Source of the DNA: Patescibacteria group bacterium
Lineage (GTDB): Bacteria; Patescibacteriota; Minisyncoccia; Minisyncoccales; UBA5738
Assembly: GCA_022710775.1 (NCBI GenBank)
Contig: JAKLGH010000001.1
Span: 69,824 to 133,823, forward strand
Reading direction: 5' to 3'
Length of the DNA: 64,000 nucleotides
Part shown: positions 1 to 64,000 of the stretch, piece by piece
Layout of the letters: every line of letters starts with the position of its first letter
Position numbering within the stretch: position 1 is the stretch's first letter
Notes under the pieces: generated by a model
The model's input: only the letters and a program-made list of their open reading frames with translations
The model's database searches: none
What the model was told of the DNA's origin: nothing
Made by a program: the position numbers and the translations under genes

Positions 1-1248
1 ATTTTCCCGGCAATGACAAGCCGTCAAGTATACCCTTCCTCAAAACCGTGTCGCGTGCCGCTCTCGCCGCCTTCCTGGCCTTATGGGACAAGATGCATTT
101 TTCCACTATCACCCGGGCATCGCTGGGATTCCTTTCCAGAAAATCCGCCATAGCGTCGGCGACAACCGCTTCCACCGCGCTCTTAGCTTCAGGATTGCCT
201 AGCTTGCCTTTAGTCTGGCCTTCAAACTGCGGTTCATGGATTTTAATTGAAACAACCGAGGTCAACCCTTCGCGAATATCTTCACCCGTCAGATTATCGT
301 CGGTGTTTTTCAGGAAATTATTCTTCCTAACGTAATCGTTAAAAACGCGCGTAATGGCCGAACGGAATCCGGTAAGATGTGTTCCGCCCTCCATCGTTAT
401 GATATTATTGGCAAAGCTTTGCTCAAAACATTCAAATTCGTCAGTATAACGGAAGGCCGCCTCAACCACGATATCGTTCTTTTCGCCGGAACAGTAAAAA
501 ATATTCGGATGAATTGAATTGCGGCCGCGCGTAAGATATTTTATATACGAGTAAAGGCCCCCCTCGAAATAAAAAGAATAGGTCTGCCTGGGTTCCTCCA
601 CTTCGTTGGAAATATTTATCCGAATACCTTTAGTCAAATAAGCCTGCTGGCGCAAATGTCCAATAATCCGCTTGGTATCGTATTTAATTTCATGGAAAAT
701 CTCGGGATCGGCTTCAAAAATCACTTTCGTACCCAGCTTATTGCATTTGTCAACTTTCTTAACAGCCGCCTGCGGCTTGCCTTTTTTGTATTCCTGCACA
801 TACATCCCGCCGTCTCGGCAAACCTCCGCGCGCATCCAGGTCGACAAAGCGCAAACAACCGAAACTCCCACGCCGTGCAATCCGCCGCTCACTTGATAAG
901 CCTTGCCGCCAAACTTGGCGCCGGCATGCAAAGTAGTCATTACGGTCTCAAGCGCGGATTTTTTAGTCTGGGAATGAATGTCAACCGGTATGCCGCGTCC
1001 GTCATCGGCAACGCTGATCCTATTTTGCGGCAAAATTCCGATATCAATAATTTTGCAATGCCCGCCCATTGCTTCATCAAGCGAGTTGTCGACGCATTCC
1101 CAGATCAAATGATGCAAACCGTCAACGCCGGTTGACCCGATATACATACCCGGCCGTTTGCGAACCGGATCCAGGCCTTCCAGGACATAAATATCCTTAG
1201 CCCCGTATGAGGTTTCTTTTTTTTGGGTTTTTTCTTTTTCGTTAGCCA
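1..1248 (-). CDS. gyrB: DNA gyrase subunit B, N-terminal ~416 codons (3' end runs off the left edge of the window)
   Basis: Minus-strand frame is open from ATG 1248..1246 to position 1. It is absent from the ORF track because no stop lies in the window. Translation begins MANEKEKTQKKETSYGAKDIYVLEGLDPVRKRPGMYIGSTG..LHHLIWECVDNSLDEAMGGHC. Further on it reads GGLHGVGVSVVCALS and FEGQTKGKLGN, the GHKL ATPase/transducer motifs of GyrB. Confidence 0.95.
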
Positions 1249-1345
1249 TGGTGTTGATTAAGCTTGGCCAAAGCGATTCTGCTCTGTCCAATCGATTGAG
1301 CGGTACTGGATTTTACCTTTTGCGCGTCAAAAAGTTTAAAAAATA

Positions 1346-1538
1346 GAATTTATATTTTGCATTGGTATTTCGCCTCCCGGGGTACGAACCCCCGGCGGTG
1401 ACCGAAGGAAATCCCGAAGCATTGAGGGGCGACCAGAGGATGTTTCCTCCGGACTCCTCATTTCTGCGCGCTTTTTGCGGGCAGGAAGCCTAAGGCTTCA
1501 TTTTGTTCCCAAGACTTGCCCGGGGTTTATAAATTAAT
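1346..1538 (-). repeat. GC-rich structured intergenic element, copy A (long form), proximal to the gyrB start
   Basis: Near-identical to 1656..1849 and 23847..24040. Starts (plus strand) with the A/T box GAATTTATATTTT followed by ATTTCGCCTCCCGGGGTACGAACCCCCGG and ends CCCGGGGTTTATAAATTAAT. Orientation is given relative to the downstream minus-strand gene. Boundaries +/-5 nt. Confidence 0.9.
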
Positions 1539-1655
1539 CAAAACCTAAACCAAGAAAAACATAATTAATATGTTTTCTTGAACGCACCGCTGTCCAAGAT
1601 CTGTAAAAATCCTCTTTGATTGATTTTAGCTCAAAATCAAAAACAAGTAAATATC

Positions 1656-1849
1656 GAATTTATATTTTTCTATCGGTATTTCGCCTCCCGGGGTACGAAC
1701 CCCCGGCGGTGACCGAAGGAAATCCCGAAGCATTGAGGGGCGACCAGAGGATGTTTCCTCCGGACTCCTCATTTCTGCGCGCTTTTTGCGGGCAGGAAGC
1801 CTAAGGCTTCATTTTGTTCCCAGGACTTGCCCGGGGTCTACAAATTAAT
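1656..1849 (-). repeat. GC-rich structured intergenic element, copy B (long form), in tandem with copy A
   Basis: Essentially identical to copy C (23847..24040) over ~190 nt. Separated from copy A by a 117-nt AT-rich spacer containing two AT hairpins (about 1551..1580 and 1617..1641). Confidence 0.9.
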
Positions 1850-1961
1850 TAAATATGCCGGCCAAGCGACTCTGCCAAGTTAAAAATGCTTGTGCCAGGT
1901 CTTGTCAGAAGGCTTGAAAACAAAAAAACGCCACTTGCGCCAATTATTACTAATGCTTATG

Positions 1962-2033
1962 AGCCGACGGAGGGATTTGAACCCACGACCTACTGTTTAC
2001 AAAACAGTTGCTCTGCCACTGAGCTACGTCGGC
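1962..2033 (-). tRNA. tRNA-Thr (anticodon UGU), no encoded CCA
   Basis: Reverse complement is GCCGACGTAGCTCAGTGGCAGAGCAACTGTTTTGTAAACAGTAGGTCGTGGGTTCAAATCCCTCCGTCGGCT. It has a 7-bp acceptor stem (GCCGACG/CGTCGGC), a D arm GCTC/GAGC, and an anticodon stem ACTGT/ACAGT with loop TTTGTAA (anticodon TGT). The T loop is GGTTCAAATCC with one U-U mismatch in the T stem. Confidence 0.85.
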
Positions 2034-2051
2034 GGCAACCGCGCCGAAACG

Positions 2052-2555
2052 TTATTGCGCTTTTTTCCGCCTGTTCTTCTTTTGCCTGGCCGGTTCGGAT
2101 TTGATCTGGGCTACTTTTTCCACAACGATATTGGTCCGCCTGGCTGCTGCCGTTGTGCGCCTTTTTACAATCTCTTTATTCTTGATCAGGTTTTTGATAT
2201 CGCTCCAGTAATTATCATTAACCGCGGCTTCTTGTTTTTCTTTTGCCTGAACTCGTAATTTTTCAAGGTATGCGCTTGTTTTATTTTCCAGCCTGATCAT
2301 CATAACCCGTACTTTCGAAAGTAATTTTTGCAGAAAGGTCGTATAAGAAAAATCCTTGAACCATTTTTTAAACAAAGGAGCCTGTTTTATCCGGAGTACG
2401 ACCCAATGCCTTGCTTGGCCCGCCACGCCAATTTTGTTCTCCGAGATCTGCGGCTGGCGTTCAATTTGCTCCAAAGCCGGCATTTTCCTTGCCGCTATCG
2501 CCGCGATCGAGATTGTACATCCAAAAAAAATAATGGCCAATATCAAATCGATCAT
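2052..2555 (-). CDS. hypothetical protein with an N-terminal TM helix and a Lys/Arg-rich C-terminus
   Basis: 167-aa ORF directly downstream of tsf on the same strand. N-terminus MIDLILAIIFFGCTISIAAIAA is hydrophobic and the tail is highly basic. No family recognised. Confidence 0.5.
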   Translation of the reverse strand: MIDLILAIIFFGCTISIAAIAARKMPALEQIERQPQISENKIGVAGQARHWVVLRIKQAPLFKKWFKDFSYTTFLQKLLSKVRVMMIRLENKTSAYLEKLRVQAKEKQEAAVNDNYWSDIKNLIKNKEIVKRRTTAAARRTNIVVEKVAQIKSEPARQKKNRRKKAQ

Positions 2556-2569
2556 GTAAAGTTGTTTTC

Positions 2570-3016
2570 CTAAACTTCGAATCTTTCTACCGCGCCTAAA
2601 ACTATGTTTTCACCCAATTTTGCGATAGTTGCTTCAATGAGATCTTTAACCGTTTTGGATGAGTCTTTGATCCATGGTTGGACCAGCCTTGAATCCGCAT
2701 CAGATTGAACGGCTGCGAATTGCAGGCACAATTCGTGAGAAAGATTTTTAAAGTCATCCGATTTTGCCACAAAATCCGATTCGCAATTCAGCCGAATCAT
2801 GACTCCGATCTTTTTATTAGGGTGTATGTAGCTGTCAATGATTCCTTGCTGGGCGTTCCGTCCGCCTTTTCTTGCGGCAACGTCTTTGCCCCATTTCTTT
2901 AGAGTTTCCTTAGCAAGCGCCATATCGCCTCCGCCGGCTTCAAGAGCTTTTTTACATTCCGAAACCGATATTCCGGTCTCTTCGCGCAATTGCTTGATTT
3001 GTTCAATAGTAACCAT
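2570..3016 (-). CDS. tsf: elongation factor Ts (unusually short, 148 aa)
   Basis: The N-terminal UBA-like motif is MVTIEQIKQLREETGISVSECKKALEAGGGDMALAKETL. It is followed by GIIDSYIHPNKKIGVMIRLNCESDFVAKSDDF, typical of EF-Ts. Lies in the conserved rpsB-tsf order. Confidence 0.9.
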   Translation of the reverse strand: MVTIEQIKQLREETGISVSECKKALEAGGGDMALAKETLKKWGKDVAARKGGRNAQQGIIDSYIHPNKKIGVMIRLNCESDFVAKSDDFKNLSHELCLQFAAVQSDADSRLVQPWIKDSSKTVKDLIEATIAKLGENIVLGAVERFEV

Positions 3017-3073
3017 GGTTTGATGGATTATTTACTCCCGGTAGCCTTTTTTGTGGAAATAACCGCCTTTTGA

Positions 3074-3787
3074 TTAAACTGCGGCTTTAGGTTTGGAGGC
3101 AGCCACAACCTCCTTAAGCTTGTCAAGAATATATTTAACCGATGATACCGAATCGTCATTGGCGATAATCGGATAATCCGCTGTTTCAGGATCAATGTTC
3201 ACATCGGCAATCCCGATAACCTTAACGTTGTTCATCTTGGCCTCTTTTACAGCCAATTTATCCTTTTTCATATCAACTACGAAGATGGCATCAGGCATTT
3301 TATCTAAATCCTTGATACCTCCAAGTTTCTTGGCAAGATCTTTGATCTGCTTGCCTATTTCGGCCTGCTCTTTTTTTGTGTATTTATCGAATTCTCCGGC
3401 CGCCTTTTTTCTTTCCAATTCCTTGAAATAATCCAGCCGTTTCTTGATGATCTTAAAATTGGTGAATGTCCCGCCCAACCATCTTTCATTCACATAGGGC
3501 AAGTTCATTTCCAATGCCGCGTCTTGAACCATTTTCTTGAACTGGGTTTTGGTACCAACCAAGATAATTGATTTGCCTTCCGATACCAGGCTTTCAACGT
3601 ATTTTAAAGCCGCTTCGAACTTATCCTGGGTTTTTTCCAGATCGATTAAATAAATGGTGTTCCTCACGCCAAACAAATAAGGCTTCATCTTGGGATGAAT
3701 TTTCGCCTTCTTGTGGCCAAACTGCAATCCGGCTTTGGTCATTTCTTCAACATTAAGATTGAAGGTATTATTATCTTCTTTGTTCAT
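3074..3787 (-). CDS. rpsB: 30S ribosomal protein S2
   Basis: GLQFGHKKAKIHPKMKPYLFGVRNTIYLIDLEKT and VDMKKDKLAVKEAKMNNVKVIGIADVNIDP are S2 signature regions. Confidence 0.95.
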   Translation of the reverse strand: MNKEDNNTFNLNVEEMTKAGLQFGHKKAKIHPKMKPYLFGVRNTIYLIDLEKTQDKFEAALKYVESLVSEGKSIILVGTKTQFKKMVQDAALEMNLPYVNERWLGGTFTNFKIIKKRLDYFKELERKKAAGEFDKYTKKEQAEIGKQIKDLAKKLGGIKDLDKMPDAIFVVDMKKDKLAVKEAKMNNVKVIGIADVNIDPETADYPIIANDDSVSSVKYILDKLKEVVAASKPKAAV

Positions 3788-3867
3788 AATTCAATATTCT
3801 ATCATAGCTCATTTTATTTTTCAATACCAGTAAAGTTGCGCAAAAAACGAAGCGGCTGCCGATTTGC

Positions 3868-3896
3868 TTGCATTCCGCGGCAAAAAAAGATATAAT
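3868..3896 (+). promoter_or_regulatory. candidate sigma70-type promoter for rpmE (TTGCAT-N17-TATAAT)
   Basis: TTGCAT at 3868..3873, 17-nt spacer, TATAAT at 3891..3896, about 55 nt upstream of the rpmE ATG in the rpsB/rpmE divergent intergenic region. Confidence 0.4.
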
Positions 3897-3950
3897 AATT
3901 CAATTAAGAATGAAACTGGCGTCAAATGCCGGTCAATTTATAATTGAGAT

Positions 3951-4184
3951 ATGAAAAAAGATATTCATCCAAAGTACTTCCCGAACGCGCAAGTAAAGTG
4001 CGCCTGCGGCACTACCTATACGGTAGGATCGACCAAGGAATACATGGAAATCGAAATTTGTTCCAGCTGCCATCCTTTTTATACCGGAAAATCGAAAGTA
4101 ATCGATACAATGGGCCGCGTGGACAAGTTCAATAAAAAAATGGCAAAAAAAGAGCAGATGGCATCAAAGAAAAAAGCTGTATAA
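3951..4184 (+). CDS. rpmE: 50S ribosomal protein L31 (Cys-containing, zinc-ribbon type)
   Basis: [41 protein letters not shown] is the L31 signature with CxC...CxxC. Confidence 0.95.
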
Positions 4185-4204
4185 GGCGGATTTTGATTTA
4201 ATTA

Positions 4205-5308
4205 TTGAGCCAGCCAGCGCCAAATATGCCAGATACAGATTCTCAAAGCTTTACAAAACCCGATTATTACGAATCGGCTAAAGCGGAATACGATAAATTA
4301 ATAGGACAACTCGGCGACCCCGAGCTCATTTCAAATTGGGAAAAATTCGAAGAACTGAGCAAAAAAAAGGCATATTTGGAAAAGCTGTTGGAAAAAGCCC
4401 AGGAATTGCATGAGGTCGAACAAGCAATCAAGGAAAACCTCTCGATCATATCCACCGAAGAAGAACCTGAACTGACTTCCTTGGCCCAAGCGGAAGCCGA
4501 ACAACTGAAAATTCGCAAATCCTGCCTGGCAAAAGAATTGGATGAAATGATCGGCAACGAAAAAAAACCCAAAGGACCCAAGGCTGTGGTTATTGAAGTC
4601 CGGGCCGGCACCGGCGGCGAAGAAGCTGCTCTGTTCGCTGCCGACCTTTTCCGCATGTATTCGCGATTCGCCCAGAATATGGAATGGACGCAAAAGATTT
4701 TGGATTCCAACCAGACGGAAATCGGCGGTATCAAAGAAATCATCTTTGAATTGCGCGGCAATGAGGTATGGAATTACCTGAAATACGAGGCTGGCGTGCA
4801 TCGAATCCAACGTATTCCGCTCACGGAAAAAAGCGGCCGAATCCATACTTCAACGGCCACGGTTGCCGTATTGCCCAAACCCGACGCCGCCGAATTCAAG
4901 ATTAAAAATGAAGATATTAAGGTTGACTTTTTCTGCTCATCCGGGCCGGGCGGCCAATACGTTAATAAACGCGAAAGCGCGGTACGGCTCACTCATAAAC
5001 CAACCGGTTTGGTTGTTTCATCTCAAACCGAACGAAACCAGTTATCCAACCGGGAAAATGCCATGGCGATTTTAGTTTACCGCATCCAGGAACTCAAGCG
5101 CAAAGAGGAAGAGGAAAAGTACGGCGGAGAACGCAAAACCCAGATCGGCGGGGCCAAGCGCAGCGAAAAAATCCGAACCTACAACATACCCCAAGACCGG
5201 ATCACGGATCACCGAATTAAAAAAAGCTGGTACAATATCGATGATGTCATGAACGGCGCATTGAAACCCATCAGCGAAGAATTGATGGAAACCTTGCCAG
5301 ACGAATAA
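4205..5308 (+). CDS. prfA: peptide chain release factor 1
   Basis: GGQ motif SSGPGGQYVNKRESAVRLTHKPTG. RF1-type tripeptide region QRIPLTEKSGRIHTSTATVAVLP (PxT, not the SPF of RF2). The track start at 4205 is TTG; an in-frame ATG 7 codons downstream (..NMPDTD..) is an alternative start. Confidence 0.9.
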   Translation: MSQPAPNMPDTDSQSFTKPDYYESAKAEYDKLIGQLGDPELISNWEKFEELSKKKAYLEKLLEKAQELHEVEQAIKENLSIISTEEEPELTSLAQAEAEQLKIRKSCLAKELDEMIGNEKKPKGPKAVVIEVRAGTGGEEAALFAADLFRMYSRFAQNMEWTQKILDSNQTEIGGIKEIIFELRGNEVWNYLKYEAGVHRIQRIPLTEKSGRIHTSTATVAVLPKPDAAEFKIKNEDIKVDFFCSSGPGGQYVNKRESAVRLTHKPTGLVVSSQTERNQLSNRENAMAILVYRIQELKRKEEEEKYGGERKTQIGGAKRSEKIRTYNIPQDRITDHRIKKSWYNIDDVMNGALKPISEELMETLPDE

Positions 5309-5394
5309 ACCGCACCATGCGCTGCCAATAATATAGTTCTAATTGCGTGCTTTCTTGACCGTATTGCTATCTTAAACGCCCCAGCTGAAATTAA

Positions 5395-5422
5395 ACAAAA
5401 AAAGGCCACAAGCCTTTTTTTT
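5395..5422. terminator. weak bidirectional terminator-like hairpin between convergent prfA and the 5442 gene
   Basis: AAAAAAAGGC-CACAA-GCCTTTTTTTT: a short GGC/GCC stem extended by A:T pairs and flanked by A and T tracts. Confidence 0.35.
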
Positions 5423-5441
5423 GGTTGATGCGTTTATAATT

Positions 5442-6812
5442 TTACTGCCCCTCGATGGCCGCGATGTCGTCAGCGTACCCGGCGGCGATGGCGCACACGT
5501 TGTCGCCGTAGAAGCGGTATTTGGTATTCACAGATCCGGCAAAATAGATCATGGCCGACCGCCATTCGCCATTGTAGGTTTGTGAAGCAGCGCCATAATC
5601 CGATACATAGAGACCGGCAGCCATAAAAGCATCGCGAATATTCCAAGGATCGGCCGGATGACCGGTTATCGCCTTAACCCGGTCGCGATAACCTACCCAA
5701 GTCGCCGGAATAAACTGAGCCGGACCCATAGCGCCTCCCCAGCCAAAGCTCATGGGACAGGAAACCTGCGTCGCGTAAGGGTCGCGTCCTACTTCGGCGG
5801 TTATAGATAAGAACGGCTGAACGTCGCGGTTAGGATTCATCACTTTCGCCAGCGAAGCGCCGGTCCTTATGTTTATGCCCGCCCCCGTTGCGCTGTTCTT
5901 TAAGTAGCACTGGCCGACATTTTTCCCGATATTCGACTCCTGAGTCAGAATAGCCAGCAAAAAGGCCGGTCGGACGCCGACAGTCGCGCCTACCGTTTTG
6001 GCAATGGCATAAGCCTCGGCAAAGTTAGGCGCTTTGGTATTGCCTAATCCGGCCATCTCAAAAATACGGCTTTTGATCTGGGCAACTTTCGCGGCGGTCG
6101 CCTTTTTGTCACTGAGAGATTTTTGGTACTGCGCCTCGGTCATTCTTAAAGTCTGCTCCTGCTCTTTTTTAGTCGTTTCATGCTCCTGCTTTTCCAACAG
6201 CTGGACTTGCACCTGCTTTTCCAGATCTCCTTTCTCATCCTGAAGGCCTAATTTCTGGTCCTCTAAATAGGCTTTCATGTTTTTAATCTCGTTCAGCAAA
6301 TCATCGGAACTCTTGTTTAAGTTTTCCAAATAAACGATATTGTCAAAAAAGTCGGATAGCTCGTCCTCAGCCAAAACTAATTCGGCCAGCGATTTCTTGT
6401 CTTCTTCGTCAACGGTTCTCAATATCGCGGCTAAATTGATTTGCGCTTGCGCGATTCGCTCGCTCGTATCCTGAACAGATTTCTCCGTATCGTTAATCTG
6501 GAGCTTAAGATCGGAGATTACGGCGTTGCTCTGCTTGATCTTCACCGACAGATTCTCGGCTCTTTTTTTAAGGTAGGCAATCTGGCTTTGGAGCGTTTTC
6601 TTCTGGGCCGAAGTCTTTTGAATATCAAGCTCGTCTAAAGCAAGCTGCGCTTCGTATTTTCTCAATAGGATCTCGCAAGCCTCGCGTGTCGCGCAATTTT
6701 CTTCGCTGGCCGGCAAATTCAAAGTGCTTTGCCCGATAACCGGCGCCGTTATAGAAAAAATCAAAAAAATCGCGGGTAACCAGAAAAATGCTTTTTTTGA
6801 AACGAAGCTCAT
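5442..6812 (-). CDS. secreted coiled-coil protein with a C-terminal lytic-transglycosylase-like (SLT/MltB-like) domain
   Basis: N-terminal signal/TM segment (FFWLPAIFLIFSITAPVIG). A coiled-coil region of about 230 aa. The C-terminal region AFLLAILTQESNIGKNVGQCY...SCPMSFGWGGAMGPAQFIPATW resembles the catalytic-Glu region of lytic murein transglycosylases. Confidence 0.6.
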   Translation of the reverse strand: MSFVSKKAFFWLPAIFLIFSITAPVIGQSTLNLPASEENCATREACEILLRKYEAQLALDELDIQKTSAQKKTLQSQIAYLKKRAENLSVKIKQSNAVISDLKLQINDTEKSVQDTSERIAQAQINLAAILRTVDEEDKKSLAELVLAEDELSDFFDNIVYLENLNKSSDDLLNEIKNMKAYLEDQKLGLQDEKGDLEKQVQVQLLEKQEHETTKKEQEQTLRMTEAQYQKSLSDKKATAAKVAQIKSRIFEMAGLGNTKAPNFAEAYAIAKTVGATVGVRPAFLLAILTQESNIGKNVGQCYLKNSATGAGINIRTGASLAKVMNPNRDVQPFLSITAEVGRDPYATQVSCPMSFGWGGAMGPAQFIPATWVGYRDRVKAITGHPADPWNIRDAFMAAGLYVSDYGAASQTYNGEWRSAMIYFAGSVNTKYRFYGDNVCAIAAGYADDIAAIEGQ

Positions 6813-6896
6813 AGTCGGTCTATAATTTACCGCCGCATTTGCGGCTATGTGAATTTACTTTTTACTAATAAGGTTAATCCGAAATGAAAAGATAAT

Positions 6897-7556
6897 CTAT
6901 TTTTTTTCCTCTGATTCAAGTTCTTCTTCCTTCTTTTCCTTTTCGATCTTTTCAACCTCATCAACTTTCTCTTCGATCGGCTTTTCAAGCTCTTCTTCCA
7001 CCTTTTCAACCGGAATAACCAAAGCTATAATTTCTTCCGGATTTTTGACGGCTTTGACGCCCTCCGGCAACACCAGATCTTTTACCAAAATCACTTTTTC
7101 GAAGTCGGTAAGAACATCGATATTCACGTTAATCTGGCTCGGCAAGCGCTGGGGCATTCCCTTAACCGTAATTTCGGAGATATTTTTAACCAAGGTACCT
7201 CCGCTTTCCTTTACCGCCTTTGATTCTCCTTCGAAAACCAGCTCGACTTCGGCCTCGATCTCCTTCGTTAGATCGGGCTGGTATAGATCAACGTGCATCA
7301 ACTTTTCCGTGACGCCATTCCGGTCGATGTCACTGATCAAAACCATATATTTCTCCTTGGAACCTTCAATCTCAAGACTGACCAACGAACTCTGCCCGGC
7401 CATAGAGAGAATTTTTTCTATTTCCTTTCGGTCAACCGACAAATTCAGGTTTTTTAGACCAGGTCCGTACAACACGGCAGGAACGATTCCAACTTCCCTT
7501 AATTCCTCCACTTTTTTTCCGCTTTCTGTTCTGATTTTTGATGTTAATTTAAGCAT
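6897..7556 (-). CDS. rplY: 50S ribosomal protein L25 / general stress protein Ctc form
   Basis: MLKLTSKIRTESGKKVEELREVGIVPAVLYGPG..NLSVD is the L25/Ctc N-terminus, and the tail is acidic. The track ORF extends to 7631; the ATG at 7556 (MLKLTSK) fits the family start better. Confidence 0.85.
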   Translation of the reverse strand: MLKLTSKIRTESGKKVEELREVGIVPAVLYGPGLKNLNLSVDRKEIEKILSMAGQSSLVSLEIEGSKEKYMVLISDIDRNGVTEKLMHVDLYQPDLTKEIEAEVELVFEGESKAVKESGGTLVKNISEITVKGMPQRLPSQINVNIDVLTDFEKVILVKDLVLPEGVKAVKNPEEIIALVIPVEKVEEELEKPIEEKVDEVEKIEKEKKEEELESEEKK

Positions 7557-7637
7557 ATTTTTTCTTATACCATGAAGTACAAACCAAATCAACCCATGGA
7601 GCCGGCCCACATCAGTAAATAACCTTGCCAAAAAACT

Positions 7638-8066
7638 TTATTCAACCTCAAAAGAATTGGAATAAAAAACTTTATCTTCTTTAAAAGAGTCTCCGATCTT
7701 ACAATCAACGCAAGCGCCGATATTTATTCGGTTAATCCCGGTTTCGACTTCGTCGAGCGTGATCTTAAATTTTTTAGTCTCGCTTTTCCCGAGGCAAATA
7801 TCGACAACATCAGTATCCGAGCAGCTATCGTATTCGTAAGATTTCCATTCAGTTTCCCTTTTCTCAACCCGATATGGATAACAGGATGAAAAACATACCG
7901 TGCGGCCATAATTATTCTTAATGCTTACCACCTGGGTATCTCCGGGAGCGTATATTTTTTTATCGGTTCTTATTTCAACGCTCCCGGATTTTCCCAAAAA
8001 AACAGCCAAACCAAGGACGGATATCAGCGCGGCACCTATTAAGATATGAATATAGATGTTTTTCAT
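7638..8066 (-). CDS. hypothetical small secreted or membrane-anchored Cys-rich protein
   Basis: 142-aa ORF with an N-terminal hydrophobic segment (IHILIGAALISVLGLAVFLG) and 7 Cys. No family recognised. Confidence 0.45.
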   Translation of the reverse strand: MKNIYIHILIGAALISVLGLAVFLGKSGSVEIRTDKKIYAPGDTQVVSIKNNYGRTVCFSSCYPYRVEKRETEWKSYEYDSCSDTDVVDICLGKSETKKFKITLDEVETGINRINIGACVDCKIGDSFKEDKVFYSNSFEVE

Positions 8067-8076
8067 TGAAGAAACG

Positions 8077-9180
8077 CTATTTCTCCCTGATAGTAAATTT
8101 CTTTTCCAAGCTCTTTAACGTATCCATCACGCCGGTATACTCCAGTTCGCTCATCGGAAGCATCGCCGGCCCGGAGAAACCTTGCCTTCTGATCCATTCG
8201 GCTTTTTGCGAGACATTATTACGGACGTAATCCCAATAAGGATGGTCGAACGCGTCGGCCGGTTCGGTCAGCTTGCCGTTTTGGACGCAGAAAGCCATGC
8301 AGGAAATAATCGGCGGCCCATCAAAATAAGAAATGCATGAATTTCTCTTTACCGGCATCATTGGACCGTTATGAGAACCTCTCATAAAACCCGCCACATA
8401 ATGTCCGATCGTGTAAGGAGACAATATCTCTCCTGTCGCCGGAAAATCCTTTTGAGTGCGGACCAGCATGACCGGATCGTCTTTACCGACGTATTTTCCC
8501 GCCACATTGTGCAATCGCGTGGTTGAAGCAGCGACAACCTGCTCTCCGGATGCCCGCGACCAAACCGATTCCACGATATACTTCCCATTGTCTCTAAGCA
8601 AAACGGCAATATCGTATATCTCCTCGGGTGATTGCAGCTCGATCACTTTATCCTTGCCGGTATGCTCAACATCCATGATCACGAATTTATAACCCTTTTT
8701 CACAGCCGGAGACAATAACAACCCGGCGTTGTGCATCGGATCGCAAAATCCCAGGTATAGCGGCAGGTTGAACGCACCCGGCTCGGTTTTATCGGCACAA
8801 AACATCAAAAAAGACTCAGCTCCCCGTTCCTCGATATCCATCTCAGCTACCTGGGGCCCCATGCCTTTGATATTTCCCGAGAAAGCGTCAACCAGCAAAT
8901 CCTGGCCGGCTCCGTATAATCCCTGTTTTTTAGCCATGTCCGCGCCGGCGTATAAGGCATCGTAACACAATTTATGAATATCCTTGTTTCCGGCGCCTTT
9001 TTTGTGAGTCAGTAATATTGCTATATCGTCTCCGGTAAATTCCACAAAACTATCGATAAACAGTGTTTTTCCGAATTTTTTTACGTGCCCCTCCACCGCA
9101 TCGAATACCTTCTGGCTTGGCTTAATATGGCCGCCAATTGATCCGATATCTGCTTTAATTATACTTAAGGTTACTTTCAT
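8077..9180 (-). CDS. fbp: bifunctional fructose-1,6-bisphosphate aldolase/phosphatase (class V, archaeal-type FBPase)
   Basis: The N-terminus MKVTLSIIKADIGSIGGHIKPS matches the characteristic start of class V FBPase/aldolase. Length is ~367 aa. GPMMPV and DPMHNAGLLLSP regions are present. Confidence 0.88.
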   Translation of the reverse strand: MKVTLSIIKADIGSIGGHIKPSQKVFDAVEGHVKKFGKTLFIDSFVEFTGDDIAILLTHKKGAGNKDIHKLCYDALYAGADMAKKQGLYGAGQDLLVDAFSGNIKGMGPQVAEMDIEERGAESFLMFCADKTEPGAFNLPLYLGFCDPMHNAGLLLSPAVKKGYKFVIMDVEHTGKDKVIELQSPEEIYDIAVLLRDNGKYIVESVWSRASGEQVVAASTTRLHNVAGKYVGKDDPVMLVRTQKDFPATGEILSPYTIGHYVAGFMRGSHNGPMMPVKRNSCISYFDGPPIISCMAFCVQNGKLTEPADAFDHPYWDYVRNNVSQKAEWIRRQGFSGPAMLPMSELEYTGVMDTLKSLEKKFTIREK

Positions 9181-9267
9181 TATTGTACGCTCGCCGCTAC
9201 AAATGGCGCGTTTTCCGCCCCATAAATCACGGCGACGCTGTTAATTTATTTGCCGTATATGTTTATT

Positions 9268-11646
9268 TTATAAATTATTTTCCAACTTCGCAAGCTTCAT
9301 GATCGTTTTAATCACAGAATCGGGATTCAACGACATGGACTCAATCCCCTCATCCATGATGAATTGGGCAAAATCAGCATAATCGCTGGGCGCTTGTCCG
9401 CAAATACCGCAGTATTTTCCCCGCGCCTTGCATTTGGCGATGACGGCCCTAATCAGCGATTTCACCGCTTCATTACGCTCATCTCCGATCTTGGCAATTA
9501 GCGAAGAATCGCGGTCCAGTCCAAGCGTTAGCTGCGTCAGATCGTTAGATCCTATCGACATACCGTCGAAAATATCCAAAAATTGATCGGCGAGAACGAC
9601 ATTGGACGGAATTTCGCACATCACCATCACTTTAAGATCATCTGCTCCCTGCATGAGGCCATTTTCCTTCATCACCGCCAAAACTTTCCGCCCCTCTTCC
9701 ACGGTCCGGCAAAAAGGGATCATAGTCCAGATATTGCGCAAACCGAATTCCTCGCGAACTTTCCGTATCGCTGAGCACTCCATGGCAAAGGCCGGAGCAA
9801 ACTCCGGATCGTAATATCGCGACGCGCCGCGCCATCCGATCATCGGATTCGATTCGTTCGGTTCGTAAGCTTCACCGCCCAATAATGATCTGTATTCGTT
9901 GGTCTTAAAATCGGAGAATCTGACAATCACCGGTTTGGGCCAGAAAGCCGCGCCAATCTGCGCCACTCCTTGGGCAAGCTTTGAAACAAAAAATTCCTTT
10001 TTGTCTTTGTATCCGACCGTGATCTCGTCGATCTTTTTCTTCAAAACCGGATCTTTTAACTCGTCAAAATGGTATAACGCAAGCGGATGAACCTTCACTT
10101 TATCCGCGAAGATAAATTCCACGCGCGCCAACCCGACTCCGTCGTTCGGCAAAAAAGAAGATTTGAAAGCGCCATCAGGCGTACCGACATTCAGCATGAT
10201 CTTTACCGGAAGCTTCGGCATTTTCAAAAGGTCGTAGCGTTTAACCTCGTAATCAATCTTTCCCGAAAAAACCCGGCCATTGAGGCCCTGGGTGCAGTCA
10301 ACCGTAATTTCCTGGCCGGTCTTTAAAGATCTGGTTCCGTTTTTAGAACCGACGATACAAGGAATACCCAGCTCCCGCGAAATGATGGCGGCATGGCAGG
10401 TTTTCGACCCTTCGTCAGTAATAATGGCGGCCGCCAGGCGCATGATCGGCGTCCAATCAGGATCGGTCATCTTGGTCACGAGAATCTCTCCTTGCTTAAA
10501 TTCTCTGATCCGCGAAACATCGAGAATTACTCTGGCTTTTCCCTGTCCTATCTTATTGCCAACCGATATGCCCGTAATCACAGGATCCTCTACGCTCCTG
10601 ATATTGTATTCTTCATAAATCTGTCCGATATTGGTGGAATAGATCGTCTCCGGCCGCGCCTGCACGATAAAAAGTTCTCCGGTCTTGCCGTCTTTTGCCC
10701 ACTCGATGTCCTGCGGCGCGCCATAATGCTCTTCGATCAAAGCCGCCCAATTAGCCAATTGCAGCACTTCATCATCGGTAATCGAGTATTCCAGCTGGTC
10801 TTTTTTAGCTACCGGAACTTCTTTTAGGCCGTTTCCGGCGCCGTAAACATATTTTTTGTCCTTACGGCCAAGATTCCTGATTATTATCGGCCGCTTCCCT
10901 TCTTTTAAGGTAGGTTTAAACACATAAAACTGGTCGCTGGTAATTCGGCCCTTAACGATCAGCTCTCCGATCCCGTAGATTGATGAAATCGAAACAACAT
11001 TGCGGAATCCGGTCTCGGTATCGATTGTAAACATTATGCCCGAAGACGCCAGATCCGACCGCACCATTTTCATCACTCCTACCGACAAAGCCACTTTCAT
11101 ATGGTTAAAACCTTTTTCTTCGCGATAAACTATCGCCCGTTCCAAAAACAAAGAAGAAACGCATTTCTTTACCGCCGCCAAAACTCCCGCCGGCCCGGTC
11201 ACATTAAGGTATGTTTCGTGCTGGCCGGCGAACGATGCGTCCGCCAGGTCCTCGGCCGTCGCCGATGACCTGACCGCCACATCCACGTTTTTCGTGCCGT
11301 AAGCATTGGAGAGCGCGGCGTAGCTATCCAAAATGGCCGTTCTTAAATCGGCGGGAAATTTCCCCCCCATAACCAGATCTCGGGCTTTACGCGAAACCGA
11401 CTTAAGCGAATTAAGATTTTTGTGGTCCAGTTTGGAAAAAACCTGTTCCAATTTATCAATAAGGCCGTTGTGTTCCAGGTAATACCAGTAGGCATCGGAT
11501 GTAAAAATGAATCCATTCGGCACTTTGACGCCGCGCGGGGTCAGTTGGGAATACATCTCCCCCAGCGACCCGTTCTTTCCGCCAACCAGAGGAATATCTT
11601 TTTTCGTCACCTGGTCAAACCAAACAATATTTTGTTTTTGCTCCAT
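9268..11646 (-). CDS. ppsA: phosphoenolpyruvate synthase (pyruvate, water dikinase)
   Basis: 792 aa. N-terminal ATP-grasp region VWFDQVTKKDIPLVGGKNGSLGEMY. Phosphohistidine swivel TDEGSKTCHAAIISRELGIPCIVG. The C-terminal PEP-binding barrel reads GMSIGSNDLTQLTLGLDRDS. Confidence 0.95.
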   Translation of the reverse strand: MEQKQNIVWFDQVTKKDIPLVGGKNGSLGEMYSQLTPRGVKVPNGFIFTSDAYWYYLEHNGLIDKLEQVFSKLDHKNLNSLKSVSRKARDLVMGGKFPADLRTAILDSYAALSNAYGTKNVDVAVRSSATAEDLADASFAGQHETYLNVTGPAGVLAAVKKCVSSLFLERAIVYREEKGFNHMKVALSVGVMKMVRSDLASSGIMFTIDTETGFRNVVSISSIYGIGELIVKGRITSDQFYVFKPTLKEGKRPIIIRNLGRKDKKYVYGAGNGLKEVPVAKKDQLEYSITDDEVLQLANWAALIEEHYGAPQDIEWAKDGKTGELFIVQARPETIYSTNIGQIYEEYNIRSVEDPVITGISVGNKIGQGKARVILDVSRIREFKQGEILVTKMTDPDWTPIMRLAAAIITDEGSKTCHAAIISRELGIPCIVGSKNGTRSLKTGQEITVDCTQGLNGRVFSGKIDYEVKRYDLLKMPKLPVKIMLNVGTPDGAFKSSFLPNDGVGLARVEFIFADKVKVHPLALYHFDELKDPVLKKKIDEITVGYKDKKEFFVSKLAQGVAQIGAAFWPKPVIVRFSDFKTNEYRSLLGGEAYEPNESNPMIGWRGASRYYDPEFAPAFAMECSAIRKVREEFGLRNIWTMIPFCRTVEEGRKVLAVMKENGLMQGADDLKVMVMCEIPSNVVLADQFLDIFDGMSIGSNDLTQLTLGLDRDSSLIAKIGDERNEAVKSLIRAVIAKCKARGKYCGICGQAPSDYADFAQFIMDEGIESMSLNPDSVIKTIMKLAKLENNL

Positions 11647-11852
11647 ATTTTATTGAATTAACATTACGCATAACAACCAATTTCGCCTGCGAAAAAATAT
11701 TTTTTATAGAGTATCGGGAATTACTAACGCAAGCCATTTTAATTATCTAATTATTACTGCCGCTGGATTATGCCGCGTCGATTAGCGTACTTAAGAGCTA
11801 GGCCGGCAAGAAAAGCATCGGCGCCGCGATCAGCGGTTCCTTTGCTAAGAAA

Positions 11853-13790
11853 TCATGACTTTTGCTCCGGCCCTGAACCCTGGACCGTATCCTGGATCTG
11901 CTGAACGCTTTCGGGGTTGGCCAGGGTTGATAAATCGCCCATTTCCTCTTTGGAAAGGGTCTTCCGTAAAAGCCGCCTCATAATTTTTCCCGATCTCGTT
12001 TTAGGCAGATCCTTAACGATAAAAACTTCTTTGGGAGAAGCGATCGGGCCGATTTCCTCTCGAATTATCCTGATTACATCAGCCTTAAGCTGGTCGGCCG
12101 GAATATCGGATTTAGATACTACGAATACTACCGGAACCTCGCCCTTTATATCGTCAGCCACTCCAACTATGGCGCACTCGGCTACGCTTAAATTTTTAGC
12201 CAAAGCGCTTTCCATCTCGCCTGTCGTCAATCGGTGGCCTGCTACTTTTATCTGATCATCCGCCCGGCCCACCACCCTGATCAAGCCGTTTTTGTCCTTA
12301 TAGCCCAGATCGCCCGAAAAATACATTTTGTTGTTGTAAGCGCTCCAATAAGTATCCAAATATTTCTTTTCGTTATTGTAAATTCCCCGCAAAAGGCTGG
12401 GCGTGAAAGGCGGCAATAAAACCAGGTTGCCTTCTTTGCCCGCCTTGCATTCCTTACCGTCATCGTCAACAATCCTCACCCTAACGCCGGGAAAAGGCAA
12501 TCCGGTAAACGCCGGCTTAAACGGGCCGAGCCCGGCCAGGGAGGTAACAATGATCCCGCCGGTTTCCGTTTGCCACCAGGTATCAAGCAACGGGCACTTT
12601 CCTTTTCCGATTTCATTAAAATACCACAACCAGGCTTTTTCGCTGATCGGCTCGCCGACGGAAGCGATGACTTGAAGAGTATTTAAGCGGTACGGTTTCA
12701 ATGAATCCGTTCCGGTTTTCATAAACATTCTGATTACCGTCGGCGCCGTGTAAAAGGTAGTAACCCCGTATTTATCAATAACCTGAGCCCATCTGTCCGT
12801 ATTCGGCCAATCGGGCAGGCCCTCGAAAATAAGAAAAGTCGCGCCGTTCAGAAGCGGCCCGTAGCAGGAGTACGTATGGCCGGTCACCCAGCCGATATCG
12901 GCGGTCGACCAAAAAATATCTTCATCATTGATATCGAAAATCCATTTATCGGTAGCGTAAGCCTGCACCATATAGCCGCCGCAAACATGAACACACCCCT
13001 TGGGCTTGCCGGTCGAACCGCTGGTATACAAAATAAACAGCGGATCCTCCGAATCCATCGGTTGCGCACCGATAGAATCTGCCTCATCTTTGGTAACATC
13101 GTGGTACCAAAAATCGCGCCCTTCGTTCCACGGCACTTGGTTTCCCGCTCTTTTGACCACGATAACTTTTTTGACAGCGGTACCGTCCAAGCCGTCATCA
13201 GCTCCTTTTTTCAGTTCGATAACCTTGCCCCGCCGGTAATAACCATCTGCCGTGATCAGCAGTTTCGCTTGCGAGTCCTGTAGCCTCACTTGCAGAGCGT
13301 TGGAGGAAAATGCGGAAAAAACCACCGAATGCACCGCTCCAATCCGGGCGCAAGCCAACATCGAAACCACCACTTCAGGAATCATCGGAAGATAAATCCC
13401 GACCCGATCGCCCTTTTTTACGCCCATCTTTTTTAGCGCCCCGGCCAAACGCGACACATCGCGATAAAGATCGTAATAAGTAAGGATTCTTTTAGGCTCG
13501 GCCGGATTCTCCGGCTCCCAAATCAAAGCTACTTTGTTTTTGCGGAGCTTCAAATGCCGATCCAGGCAATTGATGGTAATATTCGATTTTGCGCCGGCAA
13601 ACCAGGAAAAATGGGGAGGAGTTCCAACGTATACTTTACGCCATTTTTTAATCCAATCCAGCTCCAATGCCAGAGTAGCCCACATTTTTTGGGGATTGGC
13701 TTCCGCTTGCTTATAAATCGCGCGGCTTTTCAGCCAAGCTCTTTTCTTTACCTCTGTTGACGGATAAAAAAGATCGCCTGATTTTTTCAT
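11853..13790 (-). CDS. acs: acetyl-CoA synthetase (AMP-forming)
   Basis: LYTSGSTGKPKG AMP-binding motif, WWQTETGG, and the tail KTRSGKIMRRLLRK. The track ORF extends to 13961 and overlaps gap. The ATG at 13790 (MKKSGDLFYPSTEV..) removes the overlap and fits the family N-terminus. Confidence 0.9.
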   Translation of the reverse strand: MKKSGDLFYPSTEVKKRAWLKSRAIYKQAEANPQKMWATLALELDWIKKWRKVYVGTPPHFSWFAGAKSNITINCLDRHLKLRKNKVALIWEPENPAEPKRILTYYDLYRDVSRLAGALKKMGVKKGDRVGIYLPMIPEVVVSMLACARIGAVHSVVFSAFSSNALQVRLQDSQAKLLITADGYYRRGKVIELKKGADDGLDGTAVKKVIVVKRAGNQVPWNEGRDFWYHDVTKDEADSIGAQPMDSEDPLFILYTSGSTGKPKGCVHVCGGYMVQAYATDKWIFDINDEDIFWSTADIGWVTGHTYSCYGPLLNGATFLIFEGLPDWPNTDRWAQVIDKYGVTTFYTAPTVIRMFMKTGTDSLKPYRLNTLQVIASVGEPISEKAWLWYFNEIGKGKCPLLDTWWQTETGGIIVTSLAGLGPFKPAFTGLPFPGVRVRIVDDDGKECKAGKEGNLVLLPPFTPSLLRGIYNNEKKYLDTYWSAYNNKMYFSGDLGYKDKNGLIRVVGRADDQIKVAGHRLTTGEMESALAKNLSVAECAIVGVADDIKGEVPVVFVVSKSDIPADQLKADVIRIIREEIGPIASPKEVFIVKDLPKTRSGKIMRRLLRKTLSKEEMGDLSTLANPESVQQIQDTVQGSGPEQKS

Positions 13791-13881
13791 GATTGGTCTG
13801 GTTTCGTTTTTTAAATCGCTAATTGAGTCGCGGCCGCCAAGTCGACAGCGGCGCTTGAAGAACAATTTAAAACTTGGCCTC

Positions 13882-14904
13882 CTAAATTTTCTTTCCAACC
13901 AGCTCGGCAAAGTCGGATAAGCGCGTGGCATATCCCCATTCGTTGTCATACCAAGAAACAATCTTAACCAAATTTCCGCTGGCCATGGTCAGCGCCGCAT
14001 CAACTACCGACGAATAAACGCAGCCGATGAAATCGGTCGAGACCAGCGGATCTTTCTCAAAGCCAAGAATCCCTTTTAAAGGGCCTTTGGCCGAAGCGGC
14101 CTCAAGAGCGGCGTTTACGCCAGCAACATCAACATCTTTATTTAAAACGCAGACCAGATCAACCACCGAAACGGTGGGAGTAGGCACCCTTAGCGCGATA
14201 CCGTCAAGCTTGCCTAAAAGATCGGGAATCACTTTGCCGATCGTTTTAGCCGCTCCGGTCGTTGTCGGAATGATGTTTAAAGCGGCAGCGCGCGTTCTTC
14301 TCAAATCCTTATGGGCAAAATCCAAAATGCGTTGGTCATTAGTGTAAGCGTGAACCGTGGTCATAAAACCGCGCTGAATGCCCCAATTATCGTGTAAAAC
14401 CTTAGTGATCGGCGCCAGGCAGTTGGTCGTGCAGGAACCCATATCGACAACGTCGTACTTGGAAAGATCCAAATCTTTGTCGTTTACGCCCAAAATATAA
14501 GAAGGCACCTTGTCAGCGTCTTTGGAAGGCGCTGAAATCACTACCTTCCTCGCTCCGGCATCGAGATGCTTTTTAGCGTCGTCGTATTTGGTAAACTTGC
14601 CCGTGCATTCCAGTACGATATCAACTTTCAGATCCTTCCAAGGCAGCTTGGTCGGATCGATCTCCGCAAAAACCGCAATCTCTTTAGAACCTTTTTTATC
14701 CGATATATTCAGTTTTCCTCCGTCAATCGATATGTCTTTTTTATATCCTCCATAAACCGAGTCATGCTTCAAAAGGTGGCAGAGAACTTTGGGATCCGTA
14801 AGATCGTTAACCGCCACGATCTGAACATTCGGATGGTTGTCAACGATATTCCTGAGCACAATACGTCCGATCCGGCCAAGGCCGTTAATTGCGATTTTTA
14901 CCAT
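13882..14904 (-). CDS. gap: glyceraldehyde-3-phosphate dehydrogenase (type I)
   Basis: MVKIAINGLGRIGRIVLR Rossmann start, active site SCTTNCLAP, and the WYDNEWGY C-terminal motif. Confidence 0.95.
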   Translation of the reverse strand: MVKIAINGLGRIGRIVLRNIVDNHPNVQIVAVNDLTDPKVLCHLLKHDSVYGGYKKDISIDGGKLNISDKKGSKEIAVFAEIDPTKLPWKDLKVDIVLECTGKFTKYDDAKKHLDAGARKVVISAPSKDADKVPSYILGVNDKDLDLSKYDVVDMGSCTTNCLAPITKVLHDNWGIQRGFMTTVHAYTNDQRILDFAHKDLRRTRAAALNIIPTTTGAAKTIGKVIPDLLGKLDGIALRVPTPTVSVVDLVCVLNKDVDVAGVNAALEAASAKGPLKGILGFEKDPLVSTDFIGCVYSSVVDAALTMASGNLVKIVSWYDNEWGYATRLSDFAELVGKKI

Positions 14905-15058
14905 ATGTTAATATGCGTTTGTTTCCCGCCAATCGGGCTCCAAGCCGCAGAACTTGGAAATTAATATTTGTCTTTAATGTGCCGGCCAGCCGGAAACGCC
15001 AACTGGCGGCTGTCTAACTTATGCGCCCGCTTGAACAGCGGGCGCATGCTTCAAAAAA

Positions 15059-15289
15059 TCAGGCGATTTTTAAAATCTTGTCGATCTTTTCTTTGTCAAA
15101 ACCGATTATGATCGAACCATCGATATCGAGCACCGGAACTCCGATTTGATCTGATTTTTTTACCATATCGTCACGTTCCTGCTCGTTGGACGATACGTCA
15201 ATATCGGTAAATTCAACACCCTTATCTCTCAGATACTGCTTAAGCGTTGAACAATAAGGACAATACGGAGTAGAATATAGTTTGACCAT
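15059..15289 (-). CDS. glutaredoxin-like / NrdH-like small redoxin
   Basis: MVKLYSTPYCPYCSTLKQYLRDKGVEFTDIDV...GVPVLDIDG: a CPYC active site on a Grx fold. The ATG at 15289 is preferred over the track start at 15361, which would overlap the upstream gene. Confidence 0.8.
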   Translation of the reverse strand: MVKLYSTPYCPYCSTLKQYLRDKGVEFTDIDVSSNEQERDDMVKKSDQIGVPVLDIDGSIIIGFDKEKIDKILKIA

Positions 15290-15308
15290 AAGTATGATTT
15301 GTTGGAAT

Positions 15309-16412
15309 CTACCCTCCGCAAGCTCCGCTCGATGCTCCGCTGGAAGAGGAATCGGAACCAAACCCGGACGAAGGACTCTCGTTGGAAAGCTCGGTAGCGC
15401 ATTCGGCCGGTTCGCTATTGAATGCCGCGCAAATAGTTTTTTTAAACTGCTCCGGAGTCCTGGGGCTTACTTCAACTTTCGTATCGTTAATAACTACTGT
15501 CGGGGAACCTTCAACGCCATATTGGACGTTCAATTCGGTATGGACGTCGAATTTCGGGAATTGGCCGCTCAACCATGATGCCTTGTCATTGTAGTTAGCG
15601 GTAACTTTAAATTGGGTATCCGATTCGGAAACGCACTTTCCCAGCACGGATTCATCGATCCGGGCTTCAGCAAGGCATTTCTGGAAATTTGCCGTGCAAT
15701 CGCCGGATTTGCAATCATTATACGCCGTATCAGCCACGAAACAGGCTAAATAGGCCGAATATTTTTCCTTCTGATCCTTTTGAATGCAATATTGCCTTAA
15801 ATTTTCATCGATCTCCGCTTTTCCATGCATAGCGTAATTTACGAAATAAACGCCCATATCGGTTTTATCCTTAAGCAAATCGTAGGCCGGTAAAAACATC
15901 TTTTCCGCAGACAAACCGAAAGGGCAATACGACATTACGAATAGTTTTACGCTGGGCTTATCGCTTTTTTCAACCTGAACCGGTTCGCTTGCCTCCGGCT
16001 CGCCATTGGTCTCCTCCATTTTTACCCCTTGGACAAAAAGCATTTTGCCGTTCTTTGTAACGTAAGATTCATATTCCTGGTCGTCTACTTTTAATTTAAA
16101 AGTGTAAAGGCCATTCTCTTCCTTGACGCTGACTAAAGTCGCGGTTGACCCTTCCGACAGCAAATTTTTGTTCGCGAACTCTATCGCTTTCTCTCCCGCT
16201 TCCTGGGGCGACAGATCCTTTTCTTTCGCCACAATTTTTAGATCAAGTACGCTGCCGGAAAGAACGCTTTTGTTGTCCGCGGCAGTATCCTCGGAACCAT
16301 CATTCTTTACCAACTGGTAGTTGCTGAAAAAATATATTCCTCCCGCTAATAAAACCAACAAAATCACTCCCCCTACATACAGTTTTTTCTTCGTTATTTT
16401 TATTTTATTCAT
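15309..16412 (-). CDS. membrane-anchored thioredoxin-fold (DsbA-like) protein with a Ser/Gly-rich C-terminal tail
   Basis: N-terminal TM segment (LYVGGVILLVLLAGGIYFF). The DsbA-like region is KLFVMSYCPFGLSAEKMF...YGVEGSPTVVIND, with a CPFG motif rather than canonical CxxC. The assignment is tentative. Confidence 0.5.
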   Translation of the reverse strand: MNKIKITKKKLYVGGVILLVLLAGGIYFFSNYQLVKNDGSEDTAADNKSVLSGSVLDLKIVAKEKDLSPQEAGEKAIEFANKNLLSEGSTATLVSVKEENGLYTFKLKVDDQEYESYVTKNGKMLFVQGVKMEETNGEPEASEPVQVEKSDKPSVKLFVMSYCPFGLSAEKMFLPAYDLLKDKTDMGVYFVNYAMHGKAEIDENLRQYCIQKDQKEKYSAYLACFVADTAYNDCKSGDCTANFQKCLAEARIDESVLGKCVSESDTQFKVTANYNDKASWLSGQFPKFDVHTELNVQYGVEGSPTVVINDTKVEVSPRTPEQFKKTICAAFNSEPAECATELSNESPSSGFGSDSSSSGASSGACGG

Positions 16413-16579
16413 GGTAATGATTCGGCTCGTTTTCCCGGATTTACGCTCCGCTGAAAATTGCAGATCGCTTTAATGCTTCAAATGCGAAAAAACGGCGGCC
16501 AATGGTATTTTATCGAATGTTTGTGGTTTAAACCAGATAAAAGGTTAATGCCAGCCATTCAATATATGAATGAAATATA

Positions 16580-16861
16580 TCACGATTCTTTTTTTGTGTA
16601 AACTTTGAGAGCCGAATTCAGCTCTCTTATCATGTTCTCCAAATCAAGACCGTAAGCCCCGCTAACCTGGCCGAGCGTCAAAGTATCTATTTCGAACTTG
16701 GCCATAGGACACGATAAACAAGGAAAATCGTACTTACGCAAAACATCCTCGACCAAAGGATACTCCAGAATTTCGGCCAGTTTCGTATTTTCAGTTATTG
16801 CCGATAATGGATTTATTGAGGATTTTTTTGGCCTATCTGTTTTTTTTCTTTGTTTAGGCAT
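16580..16861 (-). CDS. DUF1858-like small redox-disulfide domain protein (hybrid-cluster-protein-associated type)
   Basis: TKLAEILEYPLVEDVLRKYDFPCLSCPMAKFEIDTLTLGQVSGAYGLD resembles the DUF1858 CxxC domain. It overlaps the upstream membrane-protein gene by 8 nt. Confidence 0.55.
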   Translation of the reverse strand: MPKQRKKTDRPKKSSINPLSAITENTKLAEILEYPLVEDVLRKYDFPCLSCPMAKFEIDTLTLGQVSGAYGLDLENMIRELNSALKVYTKKES

Positions 16862-17369
16862 GGCTTTTTGACTTATACAATCTTACAGCTAAATATGCTG
16901 CCAGGCAACCCAGCAATGCCGTAGCCAATTGCGTATAGCTTATCACCGAAGAAACACCGCGGCTTATGGCAGGATCGGCGAAAAAACCCAGATAGAAAAA
17001 ACCGGCCAAGCTTAAAAAAGCGTATTTGGCGGAACTGGAAGCGATCGCAGCCGTTATAAAACCGCGATTCCTGAAAAAATCAAAAACTTCAATAAAAATG
17101 GCATTGGCTATGACAATAACCGGAATAAGGGGAGCCAATATGAGAGGCAATGTTCCATTGATAGCCGCGATCGTACTCGGCAGCAGCGCCACTCCTAAGG
17201 CCGGTTTTTTCCCCAGCGTGATTAAAGCGACGACCAGGCAGGCGTTTACAATGGTTCCGGTCAGCAATTGAACCCGAAGCAGCGGCGCCAGGACTGCAGC
17301 TAAGGTCAACACTGCCATGCCGGCCGCCACATTAATCCGTGATAAGACTGCAAATTTTTGTTGTATCAT
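16854..17369 (-). CDS. integral membrane protein (about 5 TM helices), function unknown
   Basis: 171-aa, very hydrophobic ORF lying between the hydrogenase genes and the DUF1858 gene. No confident family call. Confidence 0.5.
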   Translation of the reverse strand: MIQQKFAVLSRINVAAGMAVLTLAAVLAPLLRVQLLTGTIVNACLVVALITLGKKPALGVALLPSTIAAINGTLPLILAPLIPVIVIANAIFIEVFDFFRNRGFITAAIASSSAKYAFLSLAGFFYLGFFADPAISRGVSSVISYTQLATALLGCLAAYLAVRLYKSKSHA

Positions 17370-17417
17370 CGTTTTTTTTATTCAATATTTACCGGCCGCA
17401 GCCGCCATCAAGCATTT

Positions 17418-19157
17418 TTAATCTTTTTGCCGGATCGTAGCAATCCGGCTTTTTTGCTTTTGTTTATAACGCGTATGCAATATATGATGGATCTTTTTCT
17501 GGTCTTTAGCAAAAAAATCGTCATAGATCTTTAATACCTGCGGATTTTCGTGGGCAACCCGGACCTCCTTTTCGCAATCGATCTGATATAAAGCCTGCGC
17601 CCTTTTTTTACGGATCTCGTCGCTGACGGGCAGCGGCTGGCCGCCGCCGCCGATGCATCCGCCGGGACAAGCCATGATTTCAATATAATCGTACGCTTTG
17701 GGATCCTCCGCCAATTCATCCAAGATCAATTTGGCATTTTCCATGCCATTGGCAACCGCAGCTTTGAGCGTCAAATCGCCTATTTTAACCTGGGCTTTCT
17801 TAAAACCAACAATTCCCCGAACGCTTGTGCAAGCAAGATCAGCCATATTTTTACCGGTAAGCCGCCAGTAGGCGGTCCGGATAGCCGATTCCATCACTCC
17901 TCCGGTGGCACCGTAGATCACGCCTGCTCCGGTATGGACGCCAAGCGGATCGTCGGCAGATTCAGCTTTAAGACTCTTCAGGTCTATTTTATTCAGCCGG
18001 AACAGCCGCCCAAGCTCGCGGGTAGTGAGAACCGTATCGATGGGTTTTAAACCGTTTATCCTGGCCTCGGGTTTTTCAATTTCGTATTTCTTGGCCGTGC
18101 AAGGCATGATGGAAACAACCACGATATTCCTTGGATCGATCTTTTCTTTTTGAGCCCAGTAGGTTTTTATCAGGCTGCCCAGCATGTTTTGAGGCGACTT
18201 AACGCTGGTCAGGTTCGGAATCAGGTCGGGCCGGTAAAATTCGACATACTTGACCCAGGCGGGACAACAAGATGTGAACATCGGGAGAATCTTTTTTTGG
18301 CTGATGCGGTCCACCAGTTCTTCGGCTTCTTCGATCGTCGTAAAATCTGCGGCGGTTGACACATCGAATACCTTGTTGAATCCCAGTTTTTTAAGCCCGG
18401 CCACCAGCTGCCCGGTAACAACCGAACCGTAGGGCATTCCGGCCGCTTCGCCGATACTTGCCCTGATGGAAGGCGCGAACTGGACAACCATCACCTTTTT
18501 TTTATCGGCCAGCAGATTCCGGATCTCTTCGAATTCCCCAACCGCCTCGATTGCTCCAACCGGACAGTGGACAATGCATTGGCCGCAATAGATACAATCT
18601 TTTTTAGGATCGTATGACGGCTCGATCACGGTCCGGAAACCCTTGTTTTTCAATTCCAGAAAATTGGCCTGTTGCCGTGAACAAATTTCAACGCAATTGC
18701 GGCAATCGATACATTTGGAGCGGTCAAATTCGATCGGCCCGAATTTATAAGTAGCGAATTTCTTTTTACGGTCGGAAAACCGGTCTATTTTGGCTTTAAA
18801 CTGGGTAACATATTTCAAAAGACGGCATTCGGCGAGCCAAACGCAATCGGCGCATTCCTCACGATGCTGCGACATTATCAATTCCAGATTGGTTTTGCGC
18901 AAAGCCCTTAACCGGTCGTTGTCGGTTATAATCTGCATCCCCTGCCGGATTTTAGTCGCGCACGCGGGAACCACTCCTTTTTCTCCAACAATCTCCACTA
19001 CGCAAATGCGGCAGTTGGCGCGGACCGCCAAATCGGGATGATGGCAAAGGGCGGGAATTTCAATATTGGCCGCTGCCGCGGCCTCGAGTATGCTTTTTCC
19101 TGCCTGCGCTTTGACGGATCGTCCGTCAATCATGATCTCTATTTGTTCTGATTCCAT
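17418..19157 (-). CDS. hydA: [FeFe]-hydrogenase catalytic subunit (HydA/HndD-like, with N-terminal 2Fe-2S and 4Fe-4S ferredoxin domains)
   Basis: H-cluster motifs FTSCCPAWV, MPCTAKKYE and EIMACPGGCIGGGGQP. N-terminal 2Fe-2S region ALCHHPDL..CRICVVE. Two CxxCxxCxxxCP motifs (CIDCRNCVEIC, CIYCGQCIVHCP). Confidence 0.92.
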   Translation of the reverse strand: MESEQIEIMIDGRSVKAQAGKSILEAAAAANIEIPALCHHPDLAVRANCRICVVEIVGEKGVVPACATKIRQGMQIITDNDRLRALRKTNLELIMSQHREECADCVWLAECRLLKYVTQFKAKIDRFSDRKKKFATYKFGPIEFDRSKCIDCRNCVEICSRQQANFLELKNKGFRTVIEPSYDPKKDCIYCGQCIVHCPVGAIEAVGEFEEIRNLLADKKKVMVVQFAPSIRASIGEAAGMPYGSVVTGQLVAGLKKLGFNKVFDVSTAADFTTIEEAEELVDRISQKKILPMFTSCCPAWVKYVEFYRPDLIPNLTSVKSPQNMLGSLIKTYWAQKEKIDPRNIVVVSIMPCTAKKYEIEKPEARINGLKPIDTVLTTRELGRLFRLNKIDLKSLKAESADDPLGVHTGAGVIYGATGGVMESAIRTAYWRLTGKNMADLACTSVRGIVGFKKAQVKIGDLTLKAAVANGMENAKLILDELAEDPKAYDYIEIMACPGGCIGGGGQPLPVSDEIRKKRAQALYQIDCEKEVRVAHENPQVLKIYDDFFAKDQKKIHHILHTRYKQKQKSRIATIRQKD

Positions 19158-20116
19158 AGTTTATTTATCAGGCTCTCAAAAGAATTTGCAACACCTCTTC
19201 CGAACGGGCAAAAACTAGTCTCCTTGAGAACAGCGATTATTGCCTTGGCGCTTTCCGCGTCAAACGCGCCATCTTTTAGCATTTCGTCAAGGCGGTATAC
19301 TCCTTCGCGGCATGGAACGCATTTGCCGCAATTTTCGTTAATGAAAAATCGCGACCATTTTTTCATCAATCCGCATAAATTGGTCTTCTTCTTATCGAAT
19401 ACCGCGATGGAACCGGCTCCGCACAGCGGCTGGTTCAATTCTGATTCAAGCAGTATCTGGCCCGACGCGCCGCCGCCTGCCTGGACAAAAAATTCAAAGG
19501 CGGGAAGATTTCCGGTCTCCCTGAGAATTTTCACAATCGGATAATCTTTGTTCAGTTCAAACACTCCCGGATTTTTAACATCGCCGCAAATGGTATAAAA
19601 ACGGTTTCCGATATATTCACCGGAAGCGATCTTGGCAACCCAAAAAAAAGTTTCCAGATTATTAATCAGGGTCGGACAACCGCGCAAACCCGATTGCGGC
19701 GGATACGGCGGTTTGAAACGGGGCTCCGCGCGGTTTCCTTCGATCACTTCCAGCAATGTTGTTTCTTCTCCACCCAGATATCCGCAAGTTTCTTCGAAAA
19801 GCTCGATCGGCGATCCGGCAGCCAGCGATTTAAGCCTGGTTTTATGCTTCTTGTAATAATCCTTCCTCAAATAAATGATCCCCAAACTGCCTTTGATCGC
19901 GCTCAAAGCCAACTTAACGCCATCGATCACAATTTCCGGATGCTTAGCCAGAAGATACCCGTCTTTGGTAACCGCCGGTTCTCCCTCCGAAACATTGCAA
20001 ATAACATATTTTTTTTCGCCGGGGGCGTCTCTTACCATCTCCCATTTTAAAGCCGTCGGAAAGCCCGCGCCCCCGCAACCGCGCAGGTTAGCGGCTTTTA
20101 TCTTTTCTATGATCAT
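19139..20116 (-). CDS. NuoF/HydB-like NAD(P)H-binding flavoprotein subunit (short, 325 aa)
   Basis: LRGCGGAGFPTALKWEMV, NVSEGEPAVTKDGYLL, GGEETTLLEVIEG and the cluster motif ENCGKCVPCREG, which are NuoF 51-kDa family signatures. Its stop overlaps the hydA start by 19 nt. Confidence 0.85.
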   Translation of the reverse strand: MIIEKIKAANLRGCGGAGFPTALKWEMVRDAPGEKKYVICNVSEGEPAVTKDGYLLAKHPEIVIDGVKLALSAIKGSLGIIYLRKDYYKKHKTRLKSLAAGSPIELFEETCGYLGGEETTLLEVIEGNRAEPRFKPPYPPQSGLRGCPTLINNLETFFWVAKIASGEYIGNRFYTICGDVKNPGVFELNKDYPIVKILRETGNLPAFEFFVQAGGGASGQILLESELNQPLCGAGSIAVFDKKKTNLCGLMKKWSRFFINENCGKCVPCREGVYRLDEMLKDGAFDAESAKAIIAVLKETSFCPFGRGVANSFESLINKLWNQNK

Positions 20117-20121
20117 ATGGG

Positions 20122-23100
20122 TTAAATCGGTTCATTATACGGACTCTGCGGGGTTTTTGATTGCGATTTCGGTTGCGCCGCCGTTTGTTTTTCTTCGACT
20201 GCTTTCAGCCGCTGGACCTTAACCGGATCATTTGAACCCACTACCAGCACCTTCCACAAAAACGGGTCAATCTCAATAATATCGTAGCGTTTGATTTCCT
20301 TGGAAAGCAATGCATTGGCCACCAGATTTTCCACGTTGTTCTGAACCGCCCGCCTCATTGCCCGGCCGCCGAACGCCGGATCAAACCCCAGGTCTCCAAG
20401 CTTCTCGATCAGCTTCTGGCTGATCCTGAACTCAATATCCTTCACGGCCAAGCCTTTCTTTATATCGGCAACCATCAATTGCGCAACCTGCTTCATTTCT
20501 TCTTTATCAAGAGGCCGGTAAAGAACAACTGCGTCAAAGCGGTTTAGGAATTCCGGCTTAAACAATTCGCGCCTAAGCAAATTGTCGATGAATGTTTCCT
20601 TGAAAGCGGCATTCAGCTTGCTGCCCCGGTCCACAGCCTCCTTGATATATTCCGCTCCGGCATTCGATGTGGCAATCATAATGGTTTTTTTGAAATCAAC
20701 TTTCCGGCCCGAACCGTCAGCCATCTCGCCATCGTCAAAAATGCTCAAAAACAGGTTTAAAATATTGGGATGCGCCTTCTCGATCTCGTCGATCAAGATC
20801 AGAGACTGGGGATTCTCCATTACCTGGGTTGTGAAATATCCGGGCGAATTGAGATTGCCGATCAGCTTATCGATCGAATCCATAAGCTGGTACTCGGCCA
20901 TATTGAGCCTGATCATATTCTTCTCCGAACCAAAGTAAACCTTGGCCAGCTGCTTGGCGGTTTCGGTTTTGCCGATACCGGTCGGACCGAGGAACAGGAA
21001 ATTACCGATCGTCCGCTTGCTGGTCTTAATGTCTGCCTGTGCGCGCCTTAAGGCGTTGCAAAGTTCGCTTACCGCCTCTTTCTGGTTGATCAACCCCTGG
21101 TGGATGGTATCTTCCAAATGCATCAGGCGATCCGCTTCGGCATCCTGCTCTTTTTGGTCTCCAATGAATGTTCCTTTCTTCTTTTCGTGGTAAGTGTCTC
21201 GTTCTCCGGGAGGTATAAGTTTCCATTCCGCCGGATCAATTTCAATCACATCGCCCGCTTTAACGGTTCCGGCAAGCACGGCTGTGGCGATAATGTTTTC
21301 CACGTTGTTCTGAACAGCCCGGCGCATGGCCCGGCCGCCGAACGCCGGATCAAAACCCTCGTCGGCCAGCTTGCTGAGCAATTCCGGCGTAATGGCCAGT
21401 TCCATGTTCTTCTCGCGCAGCCCAGCGCGAATATCCTTTAACATCAGTTCGGCTACTTGCTGCATCTCTTCCTTGTTAAGAGGCCGGTAAAGCACCACCG
21501 CATCGAAACGGTTGACGAATTCCGGGCGGAAAACGTTCTTTCTTAATAAATTATCAATGAAAACATCTTTAAAATTGGTAAGCTTGGAACCGCGTTCAAC
21601 CGCCTCTCGAATGTAATCCGCGCCCGCATTGGATGTGGCAATGATAATAGAGTGGCGGAAATCAACTTTCCGGCCCGAACCGTCCACCAGCTCTCCGTCA
21701 TCCAGAATACTCAAAAAAAGGTTAAGCAAATTGGGATGCGCCTTCTCGATCTCGTCGATCAGCAGCAGGCAGAACGGATTTTCCCTGATCGCCGTTGTCA
21801 GATATCCCGGCTGGGTGAGCGACCCGATAAGTTTATCGATCGATTCCAAAAGCTGGTACTCGGCCATATTAAGCCTGATCATATTTTTGTCGGAACCGAA
21901 ATAAACCTTGGCCAGCTGCTTGGCAGTTTCGGTCTTGCCGACGCCCGAAGGCCCCAAGAACAGGAAGTTGCCGATAGTACGCTTTCGTTTTTTTAAATCC
22001 GCCCGGGCGCGCCGCATGGCGTTAGCCAATTCCGAAACCGCTTCTTTCTGGTTGATCAATCCTTGGTGTATCAGATTTTCCATGTTGAGCAGCGTTTCCT
22101 TTTCTTTCTGCGCCGCTGATCCGGCCGGCACCTCGTATTTAGCCGAAAAGAACAGATCGATCTCTTCGGGCAAGATCACGCCTCTAGCCTTGGTAGAACG
22201 GGTCCGTTCGTAAACCATCACGTCATCGAGCAAATCTACGGCCTTCTTGGGAAAAGAAATATCGCCGATGAAATAATCACAGAGCTTGATGATCTCCTGA
22301 AGGCTCAATAAAGGCGCGAAGACGCCGGTCCGAGATTCCCGCCAGACAACCTCTTCCTCCAAAATATGAAGCGTTTCATCAAGACTCGGGCTGGGAACCT
22401 CGATCTTGGCAAAATTACTCGCTACATCCCGATTGGTCTCAATGGATTTATGGTATCCGTCGAAAGAGGTGATTCCGATCAGCCGGAAACCCGGCGTCGT
22501 CAAATACTGGGAAAGAATCCCCGTTATATCAATCTTGGCTACCGCTTCGGCCCCGAAAGATTCACCGACGTAATTATGCATCTGCGGTATGACCAGAATG
22601 ACGTTCTGCGCTTTGATCGCCTCGTTAAAAACTTTTTTTAACCTCACTTCCAACATGCGCTTATCCCCCGCGCTGCCGATCAGAGACGGCATATCAATCT
22701 CTAAAATCCTCATGTACGACAGCTCGCGGAAGCTCATATTCTTCAAGATCTTCTTTGCAAAATTGAAAAGCACGCTTTTCCGTCCGGAACCAACCTCTCC
22801 AACCAAAAGCAGGCAATTGCTATTTTGTTTGATCAAGGTTTCCTCGATATCCTTCACCTGTTTTTCGTGAAGAACAACTCGGCTCCAAAACAAGGGATTG
22901 CGGACCGAAAGATCGCGAGAATACTGGTTTAGGGTCAGGGTATAGCCGCCGACAAGCTCCTGAACCGGGCTCGTCTGGAAGTATAGGCATAAATTCTCCC
23001 GCTCCCAGTATCTGCTCTTTTTCTCTCTGTCAACTCCCAGATTATACATCCACAGCACCGTCTCGATCACATCGTTTCTGACAATTTCCAGCGAATCGAG

Positions 23101-23796
23101 CTCCTTATGAAAAAACGGCTCTTCTTCGAGCAAACTTAACAATAAAGCATAAATATTGATTTTCGGAAAACCGTTATCAACGGCGACCTGCCGCGCGCGC
23201 GACAGCACCGCCTCAATCGCCCTGGTATTATCCTCCTGCAAGATCACAGCTTCCTCGCGGGATCGGGCTTGGGGCTGGGTTTTAGCGTAAGCCAGAAGAT
23301 CTTGCTCGAAGTCTGATTTTTTAATGTAAAGCCGGTTAAAAATAAACAGCAAGCGGCTGCCTTTCAAAAGCATGGATAAAAGCATTAATTTAAAAGGCAA
23401 AGCGCTTTTAGCCAAAGTTGCTTTGATCAACTGGGCCGCCTCGAAATCAAGATAATTCAGCAGGTTTTCCCGCTCGCTCATATTCTCATGAAGAAGCGGC
23501 CCCACCTTCTTCAATTTTTTCTCGACAAAACCAATAACAAGCCAGGAAGAACCCCAAAAGAAAAAAGATAAATAAACCACGGCTAGCAAAAGGTCGCTAG
23601 TAATCTTAGGCAAGGTGATTTTAGCCAGAATCGACGGTAAAAACGCTTTAATAGCTTCCAGTCCGCCAAACATCAACAAAGACAAAATCAACAACACATA
23701 CGCCAAAGGCTTGACGGTTTTAAAAACCCGCAACGGGATCAATTTGGCGTAATCAACCATTTTGAAAGTAAATGCGGATTTTTGATTGAATGCCAT
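20122..23796 (-). CDS. membrane-anchored Clp/Hsp100-family AAA+ ATPase with a degenerate D1 and two tandem D2 modules
   Basis: 1224 aa. Residues ~27-95 are hydrophobic (TM). Clp_N-like repeats are present (ALLLSLLEEEP). In D1 the Walker A is degenerate (GEVGSGRKS) and Walker B is replaced (VILVIPQMH). Two D2 modules of ~287 aa follow (residues ~575-861 and ~897-1184). Each has GPxGxGKTE, LLIDEIEKAHP, SNAG and GGRAMRR motifs. They are offset by exactly 322 aa (966 nt). Confidence 0.85.
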   Translation of the reverse strand: MAFNQKSAFTFKMVDYAKLIPLRVFKTVKPLAYVLLILSLLMFGGLEAIKAFLPSILAKITLPKITSDLLLAVVYLSFFFWGSSWLVIGFVEKKLKKVGPLLHENMSERENLLNYLDFEAAQLIKATLAKSALPFKLMLLSMLLKGSRLLFIFNRLYIKKSDFEQDLLAYAKTQPQARSREEAVILQEDNTRAIEAVLSRARQVAVDNGFPKINIYALLLSLLEEEPFFHKELDSLEIVRNDVIETVLWMYNLGVDREKKSRYWERENLCLYFQTSPVQELVGGYTLTLNQYSRDLSVRNPLFWSRVVLHEKQVKDIEETLIKQNSNCLLLVGEVGSGRKSVLFNFAKKILKNMSFRELSYMRILEIDMPSLIGSAGDKRMLEVRLKKVFNEAIKAQNVILVIPQMHNYVGESFGAEAVAKIDITGILSQYLTTPGFRLIGITSFDGYHKSIETNRDVASNFAKIEVPSPSLDETLHILEEEVVWRESRTGVFAPLLSLQEIIKLCDYFIGDISFPKKAVDLLDDVMVYERTRSTKARGVILPEEIDLFFSAKYEVPAGSAAQKEKETLLNMENLIHQGLINQKEAVSELANAMRRARADLKKRKRTIGNFLFLGPSGVGKTETAKQLAKVYFGSDKNMIRLNMAEYQLLESIDKLIGSLTQPGYLTTAIRENPFCLLLIDEIEKAHPNLLNLFLSILDDGELVDGSGRKVDFRHSIIIATSNAGADYIREAVERGSKLTNFKDVFIDNLLRKNVFRPEFVNRFDAVVLYRPLNKEEMQQVAELMLKDIRAGLREKNMELAITPELLSKLADEGFDPAFGGRAMRRAVQNNVENIIATAVLAGTVKAGDVIEIDPAEWKLIPPGERDTYHEKKKGTFIGDQKEQDAEADRLMHLEDTIHQGLINQKEAVSELCNALRRAQADIKTSKRTIGNFLFLGPTGIGKTETAKQLAKVYFGSEKNMIRLNMAEYQLMDSIDKLIGNLNSPGYFTTQVMENPQSLILIDEIEKAHPNILNLFLSIFDDGEMADGSGRKVDFKKTIMIATSNAGAEYIKEAVDRGSKLNAAFKETFIDNLLRRELFKPEFLNRFDAVVLYRPLDKEEMKQVAQLMVADIKKGLAVKDIEFRISQKLIEKLGDLGFDPAFGGRAMRRAVQNNVENLVANALLSKEIKRYDIIEIDPFLWKVLVVGSNDPVKVQRLKAVEEKQTAAQPKSQSKTPQSPYNEPI

Positions 23797-23846
23797 GTGG
23801 TTAAAATATTAAATCTGCCGCAACGGGTTCGCCTCGTTTTAGAATC

Positions 23847-24040
23847 GAATATATATTTTTCTATCGGTATTTCGCCTCCCGGGGTACGAACCCCCGGCGG
23901 TGACCGAAGGAAATCCCGAAGCATTGAGGGGCGACCAGAGGATGTTTCCTCCGGACTCCTCATTTCTGCGCGCTTTTTGCGGGCAGGAAGCCTAAGGCTT
24001 CATTTTGTTCCCAGGACTTGCCCGGGGTCTACAAATTAAT
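23847..24040 (-). repeat. GC-rich structured intergenic element, copy C (long form), 5' of the Hsp100-like gene
   Basis: Essentially identical to copy B. It begins 10 nt after the stop of the upstream (minus-strand) gene at 24051. It ends ~50 nt before the ATG at 23796. Confidence 0.9.
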
Positions 24041-24050
24041 AAATTATCGC

Positions 24051-24560
24051 CTACTTTCCAGGCAGGGAGAGCAGCAATTGAAACCCTTTAAAAAAAGCGA
24101 ATACCAAGGCGAACAAAAACATTGCCCAGATCAGAAATGAGGCGATTCCCGCCAGAAAAACAAGCACCATCAAAATCATGCCGATTGCCAAAGCAAACGT
24201 CCTGATCAGCATGCCCATAAAGCGCGAAAAAGCGTTAGAAAACGCTACGTAAAACATTTCGCCGAAATCAAAACCCACGGATTCCCGCTCGAAGTTCAAG
24301 CCTTTCCAAGGCGAAAAAAAATCATGGATCAATTCGCGGATAGCAAAATACTTTTCAAAAAACCAGAGGTAATTTACCCAGACGTGTTTGATCTGTTTAG
24401 GCAGTTCAACAAAATACCAAGAAAAAAATAGATCGATCATGATAAGATGGATCGTTTTTTGAAAACCACGAAATAGTTCAGCTTTATCGGCTGGAGGAAT
24501 TCTCCGCTGGGATTTTCCGCGGCAATACCTGCCAACCTTAAAACACAACTTAAGATACAA
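24051..24560 (-). CDS. hypothetical membrane protein
   Basis: The C-terminal half has 2-3 TM helices (LIRTFALAIGMILMVLVFLAGIASFLIWAMFLFALVFAFF). The real start may be the internal ATG at 24440 (MIDLFFSWYF..), because a terminator-like hairpin lies at 24583..24627. Confidence 0.5.
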   Translation of the reverse strand: MYLKLCFKVGRYCRGKSQRRIPPADKAELFRGFQKTIHLIMIDLFFSWYFVELPKQIKHVWVNYLWFFEKYFAIRELIHDFFSPWKGLNFERESVGFDFGEMFYVAFSNAFSRFMGMLIRTFALAIGMILMVLVFLAGIASFLIWAMFLFALVFAFFKGFQLLLSLPGK

Positions 24561-24582
24561 ACTGTTTTCCCATCAATATGCG

Positions 24583-24627
24583 AAAAAACTTTTCCTATCG
24601 GCAAAGATTTATCAGAGCGGATAGGAA
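24583..24627 (-). terminator. terminator-like hairpin after the GltB-domain gene
   Basis: In minus orientation: UUCCUAUC-(20 nt loop)-GAUAGGAA followed by AAGUUUUUU. The loop is large, so confidence is modest. Confidence 0.35.
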
Positions 24628-24740
24628 TACCTCAGGCCAAGGCCGCGCGGTAATTTATTAATTTATTGTATCAAAGAATGAAACTCGTTGCAAAACAGCA
24701 ATTACCATTGTTTAATACTGCCAAAAATCCGGCGAGCCTC

Positions 24741-25946
24741 TTAGCCGACAATGAAAGCAACGTTAGCAACCTGCGCCGCTTCCAGCGTCAGCGCCCGCAG
24801 ATCGTCGGGGCTAAGGTCGTGAACAATATCCCGTCCGCAAGCGCCAGCCGCCATTTTTATCTCCTCGGTGCAATTCTTGATAAAATTAGAAACATTCGCC
24901 GCCGCGGTATCAATTTCCAGCTTGTCTTTCAAATCCGGTTCCTGGGTCGTAATGCCCTTGGGACACCGGCCAAGATAGCATTGGTTGCAAGATTGGCAAC
25001 CCATGGCGGCAAGAAGCGAAAATCCAAAAAAGACCCCGTTGGCGCCAAGGGCCAAAGCTTTAGCCGCTTCCGATCCTTCGGAAAAACCTCCTCCGATCCA
25101 AAGCTCCTGGCGCGCCCCCAGCCGGTCGAGCGTTTGCCTGGCGATAGTCAAGGCAGCCAGCGTCGGAAGGCCAACCTCATTCAACATAATCTCGGGAGCA
25201 GCGCCCGTTCCTCCTTCCAGGCCGTCAATGGCGATAATGTCGGGATCGGCCATAACAGCCAGCTCCACATCTTTGGCTACATGTCCACCAGCCATCTTTA
25301 TGGTAATCGGCGCGCCTCCGGATAATTTCCGCAGCCAAGAGACTTTTTCCCTAAGATCATCGATACTTTTTATGTCCTTATGATAGGCCGGGGAATGCAC
25401 GTCCTGTCCTATCGGCACTTTTCTCAATTCAGCTACCTCGGCTGTTACTTTATCTTTAGGCAGAAGGCCGCCTTGGCCCCCTTTGGCGCCCTGTCCTATC
25501 TTGATCTCGATCACATCCGCTTTTTTCAATATTTCCTCGTCGATCCCGAACCGCCCGGTGCTGTATTGGATCGTGAGATATTTTGAATACTCCCGTTCTT
25601 CGGGTAAAACTCCGCCTTCCCCGGTGTTTTCAATCGTACCGGCCAGCGCCGAAGCTTTAGCCAATGCGGTTTTAGCGTTGCGCGATAAAGCGCCAAACGA
25701 CATTGCCGCGATCGCGATCGGAGTTTCCAATTCCACCGGCCGCGCGCTTAATTTTCCCAAAATCGTTTTGGAACTGATCGGCTCCTTAAAGTAATCAACC
25801 GGCCGAACCGCCAGTTGACCCGGTAAAAATACCAGATCGGAAAAACCGATCCGTCCCAGCTTGTCGCATCGCCCGCTGGAAACCGGAATTTTCTTGGTCC
25901 GGTCCTGTACTGATTTGATCCAATTTTTGCTCATTTTTTTTAGCAT
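24741..25946 (-). CDS. glutamate-synthase-domain-2-like FMN-dependent oxidoreductase (GltB FMN-domain family)
   Basis: IEIKIGQGAKGGQGGLLPKDKVT..VHSPAYHKDIKSIDDL..ITIKMAGGHV..IAIDGLEGGTGAAP matches the conserved FMN-domain motifs of the large subunit of glutamate synthase, as a stand-alone ~400-aa protein. Confidence 0.8.
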   Translation of the reverse strand: MLKKMSKNWIKSVQDRTKKIPVSSGRCDKLGRIGFSDLVFLPGQLAVRPVDYFKEPISSKTILGKLSARPVELETPIAIAAMSFGALSRNAKTALAKASALAGTIENTGEGGVLPEEREYSKYLTIQYSTGRFGIDEEILKKADVIEIKIGQGAKGGQGGLLPKDKVTAEVAELRKVPIGQDVHSPAYHKDIKSIDDLREKVSWLRKLSGGAPITIKMAGGHVAKDVELAVMADPDIIAIDGLEGGTGAAPEIMLNEVGLPTLAALTIARQTLDRLGARQELWIGGGFSEGSEAAKALALGANGVFFGFSLLAAMGCQSCNQCYLGRCPKGITTQEPDLKDKLEIDTAAANVSNFIKNCTEEIKMAAGACGRDIVHDLSPDDLRALTLEAAQVANVAFIVG

Positions 25947-26034
25947 CTTTTTAAGATGCCTGATAAATATCGTTGCCTTTACTATTAGGACGATATGGGA
26001 TTATTAAATGCCGAATCTAAATTTTTCAATTTAA

Positions 26035-27219
26035 TCAAAAGATCTTGAAAAGGAATGCCAATCCGAGCAATGCCAGTAAAATACCCGAAACCAGGCGCAT
26101 AGTCTTTCTTGACCGCTCGCGCCAATCCTGGAGGCGGTCAACCCGGGAATAACCGAATCCGATTAACCCGACAATGAAGAACAGCGGCAGAACGAAAAAC
26201 AAATTGTAAAGAATGATATAAGGATAAGCTGCCGCGTGCCGCGTCGCTAAAATCGTAACATAGCCGAGAGGCAGGGCGAAAGTACACGGCAATTCCACCA
26301 GTGAAGAGAATAAGGCCAGCATAATAACAGCCGCAAACGACGACTGGTTAACCAGTTTTTTTATTAACGGATGCGCCATTTTTGGTATGGCAAACGATAT
26401 TTTTTGCCCAGGCTTCAGAAAAAAGAAATCCTTGGCCATCCATAACCCGATTGCGATAAAAACCAAGCCGAATAATATTTTCATGTAAACCATCAACCGC
26501 ATCAAATTCTGGCCGAAAAAAACCAGGCTTTCATAGATGCCTACCATTATCAGAAAATAGATCGCAAAAACGCTTACTCCGAACAGAATACCCGAAATTA
26601 CCGCGCGCCGCGCCGAACCGGAAGACAATAAATAAGCTAAAAGCATCATTAAAACCGAGAACATGCAGGGATTGATGCCATCAGCCAACCCGAAAATCAC
26701 CGCCAAAAGCGGCAAAGGGCTCTCGGGGTCAATCGAGAAATTCCAGCCGAAAACCGAAAAGCCGTTCCGTGAACCGCTATCCGGACCAATCAGGCCGCTT
26801 TGCAGGGAATTAACCTCGTTTTCGATGTTCTTGCCCGTAGTTTCATCTGTTTGATAGCCAAGAATATATTTATCTCCAATCACCGTCAGCGGCACGGCGT
26901 ATATTGACAGAGCGTTTTCAGGAACACCCAGACGCTGGCCGTATTCCCGGTAAATTTTTTGGTTCTCCCGACCGGAAATTTCGAAACTGACAACCTTAAG
27001 ATACGGCCGGCGGGCTGTCAATTCATCCAAATACGTTTTTTCGGCCCGGCAGTGAGGGCAGGTATCGCTGTGGAAAAAGATAATTTCTATTTTCGCCTCC
27101 CCGGCGGCAGTCAATCCGCCAACCGCTAAAGCCGCGCCAGAACCCAACGCAAAAAAAGCCAAGACGGCCAATAAAAAAACACTTTTCAATAGCGTTTTGA
27201 TGAATTTGATAATTGCCAT
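26035..27219 (-). CDS. thioredoxin-like domain fused to a CcdA/DsbD-type transmembrane thiol-disulfide transporter
   Basis: N-terminal signal/TM, then a Trx-like CxxC region (IIFFHSDTCPHCRAEKTYLDEL). A polytopic domain follows with GLADGINPCMFSVLMMLLAYLL and a second Cys-containing helix (VELPCTFALPLGY), as in CcdA/DsbD. Confidence 0.75.
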   Translation of the reverse strand: MAIIKFIKTLLKSVFLLAVLAFFALGSGAALAVGGLTAAGEAKIEIIFFHSDTCPHCRAEKTYLDELTARRPYLKVVSFEISGRENQKIYREYGQRLGVPENALSIYAVPLTVIGDKYILGYQTDETTGKNIENEVNSLQSGLIGPDSGSRNGFSVFGWNFSIDPESPLPLLAVIFGLADGINPCMFSVLMMLLAYLLSSGSARRAVISGILFGVSVFAIYFLIMVGIYESLVFFGQNLMRLMVYMKILFGLVFIAIGLWMAKDFFFLKPGQKISFAIPKMAHPLIKKLVNQSSFAAVIMLALFSSLVELPCTFALPLGYVTILATRHAAAYPYIILYNLFFVLPLFFIVGLIGFGYSRVDRLQDWRERSRKTMRLVSGILLALLGLAFLFKIF

Positions 27220-27338
27220 ACCGGCCTGCCCGTTATTGGCCGCAGATTAATTAATAATATTCCCGCAATCCCTATTCGTCAATATGCAAAAACAACCCGC
27301 GTCGATCGGGCTGTTTTTAATTTCGTCGGATTCTTACC

Positions 27339-27521
27339 CTAGGCTTCTTTTTTCTCGATCGCTCCGTGCGGGCAAACGTCCGCCCCGCCGCAGCCGGACA
27401 CTTTATCGGAATCAATAACTTTTGCTTTCCCATCGGTATCCAGCTCAACTCCACCCGGACAATTTACCGTGCAGACTCCGCATCCCAAACACTTATCTTT
27501 ATTAACTTCGAATTTTTCCAT
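27339..27521 (-). CDS. small 4Fe-4S ferredoxin
   Basis: 60 aa. CLGCGVCTVNCP (CxxCxxCxxxCP) plus a second Cys-rich segment (SGCGGADVCPHGAI). Confidence 0.75.
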   Translation of the reverse strand: MEKFEVNKDKCLGCGVCTVNCPGGVELDTDGKAKVIDSDKVSGCGGADVCPHGAIEKKEA

Positions 27522-27682
27522 AAATTTGTGATTATTATTTTACGTTTTACCCTTCTTCAGCTTAGCAAGTATTAGCTAAAAAATAAATATGGAAACCCGC
27601 TGTTGAATAAACTACCCCGGGACAGAGCCCCGCGGCATTCCTTCCGCTGCGCTTCGCTTCGCAAAAGGAAAAGCTTGTTTAA

Positions 27683-28426
27683 CTAGGCTTTTCCCTGATT
27701 TTTCACCTTCTCCATTTGACGGGCTATTTCTTTCTGGTCCCCGAGATAGTAATGCTTGACGGGTTTTAAATCCTTATCCAATTCGTAGACCAAGGGCGCT
27801 CCGGTCGGAATATTGAGAGCGGTGATTTTATCCTCGGAAACGTCGTCTAAATGCTTAATCAGCGCGCGCAAACTGTTACCGTGCGCAGAAATTAAAACTG
27901 CCTTTCCCTTTTTGACGGTTCTGGCAATATGATTTTTCCAATAAGGCGCGACCCGTTTGCACGCATCTTTGAGCGATTCCACCGACGGCAAATTTTTGGC
28001 CGGCAGGCCTGCGTACTTCCTGTCCTTGGCCGGATGGGATGGATTATTGACCGAAAGGGCAGGCGGCCTCACATCGAACGAGCGGCGCCAGGTAAATACC
28101 TGTTCTTCGCCGTATTTTTGGGCCATTTCCGCTTTGTTCAACCCCTGCAAACCGCCATAATGGCGCTCGTTCAGCTGCCAGGCATTAACTTGCGGAATCC
28201 ACATCAGGTCCAGAATATCCAAAACGATCCAGGTGGTCCTTATGGACCTTTTCAGGTATGAATTATAAACGATATCAAAGCTAAAACCGCACTTTTTCAG
28301 CGTCTCTCCGGCCTTTTTGGCCTCTTCGATCCCGGCCTCGGACAGATCAACATCGGTCCACCCCGTAAACCGGTTCTCCTTATTCCAAAGGCTTTCTCCA
28401 TGCCGCAACAATACAATCTTGTACAT
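27683..28426 (-). CDS. gpmA: 2,3-bisphosphoglycerate-dependent phosphoglycerate mutase
   Basis: [29 protein letters not shown] (RHGE catalytic motif) and [11 protein letters not shown]. Confidence 0.95.
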
Positions 28427-28487
28427 AATGCTGTTGGGTCTATTAATTAATGTTGTAGGCTTTTTGCCGTAATTTTTCCGGCCTAAC

Positions 28488-29726
28488 TTACTTTTTGAGA
28501 TCTTCTTCGATCTTGGCTAAACGATTGTATTTAGCCAGCCTTTCTCCTCTGGCCGGAGCGCCGGTTTTAATGTAATCAGCCCCGATGCCGCAGGCGAAAT
28601 CGGCTATGAAATCGTCGTTTGTCTCGCCGGATCGGTGGGAAACCATGATTTTCCAGCCGTAACTTCTCGCCAGCGCCGAGGCTTCCAGCGATTCGGATAC
28701 CGTCCCGATCTGGTTAATCTTTAAAATCATCGCGTTACAAGCGTCTTTTTCCTTGGCAATTTTCATCATTTTGGAATTAGTAACCAGCAAATCATCGCCG
28801 ATCACGATGACCTCCGGCTTAAAAGCCGACCATGACGGATAATCCGCTTCGGCGAACGGGTCTTCTATGCCTTCGATCGGGTATTTGGCGATCAGCTGTT
28901 TGTAGTAATCGCCCAACGCCGCGCCGGAAAAATTTCCTATCTTCATTTGATAGGAGTTATCTTTATAAAATTGTGTTGCGGCTACATCCAGAATGATCTT
29001 GATTTGATCCGTGTATCCGCGATTGGCTGCAGCCTCCATGACCAAGCTCAAGGCTTCATCCGCATCCGATATCGACGGCGCGAACCCCCCCTCATCGCCC
29101 AGATTTCCGGAAAGACGGCCGTACTTTTTTACCAGCAATGACTTTAATTCGTGATAGATCTCGGAAGCCATCCGCAAATTTTCTTGAAAACTCCCGCTTT
29201 GGGGAACCAGCATAAATTCCTGAACGTCCAGATCGTTTCCGGCATGCGCGCCACCGTTAATGATATTGAAACCGGCCTTGGGCACTTTGATAGCAGGATT
29301 CTTCGCCAAACCGGCGACATAATAATAAAGCGGCTGGTTTGAGGCCACGGCGGCGGCGCGCGCCACCGCCAGCGATACGCCGCATGTCGCGTTGGCGCCG
29401 AGCCTTCCCTTATTTTCGGTGCCATCGAGCTTTATCATCAAATCATCGATCTCTTTTTGGTTTTTAGCGTCTTTGCCGACAAGCGAAGGCGCAATAATTT
29501 CGTTTACGTTCTTCACGGCTTGCAATACGCCTTTACCATGATAGCGCTCTCCGCCGTCGCGCAATTCGACCGCTTCATTGGTGCCGGTGGACGCTCCCGA
29601 AGGAACGGCAGCCGAAACCCAAATCCCTTCGGTTTCGATCAACACCTCGACAGTCGGATTTCCGCGGGAATCGAGGATTTCCCGGGCTTTTATTTTCTTG
29701 ATTTTAGTCGGACGATTTAGGAACAT
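28488..29726 (-). CDS. eno: enolase
   Basis: [18 protein letters not shown].., [15 protein letters not shown], and the tail [32 protein letters not shown]. The ATG at 29726 ([20 protein letters not shown]) is preferred over the track start at 29780, which overlaps trxB. Confidence 0.95.
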
Positions 29727-30684
29727 TTTTTTTGGCGGAACGGACCGGCTTGGCTTTGGGCGCCGCCGCCAATCCTCCATCCCGGAAATGCTCCGAAATC
29801 GAAAGGACGGCTTTTGCGCCTTCGCCGCAAGCGATCACGATCTGTTTATATTTTATCGAACTTACATCCCCGGCCGCGAACAAACCCGGAGTTTTGGTCT
29901 GGAAGGTGTTGGCATCGTATTTGATCTCGCCGGCTTCGTTCAGCTCGGCCAACATTCCGGCGATCAATGATGCTGGTTTATAGCCAATCTTGACAAACAC
30001 TCCTTCAGCGTCAATCGTGCTTTCCGTTCCGCTTTTCTGATCCAAATACTGAATCCCGGTAACAAATTTATTGCCCAAGATCCGCAAAACTTTAGCATTG
30101 GCAATAACCACTATCTTTTTTGTCGCTTTCGCCTGATCCTGGATCTCGGCTGAGGCTCTTACCCGGTCGGAAGCTTCCAGAATATAGATCTTGGCCGCGA
30201 ACCTCGACAAAAAAAGCGCCGATTCAAAAGCCGAATTTCCGCCGCCCACAACCGCGACCGTGCGGGAAGCAAAAAGCGGGCCGTCGCAAGTGGCGCAATA
30301 GCCAACCCCGCGGCCGATGAATTCCTTTTCCCCCGGAACGCCTAAAAATCTCGGATCGGCACCCGTGGCCAGTAAAACCGCTTTTGATTCATATCGGTTT
30401 TTTTCGGTCTCAACCGAAAAACCTGTTCTCTTCTTGGAAATTTTTACGACATTCTCCATTTCTATACCTACGTCCAGCGATCTGGCATGGTCGCGGAATT
30501 TAGCGATCAAATCCTGGGCTGAAATCCTGCCCATGCCCGGAAAGTTATCGATCTCGACTTCTTTTCTGGCCATTTGTCCGCCGAATTCCCGCGTCAGCAG
30601 CAAAGTGTCCAATTTTTCCCGCTTAGCATAAATAGCCGCCGTCATTCCGGCTGGCCCGCCTCCGATAATGATAAGGTCGCGCAT
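29704..30684 (-). CDS. trxB: thioredoxin-disulfide reductase (low-Mr type) with a basic C-terminal extension
   Basis: DLIIIGGGPAGMTAAIYA (FAD site), the redox-active CATC in GVGYCATCDGPLF, VVGGGNSAFE (NADPH site), and FAAGDV. The ATG at 30684 (MRDLIIIGGG) is preferred, because the track N-terminal extension to 30795 is translated through repeat copy D. Confidence 0.9.
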   Translation of the reverse strand: MRDLIIIGGGPAGMTAAIYAKREKLDTLLLTREFGGQMARKEVEIDNFPGMGRISAQDLIAKFRDHARSLDVGIEMENVVKISKKRTGFSVETEKNRYESKAVLLATGADPRFLGVPGEKEFIGRGVGYCATCDGPLFASRTVAVVGGGNSAFESALFLSRFAAKIYILEASDRVRASAEIQDQAKATKKIVVIANAKVLRILGNKFVTGIQYLDQKSGTESTIDAEGVFVKIGYKPASLIAGMLAELNEAGEIKYDANTFQTKTPGLFAAGDVSSIKYKQIVIACGEGAKAVLSISEHFRDGGLAAAPKAKPVRSAKKNVPKSSD

Positions 30685-30687
30685 ATT

Positions 30688-30803
30688 GAATTTATATTTT
30701 TCATAGGAATTTCGCCTCCCGGGGTAAGAACCCTGGGGCGGCGACCAAAGGATGTTTCCTTTGGAATCCTCATTAATTTGTTCCCCGGAGTCCACAAATT
30801 AAT
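30688..30803 (-). repeat. GC-rich structured intergenic element, copy D (short deletion variant), 5' of trxB
   Basis: Shares both ends and the core with the long copies: GAATTTATATTTTTCATAGGAATTTCGCCTCCCGGGGTA..GATGTTTCCT..CACAAATTAAT. It lacks three internal segments. It fills the whole gap between the nnrD-like stop (30803) and the trxB ATG (30684). Confidence 0.85.
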
Positions 30804-31714
30804 TAATATTTAATTTTAGGGATAATCTGGGCGATTTCATCGATCAAATCGGTCGCGCACATAGACTCGCCGTGTTTGGCGCCCGCAATCTCTCCGGCCG
30901 CCCCGTTGATATAAGCAGCCGCAATGCCAACCGTAAACGGATCGACTCCTCGCGCCATCAGCGCTCCGGCAATTCCCGCCAAAGTATCTCCCAAGCCGCC
31001 CTTGGTCATCAAAGCGTTGCCGGTATGTCCAAGCATCGTCCGTTTTCCATCCGAAAGAATGTCTACCTTGCCTTTCAGGACAATCGTGGTTTGCAGGCGA
31101 GCCGCTTCGTTAAGCACCAGCTCCGTTTTTTGCTCCAAGGTCAAACCGTCGGTTTTTTTACCCGTTAAGACAAAAAATTCGTAGGCATGCGGAGTAAGCA
31201 GGATCGATTTCCCGATAATGACCGGCAGGTTTCCCTCCAGGGCATAAATTCCCTCGGCATCTACGACCGTCGGCACGTTCACTTGCGACAGATACGCTGC
31301 CACCGCTTCCTTTGTTTCCGGCGACCGGCTGATCCCGCCTCCGATCAGCACAGCGCATTTTCCGCGCGAAACCGCTTCCAAAACATTGGTTTCCTCGATC
31401 AGCGTGTCTACGTGCCTTTTTTCAATGATCATGCCGTCAAGGGGAACCGTTGAAAGATTGGGAGAATATCCCGCAATGGCATCGCTGGCGCGCTGGGGAG
31501 CGATCACGCGCACCATATCGCAACCGGCGCGCATGGCTGCCATCGCCGAAAGGTAAGACGCCCCGCAATAATGATGCGAACCTCCGATCACCAGCAAATA
31601 CCCATAATCGTATTTCCGGCTATCAGGATCCCTTTTTTGGTAAATATCCTTAAGCAGCGATTTGTAACGCGCGTTTGCGTTTTTTTCCGCTCTTTTGTTG
31701 TTTTTTTTATTCAT
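30803..31714 (-). CDS. nnrD: NAD(P)H-hydrate dehydratase (YjeF C-terminal / carbohydrate-kinase family)
   Basis: KYDYGYLLVIGGSHHYCGASYLSAMAAMRAGCDMVRV and TKGGLGDTLAGIAGALMA are signatures of the YjeF_C domain. Confidence 0.85.
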   Translation of the reverse strand: MNKKNNKRAEKNANARYKSLLKDIYQKRDPDSRKYDYGYLLVIGGSHHYCGASYLSAMAAMRAGCDMVRVIAPQRASDAIAGYSPNLSTVPLDGMIIEKRHVDTLIEETNVLEAVSRGKCAVLIGGGISRSPETKEAVAAYLSQVNVPTVVDAEGIYALEGNLPVIIGKSILLTPHAYEFFVLTGKKTDGLTLEQKTELVLNEAARLQTTIVLKGKVDILSDGKRTMLGHTGNALMTKGGLGDTLAGIAGALMARGVDPFTVGIAAAYINGAAGEIAGAKHGESMCATDLIDEIAQIIPKIKY

Positions 31715-31750
31715 TGAAATATTGGCGGCTGAATCCGTCCGGAGCCCGAT

Positions 31751-33439
31751 TCAGACGTCTTTAGGCCGTTTGCGTAAAAAAGCCGGAATATCCCACATTT
31801 TTTCTTTCTCCAGCATTTCTTTTTCTTCCTGCTCCAGATCTTTTTTAACCTGCATGGCATTTTTGCGCACCGGCGGGCCTTCGGCTTCGGACTGTTTCTC
31901 AACCGCCAAAGGAAGAGACGCAAAGAGTTCTTTTATATCGTCGATCTCCGGCTTTGGCTTAACGCCCGCAAGACCGCTTTCCTTTACGCGAACCTTGGTT
32001 TGCGGTTTTTTTTGAGGCTGGGCCGGGGATTTCGGAATTATAGCATTTTTCGTTTTCCTTTTCGGTTTGTCCTGCGCAACCGCTTTCAAAACCTTAGCTG
32101 CCGGTTTTTTCGGTTTTGGCTTTTTTTTTGAATTCTGGCTTTTTTTTTCGGTTTTGGCTTCAACGGGTATTTTTTCCTCATTCCGGCCGTAATCTTTAGG
32201 CACATCCCTTTCCCGCGGTTCGTTTTTCTCTTCATCCTTGGATACGCAGCCAGTGGCCAGAATTGTCACTTTGAAGGTTTTATCGTTATTAACGGGCTGG
32301 GATACGCCAAATATGATCTTGGCATCCTTATGGATTTTCTGCTGGATGCCGTTAAGGATCTGGTTTACTTCCGAGAGTTTAAGGTCTTTTTCCCCGACGA
32401 TGTTTAAAAGAATGCCCTTGGCTCTTTCCACGTTATAAGGAAAAAGCGGCGAGTTCAACACTTCTTCGATCGATTCCAAGCCCGGAGTTTCGGCTTTCTT
32501 AAAATCAACCGAATTCAAAAAAGCCAATTTTCCCTGCCCGGAAAGTATAGTGCGCAGATCGGCAAAATCGATATTGATAAGCCCGGGCTCGTAAATGGTT
32601 TCTATCAATCCTTCCAGTCCGTCGGAAAGGGTTTTATTGATGTAAGACAATGTTTTGGAAAAAGGAGTGGTTTTAGGAACGATTGTGAACACGCGCTCGT
32701 TTGGCAGGATCGTAAGCGCGTTCAGATAAGGCCGCACGCGCTCCAAAGCGGCCGTAGCAATCTCTTTTTTCTTCGCGCCTTCAAAAGCAAACGGCAAAGT
32801 GAATATTCCGAAAGTAAGTATTCCCAGACTCTTGGACACCTGGGCGAAAACCGATGCCGCGCCCGAACCCGCGCCGCCTCCCAGCGATGAAACCAAAATG
32901 ATCAAATCATGGCCTTCGAGCATCTTCTTGATCTTTTCTTTCTCTTCGCGGGCCGCGTCCTCGCCGATCTGCGCGTCCATACCCGTACCCAAACCATGGG
33001 TAAACTTCTCCCCAAATTGGAAAATGGATACTTTATCCGAGATCGCTTTTAAAGCGGCGCTGTCAGTATTGGCAGCGGTAAACGTCGCTTTTTTCACCCG
33101 CGCCGAGATCTCTGAAACTATATTGCATCCGCCGCCGCCGATGCCGATAATCTTGATCTTGGTTTTTCTGATCTCAAATTCCGGTTCTGAAACATCCCGC
33201 ATTGCGTTGCTGATCGTTTTTTCTTCGAGCCGGACCGGCGGCTGGTCCTTGATAATGGAATCAACGGCCGATTTGGCTGCTGGCAAGGTTTTCTTGGCGC
33301 AACTTTTCAAATCGGCGCGAAACGGTTTTGCCGCTATCCTGGTTTTGGCGGCAATAACCTTTTTTTTAATTTTTTTTGCTTTTTCTTTCTTCATTTGATT
33401 GGAAAAAATATTGTGGCCTATCCAACTAAAAACTATCAA
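31751..33439 (-). CDS. ftsZ: cell division protein FtsZ with long basic N- and C-terminal extensions
   Basis: IKIIGIGGGGCNIV, GLGTGMDAQIGEDAA, SSLGGGAGSGAASVFA (tubulin signature), and the C-terminal peptide DIPAFLRKR. About 95 aa precede the GTPase core. A Lys/Pro-rich linker of about 170 aa follows it. The exact start is uncertain. Confidence 0.9.
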   Translation of the reverse strand: MIVFSWIGHNIFSNQMKKEKAKKIKKKVIAAKTRIAAKPFRADLKSCAKKTLPAAKSAVDSIIKDQPPVRLEEKTISNAMRDVSEPEFEIRKTKIKIIGIGGGGCNIVSEISARVKKATFTAANTDSAALKAISDKVSIFQFGEKFTHGLGTGMDAQIGEDAAREEKEKIKKMLEGHDLIILVSSLGGGAGSGAASVFAQVSKSLGILTFGIFTLPFAFEGAKKKEIATAALERVRPYLNALTILPNERVFTIVPKTTPFSKTLSYINKTLSDGLEGLIETIYEPGLINIDFADLRTILSGQGKLAFLNSVDFKKAETPGLESIEEVLNSPLFPYNVERAKGILLNIVGEKDLKLSEVNQILNGIQQKIHKDAKIIFGVSQPVNNDKTFKVTILATGCVSKDEEKNEPRERDVPKDYGRNEEKIPVEAKTEKKSQNSKKKPKPKKPAAKVLKAVAQDKPKRKTKNAIIPKSPAQPQKKPQTKVRVKESGLAGVKPKPEIDDIKELFASLPLAVEKQSEAEGPPVRKNAMQVKKDLEQEEKEMLEKEKMWDIPAFLRKRPKDV

Positions 33440-33510
33440 TTGCCGCGAATCGCTTAATGTTTAAGAATAGCATAAAAGCCGGCGCCTCTCAAATCGAAAT
33501 AATTCCGGAA

Positions 33511-34614
33511 TTACCGCGCGATAAATCCTCCGCCGATCAAGCGGCTGCCTTGGTAGAATACGGCGGACTGGCCGGGCGTTATGGCCGGCTGGGGCCGCGC
33601 GAATTCCAGACAGACCAGGCCTTTTTTCTTTTTTATCAGTCCGGCCGCCGCCTTGGACCGCGAACGGATCTTTACTTTGACCGACAGCGGCAGTTTAGGG
33701 CAGATTCCGGCCGTCCAGTTAAGGCCGCCAAGAATCGCGGTTTTTCCGGACAGATCCGATTTTCTTTTCGAAACGGCCAGTACGTTGGCCTTCGCGTTCT
33801 TTGAAACAACGTAATAAGGGCCGCCGGATAATTTTATGCCTTTGCGCTGGCCGATGGTATAATGCCACAAGCCGTCATGAGTCCCGATCTTTTTGCCAAA
33901 ACTATCCACGATATCCCCAGGCCTGGCCGCCAGCCTTTTGCTCAAAAAAACGTCGGTGCCCGCGGGCGCAAAACATGCTTCCTGGGATTCCGGCGTATCG
34001 CGCGAAGGCAAAGCAAGCTCTTGCGCCGCGGCACGAACTTCGGCTTTGGTAAATTCTCCCAGCGGAAAAATTATTTTGGAAAGCTCCTTCTGGGTCAATT
34101 GCCACAAATAATATGATTGGTCCTTCTCTTTGTCTTTTCCCTTTAAAAGCTCAAAAATCCCATCCTTCCTCAATTTTATCCGGGCATAATGGCCGGTAGC
34201 CGCGCGCGCGGCGCCCAGCTCTTTCGCTTTTTTCAAAAGGCGGCCGAATTTGATGGCCTTATTGCAAACCACGCAGGGATTCGGCGTCAATCCGTTCTGC
34301 GTTCCCTTGAGGAAATCACCGACCACCTTTTTTTTGAACTCGTCCGAAAAATCCAGTACGTGAAAGGGGATACCCAATTTCCCCGCCGTCAGCTCGGCCC
34401 GGCGCCGGGCATCACACATACAGTCTAAATTGGCAGATTGCGCCTCACCCGCGCCAAGATCGTCTACCCAAAATTTCATAAACACTCCGATCACGTCAAA
34501 ACCCGCCTTTTTTAACAAAAAAGCCGCCACCGCGCTATCCACCCCCCCGGATATTGCGCAAAGCACCCGGATTTTTTCATCGGTTTTTTCCATTGCTCCA
34601 TAATAGCTTTTCAC
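33511..34614 (-). CDS. mnmA: tRNA-specific 2-thiouridylase
   Basis: PP-loop IRVLCAISGGVDSAVAAFLLKKAG, TPNPCVVCNKAIKF, and ATGHYAR. Confidence 0.95.
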   Translation of the reverse strand: MKSYYGAMEKTDEKIRVLCAISGGVDSAVAAFLLKKAGFDVIGVFMKFWVDDLGAGEAQSANLDCMCDARRRAELTAGKLGIPFHVLDFSDEFKKKVVGDFLKGTQNGLTPNPCVVCNKAIKFGRLLKKAKELGAARAATGHYARIKLRKDGIFELLKGKDKEKDQSYYLWQLTQKELSKIIFPLGEFTKAEVRAAAQELALPSRDTPESQEACFAPAGTDVFLSKRLAARPGDIVDSFGKKIGTHDGLWHYTIGQRKGIKLSGGPYYVVSKNAKANVLAVSKRKSDLSGKTAILGGLNWTAGICPKLPLSVKVKIRSRSKAAAGLIKKKKGLVCLEFARPQPAITPGQSAVFYQGSRLIGGGFIAR

Positions 34615-34700
34615 GATAAAAAATCAAAATTCACCATATTATCGCGAACAAAAAACCGCAGAAGCAAGTCTCCCGCGGGTTTTTGTTATACGTCTGTCCA

Positions 34701-34799
34701 CTTAACAAACTTAATCAGCTTAATAGGCTTAAAAAACTTAATAGGCTTAATGAGCTTTTCCTGCTGACCAGCTTGATTAACTTACTAAGCTTAGCCAGC
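34701..34799. repeat. 9-nt periodic tandem repeat (CTTAANNNN x6, then 5 degenerate units) in the ppiB-mnmA intergenic region
   Basis: Read in 9-mers from 34701: CTTAACAAA CTTAATCAG CTTAATAGG CTTAAAAAA CTTAATAGG CTTAATGAG CTTTTCCTG CTGACCAGC TTGATTAAC TTACTAAGC TTAGCCAGC. Confidence 0.7.
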
Positions 34800-34824
34800 T
34801 AATTTGCTCTTCTTGCTTTCTTAC

Positions 34825-35550
34825 TTATTTCTCTATTGTTATGCTTTCTATGGCTGGCGGGACCAGGGGACAGTCTTTTTCGTCAACCTGAAGTTCGGCT
34901 ATCTTGTCTACCACCTCGATACCAGAAGTTACTTTTCCAAAGATCACGTAATCGTGAGACAGCGGATAATCCTGGTGCATGATAAAGAATTGGCTCCCGT
35001 TGGTATTGGGACCGGCATTGGCCATTGCCAAAACTCCGCGCGAATAGCTGCCCTCGAATTTCTCATCCGCGAACTGATATCCGGGCCCGCCCGTGCCCCA
35101 GCGCGCCTTCGTCGAATCATCCTTCGTGAGGGGATCCCCGCCCTGGATCATGAATCCTTTGATCACCCGATGGAACTTCACCCCGTTGTAAAAACCAGAT
35201 TCCGCCAATTTAACGAAATTAGCCGCGGTCAAAGGCGTTTTGTCGCCGGTAATTTCCAATTTTATTTCCCCTAAGCTCGTTTTCATGGTTGCGTTCATGA
35301 TTTTGTTGTTAATATCGCTTTCCTGCGGCGGTTCTTGCTTGGCCGTATCGGCCGGAGCCTGCGGAGGAACAGACGCTTCTTTTGCAGTTTTATCTTCCTC
35401 GTTTAAAAATTCCTTTTTCACCACGTCTTCCGGAGAATTTCCGCCCTCCGGCGCGACAAAAGGCTGTTTTTGATTTCCGGAAAAGGCCCAAATCCCAAGG
35501 CCGATAAATACAATTATAAGCGCGCCAATAATCGCATTGTTCTGGTTCAT
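34825..35550 (-). CDS. ppiB: cyclophilin-type peptidyl-prolyl cis-trans isomerase, membrane-anchored
   Basis: TPLTAANFVKLAESGFYNGVKFHRVIKGFMIQGGDP and GVLAMANAGPNTNGSQFFI, with an N-terminal TM (AIIGALIIVFIGLGIWAF). The ATG at 35550 is preferred over 35652, which overlaps nifU. Confidence 0.9.
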   Translation of the reverse strand: MNQNNAIIGALIIVFIGLGIWAFSGNQKQPFVAPEGGNSPEDVVKKEFLNEEDKTAKEASVPPQAPADTAKQEPPQESDINNKIMNATMKTSLGEIKLEITGDKTPLTAANFVKLAESGFYNGVKFHRVIKGFMIQGGDPLTKDDSTKARWGTGGPGYQFADEKFEGSYSRGVLAMANAGPNTNGSQFFIMHQDYPLSHDYVIFGKVTSGIEVVDKIAELQVDEKDCPLVPPAIESITIEK

Positions 35551-35606
35551 AAGATAGGCATTAATTTGTAATACTATAATTATAGCTTTAAAGGCGGCAA
35601 TTGCAA

Positions 35607-36158
35607 TCACCCGGCGCGCTTGCTTTGGATTTTTTCTTCTATGTCCACCCAATCTTTGTACTTTTCCTCAATGATCTTCTTTTCAGCCGCGATGCGTTGA
35701 TGCTTTTCCTCCAGATCCTTGGGAATAACGCGTTCCTTTTTTTGGTAATAATCATAGATCGCTTCAGCCAGCGCGTCGGCCGCCAGGACGGAGCAATGCA
35801 ATTTAACGGGGGGAAGCCCGCCCAGTTCTTTGACGATCCCGGCTTTATCGATCTTCAACGCGGCTTCCAAAGTTTTGCCCTTAGCCATATCGGTTATCGC
35901 GCTGGATGTGGCAATGGCCGCCACGCAGCCGAAAGTCTCGAATTTGATGTCCTGCACGATCTCTTTCTTCGCCGCATTCCTGCCGATCTTGACATAAAGC
36001 CACATCACGTCGCCGCAAACGATATTACCGACCTTGCCAACGCCGTCGGGATTTTCCATTTTCCCGTAATTATGCGGAGTTTGGAAATGCCGGATGACCT
36101 TGTCGGTATAGGCGCCGCCGGTCTGGGCGGGGCATAGCTTACGAGTTGGTTTCTTCAC
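35607..36158 (-). CDS. iscU: IscU/NifU-like Fe-S cluster scaffold protein
   Basis: NPDGVGKVGNIVCGDVMWLYVKI, IKFETFGCVAAIATSS and LPPVKLHCSVLAADAL supply the three conserved scaffold Cys. It overlaps the nifS stop by 20 nt. Confidence 0.9.
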   Translation of the reverse strand: MKKPTRKLCPAQTGGAYTDKVIRHFQTPHNYGKMENPDGVGKVGNIVCGDVMWLYVKIGRNAAKKEIVQDIKFETFGCVAAIATSSAITDMAKGKTLEAALKIDKAGIVKELGGLPPVKLHCSVLAADALAEAIYDYYQKKERVIPKDLEEKHQRIAAEKKIIEEKYKDWVDIEEKIQSKRAG

Positions 36159-37368
36159 TTTTTTTAAAGGGAGAGATTTCTCTCAGCCTTTGGATTATTG
36201 CTGGCAAGGCCTTTAAAACGTAATCAACGTCGGAATCCTTGGAAAAACGTCCCAGGGACAAGCGTAAAGATCCGTGGGCTTCCTGGGGCTTCATGCCCGC
36301 CGCGATCAGGACGTGGCTCGGCGCCAGTTTGGCCGAGGAACACGCTGAACCGGTCGAGGCGGCAATGCCGCGAAGGTCAAGCTGGATGATCAGGGATTCG
36401 CCTTCGATAAACTCGAACCAGACATTCAAAATATTGGGTACGCGTTTTTGCGGATGGCCGTTCAAATGCGAGCCTTCGATGGATTTTAATATGCCCGCCT
36501 GCAGCCGGTCGCGCATTTTTTTCAAGCGGGGCGTTTCTCGCGCCATATTGCGCCTGGCTTCCAGCGCCGCCAGCGCAAAGCCGTAAATAGCTAAAACATT
36601 GCTGGTGCCGGCGCGCAAACCCGATTCTTGGCCGCCTCCATGGATCACAGGATCGATCTTGACTCCTTCGCGGACATACAGCAATGCCGCGCCTTTCGGA
36701 CCATAGATCTTTTGGGAACTCGCCGTAAGCAGGTCGACATTCATTTTTTTGACATTGACCGGGATCTTGCCGAAAGTCTGGGCGGCATCGGTATGGAAAA
36801 GAACGTTCTTTTCGCGGCAGATCTTTCCGATCTCCTCGATCGGCTGAATCGTTCCGATCTCGTTGTTGGCATGCATCACCGAAACCATAACAGTGGACTG
36901 GTTGATGGCGTTGGCCACGTCTTGAGGATTGACCTGCCCGAAGCTGTCCACGCCCAATCTAGTCACTGTGAAGCCCTGGGACTCCAGCCATTTCGCCGAT
37001 TCCATGATACAAGCATGTTCGATCGAGGAAATAATGATGTGGTTGCCTTTGTGTTTGTTGGCGGACGCCACGCCCTTGATCGCCAGATTATTGCTTTCGG
37101 TCGCCGAGGAGGTGAAAAAAACCTCCCGGCTCTGAGCTCCGATCATTTGGGCCAGAATGGCGCGGCTTTCCTCCAAAACTGCTCTCGCGGCCTGGCCGTA
37201 AGAATGAAACGACATTGAATTGGCAAAAACACCGGTTAAGGCCGCATTGACCTTTTTGGCGACCTTGGGATCAACCGGAGTAGCCGCTGCGTAATCCATA
37301 TAAACGCGGCGGACAGAATTTTTTGCTTTTTTAGTTGTTTTTTTTACCATGTGGTTGCCAATGATCAT
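36139..37368 (-). CDS. iscS: cysteine desulfurase (NifS/IscS family)
   Basis: VYMDYAAATPVDP, SSIEHACI, SSQKIYGPKGAALLY (PLP Lys), and STGSACSS (catalytic Cys loop). Confidence 0.95.
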   Translation of the reverse strand: MIIGNHMVKKTTKKAKNSVRRVYMDYAAATPVDPKVAKKVNAALTGVFANSMSFHSYGQAARAVLEESRAILAQMIGAQSREVFFTSSATESNNLAIKGVASANKHKGNHIIISSIEHACIMESAKWLESQGFTVTRLGVDSFGQVNPQDVANAINQSTVMVSVMHANNEIGTIQPIEEIGKICREKNVLFHTDAAQTFGKIPVNVKKMNVDLLTASSQKIYGPKGAALLYVREGVKIDPVIHGGGQESGLRAGTSNVLAIYGFALAALEARRNMARETPRLKKMRDRLQAGILKSIEGSHLNGHPQKRVPNILNVWFEFIEGESLIIQLDLRGIAASTGSACSSAKLAPSHVLIAAGMKPQEAHGSLRLSLGRFSKDSDVDYVLKALPAIIQRLREISPFKKSEETNS

Positions 37369-37460
37369 TGATCGTTAATCTTTGATCCTTGATCATTAAT
37401 GTTAAACTTATTAATAATAATTTTTAGAATATAATCTTAGAAATAAAATTGGACGCGGGG

Positions 37461-37859
37461 TTAAACTTTGCCTTCAATGATGTCTTTAAGCGTTATCTTG
37501 TCCAGCATCGCATCGATCTTGGCTTGGATCGACTCCCAAGCTCCTTTGGCCACGCAACCGCGGCATTTGGGGCATTTGCCGTCAAGGCACCGCACCAAGG
37601 TTTTTCGGCCTTCCAAAACTCCGATCAAGTCGCCCAAGCGGATGTTGCCGGGGCTTCGGGCCAGGACATATCCGCCGGTTTTGCCTTTTTTGCTGGCCAA
37701 AAAACCGCTTTTTTCAAGCCGGGAAATGATTTTTTCCAGATAGTCGGGGGAAATGTTTTCAGCCGCCGCGATCTCGGCAGCCGGACAAACCTTTTTTTGA
37801 TTTTTGGCCAGATAGGCCATGGCGCGCAGGCCGTATTGCGCTTTGGTCGATATTTTCAT
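37461..37859 (-). CDS. iscR: Rrf2-family transcriptional regulator (IscR-like, Cys-rich)
   Basis: MKISTKAQYGLRAMAYLAKN (Rrf2 wHTH) and the Cys cluster RCLDGKCPKCRGC. First gene of the iscR-nifS-nifU operon. The ATG at 37859 is preferred over the track start at 37880. Confidence 0.85.
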   Translation of the reverse strand: MKISTKAQYGLRAMAYLAKNQKKVCPAAEIAAAENISPDYLEKIISRLEKSGFLASKKGKTGGYVLARSPGNIRLGDLIGVLEGRKTLVRCLDGKCPKCRGCVAKGAWESIQAKIDAMLDKITLKDIIEGKV

Positions 37860-37887
37860 GGATAGGTTTGGCCGGCTCAAACTAATA

Positions 37888-37976
37888 CCGACCTTTTTAG
37901 TCGGCTTTTAATTTAAAAATGAACGCCGACTATTATTGTCGGTTTTAGCTTACCATCTTTGGACTTTTGTTGTCAA
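37888..37976 (-). promoter_or_regulatory. candidate iscR promoter with two CCGAC-N7-GTCGG palindromes (putative Rrf2/IscR operators)
   Basis: Site 1 at 37888..37904 is CCGACCTTTTTAGTCGG. Site 2 at 37926..37942 is CCGACTATTATTGTCGG. In minus orientation, TTGACA (37971..37976), an 18-nt spacer and TAAGCT (37947..37952) lie just upstream of site 2. ATACCGACCTTTTTAGTCGGCTTT resembles the E. coli type-1 IscR site consensus (ATASYYGACTRWWWYAGTCRRSTAT). Confidence 0.55.
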
Positions 37977-38131
37977 TGATCAATTTGGGAATGAATTTTG
38001 CCGCGCCGCTATGCCGAAACATGGTTAAATTTAGCTAGTCTTCCCTTTCCCCGAAAAAATAAAAATCCTATCGCGTTTTTTTCACATTGGCTAATTGCCC
38101 ATCCCCCTTCTTAAAGTTAATATCGCTTTTC

Positions 38132-38160
38132 TTGACAAAATAAATTTATTATATTATTAT
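38132..38160 (+). promoter_or_regulatory. candidate promoter TTGACA-N17-TATTAT for the 38175 gene (very short leader)
   Basis: TTGACA at 38132..38137, 17-nt spacer, TATTAT at 38155..38160. The ATG at 38175 is only ~8 nt from the predicted TSS. Confidence 0.45.
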
Positions 38161-38174
38161 TCGGCCAGTTTGAA

Positions 38175-39683
38175 ATGCGCACCTTAACAACGCGCGGGAA
38201 AAGGATTGAAATGGATAAATGGATATTCGTCGTCTGGCTCTTGTTCAGCCTTTGCTGGATTGATCCAGCCACAGGTAAAAATTGGAAAAAACGCTCCGCC
38301 CTGGGTTTTGTTTTGGGCGCGACCTTAAACGGCCTGTTTCTCTATTTAACCCAGATGACGCTGATTCCTGTCAACATTTTGCTGTATCTTGCGACCAACG
38401 TTGCTTGCGGAAAGATCTTTAACTCCATAACCAATGAATTCGCCAGATTCAAATCCGATGATAAGCACGACAGAAAGGTGCTGCCCTTCTTTTTCGGCGG
38501 AGTTGTATTATTTTGCGCGATGCTGGGATTGGCAATCATTTCGGAACCGGCTAACACAACGGCGCTTTACAACCTGGCAGAGCTCGAAGAACCCGATTTA
38601 AACCTTTTGAATACCAGCCATATCATCCTTATTAGCAGCAATAACGCCATTCGGCTGGGAAACAACAAGCTGGGAGAACTTGGCAACCAAGCCAAGATCG
38701 ATGAGGCCCGCTGGCAAGTGGTAAACGGCAAGCTCAATTATTTATTGCCGCTCGCTTACGCGGGCACCACCCAAGCCTGGGTTTTGGGCAACAAGGGCAC
38801 CGAGGGCTATTTGATGCTTTCGGCGGAAAACCAGTCCCCGGAAGTCCAATATGTCAAAGGACATAGCTTGCGTTATATTCCCTCGGCCATATTCGGACAC
38901 GACTTAAAACGGCACATCTGGGCCAAGTATCCAACCTTTTGGCAAGGCGACTCGATCTTCCAGCTGGACGGGAACGGCAACCCGATTTATGTGACAGTGC
39001 TTGACTTGCCTTCAGTCTGGGGCATTACGGGCGATAAACCGGCGGGCATTGTGGTCACCGATCCGGAGACAGGCCAAATGGCAAAATACGGCGTTTCCGA
39101 AATACCCGCATGGGTCCAGCGATCATACGAAGGCGAAACCGTCACCCAATATCTTCGCTGGTGGGGCTTATACCCGCACGGTTTCTGGAACACCTTGTTC
39201 TCCAAAAACGGCATAACCGCTCCCGTTAAGGATCTGTCATACCGTAAAGACGATATCGGAGAAATCAAGATCGTAGCCGGCCAAACGTCCGCCCTGCAAC
39301 CGCTTTGCGGCAATGACGGCCGCCTTTACTACGCCGCGGCCATGGGCAATCCAAACGACGACAGCCACAGCCTGACCGCGTATGTCGTCGCAAACGCCGC
39401 CAAACTGCCGATCAAGCTGATGCTTTACCCGATCAATGAGTCAATCGACAGTTTGGGCGCGGCCCAAAACATCCAACAGCTTGATGCCGTATCCCACGTG
39501 CCCGGACATTGCGTCCAACCTTTGAACCTGTATAACATTAGCGGAAAATACGCATGGCTCGGACCGGTAGCGACATCTTACGATGAATTCGCCGTCATAA
39601 GCCTGACCAGGCTTGACAACGGCAAAGCATACTTTGGCCAAAACCTGGCCGATGTTTACGCAAAAGCCGGATTAGACGGCTGA
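38175..39683 (+). CDS. hypothetical membrane protein (about 4 N-terminal TM helices plus a ~380-aa extracytoplasmic domain)
   Basis: 502-aa ORF with its own promoter and terminator. The N-terminal 130 aa are hydrophobic and the remainder is soluble and Trp/Gly-rich. No family recognised. Confidence 0.5.
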   Translation: MRTLTTRGKRIEMDKWIFVVWLLFSLCWIDPATGKNWKKRSALGFVLGATLNGLFLYLTQMTLIPVNILLYLATNVACGKIFNSITNEFARFKSDDKHDRKVLPFFFGGVVLFCAMLGLAIISEPANTTALYNLAELEEPDLNLLNTSHIILISSNNAIRLGNNKLGELGNQAKIDEARWQVVNGKLNYLLPLAYAGTTQAWVLGNKGTEGYLMLSAENQSPEVQYVKGHSLRYIPSAIFGHDLKRHIWAKYPTFWQGDSIFQLDGNGNPIYVTVLDLPSVWGITGDKPAGIVVTDPETGQMAKYGVSEIPAWVQRSYEGETVTQYLRWWGLYPHGFWNTLFSKNGITAPVKDLSYRKDDIGEIKIVAGQTSALQPLCGNDGRLYYAAAMGNPNDDSHSLTAYVVANAAKLPIKLMLYPINESIDSLGAAQNIQQLDAVSHVPGHCVQPLNLYNISGKYAWLGPVATSYDEFAVISLTRLDNGKAYFGQNLADVYAKAGLDG

Positions 39684-39689
39684 TTATTG

Positions 39690-39716
39690 AAGAGAGAAAT
39701 TATCTCTCTTTTTTCT
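39690..39716 (+). terminator. rho-independent terminator
   Basis: AAGAGAGA-AATTA-TCTCTCTT (8-bp stem) followed by TTTTTCTTT, starting 7 nt after the stop codon. Confidence 0.6.
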
Positions 39717-39790
39717 TTATCTTAATGGCTTGTTTAACGCCGTATTGCTTGTTATAAAGATATATCGACTAATAATAATCGAATACCATT

Positions 39791-40570
39791 ATGACTAAAA
39801 TCCAGCCCAAATGGAAGCTCACTTTAAAGGTTTTGCCTTTTGTTTTTGCCGCGGTCGCGGCCAAGTCGATCACCCATTACTACGGCTGGGAATATTTTTC
39901 GCTGTCCCCGCTTTTCACCGCGCTTATTTCGGCCAACATCTTTCTGGTAGGTTTTTTAATAACCGGCGTTTTAAGCGATTATAAAGAAAGCGAAAAGCTT
40001 CCAGCCGAGCTGGCGTCAAGCATTGAGACCGTCGCCGACGAATTCATCATTATTGCCAAAACCAAAAAAGCCAAGGAAGCCAGGGACGGCCTCGCCTATT
40101 GCATCGCTTTCGCGCAGGCTTTTTTGAACTGGACCAGGAAAAAAGTGAAAACCGGTGCGCTGATGGATAAGATATCGGGCTTCAACGACTGCTTTATCGC
40201 TGTCGAAAGCCTTACCCAGCCAAACTTCATCGCCCGACTCAAATCCGAACAACATCTGATCCGAAAAGTTGTCAACCGCATCCACACCATCCGCGAAACT
40301 AATTTTTCGGAAGCCGCTTACGCAATCGCCGAAATCATCACCATGCTTCTGGTGGCCGGGTTTTTGTTTGTTAAGATCGAACCTTATTATGAAAGTATTT
40401 TCTTTTTGGCGTTCGTAAGCTTCATTCTTATTTACCTGCTTTTCCTCATCCGCGATCTCGACAACCCTTTCAGTTATTACGAAAAAGAATCACTCACCGA
40501 AGAAGTCTCGCTTTATCCGGTCGAAAACGTCAAAAACCGCCTCACAGCTGCCACACGTGAATTTGATTGA
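39791..40570 (+). CDS. hypothetical membrane protein (2 N-terminal and 2 C-terminal TM helices)
   Basis: 259-aa ORF whose topology is reminiscent of bestrophin/DUF4239-type proteins. The motifs are not convincing, so it is left unassigned. Confidence 0.5.
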   Translation: MTKIQPKWKLTLKVLPFVFAAVAAKSITHYYGWEYFSLSPLFTALISANIFLVGFLITGVLSDYKESEKLPAELASSIETVADEFIIIAKTKKAKEARDGLAYCIAFAQAFLNWTRKKVKTGALMDKISGFNDCFIAVESLTQPNFIARLKSEQHLIRKVVNRIHTIRETNFSEAAYAIAEIITMLLVAGFLFVKIEPYYESIFFLAFVSFILIYLLFLIRDLDNPFSYYEKESLTEEVSLYPVENVKNRLTAATREFD

Positions 40571-40593
40571 AGACGGAGCAAAACCGGCATAAG

Positions 40594-40624
40594 AAAATCC
40601 TGGAATCATGTTCCAGGATTTTTT
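40594..40624. terminator. bidirectional rho-independent terminator between convergent genes
   Basis: AAAATCCTGGAA-TCATG-TTCCAGGATTTT: a 9-bp core stem extended by A:T pairs, with an A-tract upstream and a T-tract downstream. Confidence 0.65.
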
Positions 40625-40654
40625 ATCGCCTTAAAGCGGAAAATTATAAAAGAA

Positions 40655-41218
40655 TTAAGGAAAAAACTGCTTTAAAGTAAGCTGCGCCCGTTTTTTCTTT
40701 GCCTCTCTTTTTTCCGCCAAGGCCCGATCCTTAACCTGCCGCTCGTGTTCTCTGATCGCCATTATGATCGCGTCGATCAGTTCGCAGGGATAGTTGAAGA
40801 CGAACAGGGTCTGCGTACCCGGAACTTGGACTGAATCGGTCTTTTCATACTGGTTGCCTTCACAACCGTTCACGGCAAGATCCTGATAGTCAAGAATTTG
40901 CCGGCCGTGGTTATAGATAAGACACCTTCTATAACCGGATCTTGGCGGCAATACCGTATACAAGACCGAAGTTGCCACTTCAGAAAAATAAGCTATCCCG
41001 TCGAAGTCAGAATTAATTTTCTCGCTTTCGTAGGAGATCAACAGATTCCGGCGGCCGTCTTTCTTGTGAAAGATCTTGGTTGTTTCGCTGATCGCTTTTT
41101 GAGCGATCATTTCCAGCGGCACCTTCTTAACATATCCTGAAACCATTAAGCGCCGTTCTATCTCTCGTGCCGTGTCTGGTACCAGCTGTTGAAACCCTTC
41201 ATATTCCATTAATACCAT
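40655..41218 (-). CDS. hypothetical cytoplasmic protein
   Basis: 187-aa ORF with no TM helix, a basic C-terminal tail (KREAKKKRAQ), and no recognised motifs. Confidence 0.45.
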   Translation of the reverse strand: MVLMEYEGFQQLVPDTAREIERRLMVSGYVKKVPLEMIAQKAISETTKIFHKKDGRRNLLISYESEKINSDFDGIAYFSEVATSVLYTVLPPRSGYRRCLIYNHGRQILDYQDLAVNGCEGNQYEKTDSVQVPGTQTLFVFNYPCELIDAIIMAIREHERQVKDRALAEKREAKKKRAQLTLKQFFP

Positions 41219-41302
41219 CCTCCTATGCGATTGCTTATTTCGTAATTCAAAAAACGGCCCCAGTCAATGGCCGCGCAAAAAAAATGCCGGTTGCCCGCGT
41301 AT

Positions 41303-42250
41303 CTACTCGCCCTTCAGCCGCCCTTGAATGTCGGTCTTGATTTCCTGAGGCGTGGAAAATCTTGCGTCAGCGGGCCGGTAAGGATTCATCGGCGCCAGCT
41401 TCGCGTAAAGGGCGTCGAAACCCTCCCAGGCTTTATCCGATTCGCCCGCCGCCAAATAATTGGCGGCCCGTTCCGCGAAATAGCGGCAGCGCGCCGCCGG
41501 CAAATCCGTATCGGGATATGAATTTTTCGAAGTATTGTAATATTTCTCCAGATCCAGTTCGTTTTTTTGAGCCGCCTGGATAAATTCGCTTTTAAAATCC
41601 TGGTTTTTTTCGGTTAATTTTCCATCCGCCAGCTGGAAATACCGGTAGATCATGGGAGAATCCTGAAAGGAGCCGCAAAAATACATCAAACGGTCATCGG
41701 CAAGCTTCAAATAAAGATTGCCGTCCTTTTCCACTAGATTTTCTTCGCCTTCCGGATAAACATTTCCCATGTCGGCCATCGAAACAGTTGATAAAACGGG
41801 GTTTAAAATATTCTGGGCATCCAGCGTAAAAGCATACCATCCAAAACAGCAATGCTCTCCGCCGGTATAATCGGCGGAAACAATATACCGCGATCCCCGG
41901 TAATCAAACGCGAAAGAATAGTTATCAACGGTTTCCGACGCCGCGGCCCGCGCCTCATCAACGGCGCTTAAACCAAGCTCACGGTAAACGGGCGATACGG
42001 ATAACAGCTTGGCAACCAGCAATTTCTTGATGTCGTCGTTTAAACCGGCCATGGAATATGTCTTTTCTCCGGTTTTGGGCGGCGTCTTCACCACCGGCGC
42101 CTCTTTTCTGGGAACTTCCACTGAAGGCAAAGGCTGGTCGAGTTTTTTTTCCGCGCTAAAAAATTGCCAGTATAATCCCAGCCCCGCAGCTCCCAAAATT
42201 ACGATTAAATAAAAGCCGGCATGGCTTTTGTTTTTTGCCTTTCTGCCCAT
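41303..42250 (-). CDS. hypothetical protein, N-terminal TM anchor, extracytoplasmic
   Basis: 315-aa ORF with a TM segment (FYLIVILGAAGLGLYWQFF) followed by a Pro/Lys linker. No recognised motifs. Confidence 0.5.
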   Translation of the reverse strand: MGRKAKNKSHAGFYLIVILGAAGLGLYWQFFSAEKKLDQPLPSVEVPRKEAPVVKTPPKTGEKTYSMAGLNDDIKKLLVAKLLSVSPVYRELGLSAVDEARAAASETVDNYSFAFDYRGSRYIVSADYTGGEHCCFGWYAFTLDAQNILNPVLSTVSMADMGNVYPEGEENLVEKDGNLYLKLADDRLMYFCGSFQDSPMIYRYFQLADGKLTEKNQDFKSEFIQAAQKNELDLEKYYNTSKNSYPDTDLPAARCRYFAERAANYLAAGESDKAWEGFDALYAKLAPMNPYRPADARFSTPQEIKTDIQGRLKGE

Positions 42251-42334
42251 GATTTTTTGTTTATGTTTTCATTATAGTGTTTTTTATTAATTTGTTAACT
42301 GCCTCCGATGCGCCGCAAACGATAAAAAAAGAAG

Positions 42335-42673
42335 CTAGGTTTTACCCGCTCCCTTTAACGCCATTTTTTTTGCATCCTCCCTAAACAGAAAGATACAAAC
42401 GGCTAGCGCCGTAAGAATACCGCCGGATGCCGCCGCCACCTGCAAATCTTGGTACCAATACAATAAGTATCCAAGCAACGCGGCTATCGCGCCCGAAACT
42501 ATCAAATCCTTGAAAGTATCAAGATCATTGACCGTACTTTTCCGGTCGATCTGCCGCAATCCAACCCAGATAAGGCCTATAGAAAAAGCCACGCAGGTCA
42601 GAACCGCGGCTTCAAGGTTTTGGTTTAAATGTAATACCCAGTAATACAGGATAAATCCCACGGTAGCGCTCAC
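42335..42673 (-). CDS. small hypothetical membrane protein (3-4 TM helices)
   Basis: 112-aa hydrophobic ORF with a GTG start in the track. The start is uncertain. Confidence 0.4.
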   Translation of the reverse strand: MSATVGFILYYWVLHLNQNLEAAVLTCVAFSIGLIWVGLRQIDRKSTVNDLDTFKDLIVSGAIAALLGYLLYWYQDLQVAAASGGILTALAVCIFLFREDAKKMALKGAGKT

Positions 42674-42821
42674 GATGACATCCTTACCGATATCGATATT
42701 TTGAAGACCCTTCGTATCTATTCCCCCTTTGATAGGTTAACATTATTATATATAATATTATTCTTTTTGTCAAAAAATAGGGTTAAAAAGTTCTCATTAT
42801 TTAAAAATCCGGCTTCTTTGG

Positions 42822-44687
42822 TCACTGGTTGCGATCCTTAATCACCTGTTTTCCCGCCTCCATCAGCAATTCCAAAAAGGCTGCGCTGGTCCACGCCTGG
42901 GCCGGAGAACCAGCCGAGTCGAAATGGCTCGCCGGGCTAAGCTCCGCGGCGTATCCGGATATTCCGGTCCATAAAAGGTCGTAGGATCCGGCCTCGAATA
43001 TCTTTTTTATATTATAGTCAAAACGCTTTTGATCCAAACGGCTTAAAACGATCGCGGCCAGGTCATTTAGATAAAACCAGCTGTCTCCGTTGTGATAGCT
43101 AGCCGGATTTTCGCCGGTATGTCCGTCATGGAATTCCGGCAGGGTCTTGTCGATAGTGGCCAGCCCTCCCCAGTCAAGCCAGAGTTTTTGCAAGGCACCT
43201 TTAAAGCATTTAATCCATTCTTCCCTGTCCAGCAGCTTCGGATAGGCGTAAGCGGCCAGGAAAATATTCGGCCTTAAGGTCCAATCGGGCTGTCCGGATT
43301 TCGGATCGAAACCGTCGGCCAGGCGGGTTCCGTCCCAGAAGTTTTTGCGCACCAAGCGCAATAAAGCGGCTTCAAGCCCGGCATACCGCTCTTTGCTCCG
43401 CGGAGAAACGGCCAGATCCTTGGCCAAACGGTACATTGCCAGCCTCATTGCCTGGATCTCGATTAACGCGCCCGCCCGGCTCAAACTATCCATCCAGGTT
43501 TCTTGGGACTGGCTGTAAGCCAAACCTCCAACCGTCCTTTCGGCAATATCGCGGTCGATCGTTTTTCTCAAAGCCTCGATAACCCGCTTTTTTTCCGCGC
43601 TTCCGAGCAGCCCTTCAGAAATCATCCAGCCCGAACGCAGAAAAAACCACCCAGCCTCGTCAGCTGTCTTGGTTTTGTATTCAAAAACCTCCATTTCCAG
43701 AAGGCGCCTTGCGAAAATGCTTTGCGCGGCTTTGGGATTGAATTCGGCTAGCGCTTTAAGGCAAACTCCCTCGTCACGGTTCCAGAACTGGTAAAACCAA
43801 GGCAAGCCCGCGAACATGCCGGAAAATTCCCCGGCCTTAACGACAAAGGAATTCAAAGAAGTAAGCGCGCAAAAAGCGTTGGCGATCAAATCCTTGTTTT
43901 TCAGCTGCTTTTCCTTAATATGCTTATTTCCAATGAAAGAGCGAAATAACTTCTTGCATTCATTAATTTTTGCCAGCTTTAAACGTTCGTAATTTTGATA
44001 AATGAAACGCGCCAATTCTTTAGCTTTGCCCGCATCAAACGATACCGCCATAACGATTTTTGACGCAGTAACATTCAGCGCCCGGAAAACATACCGTTCA
44101 TAGGGAGGGGAATTTCTCGAGTGGTCATACGAGTAATCCCGCCTGACCCAATTAGGGGGCAATCCGTTGTCGCCTCCGTCGAACCTTAAAGCGATGTATA
44201 ATTTTTCGCAAAGCATTCCCGGATGGGAATATTCAATAATCGTGTACCCGTCTTGGCGCGAGATTTTGTAATACCGGTCCCAATCGCTATGGTCGTTGCA
44301 TTCGGCCACGTCGAAATAAAGATCGCAGGTAACTTTGCGGTTCGTTTCATACACCAGGCCGTCATAGCCGGGTGTTAAAAAAAATTTTTCCGACACATCC
44401 CCTCTGACGCGGTCAAAAGAACAAAAATTGTTCCTCAATTCATCAACCGGGCCCGAACCGGCAATCTCAATGCTTTCAAGGACTTTGATCATTTTCTTGC
44501 CGCGGATATCCGGCGGCGAAAAAAACCAACCCTGGTAGCGGCTGGACGGACTGCCGTCAAGCCAGAGGAATCCGCCCGAATTATCAGCCAAAATCAAGCC
44601 AAGCTGTTCCTGGCTTTTTATCTCCTTTTGGACGGTAAATTCTTTTTCAAGGGTGTGGATTATCTTCATCGGAAAATATTCTGACAC
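42822..44687 (-). CDS. glycogen-debranching-enzyme-like amylo-alpha-1,6-glucosidase (GDE_C, six-hairpin glycosidase family)
   Basis: GLPWFYQFWNRDEGVCL, SYHNGDSWFYLNDLAAIVL and SPAQAWTSAAFLELL resemble the conserved motifs of archaeal/bacterial GDE_C proteins. Confidence 0.78.
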   Translation of the reverse strand: MSEYFPMKIIHTLEKEFTVQKEIKSQEQLGLILADNSGGFLWLDGSPSSRYQGWFFSPPDIRGKKMIKVLESIEIAGSGPVDELRNNFCSFDRVRGDVSEKFFLTPGYDGLVYETNRKVTCDLYFDVAECNDHSDWDRYYKISRQDGYTIIEYSHPGMLCEKLYIALRFDGGDNGLPPNWVRRDYSYDHSRNSPPYERYVFRALNVTASKIVMAVSFDAGKAKELARFIYQNYERLKLAKINECKKLFRSFIGNKHIKEKQLKNKDLIANAFCALTSLNSFVVKAGEFSGMFAGLPWFYQFWNRDEGVCLKALAEFNPKAAQSIFARRLLEMEVFEYKTKTADEAGWFFLRSGWMISEGLLGSAEKKRVIEALRKTIDRDIAERTVGGLAYSQSQETWMDSLSRAGALIEIQAMRLAMYRLAKDLAVSPRSKERYAGLEAALLRLVRKNFWDGTRLADGFDPKSGQPDWTLRPNIFLAAYAYPKLLDREEWIKCFKGALQKLWLDWGGLATIDKTLPEFHDGHTGENPASYHNGDSWFYLNDLAAIVLSRLDQKRFDYNIKKIFEAGSYDLLWTGISGYAAELSPASHFDSAGSPAQAWTSAAFLELLMEAGKQVIKDRNQ

Positions 44688-44690
44688 GCT

Positions 44691-46505
44691 TTAGGCGCGG
44701 CTCTTTGAAGCTTTCAAAGCCTTGTTATGCGCTTCAATGTAATTTTGCGCCAGATTGGCCCAGTCGCAATATTCAACCAGTTCGCGAGCCTTGATCTTGT
44801 TCTCGACGCGGTCTTTGCGAGTCAGTGTCGAAAAATCGTACAATACTCCCGACAGCTGCTTTCCCGCTTCAGAGGCATCCTTTCCGAAATTATTGATCAC
44901 AAAAATTCCCGGCTGGTTGTTATCGCGCGGAACATGGCTCATAAAGCGCCCGACTCCGGACATATCGCTTGTTACCGCGGCAACCCCTTCCACCGCCGCT
45001 TCCAACGGAGTATATCCCCAAGGCTCGTAATAAGAGGGAAAAATACCCAGATGGCAACCTTGGATCGCTCCCTGGACGTTTAAATTCAAAATACCGTCGT
45101 GTTCGGTCAGATACACCGGATAGAATACAACCTTGACCCTATCGCTTTTGGCATTCGCCAAACCCGCTTCCTGGAATGCGTTCATAATAGTTTCGTCGTG
45201 GCTGCTTAAACGGTGCGTGCAGATAAGCGGGTTTCCTTCGCGTTTGGTCTTTTTTAATTTTCTTTCCAGGATGTCGTGGGTTTTATCGTCGAATACATCG
45301 GTGTCTTTCAGCGTTTTTCCGGTTAAGATCGAGTTGACAAAGCTTTCGACCATATCCTGGGAATTTTCCTCGACGAATTGTTTAACATCGTTGTACCCGC
45401 TCCGGTTTTCCAAAAGCTCCTCCTCGATTCCGTTTACCCCGGCCGGGATCCAGAAAAACGTTACAATCGTTTTTTTGCTTTTTTCTTCCTTCAGCCTGTT
45501 GTTCATCTCGCCCAGAGATTTGATCAGCAGATCTATCCCTTTGGCATGGAATTCATAGCGCCCGATAATGAAGTAAAAAAGCGTGTTTTTCAAGTCGAAC
45601 GTGTAATAAGGAAAAAAATAGTAAAACAGAAATTCCCGAATCCGGCCGCGCTGGATATGATGCTTGACGGCCACTTCCTCGAAGCTGGTCGATTTGGACA
45701 AATCCAGGCCGTTAGGCAAAAAAACATCCGGCATCCGGTTCAAAAAGCGGTCGCATTCCACGCCGGTAATTTCGGACACCGTTGTGAAGATATCGCAATT
45801 CAAAGCGGCGGCGCGCTCCAGCAGATGCTTGGCGGCTATGCCGTAACGATAAGCTTCTTTCTGCGCATCGATCTGGTCCAGGATAGTGTAAAAATCAACA
45901 TTCGCGAAAGCCATGCTCCTCCCTAAAGACGTGGCATGAGTGGTAAATACCGTCGCCGTTTTAACGCCGAATTTTTTTGCGAACAGAAGCGCCGCCCCGG
46001 CCAGCCATTCGTGGAAATGAGCTACGATCTTCTCTTTTTCATAAGCCTGGCTCAATTTCTCCAAAAGTTTCGCAACCGCGAAACCCCAGACAACCGGTTC
46101 GTCGAACTCGCGAATTGAATTTAGCGAATCGATCTGATATGCGTCCCATAACTGCCATTTGAACTGGTTTATGTCCTTCCAAAGGGCGCTAAAATCAACC
46201 AAAATAACTTTGGGCTCGCCATCGATGATCCAGCGGCCAAAATGGCAATTGATTCCCTCCGCGGCCAATGAATCGAAAATCTCCTGCAACTCGCGCTCCG
46301 GTTTACGCTCTTCAAAAAAATTCTTGGCGCTGCTGTCCAGATACGGGCCAACCAGGTAATAACCGGGGCCGTAATATTTTTGCATCTGAACAGCCTTGGT
46401 CGCCAAAACCGTATTGATTCCGCCTACTTTGTTGCAAACCTCCCATGAGATCTCGAAAGCCAGATCGGCTTCCGCTACGATTGTTTTTTTAGATATTTCT
46501 TCCAT
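44691..46505 (-). CDS. glycogen synthase of the eukaryote-like GT3 type
   Basis: The N-terminus FEISWEVCNKVGGINTVLATKA...YYLVGPY...FGRWIIDGEPKVILVDF parallels the animal/fungal glycogen synthase N-terminus ([39 protein letters not shown]). The C-terminus reads PSYYEPWGYTPLE. Confidence 0.85.
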   Translation of the reverse strand: MEEISKKTIVAEADLAFEISWEVCNKVGGINTVLATKAVQMQKYYGPGYYLVGPYLDSSAKNFFEERKPERELQEIFDSLAAEGINCHFGRWIIDGEPKVILVDFSALWKDINQFKWQLWDAYQIDSLNSIREFDEPVVWGFAVAKLLEKLSQAYEKEKIVAHFHEWLAGAALLFAKKFGVKTATVFTTHATSLGRSMAFANVDFYTILDQIDAQKEAYRYGIAAKHLLERAAALNCDIFTTVSEITGVECDRFLNRMPDVFLPNGLDLSKSTSFEEVAVKHHIQRGRIREFLFYYFFPYYTFDLKNTLFYFIIGRYEFHAKGIDLLIKSLGEMNNRLKEEKSKKTIVTFFWIPAGVNGIEEELLENRSGYNDVKQFVEENSQDMVESFVNSILTGKTLKDTDVFDDKTHDILERKLKKTKREGNPLICTHRLSSHDETIMNAFQEAGLANAKSDRVKVVFYPVYLTEHDGILNLNVQGAIQGCHLGIFPSYYEPWGYTPLEAAVEGVAAVTSDMSGVGRFMSHVPRDNNQPGIFVINNFGKDASEAGKQLSGVLYDFSTLTRKDRVENKIKARELVEYCDWANLAQNYIEAHNKALKASKSRA

Positions 46506-46599
46506 ATCAACCTATATGAAACACACTTGCTTAAAAGCATGCTTGCCTGAATACGCGCATAAAAACACTGCCAAAAATTCCGCTTAATTCTGCGGCGGC

Positions 46600-46947
46600 T
46601 TAAAAGAATGTCCAGAGCTTAGCGCTTTCGGTTTTGCTTTTTATCAGCTTTGCGGCCGCTTTCGCGGTCTTGGCTTTCCGGATCGCCAGCCCCAGCTTCT
46701 TTTCCTGGAAAACATCCTCGATCCAGTTGGCAAAATCGTTCTTATCCTTGGTTACATGGAATTTCCATATGGAATCTTCCATTTTTTCCAAGACGGCACC
46801 CAAGTCGCTTAAACCGGCAATCACCTTGCCGCTATTCAGCCAAAACCGTTTGTCAATGGGCGCTTCGAACGCCGCTTTTTTAGCCGTTGTTGTTTTTTTT
46901 ACCATTTTTTTTCTTAAGCGCGCTTCCCGGTCAACGGTTAGACGCAC
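46600..46947 (-). CDS. hypothetical small protein embedded in the glycogen gene cluster
   Basis: 115-aa ORF between the GH57 and GT3 genes on the same strand. No recognised motifs. Confidence 0.45.
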   Translation of the reverse strand: MRLTVDREARLRKKMVKKTTTAKKAAFEAPIDKRFWLNSGKVIAGLSDLGAVLEKMEDSIWKFHVTKDKNDFANWIEDVFQEKKLGLAIRKAKTAKAAAKLIKSKTESAKLWTFF

Positions 46948-46972
46948 CTTAAGTTCATTGCTTGCGACCTTT

Positions 46973-48292
46973 TTAAATTCCTTTTTTATTCTTATTTTTA
47001 AGCTCCTCTTTTTTTCTCTCGCGCGCTATTTCCTTTGCGATATCCTTTTTGATCGATCTTGCGCCGATCTCGATCCGCTCTTTTTCTCCTATCGCGCCGG
47101 CTATCCTCATTTCCAGATCTCCGATAATGTTCATAAACGCAATGTATGATTCGTAGGGGCTTTCATAAGGATTGAAATATTTATGGACGTCGCCGTCGGA
47201 AAACCATTTGGTGCACATATAATAGAAATGATCCGAAGTTTGCAGCTTCCGCCAGTCATCCAGCAGATCCCGATCGCCGATTCCCTTAATTGCCCCCTCC
47301 AGCGCGTAAACCCTTTGGAGCGCCGATTGCTGCATTTGGTTGCCAAGCCACGCGCTCAAATCGCGCTCGGTATCGGCCCAGGACAGCGGATAGGGCACAT
47401 CGACGCAATCGACCGGTTCATATAATTGTATCAATTCCGACACAGTTTTAAAACTGTTCTGCGGATGTTCCAATGCGCGCCACACGAACGCCTCGAAAAA
47501 ATCGAATATCCCGGTTTCTTCCCATTGATGCTCCCCGAAAGTTTCGTAATCCATAAACAAATTGACCGTCTGGGCCGCGTCCCCGATATTGGTTTGGTTG
47601 ACCCAATCGGCATACTTTTCCGAAGTAAGCGGCCATTCTTTCCACCCTCGGTTGGAAAAACGGAACGCGATATCGTCGCTCAAACGGTAGTTTCTCATCA
47701 GCAGGGCGATATTGGTATCCTTGGCGCGATAAACAAAATTCGCGCTCCGCCAGCCCAGCACCTTATCCCATCCTTCAGCCAGAATACCGGTAAAACCCAT
47801 TTCCTCCACGGTCTTGGCAACCGCGTTGGTATACATCAGCTCCGTGTTGCGGAAAACCGCAGGCGTAAAGGAAAACAGCTGCTCAAACTTTTTTTTCTGC
47901 TGATCCACCTGGCTCACGAATTCATCCTTGGAATAAAGCGCGGCCAGCGAATGGTAATAAGTTTCGGAAACTAGCTCGCAGCAACCGGTCTCAACCAGGT
48001 CTTGGAAGCTTTTCAACACTTCGGGAAATCTGCTTTCCAGCTGCTCTAAAAGAACGCCGGTAATGCTCATGCTCACCTTAAACTTCCCAAGCGACTTCCT
48101 GATCAGCTCTAAAAGCATCCGGTTCGTCGGCAAGTAGCTTTTTTTGGCGATCCGATCCAGGATCGCGCCGTTCATCGCTTCATCAAAATAAGGATTGCTC
48201 GACCCGATATCGAAAACCGAGTATTTTTTCATCCTCTGCGGCTGATGGCAATGGAGATATAAGGAAATGGCTGGCATGTAATTTGTTTGCAA
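46973..48292 (-). CDS. GH57-family alpha-glucan-active enzyme (alpha-amylase / glucanotransferase type)
   Basis: ISLYLHCHQPQR (GH57 region 1), NLFMDYETFGEHQW (the catalytic Glu region), and WADTERDLSAW. Confidence 0.85.
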   Translation of the reverse strand: MQTNYMPAISLYLHCHQPQRMKKYSVFDIGSSNPYFDEAMNGAILDRIAKKSYLPTNRMLLELIRKSLGKFKVSMSITGVLLEQLESRFPEVLKSFQDLVETGCCELVSETYYHSLAALYSKDEFVSQVDQQKKKFEQLFSFTPAVFRNTELMYTNAVAKTVEEMGFTGILAEGWDKVLGWRSANFVYRAKDTNIALLMRNYRLSDDIAFRFSNRGWKEWPLTSEKYADWVNQTNIGDAAQTVNLFMDYETFGEHQWEETGIFDFFEAFVWRALEHPQNSFKTVSELIQLYEPVDCVDVPYPLSWADTERDLSAWLGNQMQQSALQRVYALEGAIKGIGDRDLLDDWRKLQTSDHFYYMCTKWFSDGDVHKYFNPYESPYESYIAFMNIIGDLEMRIAGAIGEKERIEIGARSIKKDIAKEIARERKKEELKNKNKKGI

Positions 48293-48366
48293 TTTTCAAT
48301 CGCTGATTCTCTGCTTCCAAGCATTAATTGAAAATTAGAAATTGAAAATTGAAAATTTTTTATCGT

Positions 48367-49605
48367 TTAAGCTTGCAATACTTGGTCGTAGACCGACAGG
48401 CATTTTTTCGCCGATTCCTGCCAGGAAAAATTCCGGACTTCTCCAAAACCGTTCTCGCTAAGACACCGGCCAAGCGCCGGGTATTTCACGACCGCCAGCA
48501 TTTTCGCGGCCATTTGGTCAACATCCCAGAAATCCACTTTCAGGCAATGGCTGATCATTTCGGAAGCCCCGCATGTCCTGGAAACTAAAATAGGCGTGCC
48601 GCTGGCCATTGCCTCAAGGCTTGTTAGGCCGAAAGGTTCCGATACCGACGACATCACGTAAAGATCGGCCATTTTATAAAGCCTGGCCAGATTAGCGCCG
48701 CGCAAAAAACCCGCGAAGATCACGCGATCCGAGATCCCCAAACGCCCCGATTCCTCGATCAGCCAGCGCTCCATATCTCCAGAACCGGAAAAGACAAAAT
48801 ATACATCCGGATCTTTTCTCAAAACCATTTGCGCCGCGCGTAAAAAATAATCCGGTCCTTTTTGATACGTGAGGCGGCCCACGAAAAGCACCATCTTTTT
48901 TCCGTTCTTCTTGAAATTCAGATCCAAAAATTCCGTCCGGTAATCGTTTGGCTCAACGGCATTGGGAACAACGCTCACCTTTGCCGGATCCACTCCGTAG
49001 CGGCTACAGATCACGCGTTTCGTGTAATCGCTTACCGCAATAATGGCATCAGCCTTCTTAAAGCCCTCTTTTTCAATCACGTAAATATCGGGGTTCAGCG
49101 AACCTTCGCCCACGCGGTCGTACTCGGTGGCATGAACGTGGAAAACCAAAGGCTTTCCCGAAACTTCCCTGGCCGCCAGTCCGGCCGGAAAACTCAACCA
49201 ATCATGGCAGTGGATCACGTCAAAATCGGCAGTTTTCGCGATTCGCTTGGCATTGCGCGCGTACCGAAAAACTTCGCTCACCAGATCGCGAGCGTAAATG
49301 TCGCGCTTTTTTTGGGCGGCCAGCCTTCGGTAGGTTTCGTTATAAGTACGGGAATTCAGGTAAGGAGCAAGAATTGAATCCACCTTTTTCATGGTTATCA
49401 TTCCCGATTCTTCCTCGCCAAACTCGAAACGGCAGGCCGTTGAAGCCAAAGCTACCGGTTTTGGCAATACAAAAGTTATCCGCGCGCCGTTGGATGCCAA
49501 ACCGCGCACCAGACCTTCGCAGGCAACGCCCAAACCGCCGGAATTGAAGGGAGGAAATTCCCATCCGAACATTAAGATTTTAACGGGTACGCTTTTGTGC
49601 ATCAA
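48367..49605 (-). CDS. GT-B glycosyltransferase, GlgA-like (GT4/GT5)
   Basis: KILMFGWEFPPFNSGGLGVACEGL (compare KTGGL of GlgA), HCHDWLSFPAG, and the EX7E-type region SVSEPFGLTSLEAMASGTP. Confidence 0.8.
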   Translation of the reverse strand: MMHKSVPVKILMFGWEFPPFNSGGLGVACEGLVRGLASNGARITFVLPKPVALASTACRFEFGEEESGMITMKKVDSILAPYLNSRTYNETYRRLAAQKKRDIYARDLVSEVFRYARNAKRIAKTADFDVIHCHDWLSFPAGLAAREVSGKPLVFHVHATEYDRVGEGSLNPDIYVIEKEGFKKADAIIAVSDYTKRVICSRYGVDPAKVSVVPNAVEPNDYRTEFLDLNFKKNGKKMVLFVGRLTYQKGPDYFLRAAQMVLRKDPDVYFVFSGSGDMERWLIEESGRLGISDRVIFAGFLRGANLARLYKMADLYVMSSVSEPFGLTSLEAMASGTPILVSRTCGASEMISHCLKVDFWDVDQMAAKMLAVVKYPALGRCLSENGFGEVRNFSWQESAKKCLSVYDQVLQA

Positions 49606-49852
49606 TGGATCTAAATATGTTTCATCGGCGCGAATATCGGCCTAAAACCGCGCCGGATGGATTCATCCTTTTTTTTGCTGGGCGATTGAAAAATCATAAA
49701 ATGCCAAATTTCATATGGCTTTATTGTTCCTCCTTTCTCATCGCCCCGTTTTTTTATTCTGAGTTTATTATACAGGATAAAATAAAAAAAATGAAAAGCG
49801 GAAAAGCATTGATTTTATTGGCGTTCTTTTCGGGCTGCCAGCGATCGCCGCC

Positions 49853-52468
49853 TCACTCGATAACCTTCACCAAGCCTCGATTGCCGTCAACCAATATTCT
49901 CTGGCCGTCTTTGATTTTTCCGGTCGCGGCGGCAATATTGGATACTACAGGCAAACCGTATTCCCGCGCCACGATCGAAGCATGGGAAAGCAAGCCTCCG
50001 GTATTGGAAACCACGCCTTTAACGACTACAAAAACCGGCGTCCAACCCGGATCAAGGTGGTCGCAAACCAGAATTTCTCCGGGACGAACCTTCCAAATAT
50101 CGTCAATTTTTTCTACTACCCGGGCAACGCCTTGCGCCATACCGGAACTCACGCCCAATCCCTGCAACGCCTCAACTTTTTTGCTGCCCGGCGATAAATC
50201 TGCGACAGGCAGAAGATTAGGCTTGCCTTTAAAAACGTCGGGCATAGTAAAGGCCGCTGACCGTTTGTATTCGCTTTTCCGGCGCTTCACCAAAGCCGCC
50301 AGTTTAGGATCAGCCTCAAGAGCTTTGCGGCGCACGGCGTCAATTTCGTCGCGTGTCAGAAAAAAAACGTCCGAGGCTTCCCTTAAAGCGCCTATTTCCT
50401 TGAATGCCAAACCAATTTTTAAGTAAACCGATCTTAGCGGGAAAAGCAAACCAATCAGAACCGATTTGAATTGTTCGCGCAAAATTTGGGCGGATTCCGC
50501 CGATCGTAAAATTTTATTAAAAATGGCGAATTTCCAATTTGGAAGCAGCCTCTTGGTTTCCCAAAGAAGCATTTCTTTCCGCTTGGCCAGTTTCTCGATC
50601 CTTGAAGTCGGGTCAGCGTCCTCGGATGCTCCCAAATAAAGCTTAAGGGTGTTGATCAAAAAACTCGGATTTTCCTTCCAGCGCGGCCGTGAAAAATCAG
50701 CCTCATTGGCGCATCGGTGTCCGTACTTCTCAAGATACAGCATCCATGCGGCGCTTATCTCCCGGGACTCAACCAAAACAGCGAGCGCCTTTGATATCGT
50801 GGCGGCTTTAAGAAACCGGTGGGACAAGCTGCGGTTGTTTTTAATAGCGCGGCTCAAGTCCCAAAGCGCCTCAAATGACACCAGCATTTCAATTTGCCGG
50901 GAACCCGATGCCATAAACGCATTAGCTTTTTCACCGGTCTTATCGTTAAGCCATTTTTGGCATAAATAGGTAAAAATATAAAAATAGGCAAGCGGATAAA
51001 GCAAAGTACTGGCGCCAGCCATGACCGATCCAGCGTATGAGGAGATTTCCGATTCCAAAACCAGCAAATCAGGCAAATCGCGAGAAGCCGAAACTCGGCG
51101 ATCGAATTCTTTAGCCATTTTATCGGCACCGCCTATCCGGGCTTTAAATTTATGGGACGCCGCAAGCGAATGAAAAAAAACTTTGGCGCAATAGGACATC
51201 AATCCCAGTTTTCCGGAAAAGGAAATTTCCAGCCGTCCGCCGCCGCCGCGCCCGCCAAAGAAATTTTCAATGGGAAATTTCTTCAGTTTAGTCACCTTCG
51301 CGAGCGACCCGGCAACGGCTGTCGCATTAAAATACAGCCGGCCTTCAAAATCCCGGAGCAGCCTCTCGTTCCTTTCAACCGGCAAAACGGATAACAAGGC
51401 CGGCTCAATAATATAAATCATGTTGCCAGAAACCAGAGGCAGAACGATTCCGGGCAGAATTTCCGAAATGTTCGCGTTTGACCAAACGCATTCTTTATTC
51501 GAAAAGCAGCCGCCCGCCGCTATAGGACGGCACCGGAGAATAGCAATCCTGCCGGAGGCAAAACTCCATTCCACATCCTGGGGAGAGCCAAGTATCCCGT
51601 CGATTTTTATTACAGCTTGAGCCAGCCATTTTATCTGGTCATCGGTCAGTATTTGCGTTATGCGGCCGGCAGAAGAACGGCGCAAAGCAAAAGAATTTCC
51701 CTGATAACCAGTCATTCGGCACCGGCCAGCCGCTTTTTTTGCAATGATATAAAGCGGATCGATATTTAAGTCGTAGCATTCCGGCAGTGCTTTTCTTGGC
51801 GGCGTCGGCCCGCCAAACCTTTGGCGCGCCTCAATAACCAGACGCTCCTTTCCCGCTCGATCGGCGAGCCTCGAAAAAGCCGTACCGAAAATTTCGCTGT
51901 TGATCATTCTTTGTACCAGCACCGCCGGCCGGATTTTTTCCGGATCAACGCTTAATTTGAGAAAATAAACGAGCGCGGGCGCTGAAAAAGCGGATGCCCA
52001 GCAATCTTTTATCCGCTCATTCAGATCCGGATGAGCAACTGTTAAAAAACTTCCGGCAGGAACGGCAGCCGAAGCCGCTGAAAAACCGCCTTCGATAGCG
52101 ACCGATGACCTCACAGCGGCATAACTGGTATTCAACATATCGAAAGCGCCGTCGATTTGATGCACAATTTCTTTTTGGATCGGATGTTTAATGATCAAAT
52201 CGAAAATTGCGGAGCTTCTCCTGGAAAGATCCGGCAAATTCTTGATATCGCATCCTTTAAGCAATTCGTTTAAAGGCCCATCGATCTTGGCATCTTTGCA
52301 GAACCGATCGAACGCGGCCGCCATTACCACAAAACCGGAAGGAGTAAAAATTCCTTTTTTAACCACTCTGGCTAGCGAAACTGCTTTAAATCCCGCTTGC
52401 GATAAGTCATTTTCGGTAAGCCTATCCAGCTTTTTAACGTAAATCATTGGTATTAGCCGGTTCCTCAT
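49853..52468 (-). CDS. PEP-utilising-enzyme-family dikinase lacking a PEP/pyruvate barrel (ATP-grasp N-domain, long central domain, C-terminal phosphohistidine swivel)
   Basis: The N-terminal PPDK_N-like region runs from AGFKAVSLARVVKKGIFTPSGFVV to SPQDVEWSFASGRIAILRCRPI. The C-terminal mobile His domain reads ILVCDHLDPGWTPVFVVVKGVVSNTGGLLSHASIVAREYGLPVV. Size and domain order resemble rifampicin-phosphotransferase-like proteins. The substrate is unknown. Confidence 0.8.
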   Translation of the reverse strand: MRNRLIPMIYVKKLDRLTENDLSQAGFKAVSLARVVKKGIFTPSGFVVMAAAFDRFCKDAKIDGPLNELLKGCDIKNLPDLSRRSSAIFDLIIKHPIQKEIVHQIDGAFDMLNTSYAAVRSSVAIEGGFSAASAAVPAGSFLTVAHPDLNERIKDCWASAFSAPALVYFLKLSVDPEKIRPAVLVQRMINSEIFGTAFSRLADRAGKERLVIEARQRFGGPTPPRKALPECYDLNIDPLYIIAKKAAGRCRMTGYQGNSFALRRSSAGRITQILTDDQIKWLAQAVIKIDGILGSPQDVEWSFASGRIAILRCRPIAAGGCFSNKECVWSNANISEILPGIVLPLVSGNMIYIIEPALLSVLPVERNERLLRDFEGRLYFNATAVAGSLAKVTKLKKFPIENFFGGRGGGGRLEISFSGKLGLMSYCAKVFFHSLAASHKFKARIGGADKMAKEFDRRVSASRDLPDLLVLESEISSYAGSVMAGASTLLYPLAYFYIFTYLCQKWLNDKTGEKANAFMASGSRQIEMLVSFEALWDLSRAIKNNRSLSHRFLKAATISKALAVLVESREISAAWMLYLEKYGHRCANEADFSRPRWKENPSFLINTLKLYLGASEDADPTSRIEKLAKRKEMLLWETKRLLPNWKFAIFNKILRSAESAQILREQFKSVLIGLLFPLRSVYLKIGLAFKEIGALREASDVFFLTRDEIDAVRRKALEADPKLAALVKRRKSEYKRSAAFTMPDVFKGKPNLLPVADLSPGSKKVEALQGLGVSSGMAQGVARVVEKIDDIWKVRPGEILVCDHLDPGWTPVFVVVKGVVSNTGGLLSHASIVAREYGLPVVSNIAAATGKIKDGQRILVDGNRGLVKVIE

Positions 52469-53048
52469 CCGGATGGTTAGTCTGCGGTCTTTCTGCCCAT
52501 TCGCACCCGCGCTTGGCGGTTTTAGCCCCGCTTTCGGCCGACTTCACTTCATCGCGGTATTTATGGTTATCGTCAAACAAATAAGCTTCGGCTAAACCTT
52601 CGCTTAACAAGACCAGGCTTATATTTTGCGATTCCGCAAAAACATATCTTAAGCTTCGGCCATACCGGTCCGTATCGCTTCCGGAGGCCTCCAGCCTTAC
52701 GGGCTTGCCCAAGACCAAATCTTTTAGCCGGGTTTTAGCCGCGCCGTAGCAGCGCCCGCCTTTTTCATCGGTATCGATACCCAGCAGCCTTACGGTTTTT
52801 GGCCCGGCTACTTCAATGGTGTCGCCGTCGATGACCCGGGTAACTATTGCCTCATCAGGGCCAGGCGCGCCGATCGGCTTTTTATCGAACCATTTATGGA
52901 TCAACACAGGCGCTTCAACAATATTTGCGGCATAATATAACGCTGCGGATAACGCCAAAGCAGAAACCAATAAAAAAAGGAAAAGAAATATTTTCCAATA
53001 GCTTTTCGGGGTCATATGTCGAATAGGTTCAAACTTTTTGATAAGCAA
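52434..53048 (-). CDS. membrane-anchored/secreted staphylococcal-nuclease-like (thermonuclease, SNase) protein
   Basis: N-terminal TM segment, then VTRVIDGDTIEVAG..VRLLGIDTDEKG...DRYGRSLRYVF, which are SNase fold motifs. Confidence 0.8.
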   Translation of the reverse strand: MLIKKFEPIRHMTPKSYWKIFLFLFLLVSALALSAALYYAANIVEAPVLIHKWFDKKPIGAPGPDEAIVTRVIDGDTIEVAGPKTVRLLGIDTDEKGGRCYGAAKTRLKDLVLGKPVRLEASGSDTDRYGRSLRYVFAESQNISLVLLSEGLAEAYLFDDNHKYRDEVKSAESGAKTAKRGCEWAERPQTNHPDEEPANTNDLR

Positions 53049-53130
53049 AAAATTATTAATCCATTATACAACAATCGTCCTTATGCAAAAAGCGGGAAAA
53101 ACGGGCCGGACGGACAGACGGACATAACTA

Positions 53131-53159
53131 TTGACATTTATATTAATATATATTATAAT
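53131..53159 (+). promoter_or_regulatory. perfect-consensus promoter TTGACA-N17-TATAAT positioned for a leaderless mRNA
   Basis: TTGACA at 53131..53136, 17-nt spacer, TATAAT at 53154..53159. The ATG of the downstream ORF is at 53166, which is 7 nt after the -10 hexamer. Confidence 0.6.
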
Positions 53160-53165
53160 ATAAGC

Positions 53166-53468
53166 ATGAACAAATTATTAGCTTCTAATTGGCTGGCTTT
53201 ATTCGCCATTGTGATGCTCGTTGGAACATTCGGGTCATTCCCCTACGTTTACAGCCAGCTCACCAATTGGGTTGTAACGATCGCCGCATTAATGACCGTT
53301 TACGCGGCCAGGAAAGCCGGACAAAGAACCTATATGTGGCTTTTCGTTTTCGTCGCGGTCATTTTAAACCCGATCGCTCCGATCTATTTTACGGCAAGCC
53401 AGTGGCGCATAGCCTATACCGCAACCATGCTGTTAATGGCGATATCGATATTCAAAATAAAAAAATAA
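53166..53468 (+). CDS. small hypothetical membrane protein (3 TM helices)
   Basis: MNKLLASNWLALFAIVMLVG.. is 100 aa long. The ATG at 53166 is chosen because the promoter lies inside the longer track ORF (53016..). Confidence 0.55.
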   Translation: MNKLLASNWLALFAIVMLVGTFGSFPYVYSQLTNWVVTIAALMTVYAARKAGQRTYMWLFVFVAVILNPIAPIYFTASQWRIAYTATMLLMAISIFKIKK

Positions 53469-53536
53469 GGCGAGAAAAAAGAAAAAACGGTTAAACAAAG
53501 ATAGTGATAATCAAAGGTTTAAAACCAATCTAAAAA

Positions 53537-53566
53537 CACCCCCGGCTTTCGGCCGGGGGTGTTTGC
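53537..53566. terminator. bidirectional rho-independent terminator
   Basis: CACCCCCGGC-TTTCG-GCCGGGGGTG (10-bp GC-rich stem), preceded by AAAAA and followed by TTTG, between convergent genes. Confidence 0.65.
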
Positions 53567-53582
53567 TAAAGCTAAAATTTTA

Positions 53583-53999
53583 TTAATCCTTCCTGATCTT
53601 GTTTATGTATTCGACGGCCAGCCAGTTTTTTCGATTGAAAAAATCAACCGCGAACGGTCCGATCCGGGAAACTTTATCCAATTCCACCAGCAGGATATGC
53701 TTGCGTTTTGACCAGGCTCCGGCTTCCTGATCGGTAAAACCCATTTTCTTCATATTGCTTCTCACAAGATTTACGGAATTCTGATCCTTGCCCGAAAAAC
53801 GGCGGCAATCTTTAACTAACCCGCGCGCTACCGCAACCTGTTCTCCTAGGTCGCGGACGAAATAAACGTACTCGCCCGGAAAAACTTTATCGCAAGGCAA
53901 CATCCGGCCGCTCGCTCCCCGGATGATCGCCGTGGTTTTGCCATTCAGCAAGCGTTCGAGTTCGTTTGATTTTAGGTCGACGGATACCGCGTGGTCCAT
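53583..53999 (-). CDS. hypothetical protein, possibly ASCH/PUA-like fold
   Basis: 138-aa ORF. LLNGKTTAIIRGASGRMLP..GEYVYFV is reminiscent of ASCH-domain N-termini. Weak call. Confidence 0.35.
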   Translation of the reverse strand: MDHAVSVDLKSNELERLLNGKTTAIIRGASGRMLPCDKVFPGEYVYFVRDLGEQVAVARGLVKDCRRFSGKDQNSVNLVRSNMKKMGFTDQEAGAWSKRKHILLVELDKVSRIGPFAVDFFNRKNWLAVEYINKIRKD

Positions 54000-54049
54000 A
54001 ATTGATAAAACAGGTTCTTCTCAATTAATTATACAACGATCTGTAATGT

Positions 54050-54078
54050 TTGACAAAAACAGATGATGGCGATATATA
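54050..54078 (+). promoter_or_regulatory. candidate promoter TTGACA-N17-TATATA of the TetR-MFP-RND operon
   Basis: TTGACA at 54050..54055, 17-nt spacer, TATATA at 54073..54078. Confidence 0.55.
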
Positions 54079-54093
54079 GACTAAGTCAAACTG

Positions 54094-54109
54094 CCTACCA
54101 AACGGTAGG
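54094..54109. promoter_or_regulatory. inverted repeat CCTACC-AAAC-GGTAGG, candidate TetR operator
   Basis: A perfect 6-bp-arm palindrome ~16 nt downstream of the -10 hexamer and upstream of the TetR start. Confidence 0.4.
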
Positions 54110-54149
54110 TAATTTATATACCGTATGGCAAAATTACCCGTTAAATTCC

Positions 54150-54704
54150 ATGGATAACCGATGCTGCACCAAATCAAAGATCCTGGCCGCGGCCCGGAAA
54201 CTATTTTCAAAAAGAGGATATGCCCTCACTTCCCTGGATGAGATCGCAAAAAATGTTTCGATAGCCAAACCGTCCCTGTTTTACCACTTTAAGAACAAAG
54301 AGAATATTTATGCCAGCGTCGCGAAAAATTCGCTTGCCGTGATCATAAGCGACCTGGAAATTTATTTGGAAGAAAGCCGCCTCAAGCAAAGAAACCTTGA
54401 AAAAATCCTGGTTGAAGTGATCGAAAAACGCCTTAACGACGAAATCGTTATCAGGCTGGTCGATATGAAAATGATCGGCTTGGACCAGGAAGTCATTATT
54501 AGCATCCGCGAAGACCTGCAAAAAATACGCAATTTGGTCCGTAAGATCCTGGAAGTTTACGATATCAAAAATCCTAAACTGGCGGCGGAAGTCCTGATCA
54601 ATTCGGTTAATTGCTACGTATTGCATGCAAACGGCAATCTTTCGGAAATTCCGCCCAAAAAATACGGCGCGTACCTGGCTTCCCTTTTTTGCAAAAACGC
54701 TTAA
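54150..54704 (+). CDS. TetR/AcrR-family transcriptional regulator
   Basis: KILAAARKLFSKRGYALTSLDEIAKNVSIAKPSLFYHFKNKENIY is the TetR HTH signature. The ATG at 54150 is preferred because the track start (54063) lies inside the predicted promoter. Confidence 0.85.
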   Translation: MDNRCCTKSKILAAARKLFSKRGYALTSLDEIAKNVSIAKPSLFYHFKNKENIYASVAKNSLAVIISDLEIYLEESRLKQRNLEKILVEVIEKRLNDEIVIRLVDMKMIGLDQEVIISIREDLQKIRNLVRKILEVYDIKNPKLAAEVLINSVNCYVLHANGNLSEIPPKKYGAYLASLFCKNA

Positions 54705-54755
54705 AAAAATGGTAATAACGTTGATACCTAAGAAAATACTAAAAAATAAAATAAC

Positions 54756-56360
54756 ATGCCAACTCCCGATTTTCTCAAAAAAAACCCGATTCTGACTTTT
54801 TTTGTTTGCGCCGTAATAATCATTTTAATCCTGATCCAGCTGCCTAAGATCCGGCAAGCAGCCATTAACGGCGAAAATGCCAGAGACGCGGCGGCGGTGA
54901 GCCTGATTACGATCAGCGATTATAAAAAAACGTCTTCGATCACGCTGGACAGCGGCTTGGTCGAATCGATAAGCCAGGCCGATCTGCGAAGCCAATTCTC
55001 GGCTCCGGTCGAATCGGTCAACGTCGCCTTGGGCGACCGCGTAGCTAAGGGCCAGATTCTTGTCTCGCTTAAAAATGACGATCTGACTGCCCAGCTCGAC
55101 CAGGCTAAAGCCGGTTTGGTAAGTTCCCAAGCCTCTCTTCAAACCGCGGAAAACGGAGCCAGGCCCCAAGAATTGGAAATTTCGAAAACCCAAGCCAGGC
55201 AAGCGGCTCTGTCCCTGGAAGCGGCTCTCCGGGATTCTTACGCCAAAGCCGACGACAGCGTCAGAAACCATATTGATAAATTTTTTCTGAACCCCTCAAG
55301 CAGCTCGCCGGATTTCTTAATCATCATCAATTCCGAAGGGACCACGATCCGATATGGCGCGATCGGCAATGAACAAGCGGCTTTAGCTGAAGCCAAGCGG
55401 GTTGAAATGGAAAAACGCCTGAACAGCTGGCAACAAGACCTGGCGTCGATGGATGGATCCGCTGATCTTTCCAACCATATTTTAACCGCGGCTTCAAACC
55501 TCGAATTCTTGATCGATTTTTTAAATGATCTTTCTCCTTTAGCCAACGCCATTACCGCCAACAACGGCGCGGAAAAACAGGTTTTAGACGGATATAAAAG
55601 CGAACTTTCCGCGGCCCGATCAGCGGCCGCCGGATCATTAGCCTCGCTGCTCGGATCCGAAACAAGTTGGAAGCTGGCGGTCCAGTCGCTGGACCTGATG
55701 AAAGCCGGATCGACCAAAGAACAGCTGATACAAGCCAAAGCTATGGTGGCCCAAGCCGCGGCATCGGTCGAGGCTCTCGAAGCCCAAGTGGAAAAAACCG
55801 TCATCAGAACTCCAATCGCGGGCACTATCTCCTATTTGGATGCGCGCCTCGGAGAAGTGGCCGCCTTTGGACAGCTTGTCGCGTCTATTATCAATCCCGG
55901 CGCTTTGCAGATCAAAACCTATGCCAGCATCGAAGACCTGCCTAATATTGCTATTAATGACCGGGTTGAAATCGGAGACGGCCGGGCGGTCGGTTATGTT
56001 TACCGGATATCCCCGGCGATCGATCCGGCCTTGAAAAAAGCCGAAGCGATCGTCATCGTCGACAAAAACAGCGCTGATTCGCCCATCGTCGCCGGCCAAA
56101 CCGTGAATTTAAGCATCGAAAGCAAAAAAAGCGGATCCAAAACGCTTTATTTGCTGCCGATCCAAGCCGTTAAAACCAACGGGGCAAGCTACGTATACGC
56201 CGCCAGCGGCGAAAACACGGTCGTATCGATTCCGGTAACCGTGGGAAACCTGGTCGGCGAAACAATTGAAGTTTGGGGAGATTTTAACGCGGACCAAAAA
56301 ATTATTTCTTCGGTTATGGGCATCGCGCCGGGAAATAAAGTAATAATCAGCGAACAATAG
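54756..56360 (+). CDS. efflux RND periplasmic adaptor (membrane fusion protein, HlyD-like) with a long coiled-coil hairpin
   Basis: N-terminal TM, lipoyl-like KGQILVSLKNDDLTAQLDQAKAGL, a long Ala/Gln-rich coiled coil, then IRTPIAGTISYLDARLGEVA. Confidence 0.85.
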   Translation: MPTPDFLKKNPILTFFVCAVIIILILIQLPKIRQAAINGENARDAAAVSLITISDYKKTSSITLDSGLVESISQADLRSQFSAPVESVNVALGDRVAKGQILVSLKNDDLTAQLDQAKAGLVSSQASLQTAENGARPQELEISKTQARQAALSLEAALRDSYAKADDSVRNHIDKFFLNPSSSSPDFLIIINSEGTTIRYGAIGNEQAALAEAKRVEMEKRLNSWQQDLASMDGSADLSNHILTAASNLEFLIDFLNDLSPLANAITANNGAEKQVLDGYKSELSAARSAAAGSLASLLGSETSWKLAVQSLDLMKAGSTKEQLIQAKAMVAQAAASVEALEAQVEKTVIRTPIAGTISYLDARLGEVAAFGQLVASIINPGALQIKTYASIEDLPNIAINDRVEIGDGRAVGYVYRISPAIDPALKKAEAIVIVDKNSADSPIVAGQTVNLSIESKKSGSKTLYLLPIQAVKTNGASYVYAASGENTVVSIPVTVGNLVGETIEVWGDFNADQKIISSVMGIAPGNKVIISEQ

Positions 56361-56361
56361 C

Positions 56362-59300
56362 ATGTCAGGAAAATCATCATCCGATTACCAATACTTGAAC
56401 CGGCTGGAGTTTAAACCGGAGCTCAAAAAGACCTGGTTGAATTTTTTTGTCTCCCGCTTCCGCGTCGTCATTTTGCTCATTCTTTTGATCACGGCTTGGG
56501 GCCTGTATTCCTATTTCAAACTCCCCCGCGAATCCAATCCCGAAGTAAAAATCCCGATCGCGGTGGTTTCAACCGTTTTCCCGGGAGCGTCTCCAACCGA
56601 CATTGAGGAATTGATAACCAAAAAAGTCGAAACCAAGATCTCCGGGCTGAAAGGCGTAGACTCGATAACCTCCTATTCATCCAATTCCGTTTCGACGGTA
56701 GTCGTGGAATTCGACGCCAAAGAAGACCTTGAAGACTCCATCAGGAGCGTGCGCGACAGCGTTTCCACCTTGAAGAACAGCCTGCCGGAAAACGCCAATG
56801 ACCCGGTCGTAAACCAGATATCGCTTGACGATACGCCCATCCTGACAGTCGCCGTCAGCGGTCCCTACGACGGATTTGCCTTGCGCGACCATGCCGACAA
56901 CATCAAGGACGAGCTGGAAAAGATCAGCGGCGTAAGGGAAGTGATGATTTCGGGCGGAGACCAAAAAGAAATATCCGTTTCCTGCCTGCCGGAAAAACTC
57001 CGTTTTTACGGCGTTTCCGTCGACCAGGTAACTTCAAGCCTCGCTGCCGCCAACCTTTCGATGCCTTCCGGAAATTTTGACGGCGGCACCTACGTCTATT
57101 CGATCTCGGCCGACGCGAGGGTTTACGACGCCGAAGCTTTCGGCCAGATTCCGATAGCGGCAGGCGGCACCCTGGCTCCCGTCTACTTAAAAGACGTAGC
57201 CGAGGTTAAGGAAACCGCCATCAAGAAAACCGCCTATTCGCGGATCTCTTCGGCGGGCCAAGCGCCTTTGGATGCCGTTGAGATCAGTATCGTCAAAAGG
57301 GCGGGCGGAAATATCATCGAAACCGCGGATGCCGCGAAACTGGCTTTTGATTCCTACATCGCAAAAAATCCGGGATTAAGATACGACGTAACGCTTGACC
57401 AATCCGATTATATCCGGGAAGATTTCGACCAGTTGACGCACGATTTCATCCTTACTATTTTCCTGGTAATGGGCGTTCTGCTTTTGATGGTCGGATTCAA
57501 AGAAGCTTTTGTCGCCGGCTTGGCCATACCTTTGGTCTTTTTCGTCTCTTTCGGGGTAATGAGCCTTTCGGGTATTACCATGAACTTTCTTTCAACTTTC
57601 GCTTTACTGCTGTCGCTGGGCTTGATCGTCGATGACGCCATCGTTGTCGTTTCGGCAACCAAGATGTACATGCGCACCGGAAAATTCACGCCCGAAGAAG
57701 CGATTCTTTTGGTTTTAAACGATTTCAAGGTCGTACTTACCGCCACGACGCTGACCACGGTCTGGGCCTTTTTGCCTTTGCTTTTTTCATCCGGCATTAT
57801 GGGCATTTTTATCCGGTCGGTTCCAATCGTCCTCTCGGTTACCCTTATCTCTTCGCTGGCTATCGCGCTGATGGTCAACCATCCTTTAGCCGCTGTTCTT
57901 GAAAGAGTGCGCTTAACTCCCGTTTTTTTCTTTATTTACCTCTCTCTGGCGTTTTTGGCCGCCCTCTCGCTCCTGGCTCAAGGCGGCATCGTTTCAACTG
58001 TCATCGCCGCGGCGATCATCGTTGCCGTCGGCGCGCTGATATTCTGGTATGAACGCGGAGGAAAGAAACCGCTTTGGGAAAACCGCCGCCTGCTCTACCT
58101 TGAAGCGAAAAGCGACGAACTGATAAAGGCCAAGCTAAAGGCCCAATCCTTAAACGACGATAAAACCGATTTTAGCGCCAGATTGTCGCACGGCATCGCC
58201 AATATCAACGCTTTCCTGCCATTGTACGAGAAACATCTGGCCATGCTGATCGACGATAAAAAGAAAAGGAAATTTTTTTTGGCGGCGGTATTCGGCTTGT
58301 TCCTGGCGGCGGCGGCGCTGCCAATCCTTGGAATAGTTAAAACCGAGTTCTTTCCGGCCGACGATTTTAATTATCTTACCATTAATATTGAAGCCCCCAT
58401 CGGATACAAGCTGGAAAAGACCGGCGCAATCGTCTCTAAGGTCGAGGAAAAATTGCTGGCTTACAAGGAAATAAAGAATTTCTCGACCGTGGTCGGCGGA
58501 TCAGCCGCCACGGATACTTTTACTTCAGGATCCTCCTCATCCGCGGACACGGCCGGCATAACGATAAATCTTGTACCCAAAAGCGAACGCAAACTAAAAT
58601 CCTATGAACTCGGCGAATTGATGCGGAATGATTTCGCGGATATTAAGGATGCTAAAATCGTCGTTACCGAGCTTCAAGGCGGACCGCCAAGCGGTTCGGC
58701 TTTCGAAGCCGACATTATGGGAGACGATCTGGATGAACTGACCCGCATCGCCAACGACCTTAAACCCCGGCTGGAAAAGATCAGCGGCGTCATCAACGCC
58801 GACATTTCGTTAAAAGAAGCTCCCCCGGAATATACCTTTATCCTAAACCAGCAAAAACTGGCCGAGCACAGCCTGAATGCCGCCTATGTCGGCGCGGTTT
58901 TGCGCAGCGCTGTTTCGGGCACCGAAGCGACAACGGTATTCAGCAATAACAAGGAAATATCGGTGAATGTCCGTTTCGATCCCGGATCGATCCCGTCATT
59001 GAACGATATCCAGAACCTTCAGATCGTCAACCTCGCCAAGCAGCCGGTTTATCTGAAAGATGTGGCCGATATCAAACTGGTGCCCAGCGTCCGCACCATC
59101 GAACGAATCGATCAAAAAAGGACGGTCGTCCTTTCCTCCGACGTAGCCGCGACCGCCAATGCCAACCTGGTTTTATCCGAATTCCAAAGCATATTAAAAA
59201 ATGACTATAAACTGCCCCAGGGCTATGAAATATCTTACGGGGGGCAAAATGAGGAAAACGCCAATTCGGTCATGTCGATCTTACTGGCCATGATCGTAGC

Positions 59301-59751
59301 GTTCGTATTGATCATCACCACCCTGGTCATCCAGTTTAATTCGTTCATTAAAGCCCTGATCGTGCTGATCACCGTACCTTTGGCTTTGATCGGAACTTTC
59401 ATTGGAATGGCGCTCACCGGCATCACCTTAAGCTTCCCCGGGCTGATCGGAATCCTTGCCCTGTTCGGAATCGTCGTAAAGAACGCCATTATCTTAATCG
59501 ACAAGATCGGGCTTAATTTAAAAAGCGGCATTGCCTGGCGCGATTCGATCATCGACGCGGGAAAATCCCGGCTTGAAGCGATCTTTATCACTTCATTTTG
59601 CACGATATTAGGCATCGTTCCGATCACCTTATCGAGCAAAACCTGGGAAGGCTTGGGCGCGGCCATAATCTTTGGCCTCTCCATCTCCTCTTTCTTTACC
59701 CTGTTTGTCATCCCCGCTTTGTTTGCCCAATTCTTAAAAGAGGAAAAGTAG
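56362..59751 (+). CDS. RND-family efflux transporter permease (AcrB/AcrD/AcrF family)
   Basis: 1129 aa. LPRESNPEVKIPIAVVSTVFPGASPTDIEELITKKVE, with duplicated 6-TM bundles (..SLGLIVDDAIVVV.. and ..LFGIVVKNAIILID..). It starts 2 nt after the MFP stop. Confidence 0.95.
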   Translation: MSGKSSSDYQYLNRLEFKPELKKTWLNFFVSRFRVVILLILLITAWGLYSYFKLPRESNPEVKIPIAVVSTVFPGASPTDIEELITKKVETKISGLKGVDSITSYSSNSVSTVVVEFDAKEDLEDSIRSVRDSVSTLKNSLPENANDPVVNQISLDDTPILTVAVSGPYDGFALRDHADNIKDELEKISGVREVMISGGDQKEISVSCLPEKLRFYGVSVDQVTSSLAAANLSMPSGNFDGGTYVYSISADARVYDAEAFGQIPIAAGGTLAPVYLKDVAEVKETAIKKTAYSRISSAGQAPLDAVEISIVKRAGGNIIETADAAKLAFDSYIAKNPGLRYDVTLDQSDYIREDFDQLTHDFILTIFLVMGVLLLMVGFKEAFVAGLAIPLVFFVSFGVMSLSGITMNFLSTFALLLSLGLIVDDAIVVVSATKMYMRTGKFTPEEAILLVLNDFKVVLTATTLTTVWAFLPLLFSSGIMGIFIRSVPIVLSVTLISSLAIALMVNHPLAAVLERVRLTPVFFFIYLSLAFLAALSLLAQGGIVSTVIAAAIIVAVGALIFWYERGGKKPLWENRRLLYLEAKSDELIKAKLKAQSLNDDKTDFSARLSHGIANINAFLPLYEKHLAMLIDDKKKRKFFLAAVFGLFLAAAALPILGIVKTEFFPADDFNYLTINIEAPIGYKLEKTGAIVSKVEEKLLAYKEIKNFSTVVGGSAATDTFTSGSSSSADTAGITINLVPKSERKLKSYELGELMRNDFADIKDAKIVVTELQGGPPSGSAFEADIMGDDLDELTRIANDLKPRLEKISGVINADISLKEAPPEYTFILNQQKLAEHSLNAAYVGAVLRSAVSGTEATTVFSNNKEISVNVRFDPGSIPSLNDIQNLQIVNLAKQPVYLKDVADIKLVPSVRTIERIDQKRTVVLSSDVAATANANLVLSEFQSILKNDYKLPQGYEISYGGQNEENANSVMSILLAMIVAFVLIITTLVIQFNSFIKALIVLITVPLALIGTFIGMALTGITLSFPGLIGILALFGIVVKNAIILIDKIGLNLKSGIAWRDSIIDAGKSRLEAIFITSFCTILGIVPITLSSKTWEGLGAAIIFGLSISSFFTLFVIPALFAQFLKEEK

Positions 59752-59783
59752 CAAACTGGCTGTTGTTCCAGCCAAGGCAAAAC

Positions 59784-59809
59784 CGCCCTTATCGGGCGGT
59801 TTTGTTTTC
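59784..59809. terminator. bidirectional rho-independent terminator between the RND operon and the distal end of the CRISPR array
   Basis: CCGCCC-TTATC-GGGCGG, preceded by AAAA and followed by TTTTGTTTT. Confidence 0.7.
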
Positions 59810-59880
59810 CAGAGACCGGGACTCTGCTGGCTTCTGGTCTCTGTTGGCTTTTTGGGTGGCGTAATTTTGGAGCAGAATAA

Positions 59881-60721
59881 ATCTACAAAAGTAGAAATTG
59901 AATATGCCTATTAGAGTTGTTAAGTGATAGGTATAACAAGTAATCTACAAAAGTAGAAATTGAATATGCCTATTAGAGAAAGAAGAACTAAAAAGATTAC
60001 AATATCTACAAAAGTAGAAATTGAATATGCCTATTAGAGTTTTAGTGCTATTGATGGTTTTTCTATCTACAAAAGTAGAAATTGAATATGCCTATTAGAG
60101 TTTTTAATTCTTTTAAGATGTCTTCATCTACAAAAGTAGAAATTGAATATGCCTATTAGAGAACAGACAAATCGCCAATATTATCTTATCTACAAAAGTA
60201 GAAATTGAATATGCCTATTAGAGTTTACCGGAATCAGGACCCCTCGTTTATCTACAAAAGTAGAAATTGAATATGCCTATTAGAGTGCCAAGAGTCCGGG
60301 CAATCATCTGATCTACAAAAGTAGAAATTGAATATGCCTATTAGAGTTAAAAATTTTTTGAAATATCAGTACAATCTACAAAAGTAGAAATTGAATATGC
60401 CTATTAGAGAAACTGGCGCTCGGAATTCTATGAGATCTACAAAAGTAGAAATTGAATATGCCTATTAGAGTCCCATAAAGGCAATCGGCTGTCGTATATC
60501 TACAAAAGTAGAAATTGAATATGCCTATTAGAGCTTTCGTTAGATGATCAATACTATCAATATCTACAAAAGTAGAAATTGAATATGCCTATTAGAGACC
60601 GCCTTGTCATAAAAACATACGTTATCTACAAAAGTAGAAATTGAATATGCCTATTAGAGTCGCCTACTTGCTATGGCTGATATACATCTACAAAAGTAGA
60701 AATTGAATATGCCTATTAGAG
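59881..60721 (-). CRISPR. CRISPR array: 14 identical 36-nt repeats and 13 spacers of 25-28 nt, Cas12a-type repeat
   Basis: Plus-strand repeat is ATCTACAAAAGTAGAAATTGAATATGCCTATTAGAG. Repeat starts are 59881, 59943, 60004, 60065, 60126, 60188, 60250, 60311, 60374, 60435, 60498, 60562, 60624, 60686. The reverse complement CTCTAATAGGCATATTCAATTTCTACTTTTGTAGAT ends in the Cas12a handle, so transcription runs on the minus strand, as for the cas genes. Confidence 0.97.
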
Positions 60722-60852
60722 AGCTGATCGGATCGTAATTAGCTTTAAAGATGCGATTATTGAATAAAATTCAGATAACGACTTTAAGCTAATTACGACC
60801 GAAAAAAGCATAAAGACTAAGGTTTTTTCTAATAGATACATGGCAATTTCCA
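60722..60852 (-). promoter_or_regulatory. CRISPR leader (between cas2 and the first repeat), AT-rich with a long inverted repeat
   Basis: A 131-nt AT-rich region adjacent to the cas2-proximal repeat. The inverted repeat TCGTAATTAGCTTTAAAG (60733..60750) / ACTTTAAGCTAATTACGA (60781..60798) flanks a 30-nt AT-rich loop. Confidence 0.5.
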
Positions 60853-61164
60853 CTAATTTGCTACTTTTTGATTTGGTATTAAATTGCCAAAGAACAGAAA
60901 GTCTTTCTCTTCATTTTCCGCATATCCGTACCGCTTTAATTTTCCCTTACAACCTTCGCATACGGTGATTATAATAATGCTGTCTCTTTTTGTAAAGATT
61001 GGCTTGTATTTCATATCTATCTCTTTCAGCAAATTTGCCAAAAACCGGGAACTGTTTTTAACTTCATAAACCGAATATTGCAACCGCCGTCCGTATTTTT
61101 TTAAAAACTTGGAAAATTTGCTTCTGGTTTTATTATCTTCAAAATCATAAGAAACTATAAACAT
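60853..61164 (-). CDS. cas2: CRISPR-associated endoribonuclease Cas2
   Basis: MFIVSYDFEDNKTRSKFSKFLKKYGRRLQYSVYEV is the Cas2 N-terminal beta-alpha motif with the conserved Asp. 103 aa, adjacent to cas1 and the array. Confidence 0.9.
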   Translation of the reverse strand: MFIVSYDFEDNKTRSKFSKFLKKYGRRLQYSVYEVKNSSRFLANLLKEIDMKYKPIFTKRDSIIIITVCEGCKGKLKRYGYAENEEKDFLFFGNLIPNQKVAN

Positions 61165-61196
61165 TTTAAGTTAATCCGCCGCAGACCGAACATTAT

Positions 61197-62171
61197 TTAA
61201 CCGTGGCTCGCTTGTTTTTTTTGCTTCAAAGAAAACTTCGGAAAATCCGAACCGTTCATCACGCAATAATAAAAATCCCGAACATAACAATAAATTTCTT
61301 CCCGATGATCCAAAATCGCCTGCGCAAATATCGCCAGATACTTTTCCTGGCGATCCCAGCCTAATTCCCGCTTTCCGGCTCTTTCCTTAAAATCATCTAC
61401 ATCAATTTGCCTAAGATGATAGGCCTTAACAATCGCTTTATCGATAATACAGCGAAAAGGCTCAATCAAATCGCAAACAAGCGATTTTCTCTGAAAAAAC
61501 AGCCGGTGATAAAACCCTTTATAAGAATCGAAGCCGTATATACCAACCATGCCGTCGATAAAATTGAATAACATGGTATACCCGATATCGAGCAAAACAT
61601 TGCTTACATCGGTTTTGGCTCGCGGCAAGCGGCGTTTCCACCCCATTTCTGAAAAATATTCCTGAAAGAAAAACTTGCTTGCTGACCCTTCAAGTCCCAG
61701 CAAATCATTGCCATTTTTTGCTTCCGCCACTTTTAATTTAATATCCTTAAGGCTTGCCGGGTTTTTGGTCATCTTTTGCTCCAACAGCAATCCAACCTGA
61801 TTATCAATTTTATTCGAAACAAGCTTCTTGGCCATTTCAAGCTCAGCTGCATTATCCCAAGAATATTGCTTTTCCCGCAATAAATAATTACCTTCGGCCG
61901 TCGAGATTATCCGGGCGTAGGCTAAAAAATTTCGGTTGCATAAAAATACGGAAACACCGCATTTTTTGCAATTTCTAACCATCACGCTGGTAAGCGAACA
62001 TTCTCCAATGATAAATACACAAAAAACCTTGTGGCAAGATATCTGGTTCTCGATCTTACCGTTCTTGCATAAACAAATATTGTCATTGGCAATCTTAATT
62101 TTGTCCACATCGATATTCCCGGCGCTCACGAACAATATTTGTTTTTCCCGAAAATCAGGCAGGCTCAGCAT
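61197..62171 (-). CDS. cas1: CRISPR-associated integrase Cas1
   Basis: LGLEGSASKFFFQEYF.., NVLLDIGYTMLFNFI.., GFYHRLFFQRKSLVCDLIEPFRCIID are Cas1 catalytic-domain motifs (E, H, D/E). Confidence 0.93.
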   Translation of the reverse strand: MLSLPDFREKQILFVSAGNIDVDKIKIANDNICLCKNGKIENQISCHKVFCVFIIGECSLTSVMVRNCKKCGVSVFLCNRNFLAYARIISTAEGNYLLREKQYSWDNAAELEMAKKLVSNKIDNQVGLLLEQKMTKNPASLKDIKLKVAEAKNGNDLLGLEGSASKFFFQEYFSEMGWKRRLPRAKTDVSNVLLDIGYTMLFNFIDGMVGIYGFDSYKGFYHRLFFQRKSLVCDLIEPFRCIIDKAIVKAYHLRQIDVDDFKERAGKRELGWDRQEKYLAIFAQAILDHREEIYCYVRDFYYCVMNGSDFPKFSLKQKKQASHG

Positions 62172-62175
62172 ATAA

Positions 62176-62715
62176 TTAGTGGCAAAGCGGCTGGTAAACG
62201 CATTGCAAGCATTTATTTTCGTTAACCGGCCGCGGAATTTCGGGCCGATATTTTTTCATTTTTTCGACAAGCGACAAAAAATGGTTCATTTCTTCCTCAT
62301 CGGGGATAGCTATCTTATAACGTTTATTGTCGGCCAATGATTGAATCGCCAGTGATTTAACCTCGTAACCCATTTCCCGCAAGCAAACCATTTGCGCGTA
62401 AAGCTGGTATTTATAACCGTCAAATATCGTTTTCACTTTGTACTTCCGTTCAACAAGCAACCCGCTTTTAATATCGAAAGTATCAATCTTTCCCATAATC
62501 CCCAGCCGTTCCGAGCAAACTTCCAATCCCTGCAAAACATTCTTAGCGGTCGTATAGGTTCTGTTGTCCACCGCTTCATGCGCAAGCCGTCCAACCGTCT
62601 GCGCCGTCCGATGATAGGTTTTAACGCTAAAATCATCATATACCGAGTGCAAATAGATCGAATAAGGGCAAAAAATAAAATCATTTATCTTGGAAATCTG
62701 TATATAGTCTTCCAT
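62176..62715 (-). CDS. cas4: CRISPR-associated exonuclease Cas4 (RecB-like, 4-Cys)
   Basis: The N-terminal Cys is in INDFIFCPYSIYLH. The nuclease core reads GKIDTFD..LVERKYK. The C-terminal cluster is CLQCVYQPLC. Its ATG overlaps the effector stop (TAATG at 62713..62717). Confidence 0.9.
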   Translation of the reverse strand: MEDYIQISKINDFIFCPYSIYLHSVYDDFSVKTYHRTAQTVGRLAHEAVDNRTYTTAKNVLQGLEVCSERLGIMGKIDTFDIKSGLLVERKYKVKTIFDGYKYQLYAQMVCLREMGYEVKSLAIQSLADNKRYKIAIPDEEEMNHFLSLVEKMKKYRPEIPRPVNENKCLQCVYQPLCH

Positions 62716-64000
62716 TAAACAGTTTTCTGCCTTATTTTAAGATTGTTCGCCATATAATCTACCCAATTTTTTTCTCCCGCAAGCCAAGCATCCCACTCTT
62801 CATTTCGCACAAACAAATCCGCGTTTCTTTTAATATGTTCGCTCATAATAATTCCCTTGCGGGCAATATTATACGCGCCGTTAGCATCGCCATTTTGCGG
62901 GAGTTTTGCACCATTTTTGATCTTACGAGAGTCAAAAAAGTCACCACTCGCACCCCTAACGGGAGAAAGAATAAAGTCGTTGTCTTTTTCATCTTCTCCG
63001 GTGTTGCGGATCTGTTGAATAACATCAATAACAAATCTTAAGCTTTCCCAAGCTGTTCGTTCTTTGTCGAATTTATTCAATTCTTTACCATCTTTAATCT
63101 GCTCTTTGAAAGATTTATTTTTATCAAATCCCTTAAAAATATTTTCTAAATTTTTAACGATATCAATTCTATCCGGGCTCCAATGCTTCTTACCCTCTTT
63201 TTCTGAAAATTTATCGCGATATCTATCCAATTCCGCACCATTTTTTCCGGAATATAAAATCCATTCTTTACCAATATTCGCGTCTTTATATTTGAAATAA
63301 TAATCCTTACCATCAAAACCAAAATCACTGAATAAATCAAAAATTTGCTCTTTAATTTCTGACCCCTTTTTAATAGATATTGTTTTGTGCCAGCCCGTAA
63401 TTGGATCAGTGGCTGAGGTAAAGCTTGGATTAGTATAAAACATAATCCCAAATTGCTTGCCTTTAATATCGTTAAAATCATGAACTGGCGGAGTAAACTG
63501 CAAGGCATTATCAACCGAAGCCATTTCCCCATCTTTAGCGCTTTTATCAACAAGAAAATTCAATTTTTTAGCCAAGGCAAGTTCAAGTTTTTGGTAAACC
63601 TGTTTTTCAATTTTCTGCCGCCCGCGCTTGAAGCCGATATTTAAATCCTCAAGAATAATAAGCGCGGGAGTTTCGCGAAAACCTTTTTTCCTGTCGCCCT
63701 CGTTGTAAACCGCCAAATCGACAATTTTTCTTACAACTTGCGAAATATATCCATCTTTTAAATCTTTTATATTGCCGATTGTCGTCCAATTTTTGCGCGC
63801 CAAGTCGCGATCGCCTTGTTTTATGTCCAACTTTTCCCAATAATTTTGCTTATTTATTATATTAAAACTACCCTGCTCTAAAATTTCTCCCCTTTGATTT
63901 ACAAGAGAATAGTAAGCAAGGTTTTTTTCGCCTCTGTCAATTCCGAGAAATAGCTGGTTTTTGGTTTCTACAATAACTTGATTCACTAAATCATTAATTC
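62715..64000 (-). CDS. cas12a: Cas12a (Cpf1)-like type V-A effector, C-terminal ~428 codons (5' part lies beyond the right edge of the window)
   Basis: The frame stays open to position 64000; the track M at 63986 is an internal GTG. RuvC-I is [17 protein letters not shown]. RuvC-II is [28 protein letters not shown]. The Nuc-region reads [17 protein letters not shown]. RuvC-III is [17 protein letters not shown]. It is collinear with FnCas12a (SIDRGERHLAYYTL / [26 protein letters not shown] / LISPVADVNGNFFDSR / QDADANGAYHIGLKG). No HNH domain lies between RuvC-II and RuvC-III. Confidence 0.93.
   Translation of the reverse strand, partial: [427 protein letters not shown]

What the first reader, a model, noticed from the sequence alone, without database searches (positions are those of the whole stretch)
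30688..30803. Short variant of the element keeps the core helices with compensatory base changes
Copy D reads, in gene orientation: AUUAAUUUGUGGACUCCGGGGAACAAAUUAAUGAGGAUUCCAAAGGAAACAUCCUUUGGUCGCCGCCCCAGGGUUCUUACCCCGGGAGGCGAAAUUCCUAUGAAAAAUAUAAAUUCAAU-AUG. It lacks three internal segments of the long form: CAAGUCCUGG, the GAAGCC..GCGCAGA block, and CCUCAAUGC..GGUCAC. It retains both ends and two helices. The central hairpin changes from CCGGAGGA-AACA-UCCUCUGG to CCAAAGGA-AACA-UCCUUUGG. Two stem pairs switch (G-U to A-U and G-C to A-U) while the loop and pairing are preserved. The 3' hairpin keeps GGG-UUCKUA-CCC and the UCGCC/GGCGA closing helix. Deletions confined to peripheral hairpins, together with compensatory substitutions in a core stem, are what a functional RNA fold predicts. 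They are not what a mere DNA repeat predicts. The track ORF start for trxB (30795) is translated straight through this element and is therefore probably wrong.
Basis: seen in the sequence. Interest (0 to 1): 0.6.

Follow-up and report, generated by a model that had tools for sequence, protein, structure and literature searches.

The report
Truncated copy of a structured mobile repeat
The 117-base stretch in front of trxB is a shortened copy of a small hairpin-rich mobile DNA element that has spread through the intergenic regions of this tiny candidate-phyla-radiation (Paceibacteria-type) genome and its relatives, not a regulator dedicated to trxB.

Summary
Copy D (30685-30801, minus strand) is a short form of the A/B/C element. 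It lacks the three stated segments, keeps the central hairpin with one truly compensatory pair change, and keeps the UCGCC/GGCGA-closed 3' hairpin. The trxB start at GTG 30795 is wrong; ATG 30684 is the start.

The fold is conserved with covariation across 13 distinct copies from this genome and other Paceibacteria-like contigs. Yet the element is also a mobile repeat. Orthologous sites in close relatives are empty, and two sister genomes carry different copies at different points of one intergenic region. Neighbouring genes are unrelated, and orientation relative to genes is mixed.

Every clear copy sits directly 3' of a flank pentamer T[T/G]NAT and ends in its own TYNAY, mostly TYNAT. There is no target duplication and no consistent terminal inverted repeat, but there are hairpins near both ends. 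That is the junction pattern of IS200/IS605-type non-autonomous elements (PATEs) and REP-like repeats moved by Y1/HUH transposases.

No transposase or TnpB was found in the sequence available, so family membership stays inferred. No Rfam family matches. D belongs to a different sublineage from A-C and has lost its left-end hairpin.

The parts
30685..30801 (-). Copy D, the short form (117 nt): left-end stem, core hairpin, right-end hairpin and AU-rich tail.
   Evidence: Model R1 scores it 101 bits. Boundaries come from the junction comparison.
30802..30806 (-). Flank pentamer TTAAT abutting D's left end. It overlaps the TAA stop (30803-30805) of the upstream NAD(P)H-hydrate dehydratase gene.
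   Evidence: The empty ortholog L017 has TTGAT at the same place.
30775..30800 (-). D's left-end stem AAUUUGU/ACAAAUU around a remnant loop. The left-end hairpin of the long form is deleted here.
   Evidence: Minimum-free-energy fold; alignments.
30745..30764 (-). Central hairpin CCAAAGGA-AACA-UCCUUUGG. It is preceded by the conserved AAUGAGGAUU (30765-30774).
   Evidence: helix 1: 98% of cells paired; pair 16-30 is A-U in 8 rows and G-C in 5.
30712..30744 (-). Right-end hairpin closed by UCGCC/GGCGA.
   Evidence: helices 2 and 3; five pairs change on both sides.
30685..30711 (-). Unpaired AU-rich tail AAUUCCUAUGAAAAAUAUAAAUUCAAU, ending in the element's own terminal motif TCAAT. It contains a -10-like TATAAA 6 nt before the trxB ATG.
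   Evidence: The tail is conserved in all subfamilies and in a remote copy in L037.
29704..30684 (-). trxB (thioredoxin reductase) with its corrected start at ATG 30684 (326 aa). The GTG 30795 start lies inside the element.
23844..24038 (-). Copy C, long form (195 nt). It lies between a 169-aa membrane-protein gene and the 1224-aa double-AAA+ Clp-like gene. Its flank pentamer is TTTAT (24039-24043).
   Evidence: The site is empty in L018.
1653..1847 (-). Copy B, long form (195 nt), downstream of tRNA-Thr. Its flank pentamer is TTAAT (1848-1852).
1343..1536 (-). Copy A, long form (194 nt). It lies 116 nt downstream of B and 93 nt upstream of the gyrB ATG (1249). Its flank pentamer is TTGAT (1537-1541).

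Best explanation
D is a decayed, shortened copy of a family of small (about 117-230 nt) non-autonomous mobile elements. The family populates intergenic DNA of this Paceibacteria-type (candidate phyla radiation) genome and related genomes.

An intact element has five parts:
- a left end with a hairpin preceded by G-T-A-G-A;
- optional extra hairpins;
- a strongly conserved core (AAUGAGGA-N-UCC plus an 8-bp hairpin);
- a right-end hairpin closed by UCGCC/GGCGA;
- a roughly 28-nt AU-rich tail.

The element inserts directly 3' of a T-T-N-A-T pentamer without duplicating the target, and it ends in its own related motif T-Y-N-A-T.

The most likely mechanism, which is inferred and not shown, is single-strand 'peel and paste' transposition. 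A Y1/HUH transposase encoded elsewhere in the genome (an IS200/IS605 TnpA or a REP-associated relative) would recognise the end hairpins on one DNA strand. That would explain why base pairing is preserved while the stem sequences drift.

Because most copies lie in the sense orientation between genes, they are probably also transcribed as part of mRNAs. There the same hairpins and the unstructured AU-rich tail may affect mRNA stability or downstream initiation. In D, the tail delivers the trxB ATG with no Shine-Dalgarno sequence. These RNA effects are side effects or secondary adaptations, not a trxB-specific control.
For: Copy number and spread:
- There are four copies in the 64-kb window and a fifth, diverged copy E just outside it (L033:17809-18035).
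- Further copies occur in a Paceibacterota MAG and in metagenome contigs, at about one per 8-16 kb.

Insertion polymorphism:
- The trxB site is empty in L017 (13-nt spacer) and L028 (4-nt spacer). The clp site is empty in L018.
- L018 has a roughly 128-nt copy where L021 has GTGATT|TTGG. L021 has a different 145-nt copy about 120 nt further on, where L018 is empty.

Junction pattern:
- All 12 clear copies have T[T/G]NAT immediately 5' of the element. That motif occurs at 1.6% of intergenic positions.
- The middle base of the pentamer differs among the near-identical copies A, B and C, so it is flank and not part of the element.
- The pentamer pre-exists in two empty sites.
- Ten of the 11 complete copies end in TYNAT; L010 ends in TCGAC.
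- The left pentamer and the right end differ within each copy, so there is no target duplication. Subfamily 2 has no terminal inverted repeat.

Fold conservation:
- In the core and right end, 95.3% of cells are paired against 86.2% in shuffles. Seven pairs change on both sides. No shuffle in 500 reaches the observed score on four of five measures, and one does on the fifth (pairs with a change on both sides). Slid controls pair at 37-53%.
- In the 5' hairpins, copy E contributes four double changes.
- The right-end stem has entirely different sequences in different subfamilies.

Context:
- The neighbouring genes have no common theme: gyrB, clp-like, trxB, gatB, glutamate synthase, an FtsX permease, Fic, RecQ and UPF0182.
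- Orientation relative to neighbouring genes is mixed.

Literature:
- Published IS200/IS605 elements show this same grammar: a flank motif such as TTGAT, an element-encoded end motif differing from it at a few positions, subterminal hairpins, and ORF-less PATEs mobilised in trans (PMC2806898, PMC10055086, 10.1101/2023.11.20.567912).

A second element family with different internal sequence shows a similar junction pattern, a TTNAT-type flank pentamer and a TTNAT-like end, in this genome and in relatives.
Against: - No Y1 transposase, REP-associated transposase or TnpB was found. This covers 40 ORFs scanned against Pfam and the Pfam-annotated gene lists of about 250 kb of related loci.
- The most conserved part is the central core and the tail, not the end hairpins. 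A pure transposase-recognition role does not explain that.
- The right-end hairpin sits about 28 nt from the element end. I recall a shorter distance in IS608, but that comes from memory.
- GC skew on the element strand is positive in 7 of 9 loci but negative in 2, so there is no strict replication-strand rule.
- The very divergent L021 copy does not show a clean TTNAT flank.
- Base pairing between the flank or end motifs and internal DNA 'guide' sequences, which the IS200/IS605 model predicts, was not established.
Confidence: 0.55

Rival explanations
1. The element is a cis-acting regulatory RNA (riboswitch, leader or thermometer) in the 5' UTR of the downstream gene. D would be a minimal functional version controlling trxB.
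For: - The copies in the window all lie upstream of and co-oriented with a gene.
- The fold is conserved with covariation.
- G.U pairs (10 cells) outnumber A.C (4 cells) on the sense strand, and there is an invariant G.U in the first hairpin.
Against: - The downstream genes are unrelated.
- Orthologous genes in relatives with 76-86% identical TrxB lack the element.
- L014's copy is antisense to both neighbours. L015's faces a convergent gene. L013's two copies point away from their upstream neighbours Fic and RecQ.
- The element has no terminator or sequestered ribosome-binding site. In D, the ATG follows an unpaired tail.
- No Rfam family matches.
Confidence: 0.05
2. The mobile element carries a trans-acting RNA gene. 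This could be a guide RNA of the omega/reRNA type, whose scaffold is the conserved core, right-end hairpin and tail, and whose guide is the flank just after TYNAT. It could also be another protein-binding small RNA. That function would be what keeps the core conserved.
For: - The core and tail are more conserved than the end hairpins across subfamilies.
- The left-flank motif TTNAT resembles the TTGAT motif shared by ISDra2 TnpA and TnpB.
- The literature states that PATEs often encode omega RNAs used in trans.
- The genome does use an RNA-guided Cas12-family nuclease: a Cas12a locus lies in the window.
Against: - No tnpB was found in any locus.
- No Rfam RNA family reaches threshold.
- The pseudoknot that defines TnpB/Cas12 guide scaffolds pairs the last nucleotides before the guide with the 5' region. 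It has no consistent counterpart here. An 8-bp 5'-to-tail helix exists only in subfamily 1 and is absent in subfamily 2.
- The third base of the terminal motif varies freely among near-identical copies.
Confidence: 0.15
3. The elements persist because they act at the mRNA or transcription level wherever they land. They would be REP/BOX-like 3'-end stabilisers or insulators for the upstream gene, plus an outward promoter or unstructured initiation platform (the tail) for the downstream gene.
For: - Many copies start 0-12 nt after the stop codon of a co-oriented upstream gene (D, C, L003, L018).
- The tail always contains a -10-like TATAAA, TATATT or TATAAT hexamer 5-7 nt from the element end, and in D the trxB ATG follows at that distance.
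- Relatives have only 4-13 nt between the two genes, so the insertion must have replaced translational coupling.
Against: - There is no -35-like hexamer 16-18 nt upstream of the -10-like hexamer (read from the sequences); the consensus scan of the A/B region called no promoter in either copy's tail.
- No U-tract follows any hairpin, so the element is not an intrinsic terminator.
- Copies facing convergent or antisense genes (L014, L015) cannot serve this role.
- None of this explains the flank-motif specificity or the mobility.
Confidence: 0.15
4. The element is a conventional cut-and-paste MITE with terminal inverted repeats and a short AT or TA target duplication.
For: - Subfamily 1 ends are weakly complementary (AATTTGTA versus TATAAATT).
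- Both junctions are preceded by AT.
- Short direct repeats are seen at the two L018/L021 events (TGATT; about 9 nt, imperfect).
Against: - Subfamily 2 has no inverted termini at all.
- The flanking pentamers at left and right differ within every copy.
- No identical duplication exists in A-E.
- The conserved requirement is a 5-nt motif on the left side only.
Confidence: 0.05

Closest known systems
Palindrome-associated transposable elements (PATEs), the ORF-less derivatives of IS200/IS605 insertion sequences
   Same: - Small, ORF-less and multi-copy.
- Hairpins near both ends on one strand.
- Inserted directly 3' of a specific pentamer of the TTGAT/TTTAT type with no target duplication.
- An element-encoded end motif resembling the flank motif.
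- No consistent terminal inverted repeats.
- Mobilised in trans.
   Different: - No cognate TnpA or TnpB was seen in the available sequence.
- There is a strongly conserved central core hairpin and a long AU-rich tail between the right hairpin and the end.
- Optional modular hairpins are present.
- The host is a candidate-phyla-radiation bacterium with a very small genome.
REP/BIME/REPIN repeats mobilised by REP-associated tyrosine transposases (comparison from memory of the literature)
   Same: - Intergenic, high-copy and mosaic or modular.
- Stem-loops preceded by a conserved GTAG-like tetranucleotide. Here G-T-A-G-A sits just 5' of the left hairpin, and a related motif forms the loop and 3' arm of the right hairpin.
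- Often located right after stop codons.
   Different: - REPs are 20-40-nt palindromes, usually in inverted pairs. This element is a 117-230-nt ordered array of different hairpins with defined left and right ends and a flank motif.
TnpB omega (re)RNA of IS200/IS605, for example ISDra2
   Same: - A structured RNA of about 116-150 nt encoded at the right end of the transposon.
- The right-end hairpin is read both as DNA and as RNA.
- The flank motif TTGAT is shared with the nuclease.
   Different: - No tnpB is present.
- The defining pseudoknot was not found consistently.
- No Rfam family reached threshold for any copy scanned; whether Rfam holds models of guide-RNA scaffolds was not checked.
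Pneumococcal BOX and Neisseria Correia elements (from memory)
   Same: - Modular, structured intergenic repeats that are co-transcribed with neighbouring genes and can alter their expression.
   Different: - They belong to unrelated sequence families.
- Correia elements have inverted repeats and a TA duplication.
- BOX elements have no defined insertion motif.
Rfam pemK RNA (RF02913) and Clostridiales-2 RNA (RF02937)
   Same: - These are the best sub-threshold Rfam matches.
- pemK's 3' part, GGUGAAAUUCCCAUGA, resembles D's GGCGAAAUUCCUAUGA after a hairpin.
- Clostridiales-2 has a similar two-hairpin layout.
   Different: - The scores are 19.7 bits against a threshold of 34.8, and 15 bits against 58.6.
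- The E-values of 0.1-0.4 hold only for searches of 171 and 211 nt, so neither match is significant.

Membership tests
IS200/IS605-type non-autonomous element (PATE) | Insertion directly 3' of a conserved tetra- or pentanucleotide that abuts the left end, with no target-site duplication. | tested here: met
   All 12 clear copies have T[T/G]NAT at the junction, against a background of 1.6% per intergenic position. The motif is present once in the empty sites of L021 and L017. The left and right pentamers differ within each copy. Divergent L021 is unclear.
IS200/IS605-type non-autonomous element (PATE) | An element-encoded motif at the right boundary that is related to the flank motif. | tested here: met
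   Ten of 11 complete copies end in T[C/T]NAT (TCGAT, TCAAT, TCTAT, TTGAT, TTAAT); L010 ends in TCGAC. Sequence beyond the end is unrelated among A, B, C, D and E.
IS200/IS605-type non-autonomous element (PATE) | Imperfect hairpins near both ends on the same strand, and no terminal inverted repeats. | tested here: met
   Left and right hairpins have covariation. There are no inverted termini in subfamily 2 and only a weak 8-nt complementarity in subfamily 1. D itself has lost the left hairpin.
IS200/IS605-type non-autonomous element (PATE) | A Y1/HUH transposase (TnpA) in the same genome, and autonomous copies with the same ends. | not testable with these tools
   None was found among 40 ORFs scanned or in the Pfam-annotated gene lists of the loci.
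IS200/IS605-type non-autonomous element (PATE) | Internal DNA 'guide' bases that pair with the flank and end motifs and covary with them. | not tested
   The candidate G-T-A-G-A 5' of the left hairpin could pair with TTTAT, but I could not verify the pairing rule, and the motifs vary too little here.
IS200/IS605-type non-autonomous element (PATE) | Active strand on the lagging-strand template (orientation bias relative to replication). | tested here: inconclusive
   GC skew on the element strand is positive in 7 loci and negative in 2. The measure is confounded by gene orientation.
TnpB omega/reRNA | Encoded at the 3' end of tnpB and the right end, or used in trans by a TnpB in the same genome. 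| tested here: not met
   No OrfB_IS605-type protein occurs next to any copy or anywhere in the window. Use in trans is not testable.
TnpB omega/reRNA | A pseudoknot between the nucleotides just 5' of the guide and the 5' part of the scaffold. | tested here: inconclusive
   The feature is taken from PMC10097598. A 5'-to-tail helix is predicted only in subfamily 1 and none in subfamily 2.
Cis-regulatory 5' UTR RNA (riboswitch or leader) | Consistent position upstream of, and co-oriented with, one functional class of genes, conserved at orthologous loci. | tested here: not met
   The neighbours are unrelated. The element is absent at orthologous sites. Some copies are antisense or convergent.
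Any Rfam 15 family | A score at or above the family's gathering threshold. | tested here: not met
   Only tRNA-Thr passes in the window. E-value scans of A/B, D and L013a give nothing above threshold.
TIR-type MITE | Terminal inverted repeats plus a fixed-length target-site duplication. | tested here: not met

The most novel reading that the evidence does not exclude
The conserved core, right hairpin and tail would be the scaffold of a guide-type RNA carried by ORF-less transposon relics in candidate-phyla-radiation bacteria. It would be read by an as-yet unrecognised TnpB/Cas12-like partner. The guide would be the sequence just beyond TYNAT; in D, that is the first codons of trxB. The TTNAT flank would be the nuclease's adjacent motif. 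This would be a new omega-RNA class operating entirely in trans in ultra-small genomes.
Probability: 0.08. Interest if true: 0.75.

Novelty: new member of a known kind. Interest (0 to 1): 0.4.

Why it matters
Candidate-phyla-radiation genomes are about 1 Mb and are usually described as streamlined. Here a structured non-autonomous element, and at least one sister family, occupies roughly one intergenic region per 8-16 kb. It splits operons and misleads gene callers: trxB is extended by 37 codons in the public entry.

Recognising the family has three practical uses:
- It corrects gene starts.
- It explains many 'orphan' GC-rich intergenic hairpins in these genomes, which could be mistaken for riboswitches.
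- It supplies a covariance model and a junction rule (TTNAT | element ... TYNAT |) for finding the responsible transposase.

The finding also illustrates a general caution. Covariation alone does not separate a functional RNA from hairpins selected in single-stranded transposon DNA.

Tried and rejected
- **Rfam.** The gathering scan of the window and E-value scans of A/B, D and L013a gave only tRNA and sub-threshold noise: pemK, Clostridiales-2 and Hairpin-meta1.
- **ARAGORN.** No tmRNA or tRNA-like call was made in the elements, despite the T-loop-like GGUUCGUACC.
- **Spurious ORFs as a census.** I searched the protein database with the spurious ORFs that read through the element (MRIPKETSFGR...). 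Only one hit came back, so this gave no census. A coding role is rejected: the start codon is not conserved (TTG, CTG or none in L018, L021 and E), and the compensatory stem changes give non-conservative residue changes.
- **Other collections.** A viral-contig pattern scan and phage and plasmid BLAST gave no match.
- **Transposase hunt.** Pfam scans of window and locus ORFs found none.
- **CRISPR spacers against all held loci.** No match.
- **Similarity to the Cas12a repeat.** The left end shares UUUGUAGA with it and the tail shares AUAUUCAAU. I judged this to be chance in AT-rich sequence.
- **Strand choice by folding energy.** Both strands fold equally well, z about -4. G.U versus A.C counts favour the sense strand only weakly, 10 to 4.
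- **Global MAFFT alignment of L018 against L021.** It failed because of the reciprocal insertions and was replaced by BLAST blocks.
- **More distant TrxB-syntenic loci (60% identity).** These yielded only one remote copy.

Full report
**Observation**

Repeat finding and alignment identify three long copies, all on the minus strand. They are A (1343-1536), B (1653-1847) and C (23844-24038); A is 91% and C 99% identical to B. Copy D is the short form at 30685-30801.

D lacks three segments:
- CAAGTCCTGG;
- the GAAGCC..GCGCAGA block, which holds two hairpins;
- a 30-nt CCTCAATGC..GGTCAC module.

D keeps both termini, the central hairpin and the 3' hairpin closed by UCGCC/GGCGA.

The central stem differs from A-C at two pairs. 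One change is one-sided (G.U to A-U) and one is truly compensatory (G-C to A-U). In the pairing register shared by the family, D's 3' hairpin has two mismatches. In its own best register it has one A.C.

**The trxB start**

The ORF from GTG 30795 reads through the element. ATG 30684 gives MRDLIIIGGGPAG.

The closest TrxB relatives (P0002-P0004 and P0006, 76-86% identical) are 325-328 aa and begin MRDL at the corresponding ATG. Only the database entry from this very genome is 363 aa.

**A wider family**

Pattern scans of public collections found homologues in two places:
- a Paceibacterota MAG (L001, the same contig as L003);
- metagenome contigs L010, L013 (two copies), L014 and L015.

I built a covariance model of the core, 3' hairpin and tail (R1). 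It recovered all of these copies. It also found new copies in loci fetched around TrxB homologues and around window proteins:
- L018, which recurs in L019 and L020;
- a very divergent copy in L021-L025;
- a fifth copy, E, from the window's own genome, just beyond the left edge of the window (L033:17809-18035);
- a remote copy in L037.

In all there are 13 distinct sequences.

No Rfam family matches any of them. Nothing similar exists in the phage, plasmid or viral collections.

**Architecture and covariation**

The minimal architecture has three hairpins and a tail:
- a left hairpin preceded by G-T-A-G-A;
- the conserved stretch AAUGAGGA-N-UCC, running into an 8-bp central hairpin;
- a long right hairpin closed by UCGCC/GGCGA;
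- an unpaired AU-rich tail of about 28 nt.

Optional modules are two extra 5' hairpins and a 30-nt insert (CAAUGC..CCUUCGG). The insert occurs in both subfamilies (A-C and E, and L013b).

On the model-based alignment, 95.3% of pair cells are standard pairs, against 86.2% in shuffles. Seven of 20 pairs change on both sides. No shuffle in 500 reaches the observed score on four of the five measures, and one does on the fifth. Slid-register controls pair at 37-53%.

The right stem has entirely different sequences in different subfamilies. Examples are CCGGGG/CCCCGG, GGCGUGGU/ACCACGUC and CUGCGUGGU/ACCACGCAG. In L021 the closing helix becomes UCGAC/GUCGA.

In the 5' hairpins, copy E alone contributes four double compensatory changes relative to A-C.

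The fold is therefore under selection on one strand. G.U outnumbers A.C by 10 cells to 4, and the first hairpin has an invariant G.U. This favours the sense strand only modestly. Folding energies do not separate the strands.

**Mobility**

Gene order around trxB is conserved in relatives: FtsZ, NAD(P)H-hydrate dehydratase, TrxB, enolase, and onward to glutamate synthase and the Clp-like AAA+ protein. The elements are not conserved with it.
- The dehydratase-trxB spacer is 13 nt in L017 and 4 nt in L028.
- The site of copy C is a 60-nt spacer in L018.
- L018 and L021, whose TrxB proteins are each about 77% identical to the window's, share an intergenic region upstream of glutamate synthase.
- In that region, L018 has a roughly 128-nt copy inserted where L021 reads GTGATT|TTGG.
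- L021 has a different, divergent 145-nt copy about 120 nt further downstream, where L018 is uninterrupted.
- The window has no copy in that region at all.

D is about 80% identical to A-C but 86% identical to L010 from another sample. L010 shares D's A-U pairs and its lack of the 30-nt module. So D belongs to a separate sublineage and is not a deletion product of A-C.

**Junction grammar**

All 12 clear copies are immediately preceded by T[T/G]NAT. Seven have TTTAT, two TTGAT, two TTAAT and one GTGAT.

That motif occupies 1.6% of intergenic positions. Its middle base differs among the near-identical copies A, B and C. It also pre-exists in the empty sites. For D it overlaps the upstream gene's stop codon, and L017 has TTGAT at that spot. 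The pentamer is therefore target sequence and not part of the element.

Ten of the 11 complete copies end in their own T[C/T]NAT; L010 ends in TCGAC. Beyond that end, the flanks are unrelated.

The left and right pentamers differ within every copy, so there is no target duplication. Subfamily 2 has no inverted termini.

A second family of GC-rich structured elements has different internal sequence and a similar junction pattern (a TTNAT-type flank pentamer; TTCAT in L017). It occurs in this genome (L033:16184-16373), in L017 and in L037.

**Context**

The neighbouring genes have no common theme. They include gyrB, a double-AAA+ Clp-like gene, trxB, gatB, glutamate synthase, an FtsX-type permease, Fic, RecQ, UPF0182 and an FAD oxidoreductase.

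The copies in the window are co-oriented with their neighbours, but nearly all genes there share that strand. Elsewhere the pattern breaks:
- L014's copy is antisense to both neighbours.
- L015's copy faces a convergent gene.
- L013's two copies point away from their upstream neighbours.

This excludes a dedicated 5' UTR regulator.

**Comparison with known systems**

The junction grammar is the one described for IS200/IS605 elements and their ORF-less PATE derivatives:
- insertion 3' of a pentamer such as TTGAT, with no duplication;
- an element-encoded end motif differing from the flank motif at a few positions;
- subterminal hairpins recognised as single-stranded DNA by a Y1/HUH TnpA;
- mobilisation in trans.

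The sources are PMC2806898, PMC10055086 and 10.1101/2023.11.20.567912. REP/BIME repeats moved by related transposases are a second analogue, which I recall from memory.

I found no transposase or TnpB. This covers 40 ORFs scanned against Pfam and the annotated gene lists of about 250 kb of related loci. Membership is therefore inferred from the ends only.

The strong conservation of the central core and the tail is not explained by end recognition. It leaves room for an RNA-level role.

The TnpB omega-RNA model was considered. Its defining pseudoknot (PMC10097598) has no consistent counterpart here. A 5'-to-tail helix is predicted only in subfamily 1.

The tail always carries a -10-like hexamer 5-7 nt from the element end, and in D the trxB ATG follows at that distance. 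No -35-like hexamer lies upstream of it (read from the sequences; the consensus scan of the A/B region called no promoter in the tails).

**Verdict**

D is a truncated member of a previously uncatalogued family of structured, non-autonomous mobile elements. The family most likely belongs to the Y1-transposase (IS200/IS605 or REP-like) class.

What is shown:
- the family itself;
- its fold conservation;
- its insertion polymorphism;
- its junction motif;
- the wrong trxB start.

What is inferred:
- the transposition mechanism;
- any RNA-level effect.

Noticed in passing
window 59881-60721 (array); 61197-64000 (cas genes, minus strand); L035:5508-9457: There is a type V-A CRISPR-Cas12a locus. 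It has 14 repeats of 36 nt (transcribed strand CTCTAATAGGCATATTCAATTTCTACTTTTGTAGAT) and 13 spacers of 25-28 nt, with cas2, cas1, cas4 and cas12a alongside. In the fuller contig, cas12a is called as two ORFs (a 274-aa REC1 part and a 1004-aa part), which suggests a frameshift, an interruption or a mis-call. No spacer matches any held locus.
   Followed up: partly
L033:16184-16373 (same genome, outside the window); L017 about 8290-8485 (minus strand); L037 about 11020-11190 (minus strand): A second family of GC-rich structured intergenic elements has a similar junction pattern: a TTNAT-type flank pentamer (TTCAT in L017), a left end containing GGCAGAA[T/G]ACCCC (GCCAGAATACC in L037), and a TTNAT-like right end. 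Its internal sequence is different. In L037 the copies are tandem, and the last 15 bases of trxB (GGCGGGTAAATAAAC) are repeated with them.
   Followed up: partly
window 20302-20914 versus 21271-21880: The 1224-aa Clp-like gene downstream of copy C contains an internal duplication at the DNA level (72-77% identity). This matches its two AAA_2/ClpB_D2-small modules.
   Followed up: no
window 1927-1941 and 1961-2033 (minus strand): tRNA-Thr (UGU) is followed by a terminator-like hairpin with a U-tract. Copies B and A were inserted between this terminator and gyrB.
   Followed up: no
L035:5140-5228: Model R1 gives a weak match (25 bits, E 0.0035) about 280 nt upstream of the first cas12a ORF. It is a GGUACAGGGG-UUAG-ACCCCUGUACC hairpin followed by an A-rich tail. 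It is probably unrelated, or only a right-end-like relic.
   Followed up: no
window 30701-30763 (minus strand): There is a sub-threshold resemblance to the Rfam pemK motif (19.7 bits against a threshold of 34.8). The 3' part GGCGAAAUUCCUAUGA resembles the pemK consensus GGUGAAAUUCCCAUGA. It is not significant, but it is worth a look if pemK RNAs prove to be transposon ends.
   Followed up: partly
L022:7560-9044: One strain variant of the L021 species has no glutamate synthase gene called in the syntenic gap downstream of the element copy. This could be a disruption or an assembly difference.
   Followed up: no

What the first reader, a model, noticed from the sequence alone, without database searches (positions are those of the whole stretch)
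42822..49605. Glycogen island built from eukaryote/archaeon-flavoured parts: GT3 synthase, GH57, GDE_C and a second GlgA-like GT
Five co-oriented genes form the island: a GlgA-like GT4/5 (48367..49605), a GH57 enzyme (46973..48292), a 115-aa unknown (46600..46947), a GT3-type glycogen synthase (44691..46505) and a GDE_C-type debranching enzyme (42822..44687). The GT3 N-terminus FEISWEVCNKVGGINTVLATKA..YYLVGPY..FGRWIIDGEP is strikingly close to animal and fungal glycogen synthase. The classical bacterial set (glgC ADP-glucose pyrophosphorylase, GT5 glgA, GH13 glgB/glgX, glgP) is not seen in this window. Two different synthase-like GTs sit in one operon. This raises the possibility of a primer/elongator division of labour that would be glycogenin-like in function. 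The conserved small ORF in the middle is unexplained.
Basis: partly seen in the sequence, partly recalled or inferred. Interest (0 to 1): 0.55.

Follow-up and report, generated by a model that had tools for sequence, protein, structure and literature searches.

The report
DPANN-type glycogen gene cassette in CPR bacterium
Five adjacent genes in an ultra-small (CPR/Paceibacterota) bacterium encode a glycogen-making and glycogen-trimming kit built around an animal/fungal-type (GT3) glycogen synthase; the same kit is found in ultra-small DPANN archaea, so it is a real, shared but already partly described system, not a new kind of pathway.

Summary
Five co-oriented minus-strand genes sit at exactly the stated coordinates: a GT4/GlgA-like transferase, a GH57, a small ORF, a GT3 synthase and a GDE_C (GH133) enzyme. 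The GT3 call is solid: Pfam Glycogen_syn scores 534 bits, and the protein is 36% identical to human GYS1 over 585 residues.

The window comes from a Candidatus Paceibacterota (CPR) genome. The same cassette, GT4-GH57-small ORF-GT3-(GalT-like)-GDE_C, recurs in other CPR bacteria and in many DPANN archaea. GT3 genes of PVC bacteria and Bacteroidota stand alone. In a rough tree, CPR GT3s nest inside DPANN GT3s and are no closer to eukaryotes than other prokaryotic GT3s.

- **Small ORF:** it is a single-repeat member of the DUF5752/OrfY family.
- **GH57:** it carries the alpha-amylase fingerprint, not the branching-enzyme one.
- **GT4:** its best solved relatives are GlgM and archaeal GlgA.
- **GT3:** it keeps the glucose-6-phosphate-binding positions but lacks the eukaryotic phospho-regulatory tails.

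No glgC, glgB, glgP or glycogenin is in the window. The rest of the genome could not be searched.

The primer/elongator idea remains possible but untested. GT3 synthases and GT4-GH57-GH133 clusters in archaea are already in the literature, so this is a new member of a known kind.

The parts
48367..49605 (-). GT4-family retaining GT-B glucosyltransferase (412 aa, 'GlgA-like'); candidate alpha-1,4-glucan or primer synthase
   Evidence: - **Pfam:** Glycos_transf_1 120 bits, Glyco_transf_4 95 bits, Glyco_transf_5 67 bits.
- **NCBIfam:** the best matches are glgA_Coryne/GlgM type at 131.5 bits (cut-off 302) and GT5 glgA at 94.6 bits (cut-off 328). It is therefore not an equivalog of either.
- **Solved structures:** a profile of 21 orthologues scores best on M. 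smegmatis GlgM (127.7 bits) and on P. abyssi GT5 glycogen synthase (111 bits, full-length alignment 1-399).
- **Sequence motifs (read directly):** GGLG near the N-terminus, GRLTYQKG, and an E-X7-E motif (EPFGLTSLE).
- **Context:** it lies within 500 bp of the GH57 gene in 21 of 21 related loci that hold both.
46973..48292 (-). GH57 enzyme of the 'alpha-amylase' subgroup (439 aa); candidate branching or 4-alpha-glucanotransferase/amylase activity
   Evidence: - **Pfam:** PF03065 at 248 bits.
- **Conserved sequence regions:** all five are present. They are HQPQR, GCCELV, RNTELM (nucleophile E151), FMDYETFGEH (proton donor D248, Thr at position 23) and LQTSDHFYY (Tyr-Tyr at positions 35-36).
- **Fingerprint:** this matches the alpha-amylase fingerprint of Martinovicova & Janecek 2018 (PMC6037648).
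- **Conservation:** E151 and D248 are invariant in 20 orthologues.
- **Solved structures:** the only relative by sequence or profile is T. litoralis 4-alpha-glucanotransferase, at 23.8 and 29.2 bits. No GH57 branching enzyme is matched.
46600..46947 (-). Small DUF5752/OrfY-family protein (115-aa ORF; the likely true start is the ATG at 46905, giving 101 aa); candidate regulator or adaptor
   Evidence: - **Single-sequence Pfam:** PF19027 at only 17 bits, below the cut-off of 23.
- **Profile search:** a profile of orthologues retrieves proteins pre-annotated PF19027 at E of about 1e-25.
- **Solved structure by sequence:** the profile hits PDB 4CSO (OrfY of Thermoproteus tenax, labelled 'transcription factor') at E=5.7e-4, with the NDFxxW motif matched in both OrfY repeats.
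- **Fold search:** Foldseek's top hit for the AF2 model is also 4CSO, at probability 0.84. This is weak: E=0.57, and the model has mean pLDDT 69 with the core at 72-84.
- **Conservation:** the gene is present between or next to GH57 and GT3 in 19 of 41 related loci.
- **Invariant residues:** F35, G40, L49, H64, V65, N70, D71, F72 and W75.
44691..46505 (-). GT3-family glycogen synthase (604 aa), eukaryote-type catalytic core without the N- and C-terminal phospho-regulatory tails
   Evidence: - **Pfam:** PF05693 at 534 bits over residues 18-599.
- **Human GYS1:** 432 bits, residues 14-598 against 27-614, 36% identity.
- **Catalytic residues:** E-X7-E (E494, E502), R316 and K322 are invariant.
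- **Glc6P site:** the positions equivalent to human Glc6P-binding R582 and R586 are R566 and K570. The R582 position is Arg in 53 of 59 prokaryotic GT3s. The R586 position is Lys or Arg in all 59.
- **Phospho-sensing positions:** the equivalents of human R588 and R591 are not conserved.
- **Identical copy:** a 100% identical protein is annotated 'glycogen/starch synthase [Candidatus Paceibacterota bacterium]'.
42822..44687 (-). GH133/GDE_C-type amylo-alpha-1,6-glucosidase-like enzyme (621 aa); its start lies 3 nt after the GT3 stop
   Evidence: - **Pfam:** PF06202 at 66.7 bits (cut-off 21), on residues 392-605.
- **Solved structures:** a profile of 20 orthologues hits the glucosidase (GC) domain of Candida glabrata GDE (5D06/5D0F, residues 1037-1432) at E=2.5e-8.
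- **Active-site residues:** the invariant motif W-x-R-D305 aligns with CgGDE D1078. The invariant motif T-W-M-D400 aligns with the catalytic D1241. Both residues were shown essential in PMC4837477.
- **Missing domain:** there is no GH13-like 4-alpha-glucanotransferase domain, unlike the 1,500-aa eukaryotic enzyme.

Best explanation
**What it is.** The five genes form a cytoplasmic alpha-glucan (glycogen) synthesis and turnover cassette of the kind typical of DPANN archaea. Here it sits in a CPR (Candidatus Paceibacterota) bacterium. It was very probably exchanged between the two groups of ultra-small symbionts long ago, because it shows no compositional anomaly now.

**Shown here.**
- Family identities and intact catalytic residues of GT3, GH57 and GH133.
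- Conservation of the gene set across CPR and DPANN.
- A two-module architecture. GT4-GH57-DUF5752 forms one unit and GT3-(GalT-like)-GDE_C forms the other. In Woesearchaeota the two are transcribed divergently.

**Inferred mechanism.**
1. Hexose phosphates come from the glycolytic and gluconeogenic genes in the same window (PEP synthase, FBP aldolase/phosphatase, GAPDH, enolase).
2. An enzyme not encoded in the window converts them to NDP-glucose. In relatives, a GalT-like HIT enzyme or an NTP_transferase sits right after GT3.
3. The GT3 enzyme does bulk alpha-1,4 elongation, probably from UDP-glucose. It is probably activated by glucose-6-phosphate through the conserved R566/K570 pocket, without eukaryote-style phosphorylation control.
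4. The GT4 enzyme is a second NDP-glucose-dependent alpha-1,4-glucosyltransferase. It either starts chains de novo or uses a different donor.
5. The amylase-type GH57 rearranges chains, acting as a branching and/or 4-alpha-glucanotransferase.
6. GH133 removes single alpha-1,6-glucose stubs during mobilisation. Together, GH57 and GH133 would then be a split analogue of the eukaryotic indirect debranching enzyme.
7. The OrfY-like protein is a regulator or adaptor of the GT4-GH57 module.

**My estimates.**
- Glycogen/alpha-glucan cassette of DPANN type: about 0.8.
- GT3 as the main elongating synthase: about 0.6.
- GH57 supplying branching or transfer and not merely hydrolysis: about 0.4.
- GT4 as a dedicated initiator: about 0.25.
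For: - **Family assignments and catalytic residues:**
- **Organism:** the 100%-identical GT3 protein comes from a Ca. Paceibacterota MAG. The next hits are Ca. Nealsonbacteria at 84% and 62%.
- **Cassette conservation:**
  - Nealsonbacteria DGGOD1a has the identical gene order GT4-GH57-small-GT3-GDE_C, with different flanks.
  - Woesearchaeota has GT4-GH57-2xDUF5752 divergent from GT3-GDE_C, plus GH15.
  - Across 41 non-redundant CPR/DPANN loci, GH57 is present in 26, GT4 in 22, the small ORF in 19 and GDE in 19. GT4 and GH57 are adjacent in 21 of 21 loci that hold both.
  - Across 41 more distant loci (37 PVC, Bacteroidota and other bacterial loci, plus 4 archaeal), only those 4 archaeal loci have a GH57. 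None has a close GT4 or a GDE.
- **Neighbour enrichment in relatives:** a GalT-like HIT gene appears in 13 loci, directly 3' of GT3 in 11 (a twelfth, L034, has only a partial match). NTP_transferase appears in 6 loci, GH15 in 8 and PGM in 2.
- **Tree:** CPR GT3s form one cluster nested among DPANN GT3s.
- **Glc6P-site conservation:**, read against the roles of human R582 and R586 (PMC9287172).
- **Literature:**
  - Glycogen storage is called a hallmark of DPANN (PMC7443923).
  - GT3 GlgA is reported in DPANN, and GT4-GH133-GH57 clusters in archaea.
  - Amylase-type GH57 is retained in every archaeon that lacks a classical branching enzyme.
  - The Sulfolobus GH57-amylase knockout loses glycogen, and its GH133 knockout over-accumulates it (PMC11046441).
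- **Gluconeogenic genes in the window:**
Against: - **No biochemistry.** No member of this GT3, GT4 or GH57 clade has been characterised, and the review says so for archaeal GT3.
- **No NDP-glucose-forming enzyme, phosphoglucomutase, recognised branching enzyme or phosphorylase is in the window.** The pathway as encoded here is incomplete, and the rest of the genome could not be searched.
- **The only characterised GH57 of this subgroup (M. jannaschii) was described as a hydrolase.**
- **In Ca. Nanohalobium the homologous hydrolases were found extracellularly and acted on exogenous starch and glycogen.** A scavenging role is therefore possible.
- **The tree is neighbour-joining without support values.**
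- **Eight CPR/DPANN loci show GT3 without the other genes nearby.**
Confidence: 0.78

Rival explanations
1. Primer/elongator division of labour. The GT4 enzyme initiates glucan chains de novo and replaces glycogenin functionally. The GT3 enzyme cannot self-prime and only elongates those primers.
For: - Eukaryotic GT3 synthases need a primer, and the lack of glycogenin in archaea is an acknowledged open question (PMC11046441).
- No GT8 is found in the window or among the enriched neighbour families.
- GT4 and GT3 are co-located in 22 of 41 CPR/DPANN loci.
- The best solved relatives of the GT4 profile are GlgM, which makes maltose-1-phosphate from glucose-1-phosphate (a de novo alpha-1,4 bond), and self-priming archaeal GT5 GlgA.
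Against: - GT3 has no close GT4 neighbour in any of the 41 more distant loci (37 PVC, Bacteroidota and other bacterial loci, plus 4 archaeal ones that carry only a much weaker GT4 match). In 8 CPR/DPANN loci none of the four partner genes lies nearby.
- GT4-GH57-GH133 occurs without GT3 or GT5 in Picrophilus, and GT4 sits with glgB and GH57 in Methanoculleus. There the GT4 is suspected to be the sole synthase.
- GT4 is locked to GH57 in 21 of 21 loci, not to GT3.
- In Woesearchaeota GT4 lies in a separate, divergently transcribed unit.
- Nothing here tests priming.
Confidence: 0.25
2. Mainly a scavenging and catabolic kit. GH57 amylase and the GH133 debranching enzyme digest alpha-glucans taken from a host or the environment. 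The transferases play a minor or unrelated role.
For: - CPR bacteria are episymbionts with reduced metabolism (general knowledge).
- In the DPANN Ca. Nanohalobium constans, the homologous GDE, alpha-amylase and GH15 were found in the secretome. They allowed growth of the consortium on starch and glycogen (PMC7443923).
- The only characterised enzyme of this GH57 subgroup is hydrolytic (PMC6037648).
Against: - Read directly from the sequence, neither the GH57 N-terminus (MQTNYMPAISLYLHCHQP) nor the GDE N-terminus (MSEYFPMKIIHTLEK) looks like a signal peptide. No predictor was run.
- Two intact synthase genes are embedded in the same transcription direction. The GT3-to-GDE spacing is 3 nt.
- NDP-sugar-forming genes (GalT-like, NTP_transferase) are the most enriched neighbours in relatives.
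- The Sulfolobus GH57-amylase knockout lowers glycogen, which is an anabolic phenotype.
- This rival is not mutually exclusive with storage.
Confidence: 0.15
3. The GT4 plus OrfY-like pair makes something other than glycogen. One option is maltose-1-phosphate for a GlgE-type pathway. Another is a compatible-solute disaccharide, as in the T. tenax trehalose operon where OrfY was first seen.
For: - The top solved relative of the GT4 profile is GlgM (127.7 bits), and the top NCBIfam model is the GlgM-type glgA_Coryne.
- The small protein belongs to the OrfY family. From my own recollection of Kouril et al. 2008, which was not retrievable in the library, OrfY lies between treS/P and treT in T. tenax.
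Against: - No GlgE or other GH13 is found in the window or among enriched neighbours.
- The score is far below the GlgM equivalog cut-off (131 against 302 bits).
- No solved trehalose synthase (TreT) appears among the 60 listed of the 62 PDB matches with E of 1e-10 or better.
- The invariable partner of GT4 is an alpha-glucan-active GH57.
- The DUF5752 domain is promiscuous. It has 4,920 cluster representatives and is fused to KaiC-like and HerA-like ATPases. Its presence therefore does not imply trehalose.
Confidence: 0.08
4. A recently acquired island of eukaryotic origin, that is, direct eukaryote-to-bacterium transfer of GT3 and GDE.
For: The GT3 and GDE_C families are best known from animals and fungi. 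Human GYS1 is the top solved match, and Candida GDE is the only solved relative of the GDE_C protein.
Against: - GC content of the cassette equals that of the flanks.
- Identity to human GYS1 (36%) is lower than identity to DPANN GT3s (43-51%) and CPR GT3s (45-90%).
- Human GYS1 falls with PVC and Bacteroidota, away from the CPR/DPANN clade.
- The GDE_C protein lacks the eukaryotic N-terminal transferase domain.
- The cassette partners GH57, GT4 and DUF5752 are prokaryotic families.
Confidence: 0.02

Closest known systems
DPANN archaeal glycogen gene clusters (Woesearchaeota, Nanoarchaeota, Altiarchaeales, Nanohaloarchaeota), as reviewed in Chem Rev 2024 (PMC11046441) and La Cono et al. 2020 (PMC7443923)
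   Same: - The gene families are the same: GT3 synthase, GT4, amylase-type GH57, GH133/GDE_C and small DUF5752 proteins.
- The GT4-GH57 adjacency is the same.
- Identity to the window proteins is 43-51% for GT3, about 55% for GH57, about 48% for GT4 and about 33-36% for GDE.
   Different: - The host is a bacterium (CPR), not an archaeon.
- All five genes form one co-directional string. There is a single DUF5752 copy, which lacks the AT-hook and the membrane anchor.
- The window lacks the GalT-like, NTP_transferase and GH15 neighbours that are common in DPANN loci.
Eukaryotic glycogen system: GYS1/Gsy2p (GT3) + glycogenin (GT8) + bifunctional GDE (GH13 + GH133)
   Same: - The GT3 catalytic core aligns end to end, with the E-X7-E, Arg and Lys catalytic residues and the Glc6P-binding positions conserved.
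- The GDE_C protein shares the active-site Asp residues of the yeast GDE glucosidase domain.
   Different: - There are no N- or C-terminal phosphorylation tails, and the phospho-sensing Arg positions are not conserved.
- No glycogenin is present.
- The debranching enzyme is only the about 620-aa glucosidase-type protein, without the transferase domain.
- Branching would have to come from a GH57, not from a GH13.
Thermoplasmatales-type GT4-GH133-GH57 cluster (Picrophilus torridus) and the GT4/glgB/GH57 cluster of Methanoculleus (PMC11046441)
   Same: A GT4 of unclear role is clustered with an amylase-type GH57 and a GH133 debranching enzyme.
   Different: Those genomes lack GT3, whereas the window adds a GT3 synthase. 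Orthology of the GT4s was not tested here.
Classical bacterial GlgC-GlgA(GT5)-GlgB(GH13)-GlgX(GH13)-GlgP(GT35) pathway
   Same: The presumed end product (branched alpha-1,4/1,6-glucan) and the overall logic of synthase plus chain-modifying enzymes are the same.
   Different: None of the five classical families is present in the cassette or in the window. The GT4 scores 94.6 bits against the 328-bit cut-off of the GT5 glgA model.
OrfY of Thermoproteus tenax (PDB 4CSO; Pfam DUF5752)
   Same: The small ORF shares the repeat unit with the H-x(5-6)-NDF-x-x-W motif. Like OrfY, it sits next to GT4-type alpha-glucosyltransferase genes.
   Different: - It has one repeat instead of two.
- Sequence similarity is marginal for the single protein (17 bits against a cut-off of 23).
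- The function of OrfY itself is unknown. 'Transcription factor' is only the depositors' label.

Membership tests
CAZy GT3 / Pfam PF05693 glycogen synthase | Full-length match to the Glycogen_syn model above its curated cut-off, and end-to-end alignment with solved GT3 enzymes | tested here: met
   It scores 534 bits against a cut-off of 27, over residues 18-599 of 604. It scores 432 bits against human GYS1, residues 14-598 against 27-614.
CAZy GT3 / Pfam PF05693 glycogen synthase | Catalytic E-X7-E motif and the Arg/Lys pair of retaining GT-B glucan synthases | tested here: met
   E494, E502, R316 and K322 are invariant in 14 and in 60 aligned GT3s, and they align with human E510, E518, R331 and K337.
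CAZy GT3 / Pfam PF05693 glycogen synthase | UDP-glucose donor specificity and primer dependence | not testable with these tools
   This needs enzyme assays. The review states that archaeal GT3s are uncharacterised.
Eukaryotic regulated glycogen synthase (GYS/Gsy2p type) | Glc6P allosteric pocket (human R582 and R586) | tested here: met
   The equivalents are R566 and K570. The R582 position is Arg in 53 of 59 prokaryotic GT3s. The R586 position is Lys or Arg in all 59. The residue roles come from PMC9287172. Binding itself was not tested.
Eukaryotic regulated glycogen synthase (GYS/Gsy2p type) | N- and C-terminal phosphorylation tails and phospho-sensing Arg588/Arg591 | tested here: not met
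   The protein ends 6 residues after the position aligned to human 614, and only 13 residues precede the core. The R588 and R591 equivalents are K572 and E575, and they vary in CPR and DPANN.
Glycogenin (GT8) priming system | A GT8 self-glucosylating protein encoded with or near the synthase | tested here: not met
   No Glyco_transf_8 hit appears among the window ORFs or among the 25 listed (most widely matched) Pfam families of 150 neighbour ORFs from 41 loci. The rest of the genome was not searched.
GH57, alpha-amylase subgroup (Janecek classification) | Five conserved sequence regions with the Glu nucleophile and Asp proton donor; fingerprint Arg/Glu at position 12, Thr at 23, Tyr-Tyr at 35-36; length about 414 aa | tested here: met
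   The motifs are RNTELM, FMDYETFGEH and LQTSDHFYY. E151 and D248 are invariant. Lengths are 439 aa here and 380-420 aa in relatives. Position 1 is His instead of the usual Glu/Gln, which is a minor deviation.
GH57 glycogen branching enzyme (GBE) | GBE fingerprint (aromatic at position 12, Leu at 23, Phe at 35), length about 520-550 aa, sequence similarity to solved GBEs | tested here: not met
   The residues are Arg, Thr and Tyr-Tyr instead, and the length is 439 aa. Neither the single sequence nor the profile matches any solved GH57 GBE or AmyC. Only T. litoralis 4-alpha-glucanotransferase is matched. This lowers 'is a GBE', not 'could branch'.
GH133 / GDE_C amylo-alpha-1,6-glucosidase | Match to GDE_C above cut-off, and conservation of the glucosidase-domain acidic residues (CgGDE D1078, D1241, E1492) | tested here: met
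   It scores 66.7 bits against a cut-off of 21. The profile hits CgGDE residues 1037-1432 at E=2.5e-8, with D305 aligned to D1078 and D400 aligned to D1241. The E1492 equivalent lies outside the aligned stretch. Invariant E582 is a candidate for it but is unverified.
Eukaryotic bifunctional glycogen debranching enzyme | N-terminal GH13-type 4-alpha-glucanotransferase domain fused to the glucosidase domain | tested here: not met
   The protein is 621 aa, and residues 1-390 have no Pfam or PDB match.
Bacterial GT5 glycogen synthase GlgA | Score above the TIGR02095 / NF001899 cut-offs | tested here: not met
   The GT4 protein scores 94.6 bits against 328 and 60.9 against 459. The GT3 protein scores 28 bits.
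GlgM maltose-1-phosphate synthase (GT4) | Score above the TIGR02149 cut-off, and co-occurrence with GlgE | tested here: not met
   It scores 131.5 bits against a cut-off of 302.4. No GH13/GlgE is in the window or among enriched neighbours. GlgM is nevertheless the best solved relative of the family profile.
DUF5752 / OrfY family | Match to PF19027 or to the OrfY structure | tested here: inconclusive
   - The single sequence scores 17 bits, below the cut-off of 23.
- The orthologue profile retrieves PF19027-annotated proteins at E of about 1e-25.
- The profile hits 4CSO at E=5.7e-4.
- The Foldseek top hit is 4CSO, but at E=0.57.

I accept membership at the profile level.

The most novel reading that the evidence does not exclude
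In CPR bacteria and DPANN archaea, glycogen may be made by a glycogenin-free two-synthase machine.
- The GT4 enzyme would start chains.
- Its obligate partner, the amylase-type GH57, would be the long-sought 'missing' branching enzyme of organisms that lack GH13 and GH57-GBE branching enzymes.
- The OrfY-like protein would organise or regulate this pair.
- A GT3 synthase already equipped with a glucose-6-phosphate allosteric switch would do bulk elongation.

This would mean that the Glc6P control of animal and fungal glycogen synthase predates eukaryotes. It would also mean that GH57 plus GH133 form a split ancestor-like version of the eukaryotic indirect debranching enzyme.
Probability: 0.15. 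Interest if true: 0.7.

Novelty: new member of a known kind. Interest (0 to 1): 0.42.

Why it matters
Three questions are explicitly open in the 2024 Chem Rev review of prokaryotic alpha-glucan metabolism:

1. How do prokaryotic GT3 glycogen synthases prime without glycogenin?
2. What does the GT4 next to GH57 do?
3. What branches glycogen in organisms that have only an amylase-type GH57?

This cassette puts all the candidate players (GT4, GH57, an OrfY-like protein, GT3 and GH133) in one compact bacterial operon of about 6.8 kb. That makes it a convenient construct for heterologous reconstitution.

It also extends the 'DPANN hallmark' glycogen module to CPR bacteria. This is another example of gene sharing between the two radiations of ultra-small symbionts.

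It further suggests that the glucose-6-phosphate pocket of GT3 synthases is ancestral, while phosphorylation control is a eukaryotic addition.

If the enzymes turn out to be ordinary, the finding is simply a correct annotation of a storage-carbohydrate operon.

Tried and rejected
1. **Insertion-sequence copies.** Four ORFs of exactly 367 aa suggested IS copies. This is rejected. They are unrelated proteins (release factor, FBP aldolase/phosphatase, an unknown, and MnmA) with 6-8% mutual identity and no DNA repeat.
2. **Glucan-water-dikinase analogue.** The 871-aa PPDK_N + PEP-utilizers protein directly upstream (49853-52468) was considered as a dikinase belonging to the cassette. This is rejected as a cassette member. 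No homologue lies next to the cassette in any of 85 related loci, and its domain order is Rph/PEP-synthase-like.
3. **Promoter and terminator scan of 42000-53500.** It gave only weak, near-background matches inside the cassette. One perfect sigma-70-like site lies just downstream of the GDE stop and belongs to the next gene. It was not used as evidence.
4. **Single-sequence searches.** The GDE_C protein gave nothing against PDB. The small ORF was sub-threshold against Pfam. Both needed orthologue profiles.
6. **Small ORF as a glycogenin-like acceptor protein.** This is considered unlikely. The invariant residues are F, G, L, H, V, N, D, F and W, with no conserved Tyr, Ser or Thr.
7. **Literature searches.** Searches for DUF5752, for OrfY, and for CPR or Nealsonbacteria glycogen clusters found no specific description. 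CPR papers mention glycogen genes only in passing.
8. **Whole-genome survey.** Looking for glgC, glgB and glgP elsewhere in this MAG was not possible with the tools.

Full report
**1. Observation**

| Coordinates | Length | Assignment |
|---|---|---|
| 48367-49605 | 412 aa | GT4/GlgA-like transferase |
| 46973-48292 | 439 aa | GH57 |
| 46600-46947 | 115 aa | small ORF |
| 44691-46505 | 604 aa | GT3 synthase |
| 42822-44687 | 621 aa | GDE_C |

- The gaps between genes are 74, 25, 94 and 3 nt.
- Pfam assigns the 604-aa protein to Glycogen_syn (PF05693) at 534 bits over its whole length.
- The 439-aa protein matches Glyco_hydro_57 at 248 bits.
- The C-terminal third of the 621-aa protein matches GDE_C at 66.7 bits.
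- The 412-aa protein matches GT4-type domains, plus a weaker Glyco_transf_5 hit.
- NCBIfam places the 412-aa protein far below the cut-offs of both GT5 GlgA and GlgM-type 'glgA_Coryne'.
- GC content across the cassette (0.47-0.48) equals that of the flanks. It is not a compositional island.

**2. Where the window comes from and what else is in it**

- The GT3 protein is 100% identical to a protein from a Candidatus Paceibacterota MAG.
- The next relatives are Ca. Nealsonbacteria at 84% and 62% identity. A large set of Woesearchaeota and other DPANN proteins follows at about 50%.
- The rest of the window encodes the lifestyle of a fermentative CPR bacterium:
  - PEP synthase, archaeal-type FBP aldolase/phosphatase, GAPDH, enolase, phosphoglycerate mutase and acetyl-CoA synthetase.
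  - An FeFe hydrogenase, FtsZ, NifS/NifU and an RND efflux system.
  - A type V-A CRISPR-Cas12a locus at the far end.
- No NTP_transferase, GH13, GT35, GT8 or GH15 was found among ORFs of 150 aa or more.
- tblastn with GalT-like, NTP_transferase and GH15 proteins from related loci found nothing either.
- The statement 'classical set not seen in this window' is therefore correct. Whether those genes lie elsewhere in the genome could not be tested.

**3. The cassette is a conserved unit shared by CPR and DPANN**

- The closed genome of Ca. Nealsonbacteria DGGOD1a has the same order, GT4-GH57-small ORF-GT3-GDE_C, between unrelated flanking genes.
- A Woesearchaeota contig has GT4-GH57 followed by two small DUF5752 genes on one strand. 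GT3-GDE_C runs divergently, and a GH15 gene follows.
- A scan of one genome per species with a GT3 profile returned 80 loci. I searched them, plus the five loci fetched earlier, with the window proteins.
- Among 41 non-redundant CPR/DPANN loci, many of them truncated:
  - GH57 is present in 26, GT4 in 22, the small ORF in 19 and GDE_C in 19.
  - GT4 and GH57 lie within 500 bp of each other in all 21 loci that hold both.
  - Eight loci show GT3 with none of the others nearby.
- Among 41 more distant loci (37 PVC, Bacteroidota and other bacterial loci, plus 4 archaeal):
  - GT3 has none of these partners. The exceptions are four archaeal loci (three nanohaloarchaeal, one unclassified), which have a GH57 and a much weaker GT4 match.
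- The upstream dikinase-like gene and the SNase gene of the window have no counterpart in any locus.
- A neighbour-joining tree of 60 GT3 sequences puts the window in a CPR cluster nested among DPANN sequences. Human GYS1 falls on the other side with PVC and Bacteroidota. The tree has no support values and is only indicative.
- Identity to human GYS1 is 36%. That equals the identity to PVC and Bacteroidota GT3s. The eukaryotic resemblance is a property of the family, not of this lineage.

**4. Extended neighbourhood in relatives**

- I pooled 150 neighbour ORFs from the 41 loci and scanned them against Pfam.
- The most frequent families were the GalT/HIT group (GalP_UDP_transf, DUF4921, DUF4931_N), NTP_transferase, GH15 and phosphoglucomutase.
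- tblastn finds the GalT-like gene in 13 loci. The about 310-325-aa gene sits immediately 3' of GT3 in 11 of them (a twelfth, L034, has only a partial match), and eight were confirmed individually by Pfam.
- Relatives therefore encode a sugar-nucleotide step next to GT3. This strengthens the glycogen reading and hints at how NDP-glucose is supplied.
- The window's cassette lacks this gene.

**5. The individual parts**

*GT3*
- E-X7-E (E494, E502), R316 and K322 are invariant.
- The positions equal to human Glc6P-binding R582 and R586 are R566 and K570. The R582 position is Arg in 53 of 59 prokaryotic GT3s. The R586 position is Lys or Arg in all 59.
- The phospho-sensing positions R588 and R591 vary, and the N- and C-terminal tails are absent.
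- Inference: the enzyme is probably Glc6P-responsive and is not controlled by phosphorylation.

*GH57*
- All five conserved regions are present, with nucleophile E151 and proton donor D248.
- The diagnostic positions (Arg12, Thr23, Tyr35-Tyr36) match the 'alpha-amylase' fingerprint and not the branching-enzyme one.
- Its only solved relative is a 4-alpha-glucanotransferase.
- The 2024 review notes that this amylase-type GH57 is retained in every archaeon that lacks a classical branching enzyme. It also notes that its knockout in Sulfolobus lowers glycogen, and it asks whether this enzyme is the missing brancher.

*GT4*
- A profile of 21 orthologues scores best on GlgM and on the GT5 glycogen synthase of P. 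abyssi. The second alignment covers the full length.
- Both are NDP-glucose alpha-1,4-glucosyltransferases.

*GDE_C*
- The orthologue profile hits the glucosidase domain of Candida GDE.
- Invariant D305 and D400 align with D1078 and with the catalytic D1241.
- The eukaryotic transferase domain is absent.

*Small ORF*
- Its orthologues share a core of about 70 residues, F-x-L-x-x-G...L-x-E-L...H-H-V-x-x-x-K-N-D-F-A-x-W-I.
- The profile retrieves DUF5752-annotated proteins and OrfY of T. tenax (PDB 4CSO). Foldseek also ranks OrfY first, but only weakly.
- The family is large, with 4,920 cluster representatives.
- The domain occurs as tandem repeats and is fused to KaiC-like and HerA-like ATPases.
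- In DPANN paralogs it follows AT-hook-like RGRPPK tails or precedes a C-terminal membrane helix.
- This fits a regulatory or adaptor domain better than an enzyme or a glucosyl acceptor.

**6. How it most likely works**

- **Shown:** a conserved two-module cassette with intact active sites, made of GT4-GH57-OrfY-like and GT3-(GalT-like)-GDE_C.
- **Inferred:**
  1. NDP-glucose is made elsewhere in the genome.
  2. GT3 polymerises it in bulk, under Glc6P control.
  3. GT4 also polymerises it, acting either as an initiator or with a different donor.
  4. GH57 transfers or branches chains.
  5. GH133 removes alpha-1,6 glucose stubs during mobilisation.
  6. The OrfY-like protein modulates the GT4-GH57 unit.
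I give it about 0.25, for three reasons. GT3 often stands alone. GT4-GH57(-GH133) exists without GT3 in Thermoplasmatales. GT4 is linked to GH57, not to GT3.
- A scavenging role for the hydrolases, as shown for Ca. Nanohalobium, is a non-exclusive rival.

**7. Comparison with what is known, and novelty**

- Already in the literature:
  - Glycogen storage as a DPANN hallmark.
  - GT3 synthases in DPANN.
  - GT4-GH133-GH57 clusters in archaea.
  - The open questions about priming and branching.
- CPR papers mention glycogen genes only in passing.
- I found no description of the five-gene cassette, or of its OrfY-like member, in CPR.
- The finding is therefore a new bacterial member of a known, DPANN-type, kind of glycogen cluster.
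- Its value is practical. It is a compact operon that holds every candidate for the unresolved steps.

Noticed in passing
window 59880-64000: Type V-A CRISPR-Cas locus.
- The array at 59880-60721 has a period of about 61 and about 13 repeats, containing ATCTACAAAAGTAGAAATT. From memory, I read this as the reverse complement of a Cas12a-type repeat stem.
- Cas1 is at 61197-62171 and Cas4 at 62176-62715.
- The C-terminal part of a Cas12a (RuvC_1 224 bits plus a NUC domain) is at 62715-63986 and runs off the window.
- GC drops to 0.35-0.38 here.
   Followed up: partly
window 49853-52468 (-): An 871-aa protein has an N-terminal PPDK_N ATP-grasp domain and a C-terminal PEP-utilizers swivel domain, but no PEP-binding domain. 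This is the architecture of rifampicin phosphotransferase and the PRK06241 family.

It lies directly upstream of the GT4 gene, and its substrate is unknown. It is not conserved next to the cassette in any related locus.
   Followed up: partly
window 8077-11646 (-): An archaeal-type bifunctional FBP aldolase/phosphatase (FBPase_3, 523 bits; 8077-9180) lies adjacent to a bona fide three-domain PEP synthase (9268-11646). This is a gluconeogenic pair that could feed hexose phosphate to the glycogen cassette.
   Followed up: no
related loci. Directly 3' of GT3: L016:4117-5085, L018:5317-6261, L021:11531-12484, L024:1651-2580, L026:11793-12737, L028:5302-6234, L029:5293-6231, L035:11768-12712, L037:12370-13305, L038:2117-3091, L039:2955-3896. 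Partial match: L034. Not adjacent: L065: A GalT-like HIT-superfamily gene (GalP_UDP_transf/DUF4921, about 310-325 aa) sits immediately after GT3 in many DPANN loci and some CPR loci. It may be the NDP-glucose-forming or NDP-glucose phosphorylase step of this pathway. The gene is absent from the window.
   Followed up: partly
L003:6154-6780, L017, L019, L021, L023, L026, L036, L040 (genes next to GH57); proteins P0254, P0265, P0270, P0271, P0279, P0309: - DPANN loci carry 2-3 tandem DUF5752 paralogs. Some have AT-hook-like KRKRGRPPKKK N-termini, and some are long with a C-terminal transmembrane helix.
- Elsewhere the domain is fused to KaiC-like ATPases and to giant HerA/DUF87 + CarboxypepD_reg proteins.
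- The Pfam DUF5752 model itself spans two copies of the repeat.
   Followed up: partly
L007, L020, L021, L022, L028: Contigs titled 'uncultured Methanosarcinales archaeon' carry Woesearchaeota-like cassettes and group with Woesearchaeota in the GT3 tree. The taxonomic label probably reflects binning and not the true origin.
   Followed up: no
window 20122-23796 (-): A 1,224-aa protein has two AAA_2/ClpB_D2-small modules in its C-terminal two-thirds and about 580 N-terminal residues with no Pfam match. This is an unusual ClpB-like architecture.
   Followed up: no
window 4205-5308, 8077-9180, 15309-16412, 33511-34614: Four ORFs of exactly 367 aa looked like repeated elements. They are unrelated proteins (release factor, FBP aldolase/phosphatase, an unknown Cys-rich protein, and MnmA), so the equal length is a coincidence.
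   Followed up: yes

Follow-up and report, generated by a model that had tools for sequence, protein, structure and literature searches.

Cas12a (Cpf1), guided by its crRNA, recognizes a protospacer beside a T-rich 5' PAM, cuts both strands with a single RuvC site, and needs no tracrRNA. In type V-A systems, transcription of the array starts from the leader, the crRNA consists of a 5' handle derived from the last 19 to 20 nt of the repeat followed by the spacer, and Cas4-Cas1-Cas2 place new spacers at the leader-proximal repeat. The reference enzymes are FnCas12a of Francisella novicida, LbCas12a, and AsCas12a. CPR bacteria rarely keep CRISPR-Cas systems. According to PMC6509639, Zetsche et al. 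2015 reported Cas12a loci from CPR members (Parcubacteria, Dojkabacteria, and Roizmanbacteria), and the Cas12d effector fCasY of a CPR Roizmanbacterium has been found split by an AAAAA-to-AAAA deletion (Chen et al. 2019, PMC6509639). The locus described here shares superphylum and subtype with the published CPR Cas12a loci but differs from them in that this strain's copy of the effector gene is interrupted.

The locus lies in a window of 64,000 nucleotides (the whole stretch of DNA that was analyzed) from a host that NCBI names Candidatus Paceibacterota, in line with the CPR lineage proposed in an earlier sequence-only reading. That reading had described the order effector, cas4, cas1, cas2, leader, and array on the minus strand, and the ORF list and an array scan recover each part at the same coordinates. 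The 3' part of cas12a (62715..64000, continuing past the window end) comprises residues 890 to 1316 of a 1,316-aa reading, with an open frame of 427 codons that runs from 63998 and is closed by the stop codon at 62715-62717. It is followed by intact genes for Cas4 (62176..62715; 179 aa), Cas1 (61197..62171; 324 aa), and Cas2 (60853..61164; 103 aa), by an AT-rich leader between cas2 and the first repeat (60722..60852), and by the CRISPR array (59881..60721). The tight packing noted before is also found: the cas12a stop and the cas4 ATG have one base in common (TAATG), and cas4 and cas1 are 4 nt apart. Cas4 matches Pfam Cas_Cas4 and TIGR04328 cas4_PREFRAN (227.5 bits; cutoff, 70; model positions 1 to 175 of 178), Cas1 matches TIGR04329 cas1_PREFRAN (309.8 bits; cutoff, 300) and Pfam Cas_Cas1 (E 4e-47), and Cas2 matches TIGR01573 (E 1.7e-15) and Pfam CRISPR_Cas2 (E 4e-16). 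TIGR04328 and TIGR04329 are type-V-specific NCBIfam models, and by these profile searches the adaptation module of the V-A type is complete.

The fragment of the effector inside the window matches TIGR04330 cas_Cpf1 (E 1.3e-85) with 288.2 bits, just short of the cutoff of 300, as the fragment spans model positions 882 to 1286 only. It also matches Pfam RuvC_1 (E 5e-68) and NUC (E 2e-9) and the FnCas12a structure PDB 5MGA (E 2.9e-61). The motif residues D, E, R, and D, pointed out earlier, occur exactly where they had been placed, namely, the RuvC-I Asp of GIDRGE (63936-63938; D910), the RuvC-II Glu of ILEDLN (63648-63650; E1006), the Arg of FFDSR (62925-62927; R1247), and the RuvC-III Asp of GDANGAY (62886-62888; D1260). 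They align with the identical residues D917, E1006, R1218, and D1255 of FnCas12a, such that both the RuvC D/E/D set and the Arg are conserved. The approximately 250-aa non-HNH insert that had been described between RuvC-II and RuvC-III measures 254 residues from Glu to Asp and matches the Pfam Cas12a NUC domain. The check proposed at the time, extension of the contig followed by a Cas12a profile search, recovered the N-terminal part of the gene, and the full reading of 1,316 aa, repaired at a frameshift discussed below, scores 658.7 bits on TIGR04330 (cutoff, 300). It contains Pfam REC1 (residues 61 to 353) and Cpf1_PI-like (677 to 772) in addition to RuvC and NUC, domains that it has in common with FnCas12a (PDB 5MGA, 5NFV, and 6GTC), and it aligns to FnCas12a residues 2 to 1310 (E 2.6e-135) with no gap at the frameshift junction. 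Judged by the REC1 and PI-like domains and by an alignment that begins at residue 2 of FnCas12a, the recovered gene has the REC lobe, WED, and PI regions. An HNH domain, which would have spoken against the assignment as would a lack of WED, REC, or PI-like regions, found no Pfam match in the window fragment or in the repaired full reading. A GWxxxK motif, suggested to be maybe important for PAM recognition (PMC7757703), is present as GWDINK at residue 618 of the repaired reading.

The array consists of 14 exact copies of the 36-nt repeat CTCTAATAGGCATATTCAATTTCTACTTTTGTAGAT with 13 spacers of 25 to 28 nt and is preceded by the 131-nt leader, all as first described. Fourteen identical 36-mers spaced 61 to 64 nt apart are not a product of chance, and no further CRISPR array was found elsewhere in the window. 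The repeat, which shares its strand with the cas genes, ends at its 3' side in the Cas12a handle AAUUUCUACUUUUGUAGAU, in agreement with the V-A repeat motif UCUAC[N3-5]GUAGAU (PMC7757703). By RNA folding, this 3' end forms the stem-loop UCUAC-UUUU-GUAGA (-4.8 kcal/mol), in which 5 bp enclose a loop of 4 nt. In 25 related loci with the same gene order, the array likewise follows cas2, in the same orientation and with this 3' handle, and characterized Cas12a/Cpf1 systems share both the cas4-cas1-cas2-array order and the crRNA handle AAUUUCUAC-N4-GUAGAU; a literature search with the exact handle sequence found no paper. Consistent with the tracrRNA independence that had been assumed, a sequence scan found no anti-repeat of at least 10 nt in the island outside the array, where 0.66 would be expected by chance.

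Together, the profile and PDB matches of all four proteins, the handle, and the gene order support the assignment as a canonical class 2 type V-A (Cas12a/Cpf1) CRISPR-Cas locus in a CPR genome, and the identity of the parts can be regarded as directly established. This bears out the earlier view of Cas12a as a known family. It is hardly conceivable that the locus represents a different type V subtype or that the repeats form something other than a CRISPR array: the RuvC core does weakly match a Cas12f2 model as a secondary hit (E 6e-7; 28.6 bits; cutoff, 450), but the full reading far exceeds the TIGR04330 cutoff, its alignment with FnCas12a spans end to end, Cas4 and Cas1 fit V-A-specific models, and the V-A handle of the repeat is canonical. 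The locus is not new in kind, given that CPR Cas12a and this strain's Cas proteins (under type V names at NCBI) are already recorded. What we describe is a known kind of system with an uncharacterized, probably inactivated member, and in that respect its interest is modest.

In contrast to the gene for FnCas12a, cas12a here is frameshifted after codon 256. The gene starts at window-equivalent position 66664, outside the window, and a 1-nt deletion has reduced a run of eight A's to seven at window-equivalent 65896-65902, about 1.9 kb past the window end (positions 6270-6276 of the source contig, L001). Hence, it is called as two ORFs, one of 274 aa that carries REC1 and one of 1,004 aa that includes the PI-like, RuvC, and NUC domains. 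When one A is inserted into the A7 run, a single ORF of 1,316 aa results. The source contig was recovered from the ENA (k141), JGI, NCBI (MAG), and Logan collections, and the four copies that were read show no difference from the window throughout the overlap or from each other at the A run. Furthermore, the 274-aa product, which is specific to the A7 allele, is encoded on 18 recorded contigs, including a second NCBI MAG, and these have the same size distribution as the 18 contigs that encode this strain's Cas1 and Cas4, although the 18 may partly come from the same or related samples and do not count as 18 independent observations. On none of the recorded contigs is the effector ORF uninterrupted, as a functional effector would require. 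This bears on function in this strain and not on the family assignment.

The lesion is directly observed in all records of this strain, as is its absence in relatives. The related loci that have full-length matches encode the effector in a single frame, with the exception of L033, itself frameshifted, and nine that were checked have no internal stops. At the site, L008, the nearest ortholog with an intact gene (77% aa identity), has TAC GAG AAA AAT AAA in frame. Given that the relatives read through in one frame, we regard the deletion as a mutation rather than a conserved recoding site. Our preferred explanation, in which we place considerable though not full confidence, is that of a canonical V-A locus on an approximately 7-kb island in which cas12a has most likely been inactivated recently, with the adaptation module and the 13-spacer array intact. 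Translation from the native start would end after 274 aa, and the remaining approximately 1,060 codons (PI, WED-III, RuvC, and Nuc) would be left in the -1 frame, where no start is evident. Since the 1-nt frameshift interrupts the gene, the effector is probably not made full-length in this strain; interference would be lost, and there would probably be no DNA cutting, with adaptation genes and array persisting beside a dead effector. We infer this loss of function, and likewise the PAM, processing, and cleavage chemistry attributed to the enzyme. All recovered copies being identical, they carry no time depth, and a very recent mutation would look the same as one that is tolerated or bypassed.

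The second ORF shows no further lesions over its approximately 1,060 codons, which does not speak for inactivation and fits better with the idea that the frameshift is bypassed, either by RNA polymerase slippage on A7 or by a tRNA-Lys -1 slip on A AAA AAA, such that low-level full-length Cas12a is made and interference is retained. The position of the shift indeed coincides with a homopolymeric A run that allows tRNA-Lys to re-pair perfectly at -1, the -1 frame opens directly at the run (from L001 6272) and continues for 1,061 codons, and either kind of slippage would give ...SYKKNKDEYD..., the same as in orthologs. While some restoration by slippage is possible, we consider a bypass that sustains interference unlikely. 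The site is not conserved, with GAG AAA AAT in frame in the closest ortholog and a single frame in all but one of the full-length relatives, and related loci display plain nonsense decay. When folded, the 120 nt that follow the A run are no more stable than shuffled sequences (z = -0.18), i.e., a downstream stimulatory structure is absent, and on these two grounds, structure and conservation, programmed frameshifting was rejected as the main reading. Moreover, efficient transcriptional slippage needs longer runs than A7, which also counts against a bypass.

A slightly less probable possibility still is that the A7/A8 run serves as a phase-variation switch operated by slipped-strand mispairing, for instance, so that autoimmunity is avoided or DNA uptake allowed. 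Such a switch would be compatible with a lesion that is a single-unit change in a homopolymer, with the ten A or T runs of at least 7 within cas12a, and with the intact state of the adaptation genes and array. However, the OFF allele is found on 18 of 18 recorded contigs, the run is not conserved in relatives, and A7-8 is short for a contingency tract, which argues against this role. A protein search across the junction likewise gave only the 274-aa fragment (99% identity) and no intact A8 variant, a negative that is weak since the search listed no protein longer than 735 aa and missed even the 1,004-aa ORF of this locus. The same gap in its output means that the many "short Cas12a" matches are not evidence of widespread fragmentation. 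Finally, homopolymers are the classic site of base-calling errors, and an assembly or sequencing error would leave the gene intact in the cells, but agreement at the site among contigs from four collections and the frameshift-specific ORF on 18 contigs, a second NCBI MAG among them, make this very improbable.

The targets of the spacers were sought as a guide to recent activity of the probably inactivated system and to its PAM. The 13 spacers had no match in GenBank phages, and eight spacers or their 20- to 26-nt PAM-proximal parts had none in IMG/VR; hence, there was no protospacer from which to read a PAM. Nor did any spacer match host DNA with up to 4 mismatches in the window and the L001 flanks (approximately 72 kb).

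The state of the gene is reminiscent of fCasY. Both are type V effectors of CPR bacteria split by the deletion of a single A in a short run of A's, with Cas1 and the array retained, and the deletion is present in all mapped reads there and in all recorded contigs here. In contrast, fCasY belongs to subtype V-D rather than V-A, carries a second, nonsense lesion where we find a single one, and is accompanied by self-targeting spacers, none of which were found here within the approximately 72 kb of host DNA. Judging from their sequences, effector decay is recurrent in nearby loci: apart from the frameshift in L033, the effector of L035 has an in-frame TAA and that of L005 has three nonsense codons beside an array that is down to one truncated repeat, with the leader still recognizable. 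The nearest full-length relatives found are from Patescibacteria or Paceibacter MAGs, with 53 to 77% aa identity and near-identical repeats. In a sister contig (L006), the cas1-cas2-leader stretch is 89% identical overall. As a separate observation, close relatives show independent nonsense decay and also an effector swap beside a conserved adaptation module.

The island boundaries can be read directly from the DNA. Between two copies of a 168-bp direct repeat, the approximately 7-kb CRISPR-Cas island has a GC content of 30 to 40%, compared with 47 to 52% outside; this low-GC setting and the CPR host set the locus apart from that of FnCas12a. The downstream copy (59665..59832) and the upstream copy (L001 4995-5162, equivalent to window positions 67010-67177 and outside the window) are identical at 158 of 168 positions by blastn (E 5e-73). 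The downstream copy includes the last 87 nt of a convergent RND transporter gene and, between this gene and the array, a G+C-rich hairpin (AAAACCGCCCGATAAGGGCGGTTTT, approximately 59779-59804). Rfam recognizes only a single tRNA-Thr in the window and, in the stretch upstream of cas12a, only subthreshold leader or terminator look-alikes at the hairpin of the 168-bp repeat. A compositionally foreign island within 168-bp repeats, with an effector gene interrupted by a homopolymer deletion and persisting adaptation genes and array, makes the locus a case study of CRISPR-Cas gain and loss in CPR bacteria.

Restoring one A would provide a 1,316-aa protein for use as a nuclease, in which the crRNA-processing pocket appears to be atypical. 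Self-processing of pre-crRNA by FnCas12a involves H843, K852, and K869 in WED-III (PMC11127173). Compared with FnCas12a, the WED-III loop is 10 residues shorter here, the missing segment being the one that holds Fn H843, and contains no His; Fn K852 is aligned to Lys and Fn K869 to Glu, in a loop region where the alignment is uncertain. Given that H843 and K869 are not conserved by this alignment, self-processing can only be assumed for this ortholog. The alignment also suggests that the pre-crRNA RNase pocket is divergent in this clade of Cas12a.

The sole item here that may open a new question is a conserved structured RNA of approximately 85 nt (L001 5404-5490), just 5' of cas12a on the same strand and outside the window. 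Across nine Patescibacteria-type V-A loci its nucleotide identity is 80 to 98%, beside effectors that are only 29 to 77% identical in protein. It folds into one long three-helix hairpin with a U run at the end and matched no Rfam family and nothing in the phage and plasmid collections. A terminator of an upstream gene was rejected, there being no conserved gene upstream of the element, and a tracrRNA was rejected given that the island has no anti-repeat of at least 10 nt. The element is reminiscent of CreR, a degenerate mini-CRISPR that regulates cas and lies upstream of Moraxella bovoculi cas12a, where it has 20 consecutive nt, the 5' handle, in common with the CRISPR repeat (bioRxiv 10.1101/2023.03.10.532045). 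Both are conserved noncoding RNA elements that immediately precede cas12a and share its strand. However, on neither strand does the sequence outside the array contain a copy of the handle AATTTCTACTTTTGTAGAT, even when up to 4 mismatches are tolerated, and the three-helix hairpin with its U run is not of the same class, so CreR was rejected as well. High nucleotide conservation beside diverged effectors, in an element that is neither CreR nor tracrRNA, is the basis for a tentative proposal, on balance doubtful, that this is an undescribed Cas12a-associated leader or small RNA. Conceivably, its terminator-like stem could gate the transcription of cas12a; alternatively, the element could act in the biogenesis of crRNA, in a clade where Cas12a appears to have lost the canonical His of the RNase.

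On the minus strand, a truncated effector (62715 to beyond 64000), cas4 (62176-62715), cas1 (61197-62171), and cas2 (60853-61164) were recovered by ORF calling, followed by a leader of 131 nt (60722-60852) and an array (59881-60721) that holds the 36-nt repeat CTCTAATAGGCATATTCAATTTCTACTTTTGTAGAT 14 times without a mismatch, with 13 spacers in between, each 25 to 28 nt long. This is the gene order and array that the sequence-only reading had described for 59881-64000. In the effector frame, 427 open codons lie between 63998 and the stop (62715-62717); this stop has one base in common with the cas4 ATG, and cas4 and cas1 lie 4 nt apart. No second CRISPR array was found in the remainder of the window when the whole of it was scanned.

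The effector fragment matched Pfam RuvC_1 (E 5e-68) as well as the Cas12a NUC domain, aligned to residues 897-1310 of Francisella novicida FnCas12a (E 3e-61), and matched the NCBIfam model TIGR04330 cas_Cpf1 over model positions 882-1286 (E 1.3e-85). At 288 bits it stays below the cutoff of 300 bits, solely because the window edge cuts the protein. The codons for the RuvC-I Asp (63936-63938), the RuvC-II Glu (63648-63650), the Arg of FFDSR (62925-62927), and the RuvC-III Asp (62886-62888) lie exactly where the sequence-only reading had put them, and identical residues stand opposite FnCas12a D917, E1006, R1218, and D1255. Cas4 and Cas1 both exceeded the cutoffs of type V-specific models (TIGR04328, 227.5 bits against 70, and TIGR04329, 309.8 bits against 300, respectively), and Cas2 matched TIGR01573. 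The last 19 nt of the repeat, AAUUUCUACUUUUGUAGAU, fold into a 5-bp stem with a 4-nt loop, and this 3' stem-loop corresponds to the V-A repeat signature UCUAC[N3-5]GUAGAU (PMC7757703). The handle, the repeat's 3' end that is kept as the crRNA 5' end, is identical in 25 related loci taken from genomic and metagenomic data, in each of which the array lies on the cas strand downstream of cas2. By these sequence tests the locus belongs with the FnCas12a, LbCas12a, and AsCas12a systems and would be expected to work alike. The only family feature found to fail in these tests is an uninterrupted effector ORF, which bears on function in this strain and not on family assignment. The locus is an uncharacterised member of the Cas12a family, and its own proteins are already public.

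An exact look-up of the window Cas1 returned 18 contigs from the ENA, JGI, NCBI, and Logan collections, and the four contig copies that we read were identical to the window wherever they overlapped it. One of these, L001, is a copy of the source contig that extends past the window end (window position = 72172 - L001 position). Gene calling splits the effector on all 18 contigs, into a gene of 274 aa with REC1 (ORF1) and another of 1004 aa with the PI-like, RuvC, and NUC domains (ORF2). ORF1 starts from the ATG at L001 5508 and runs to ...DENLPKFVDNLLSYKK, after which 18 unrelated residues and a stop follow. The -1 frame opens exactly at an A run (TCT TAT AAA AAA ATA), continues as NKDEYDKVF..., and stays open for 1061 codons, as far as the effector stop inside the window. 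No ATG occurs close to where ORF2 begins, and the gene caller placed its start at a TTG that lies 170 nt further downstream. Upon insertion of one A, a single ORF of 1316 aa results that scores 658.7 bits on TIGR04330, carries REC1, Cpf1_PI-like, RuvC_1, and NUC, and aligns to FnCas12a residues 2-1310 (E 2.6e-135) without a gap at the junction. Judged by its sequence, this repaired reading behaves as a full Cas12a. The closest intact ortholog, an ORF of 1324 aa in the related locus L008 (77% amino acid identity), reads in frame through the same spot (TAC GAG AAA AAT AAA, LSYEKNKDEYD), and the ancestral state was therefore a run of eight A residues from which one was lost. Since the gene contains ten A or T runs of at least 7 nt, a homopolymer deletion is an expected kind of accident.

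Such a frameshift might reflect an assembly artefact, or an A run that switches frequently between alleles. The 274-aa product includes the out-of-frame tail, and its exact sequence can therefore exist with the seven-A allele only. It was found on 18 contigs, with size classes matching those of the 18 contigs that carry the Cas1 and Cas4 of this strain, and the contigs with the shortened run include two different NCBI metagenome-assembled genomes (MAGs). Every recorded assembly of the strain thus has the seven-A allele, which argues against both explanations. A conserved recoding site was considered and rejected, as cas12a is in a single frame in all related loci with full-length matches except L033. 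Internal stops were absent from the nine related loci whose reading frames were checked, and the 120 nt 3' of the A run showed no unusual structure (z = -0.18). A direct precedent from the CPR is the CasY gene of a Roizmanbacteria genome, which is split by an AAAAA-to-AAAA deletion that is fixed in all reads (PMC6509639). Taking a near-certain family assignment together with a less certain loss of function, we consider it likely that this is a cas12a-family gene that was recently inactivated, given the fixation of the seven-A allele wherever the strain was assembled, the nonconserved site, the decay seen nearby, and the CasY precedent. Even so, the A run may allow a low level of rescue through slippage, and the mutation may on rare occasions revert. 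All copies are identical, so the data set has no evolutionary depth for testing relaxed selection.

Effector decay is common around this locus. In L005 (JGI 3300015266, Ga0183122_107599, 3-3800), the effector of which is 79% identical to that of the window strain, cas12a carries three nonsense codons (Y, Y, and K to stop), one of them inside GIDRGE*H, and the leader is followed by only one truncated repeat; cas4, cas1, and cas2 are intact, and this is a locus in decay. The cas12a gene of L033 is frameshifted, and that of L035 (JGI 3300037067, Ga0378408_0047924, 98-5948) has an in-frame TAA at codon 1157, before RuvC-III. At 90% identity, the Cas1 and Cas4 of L035 cluster with the window proteins, while its effector is only 29% identical, indicating that effector and adaptation module have been exchanged separately. 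Together with the RNA element upstream of its cas12a, which is 97.6% identical, this gives L035 the appearance of a locus in which Cas12a was exchanged between conserved flanks, and its effector is a second broken one. A sister contig (L006, 89% nucleotide identity) has the same repeat and different spacers, and spacer acquisition has therefore been active in the lineage. Two MAGs labeled "uncultured Gammaproteobacteria" (L014, CAZFUL010000004.1, and L016, CAYUTM010000009.1) carry V-A loci of the Patescibacteria type, with effectors 42 to 48% identical over the full length and 51 to 60% in the C-terminal part; repeat family and upstream RNA element are shared as well, which points to mis-binning or horizontal transfer. 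The protein database search returned no protein longer than 735 aa and missed both the 1004-aa ORF2 and the 1324-aa L008 ortholog; lists of "short Cas12a" matches thus reflect a property of the search and not biology.

In FnCas12a, the pre-crRNA RNase of WED-III uses H843 as the acid, K852 as the transition-state stabiliser, and K869 as the base (PMC11127173). The corresponding segment appears divergent in the repaired Cas12a (residues ~843-873; L001 ~8034-8126, equivalent to window ~64046-64138, just outside the window). In an uncertain, sequence-level alignment of this loop, the 10-residue stretch with H843 appears to be absent, Glu stands opposite K869, and Lys stands opposite K852. Most relatives from the Patescibacteria share the short, His-less loop; those from the Bacteroidales and Clostridia have kept the motif of the Francisella type.

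The sequence belongs to a Candidatus Paceibacterota MAG, and the CPR host proposed earlier was right; one NCBI protein copy is labeled "Candidatus Pacearchaeota archaeon," in what appears to be a taxonomic error. Outside the locus, the window holds ordinary metabolism genes typical of fermentative Paceibacterota, among them an [FeFe] hydrogenase (17418-19157), a glycogen synthase (44691-46505), a GDE_C glucosidase, two PPDK-like enzymes, and acetyl-CoA synthetase, in addition to FtsZ, a 1224-aa ClpB-like double-AAA protein (20122-23796), a single tRNA-Thr (1961-2033), and a TetR-family gene and, after it, an ORF of 534 aa and an RND pump that converges with the array (54063-59751). The G+C content is 30 to 40% inside the locus against 47 to 52% around it, and the low-GC block lies between direct repeats of 168 bp that are identical at 158 positions (94%). 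The downstream copy (window 59665-59832) consists of a G+C-rich terminator hairpin plus the final 87 nt of the RND gene, and its upstream counterpart (L001 4995-5162, outside the window) lies just before cas12a. This is the footprint expected if a circular DNA carrying the 168-bp segment had inserted by a single crossover, and the repeats would also offer a route for clean loss or excision of the island.

The frameshift, the anatomy of the island, and the module exchange are instructive and have precedent. The only part of the locus that might be new in kind lies outside the window, where an RNA element of ~85 nt directly precedes cas12a (L001 5404-5490, equivalent to window 66682-66768), ending 18 nt before its ATG. 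The element occurs also in L008 (1759-1845), L012 (7297-7383), L013 (7146-7233), L014 (7135-7222), L016 (7006-7093), L017 (6848-6935), L026 (7155-7243), and L035 (1-80), and it is 80 to 98% identical at the nucleotide level in these nine loci, the effectors of which are only 29 to 77% identical in protein. It folds into one long hairpin of three nested helices with a U run at the end. In the alignment 98.6% of cells are paired and five pairs show compensatory changes, values that none of 500 shuffles reached, and invariant G-U pairs place the element on the cas12a strand. When 0.5 Mb was searched with a covariance model, each of the nine loci gave one match, in every case immediately upstream of cas12a; the sole further match was a weak one (27 bits) upstream of the L032 cas12a. 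Rfam held no family for it, the phage and plasmid collections gave no match, and no conserved gene was found upstream of it. A role as CreR or tracrRNA was ruled out, as the element contains neither a copy of the crRNA handle nor an anti-repeat. In three loci the gap to the start codon is only 18 to 23 nt, which makes it more likely that the element belongs to the 5' leader of cas12a, as a conditional terminator, for instance, than that it forms a separate unit. Upstream of the element, in this strain and in L008, we noted a degenerate inverted copy of its core (5341-5368 versus 5434-5461 in L001) that is able to pair with the 3' half of the element, with three compensatory changes apparent by eye in L008. 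The region covering both (L001 5330-5507) folds with -58.6 kcal/mol (z = -5.2), and the two may form an alternative structure. In L008 only, a 96-aa ORF (MEKEVILKLHKNF...FWYARELQLLLGY..., 1907-2197) lies between the RNA element and cas12a.
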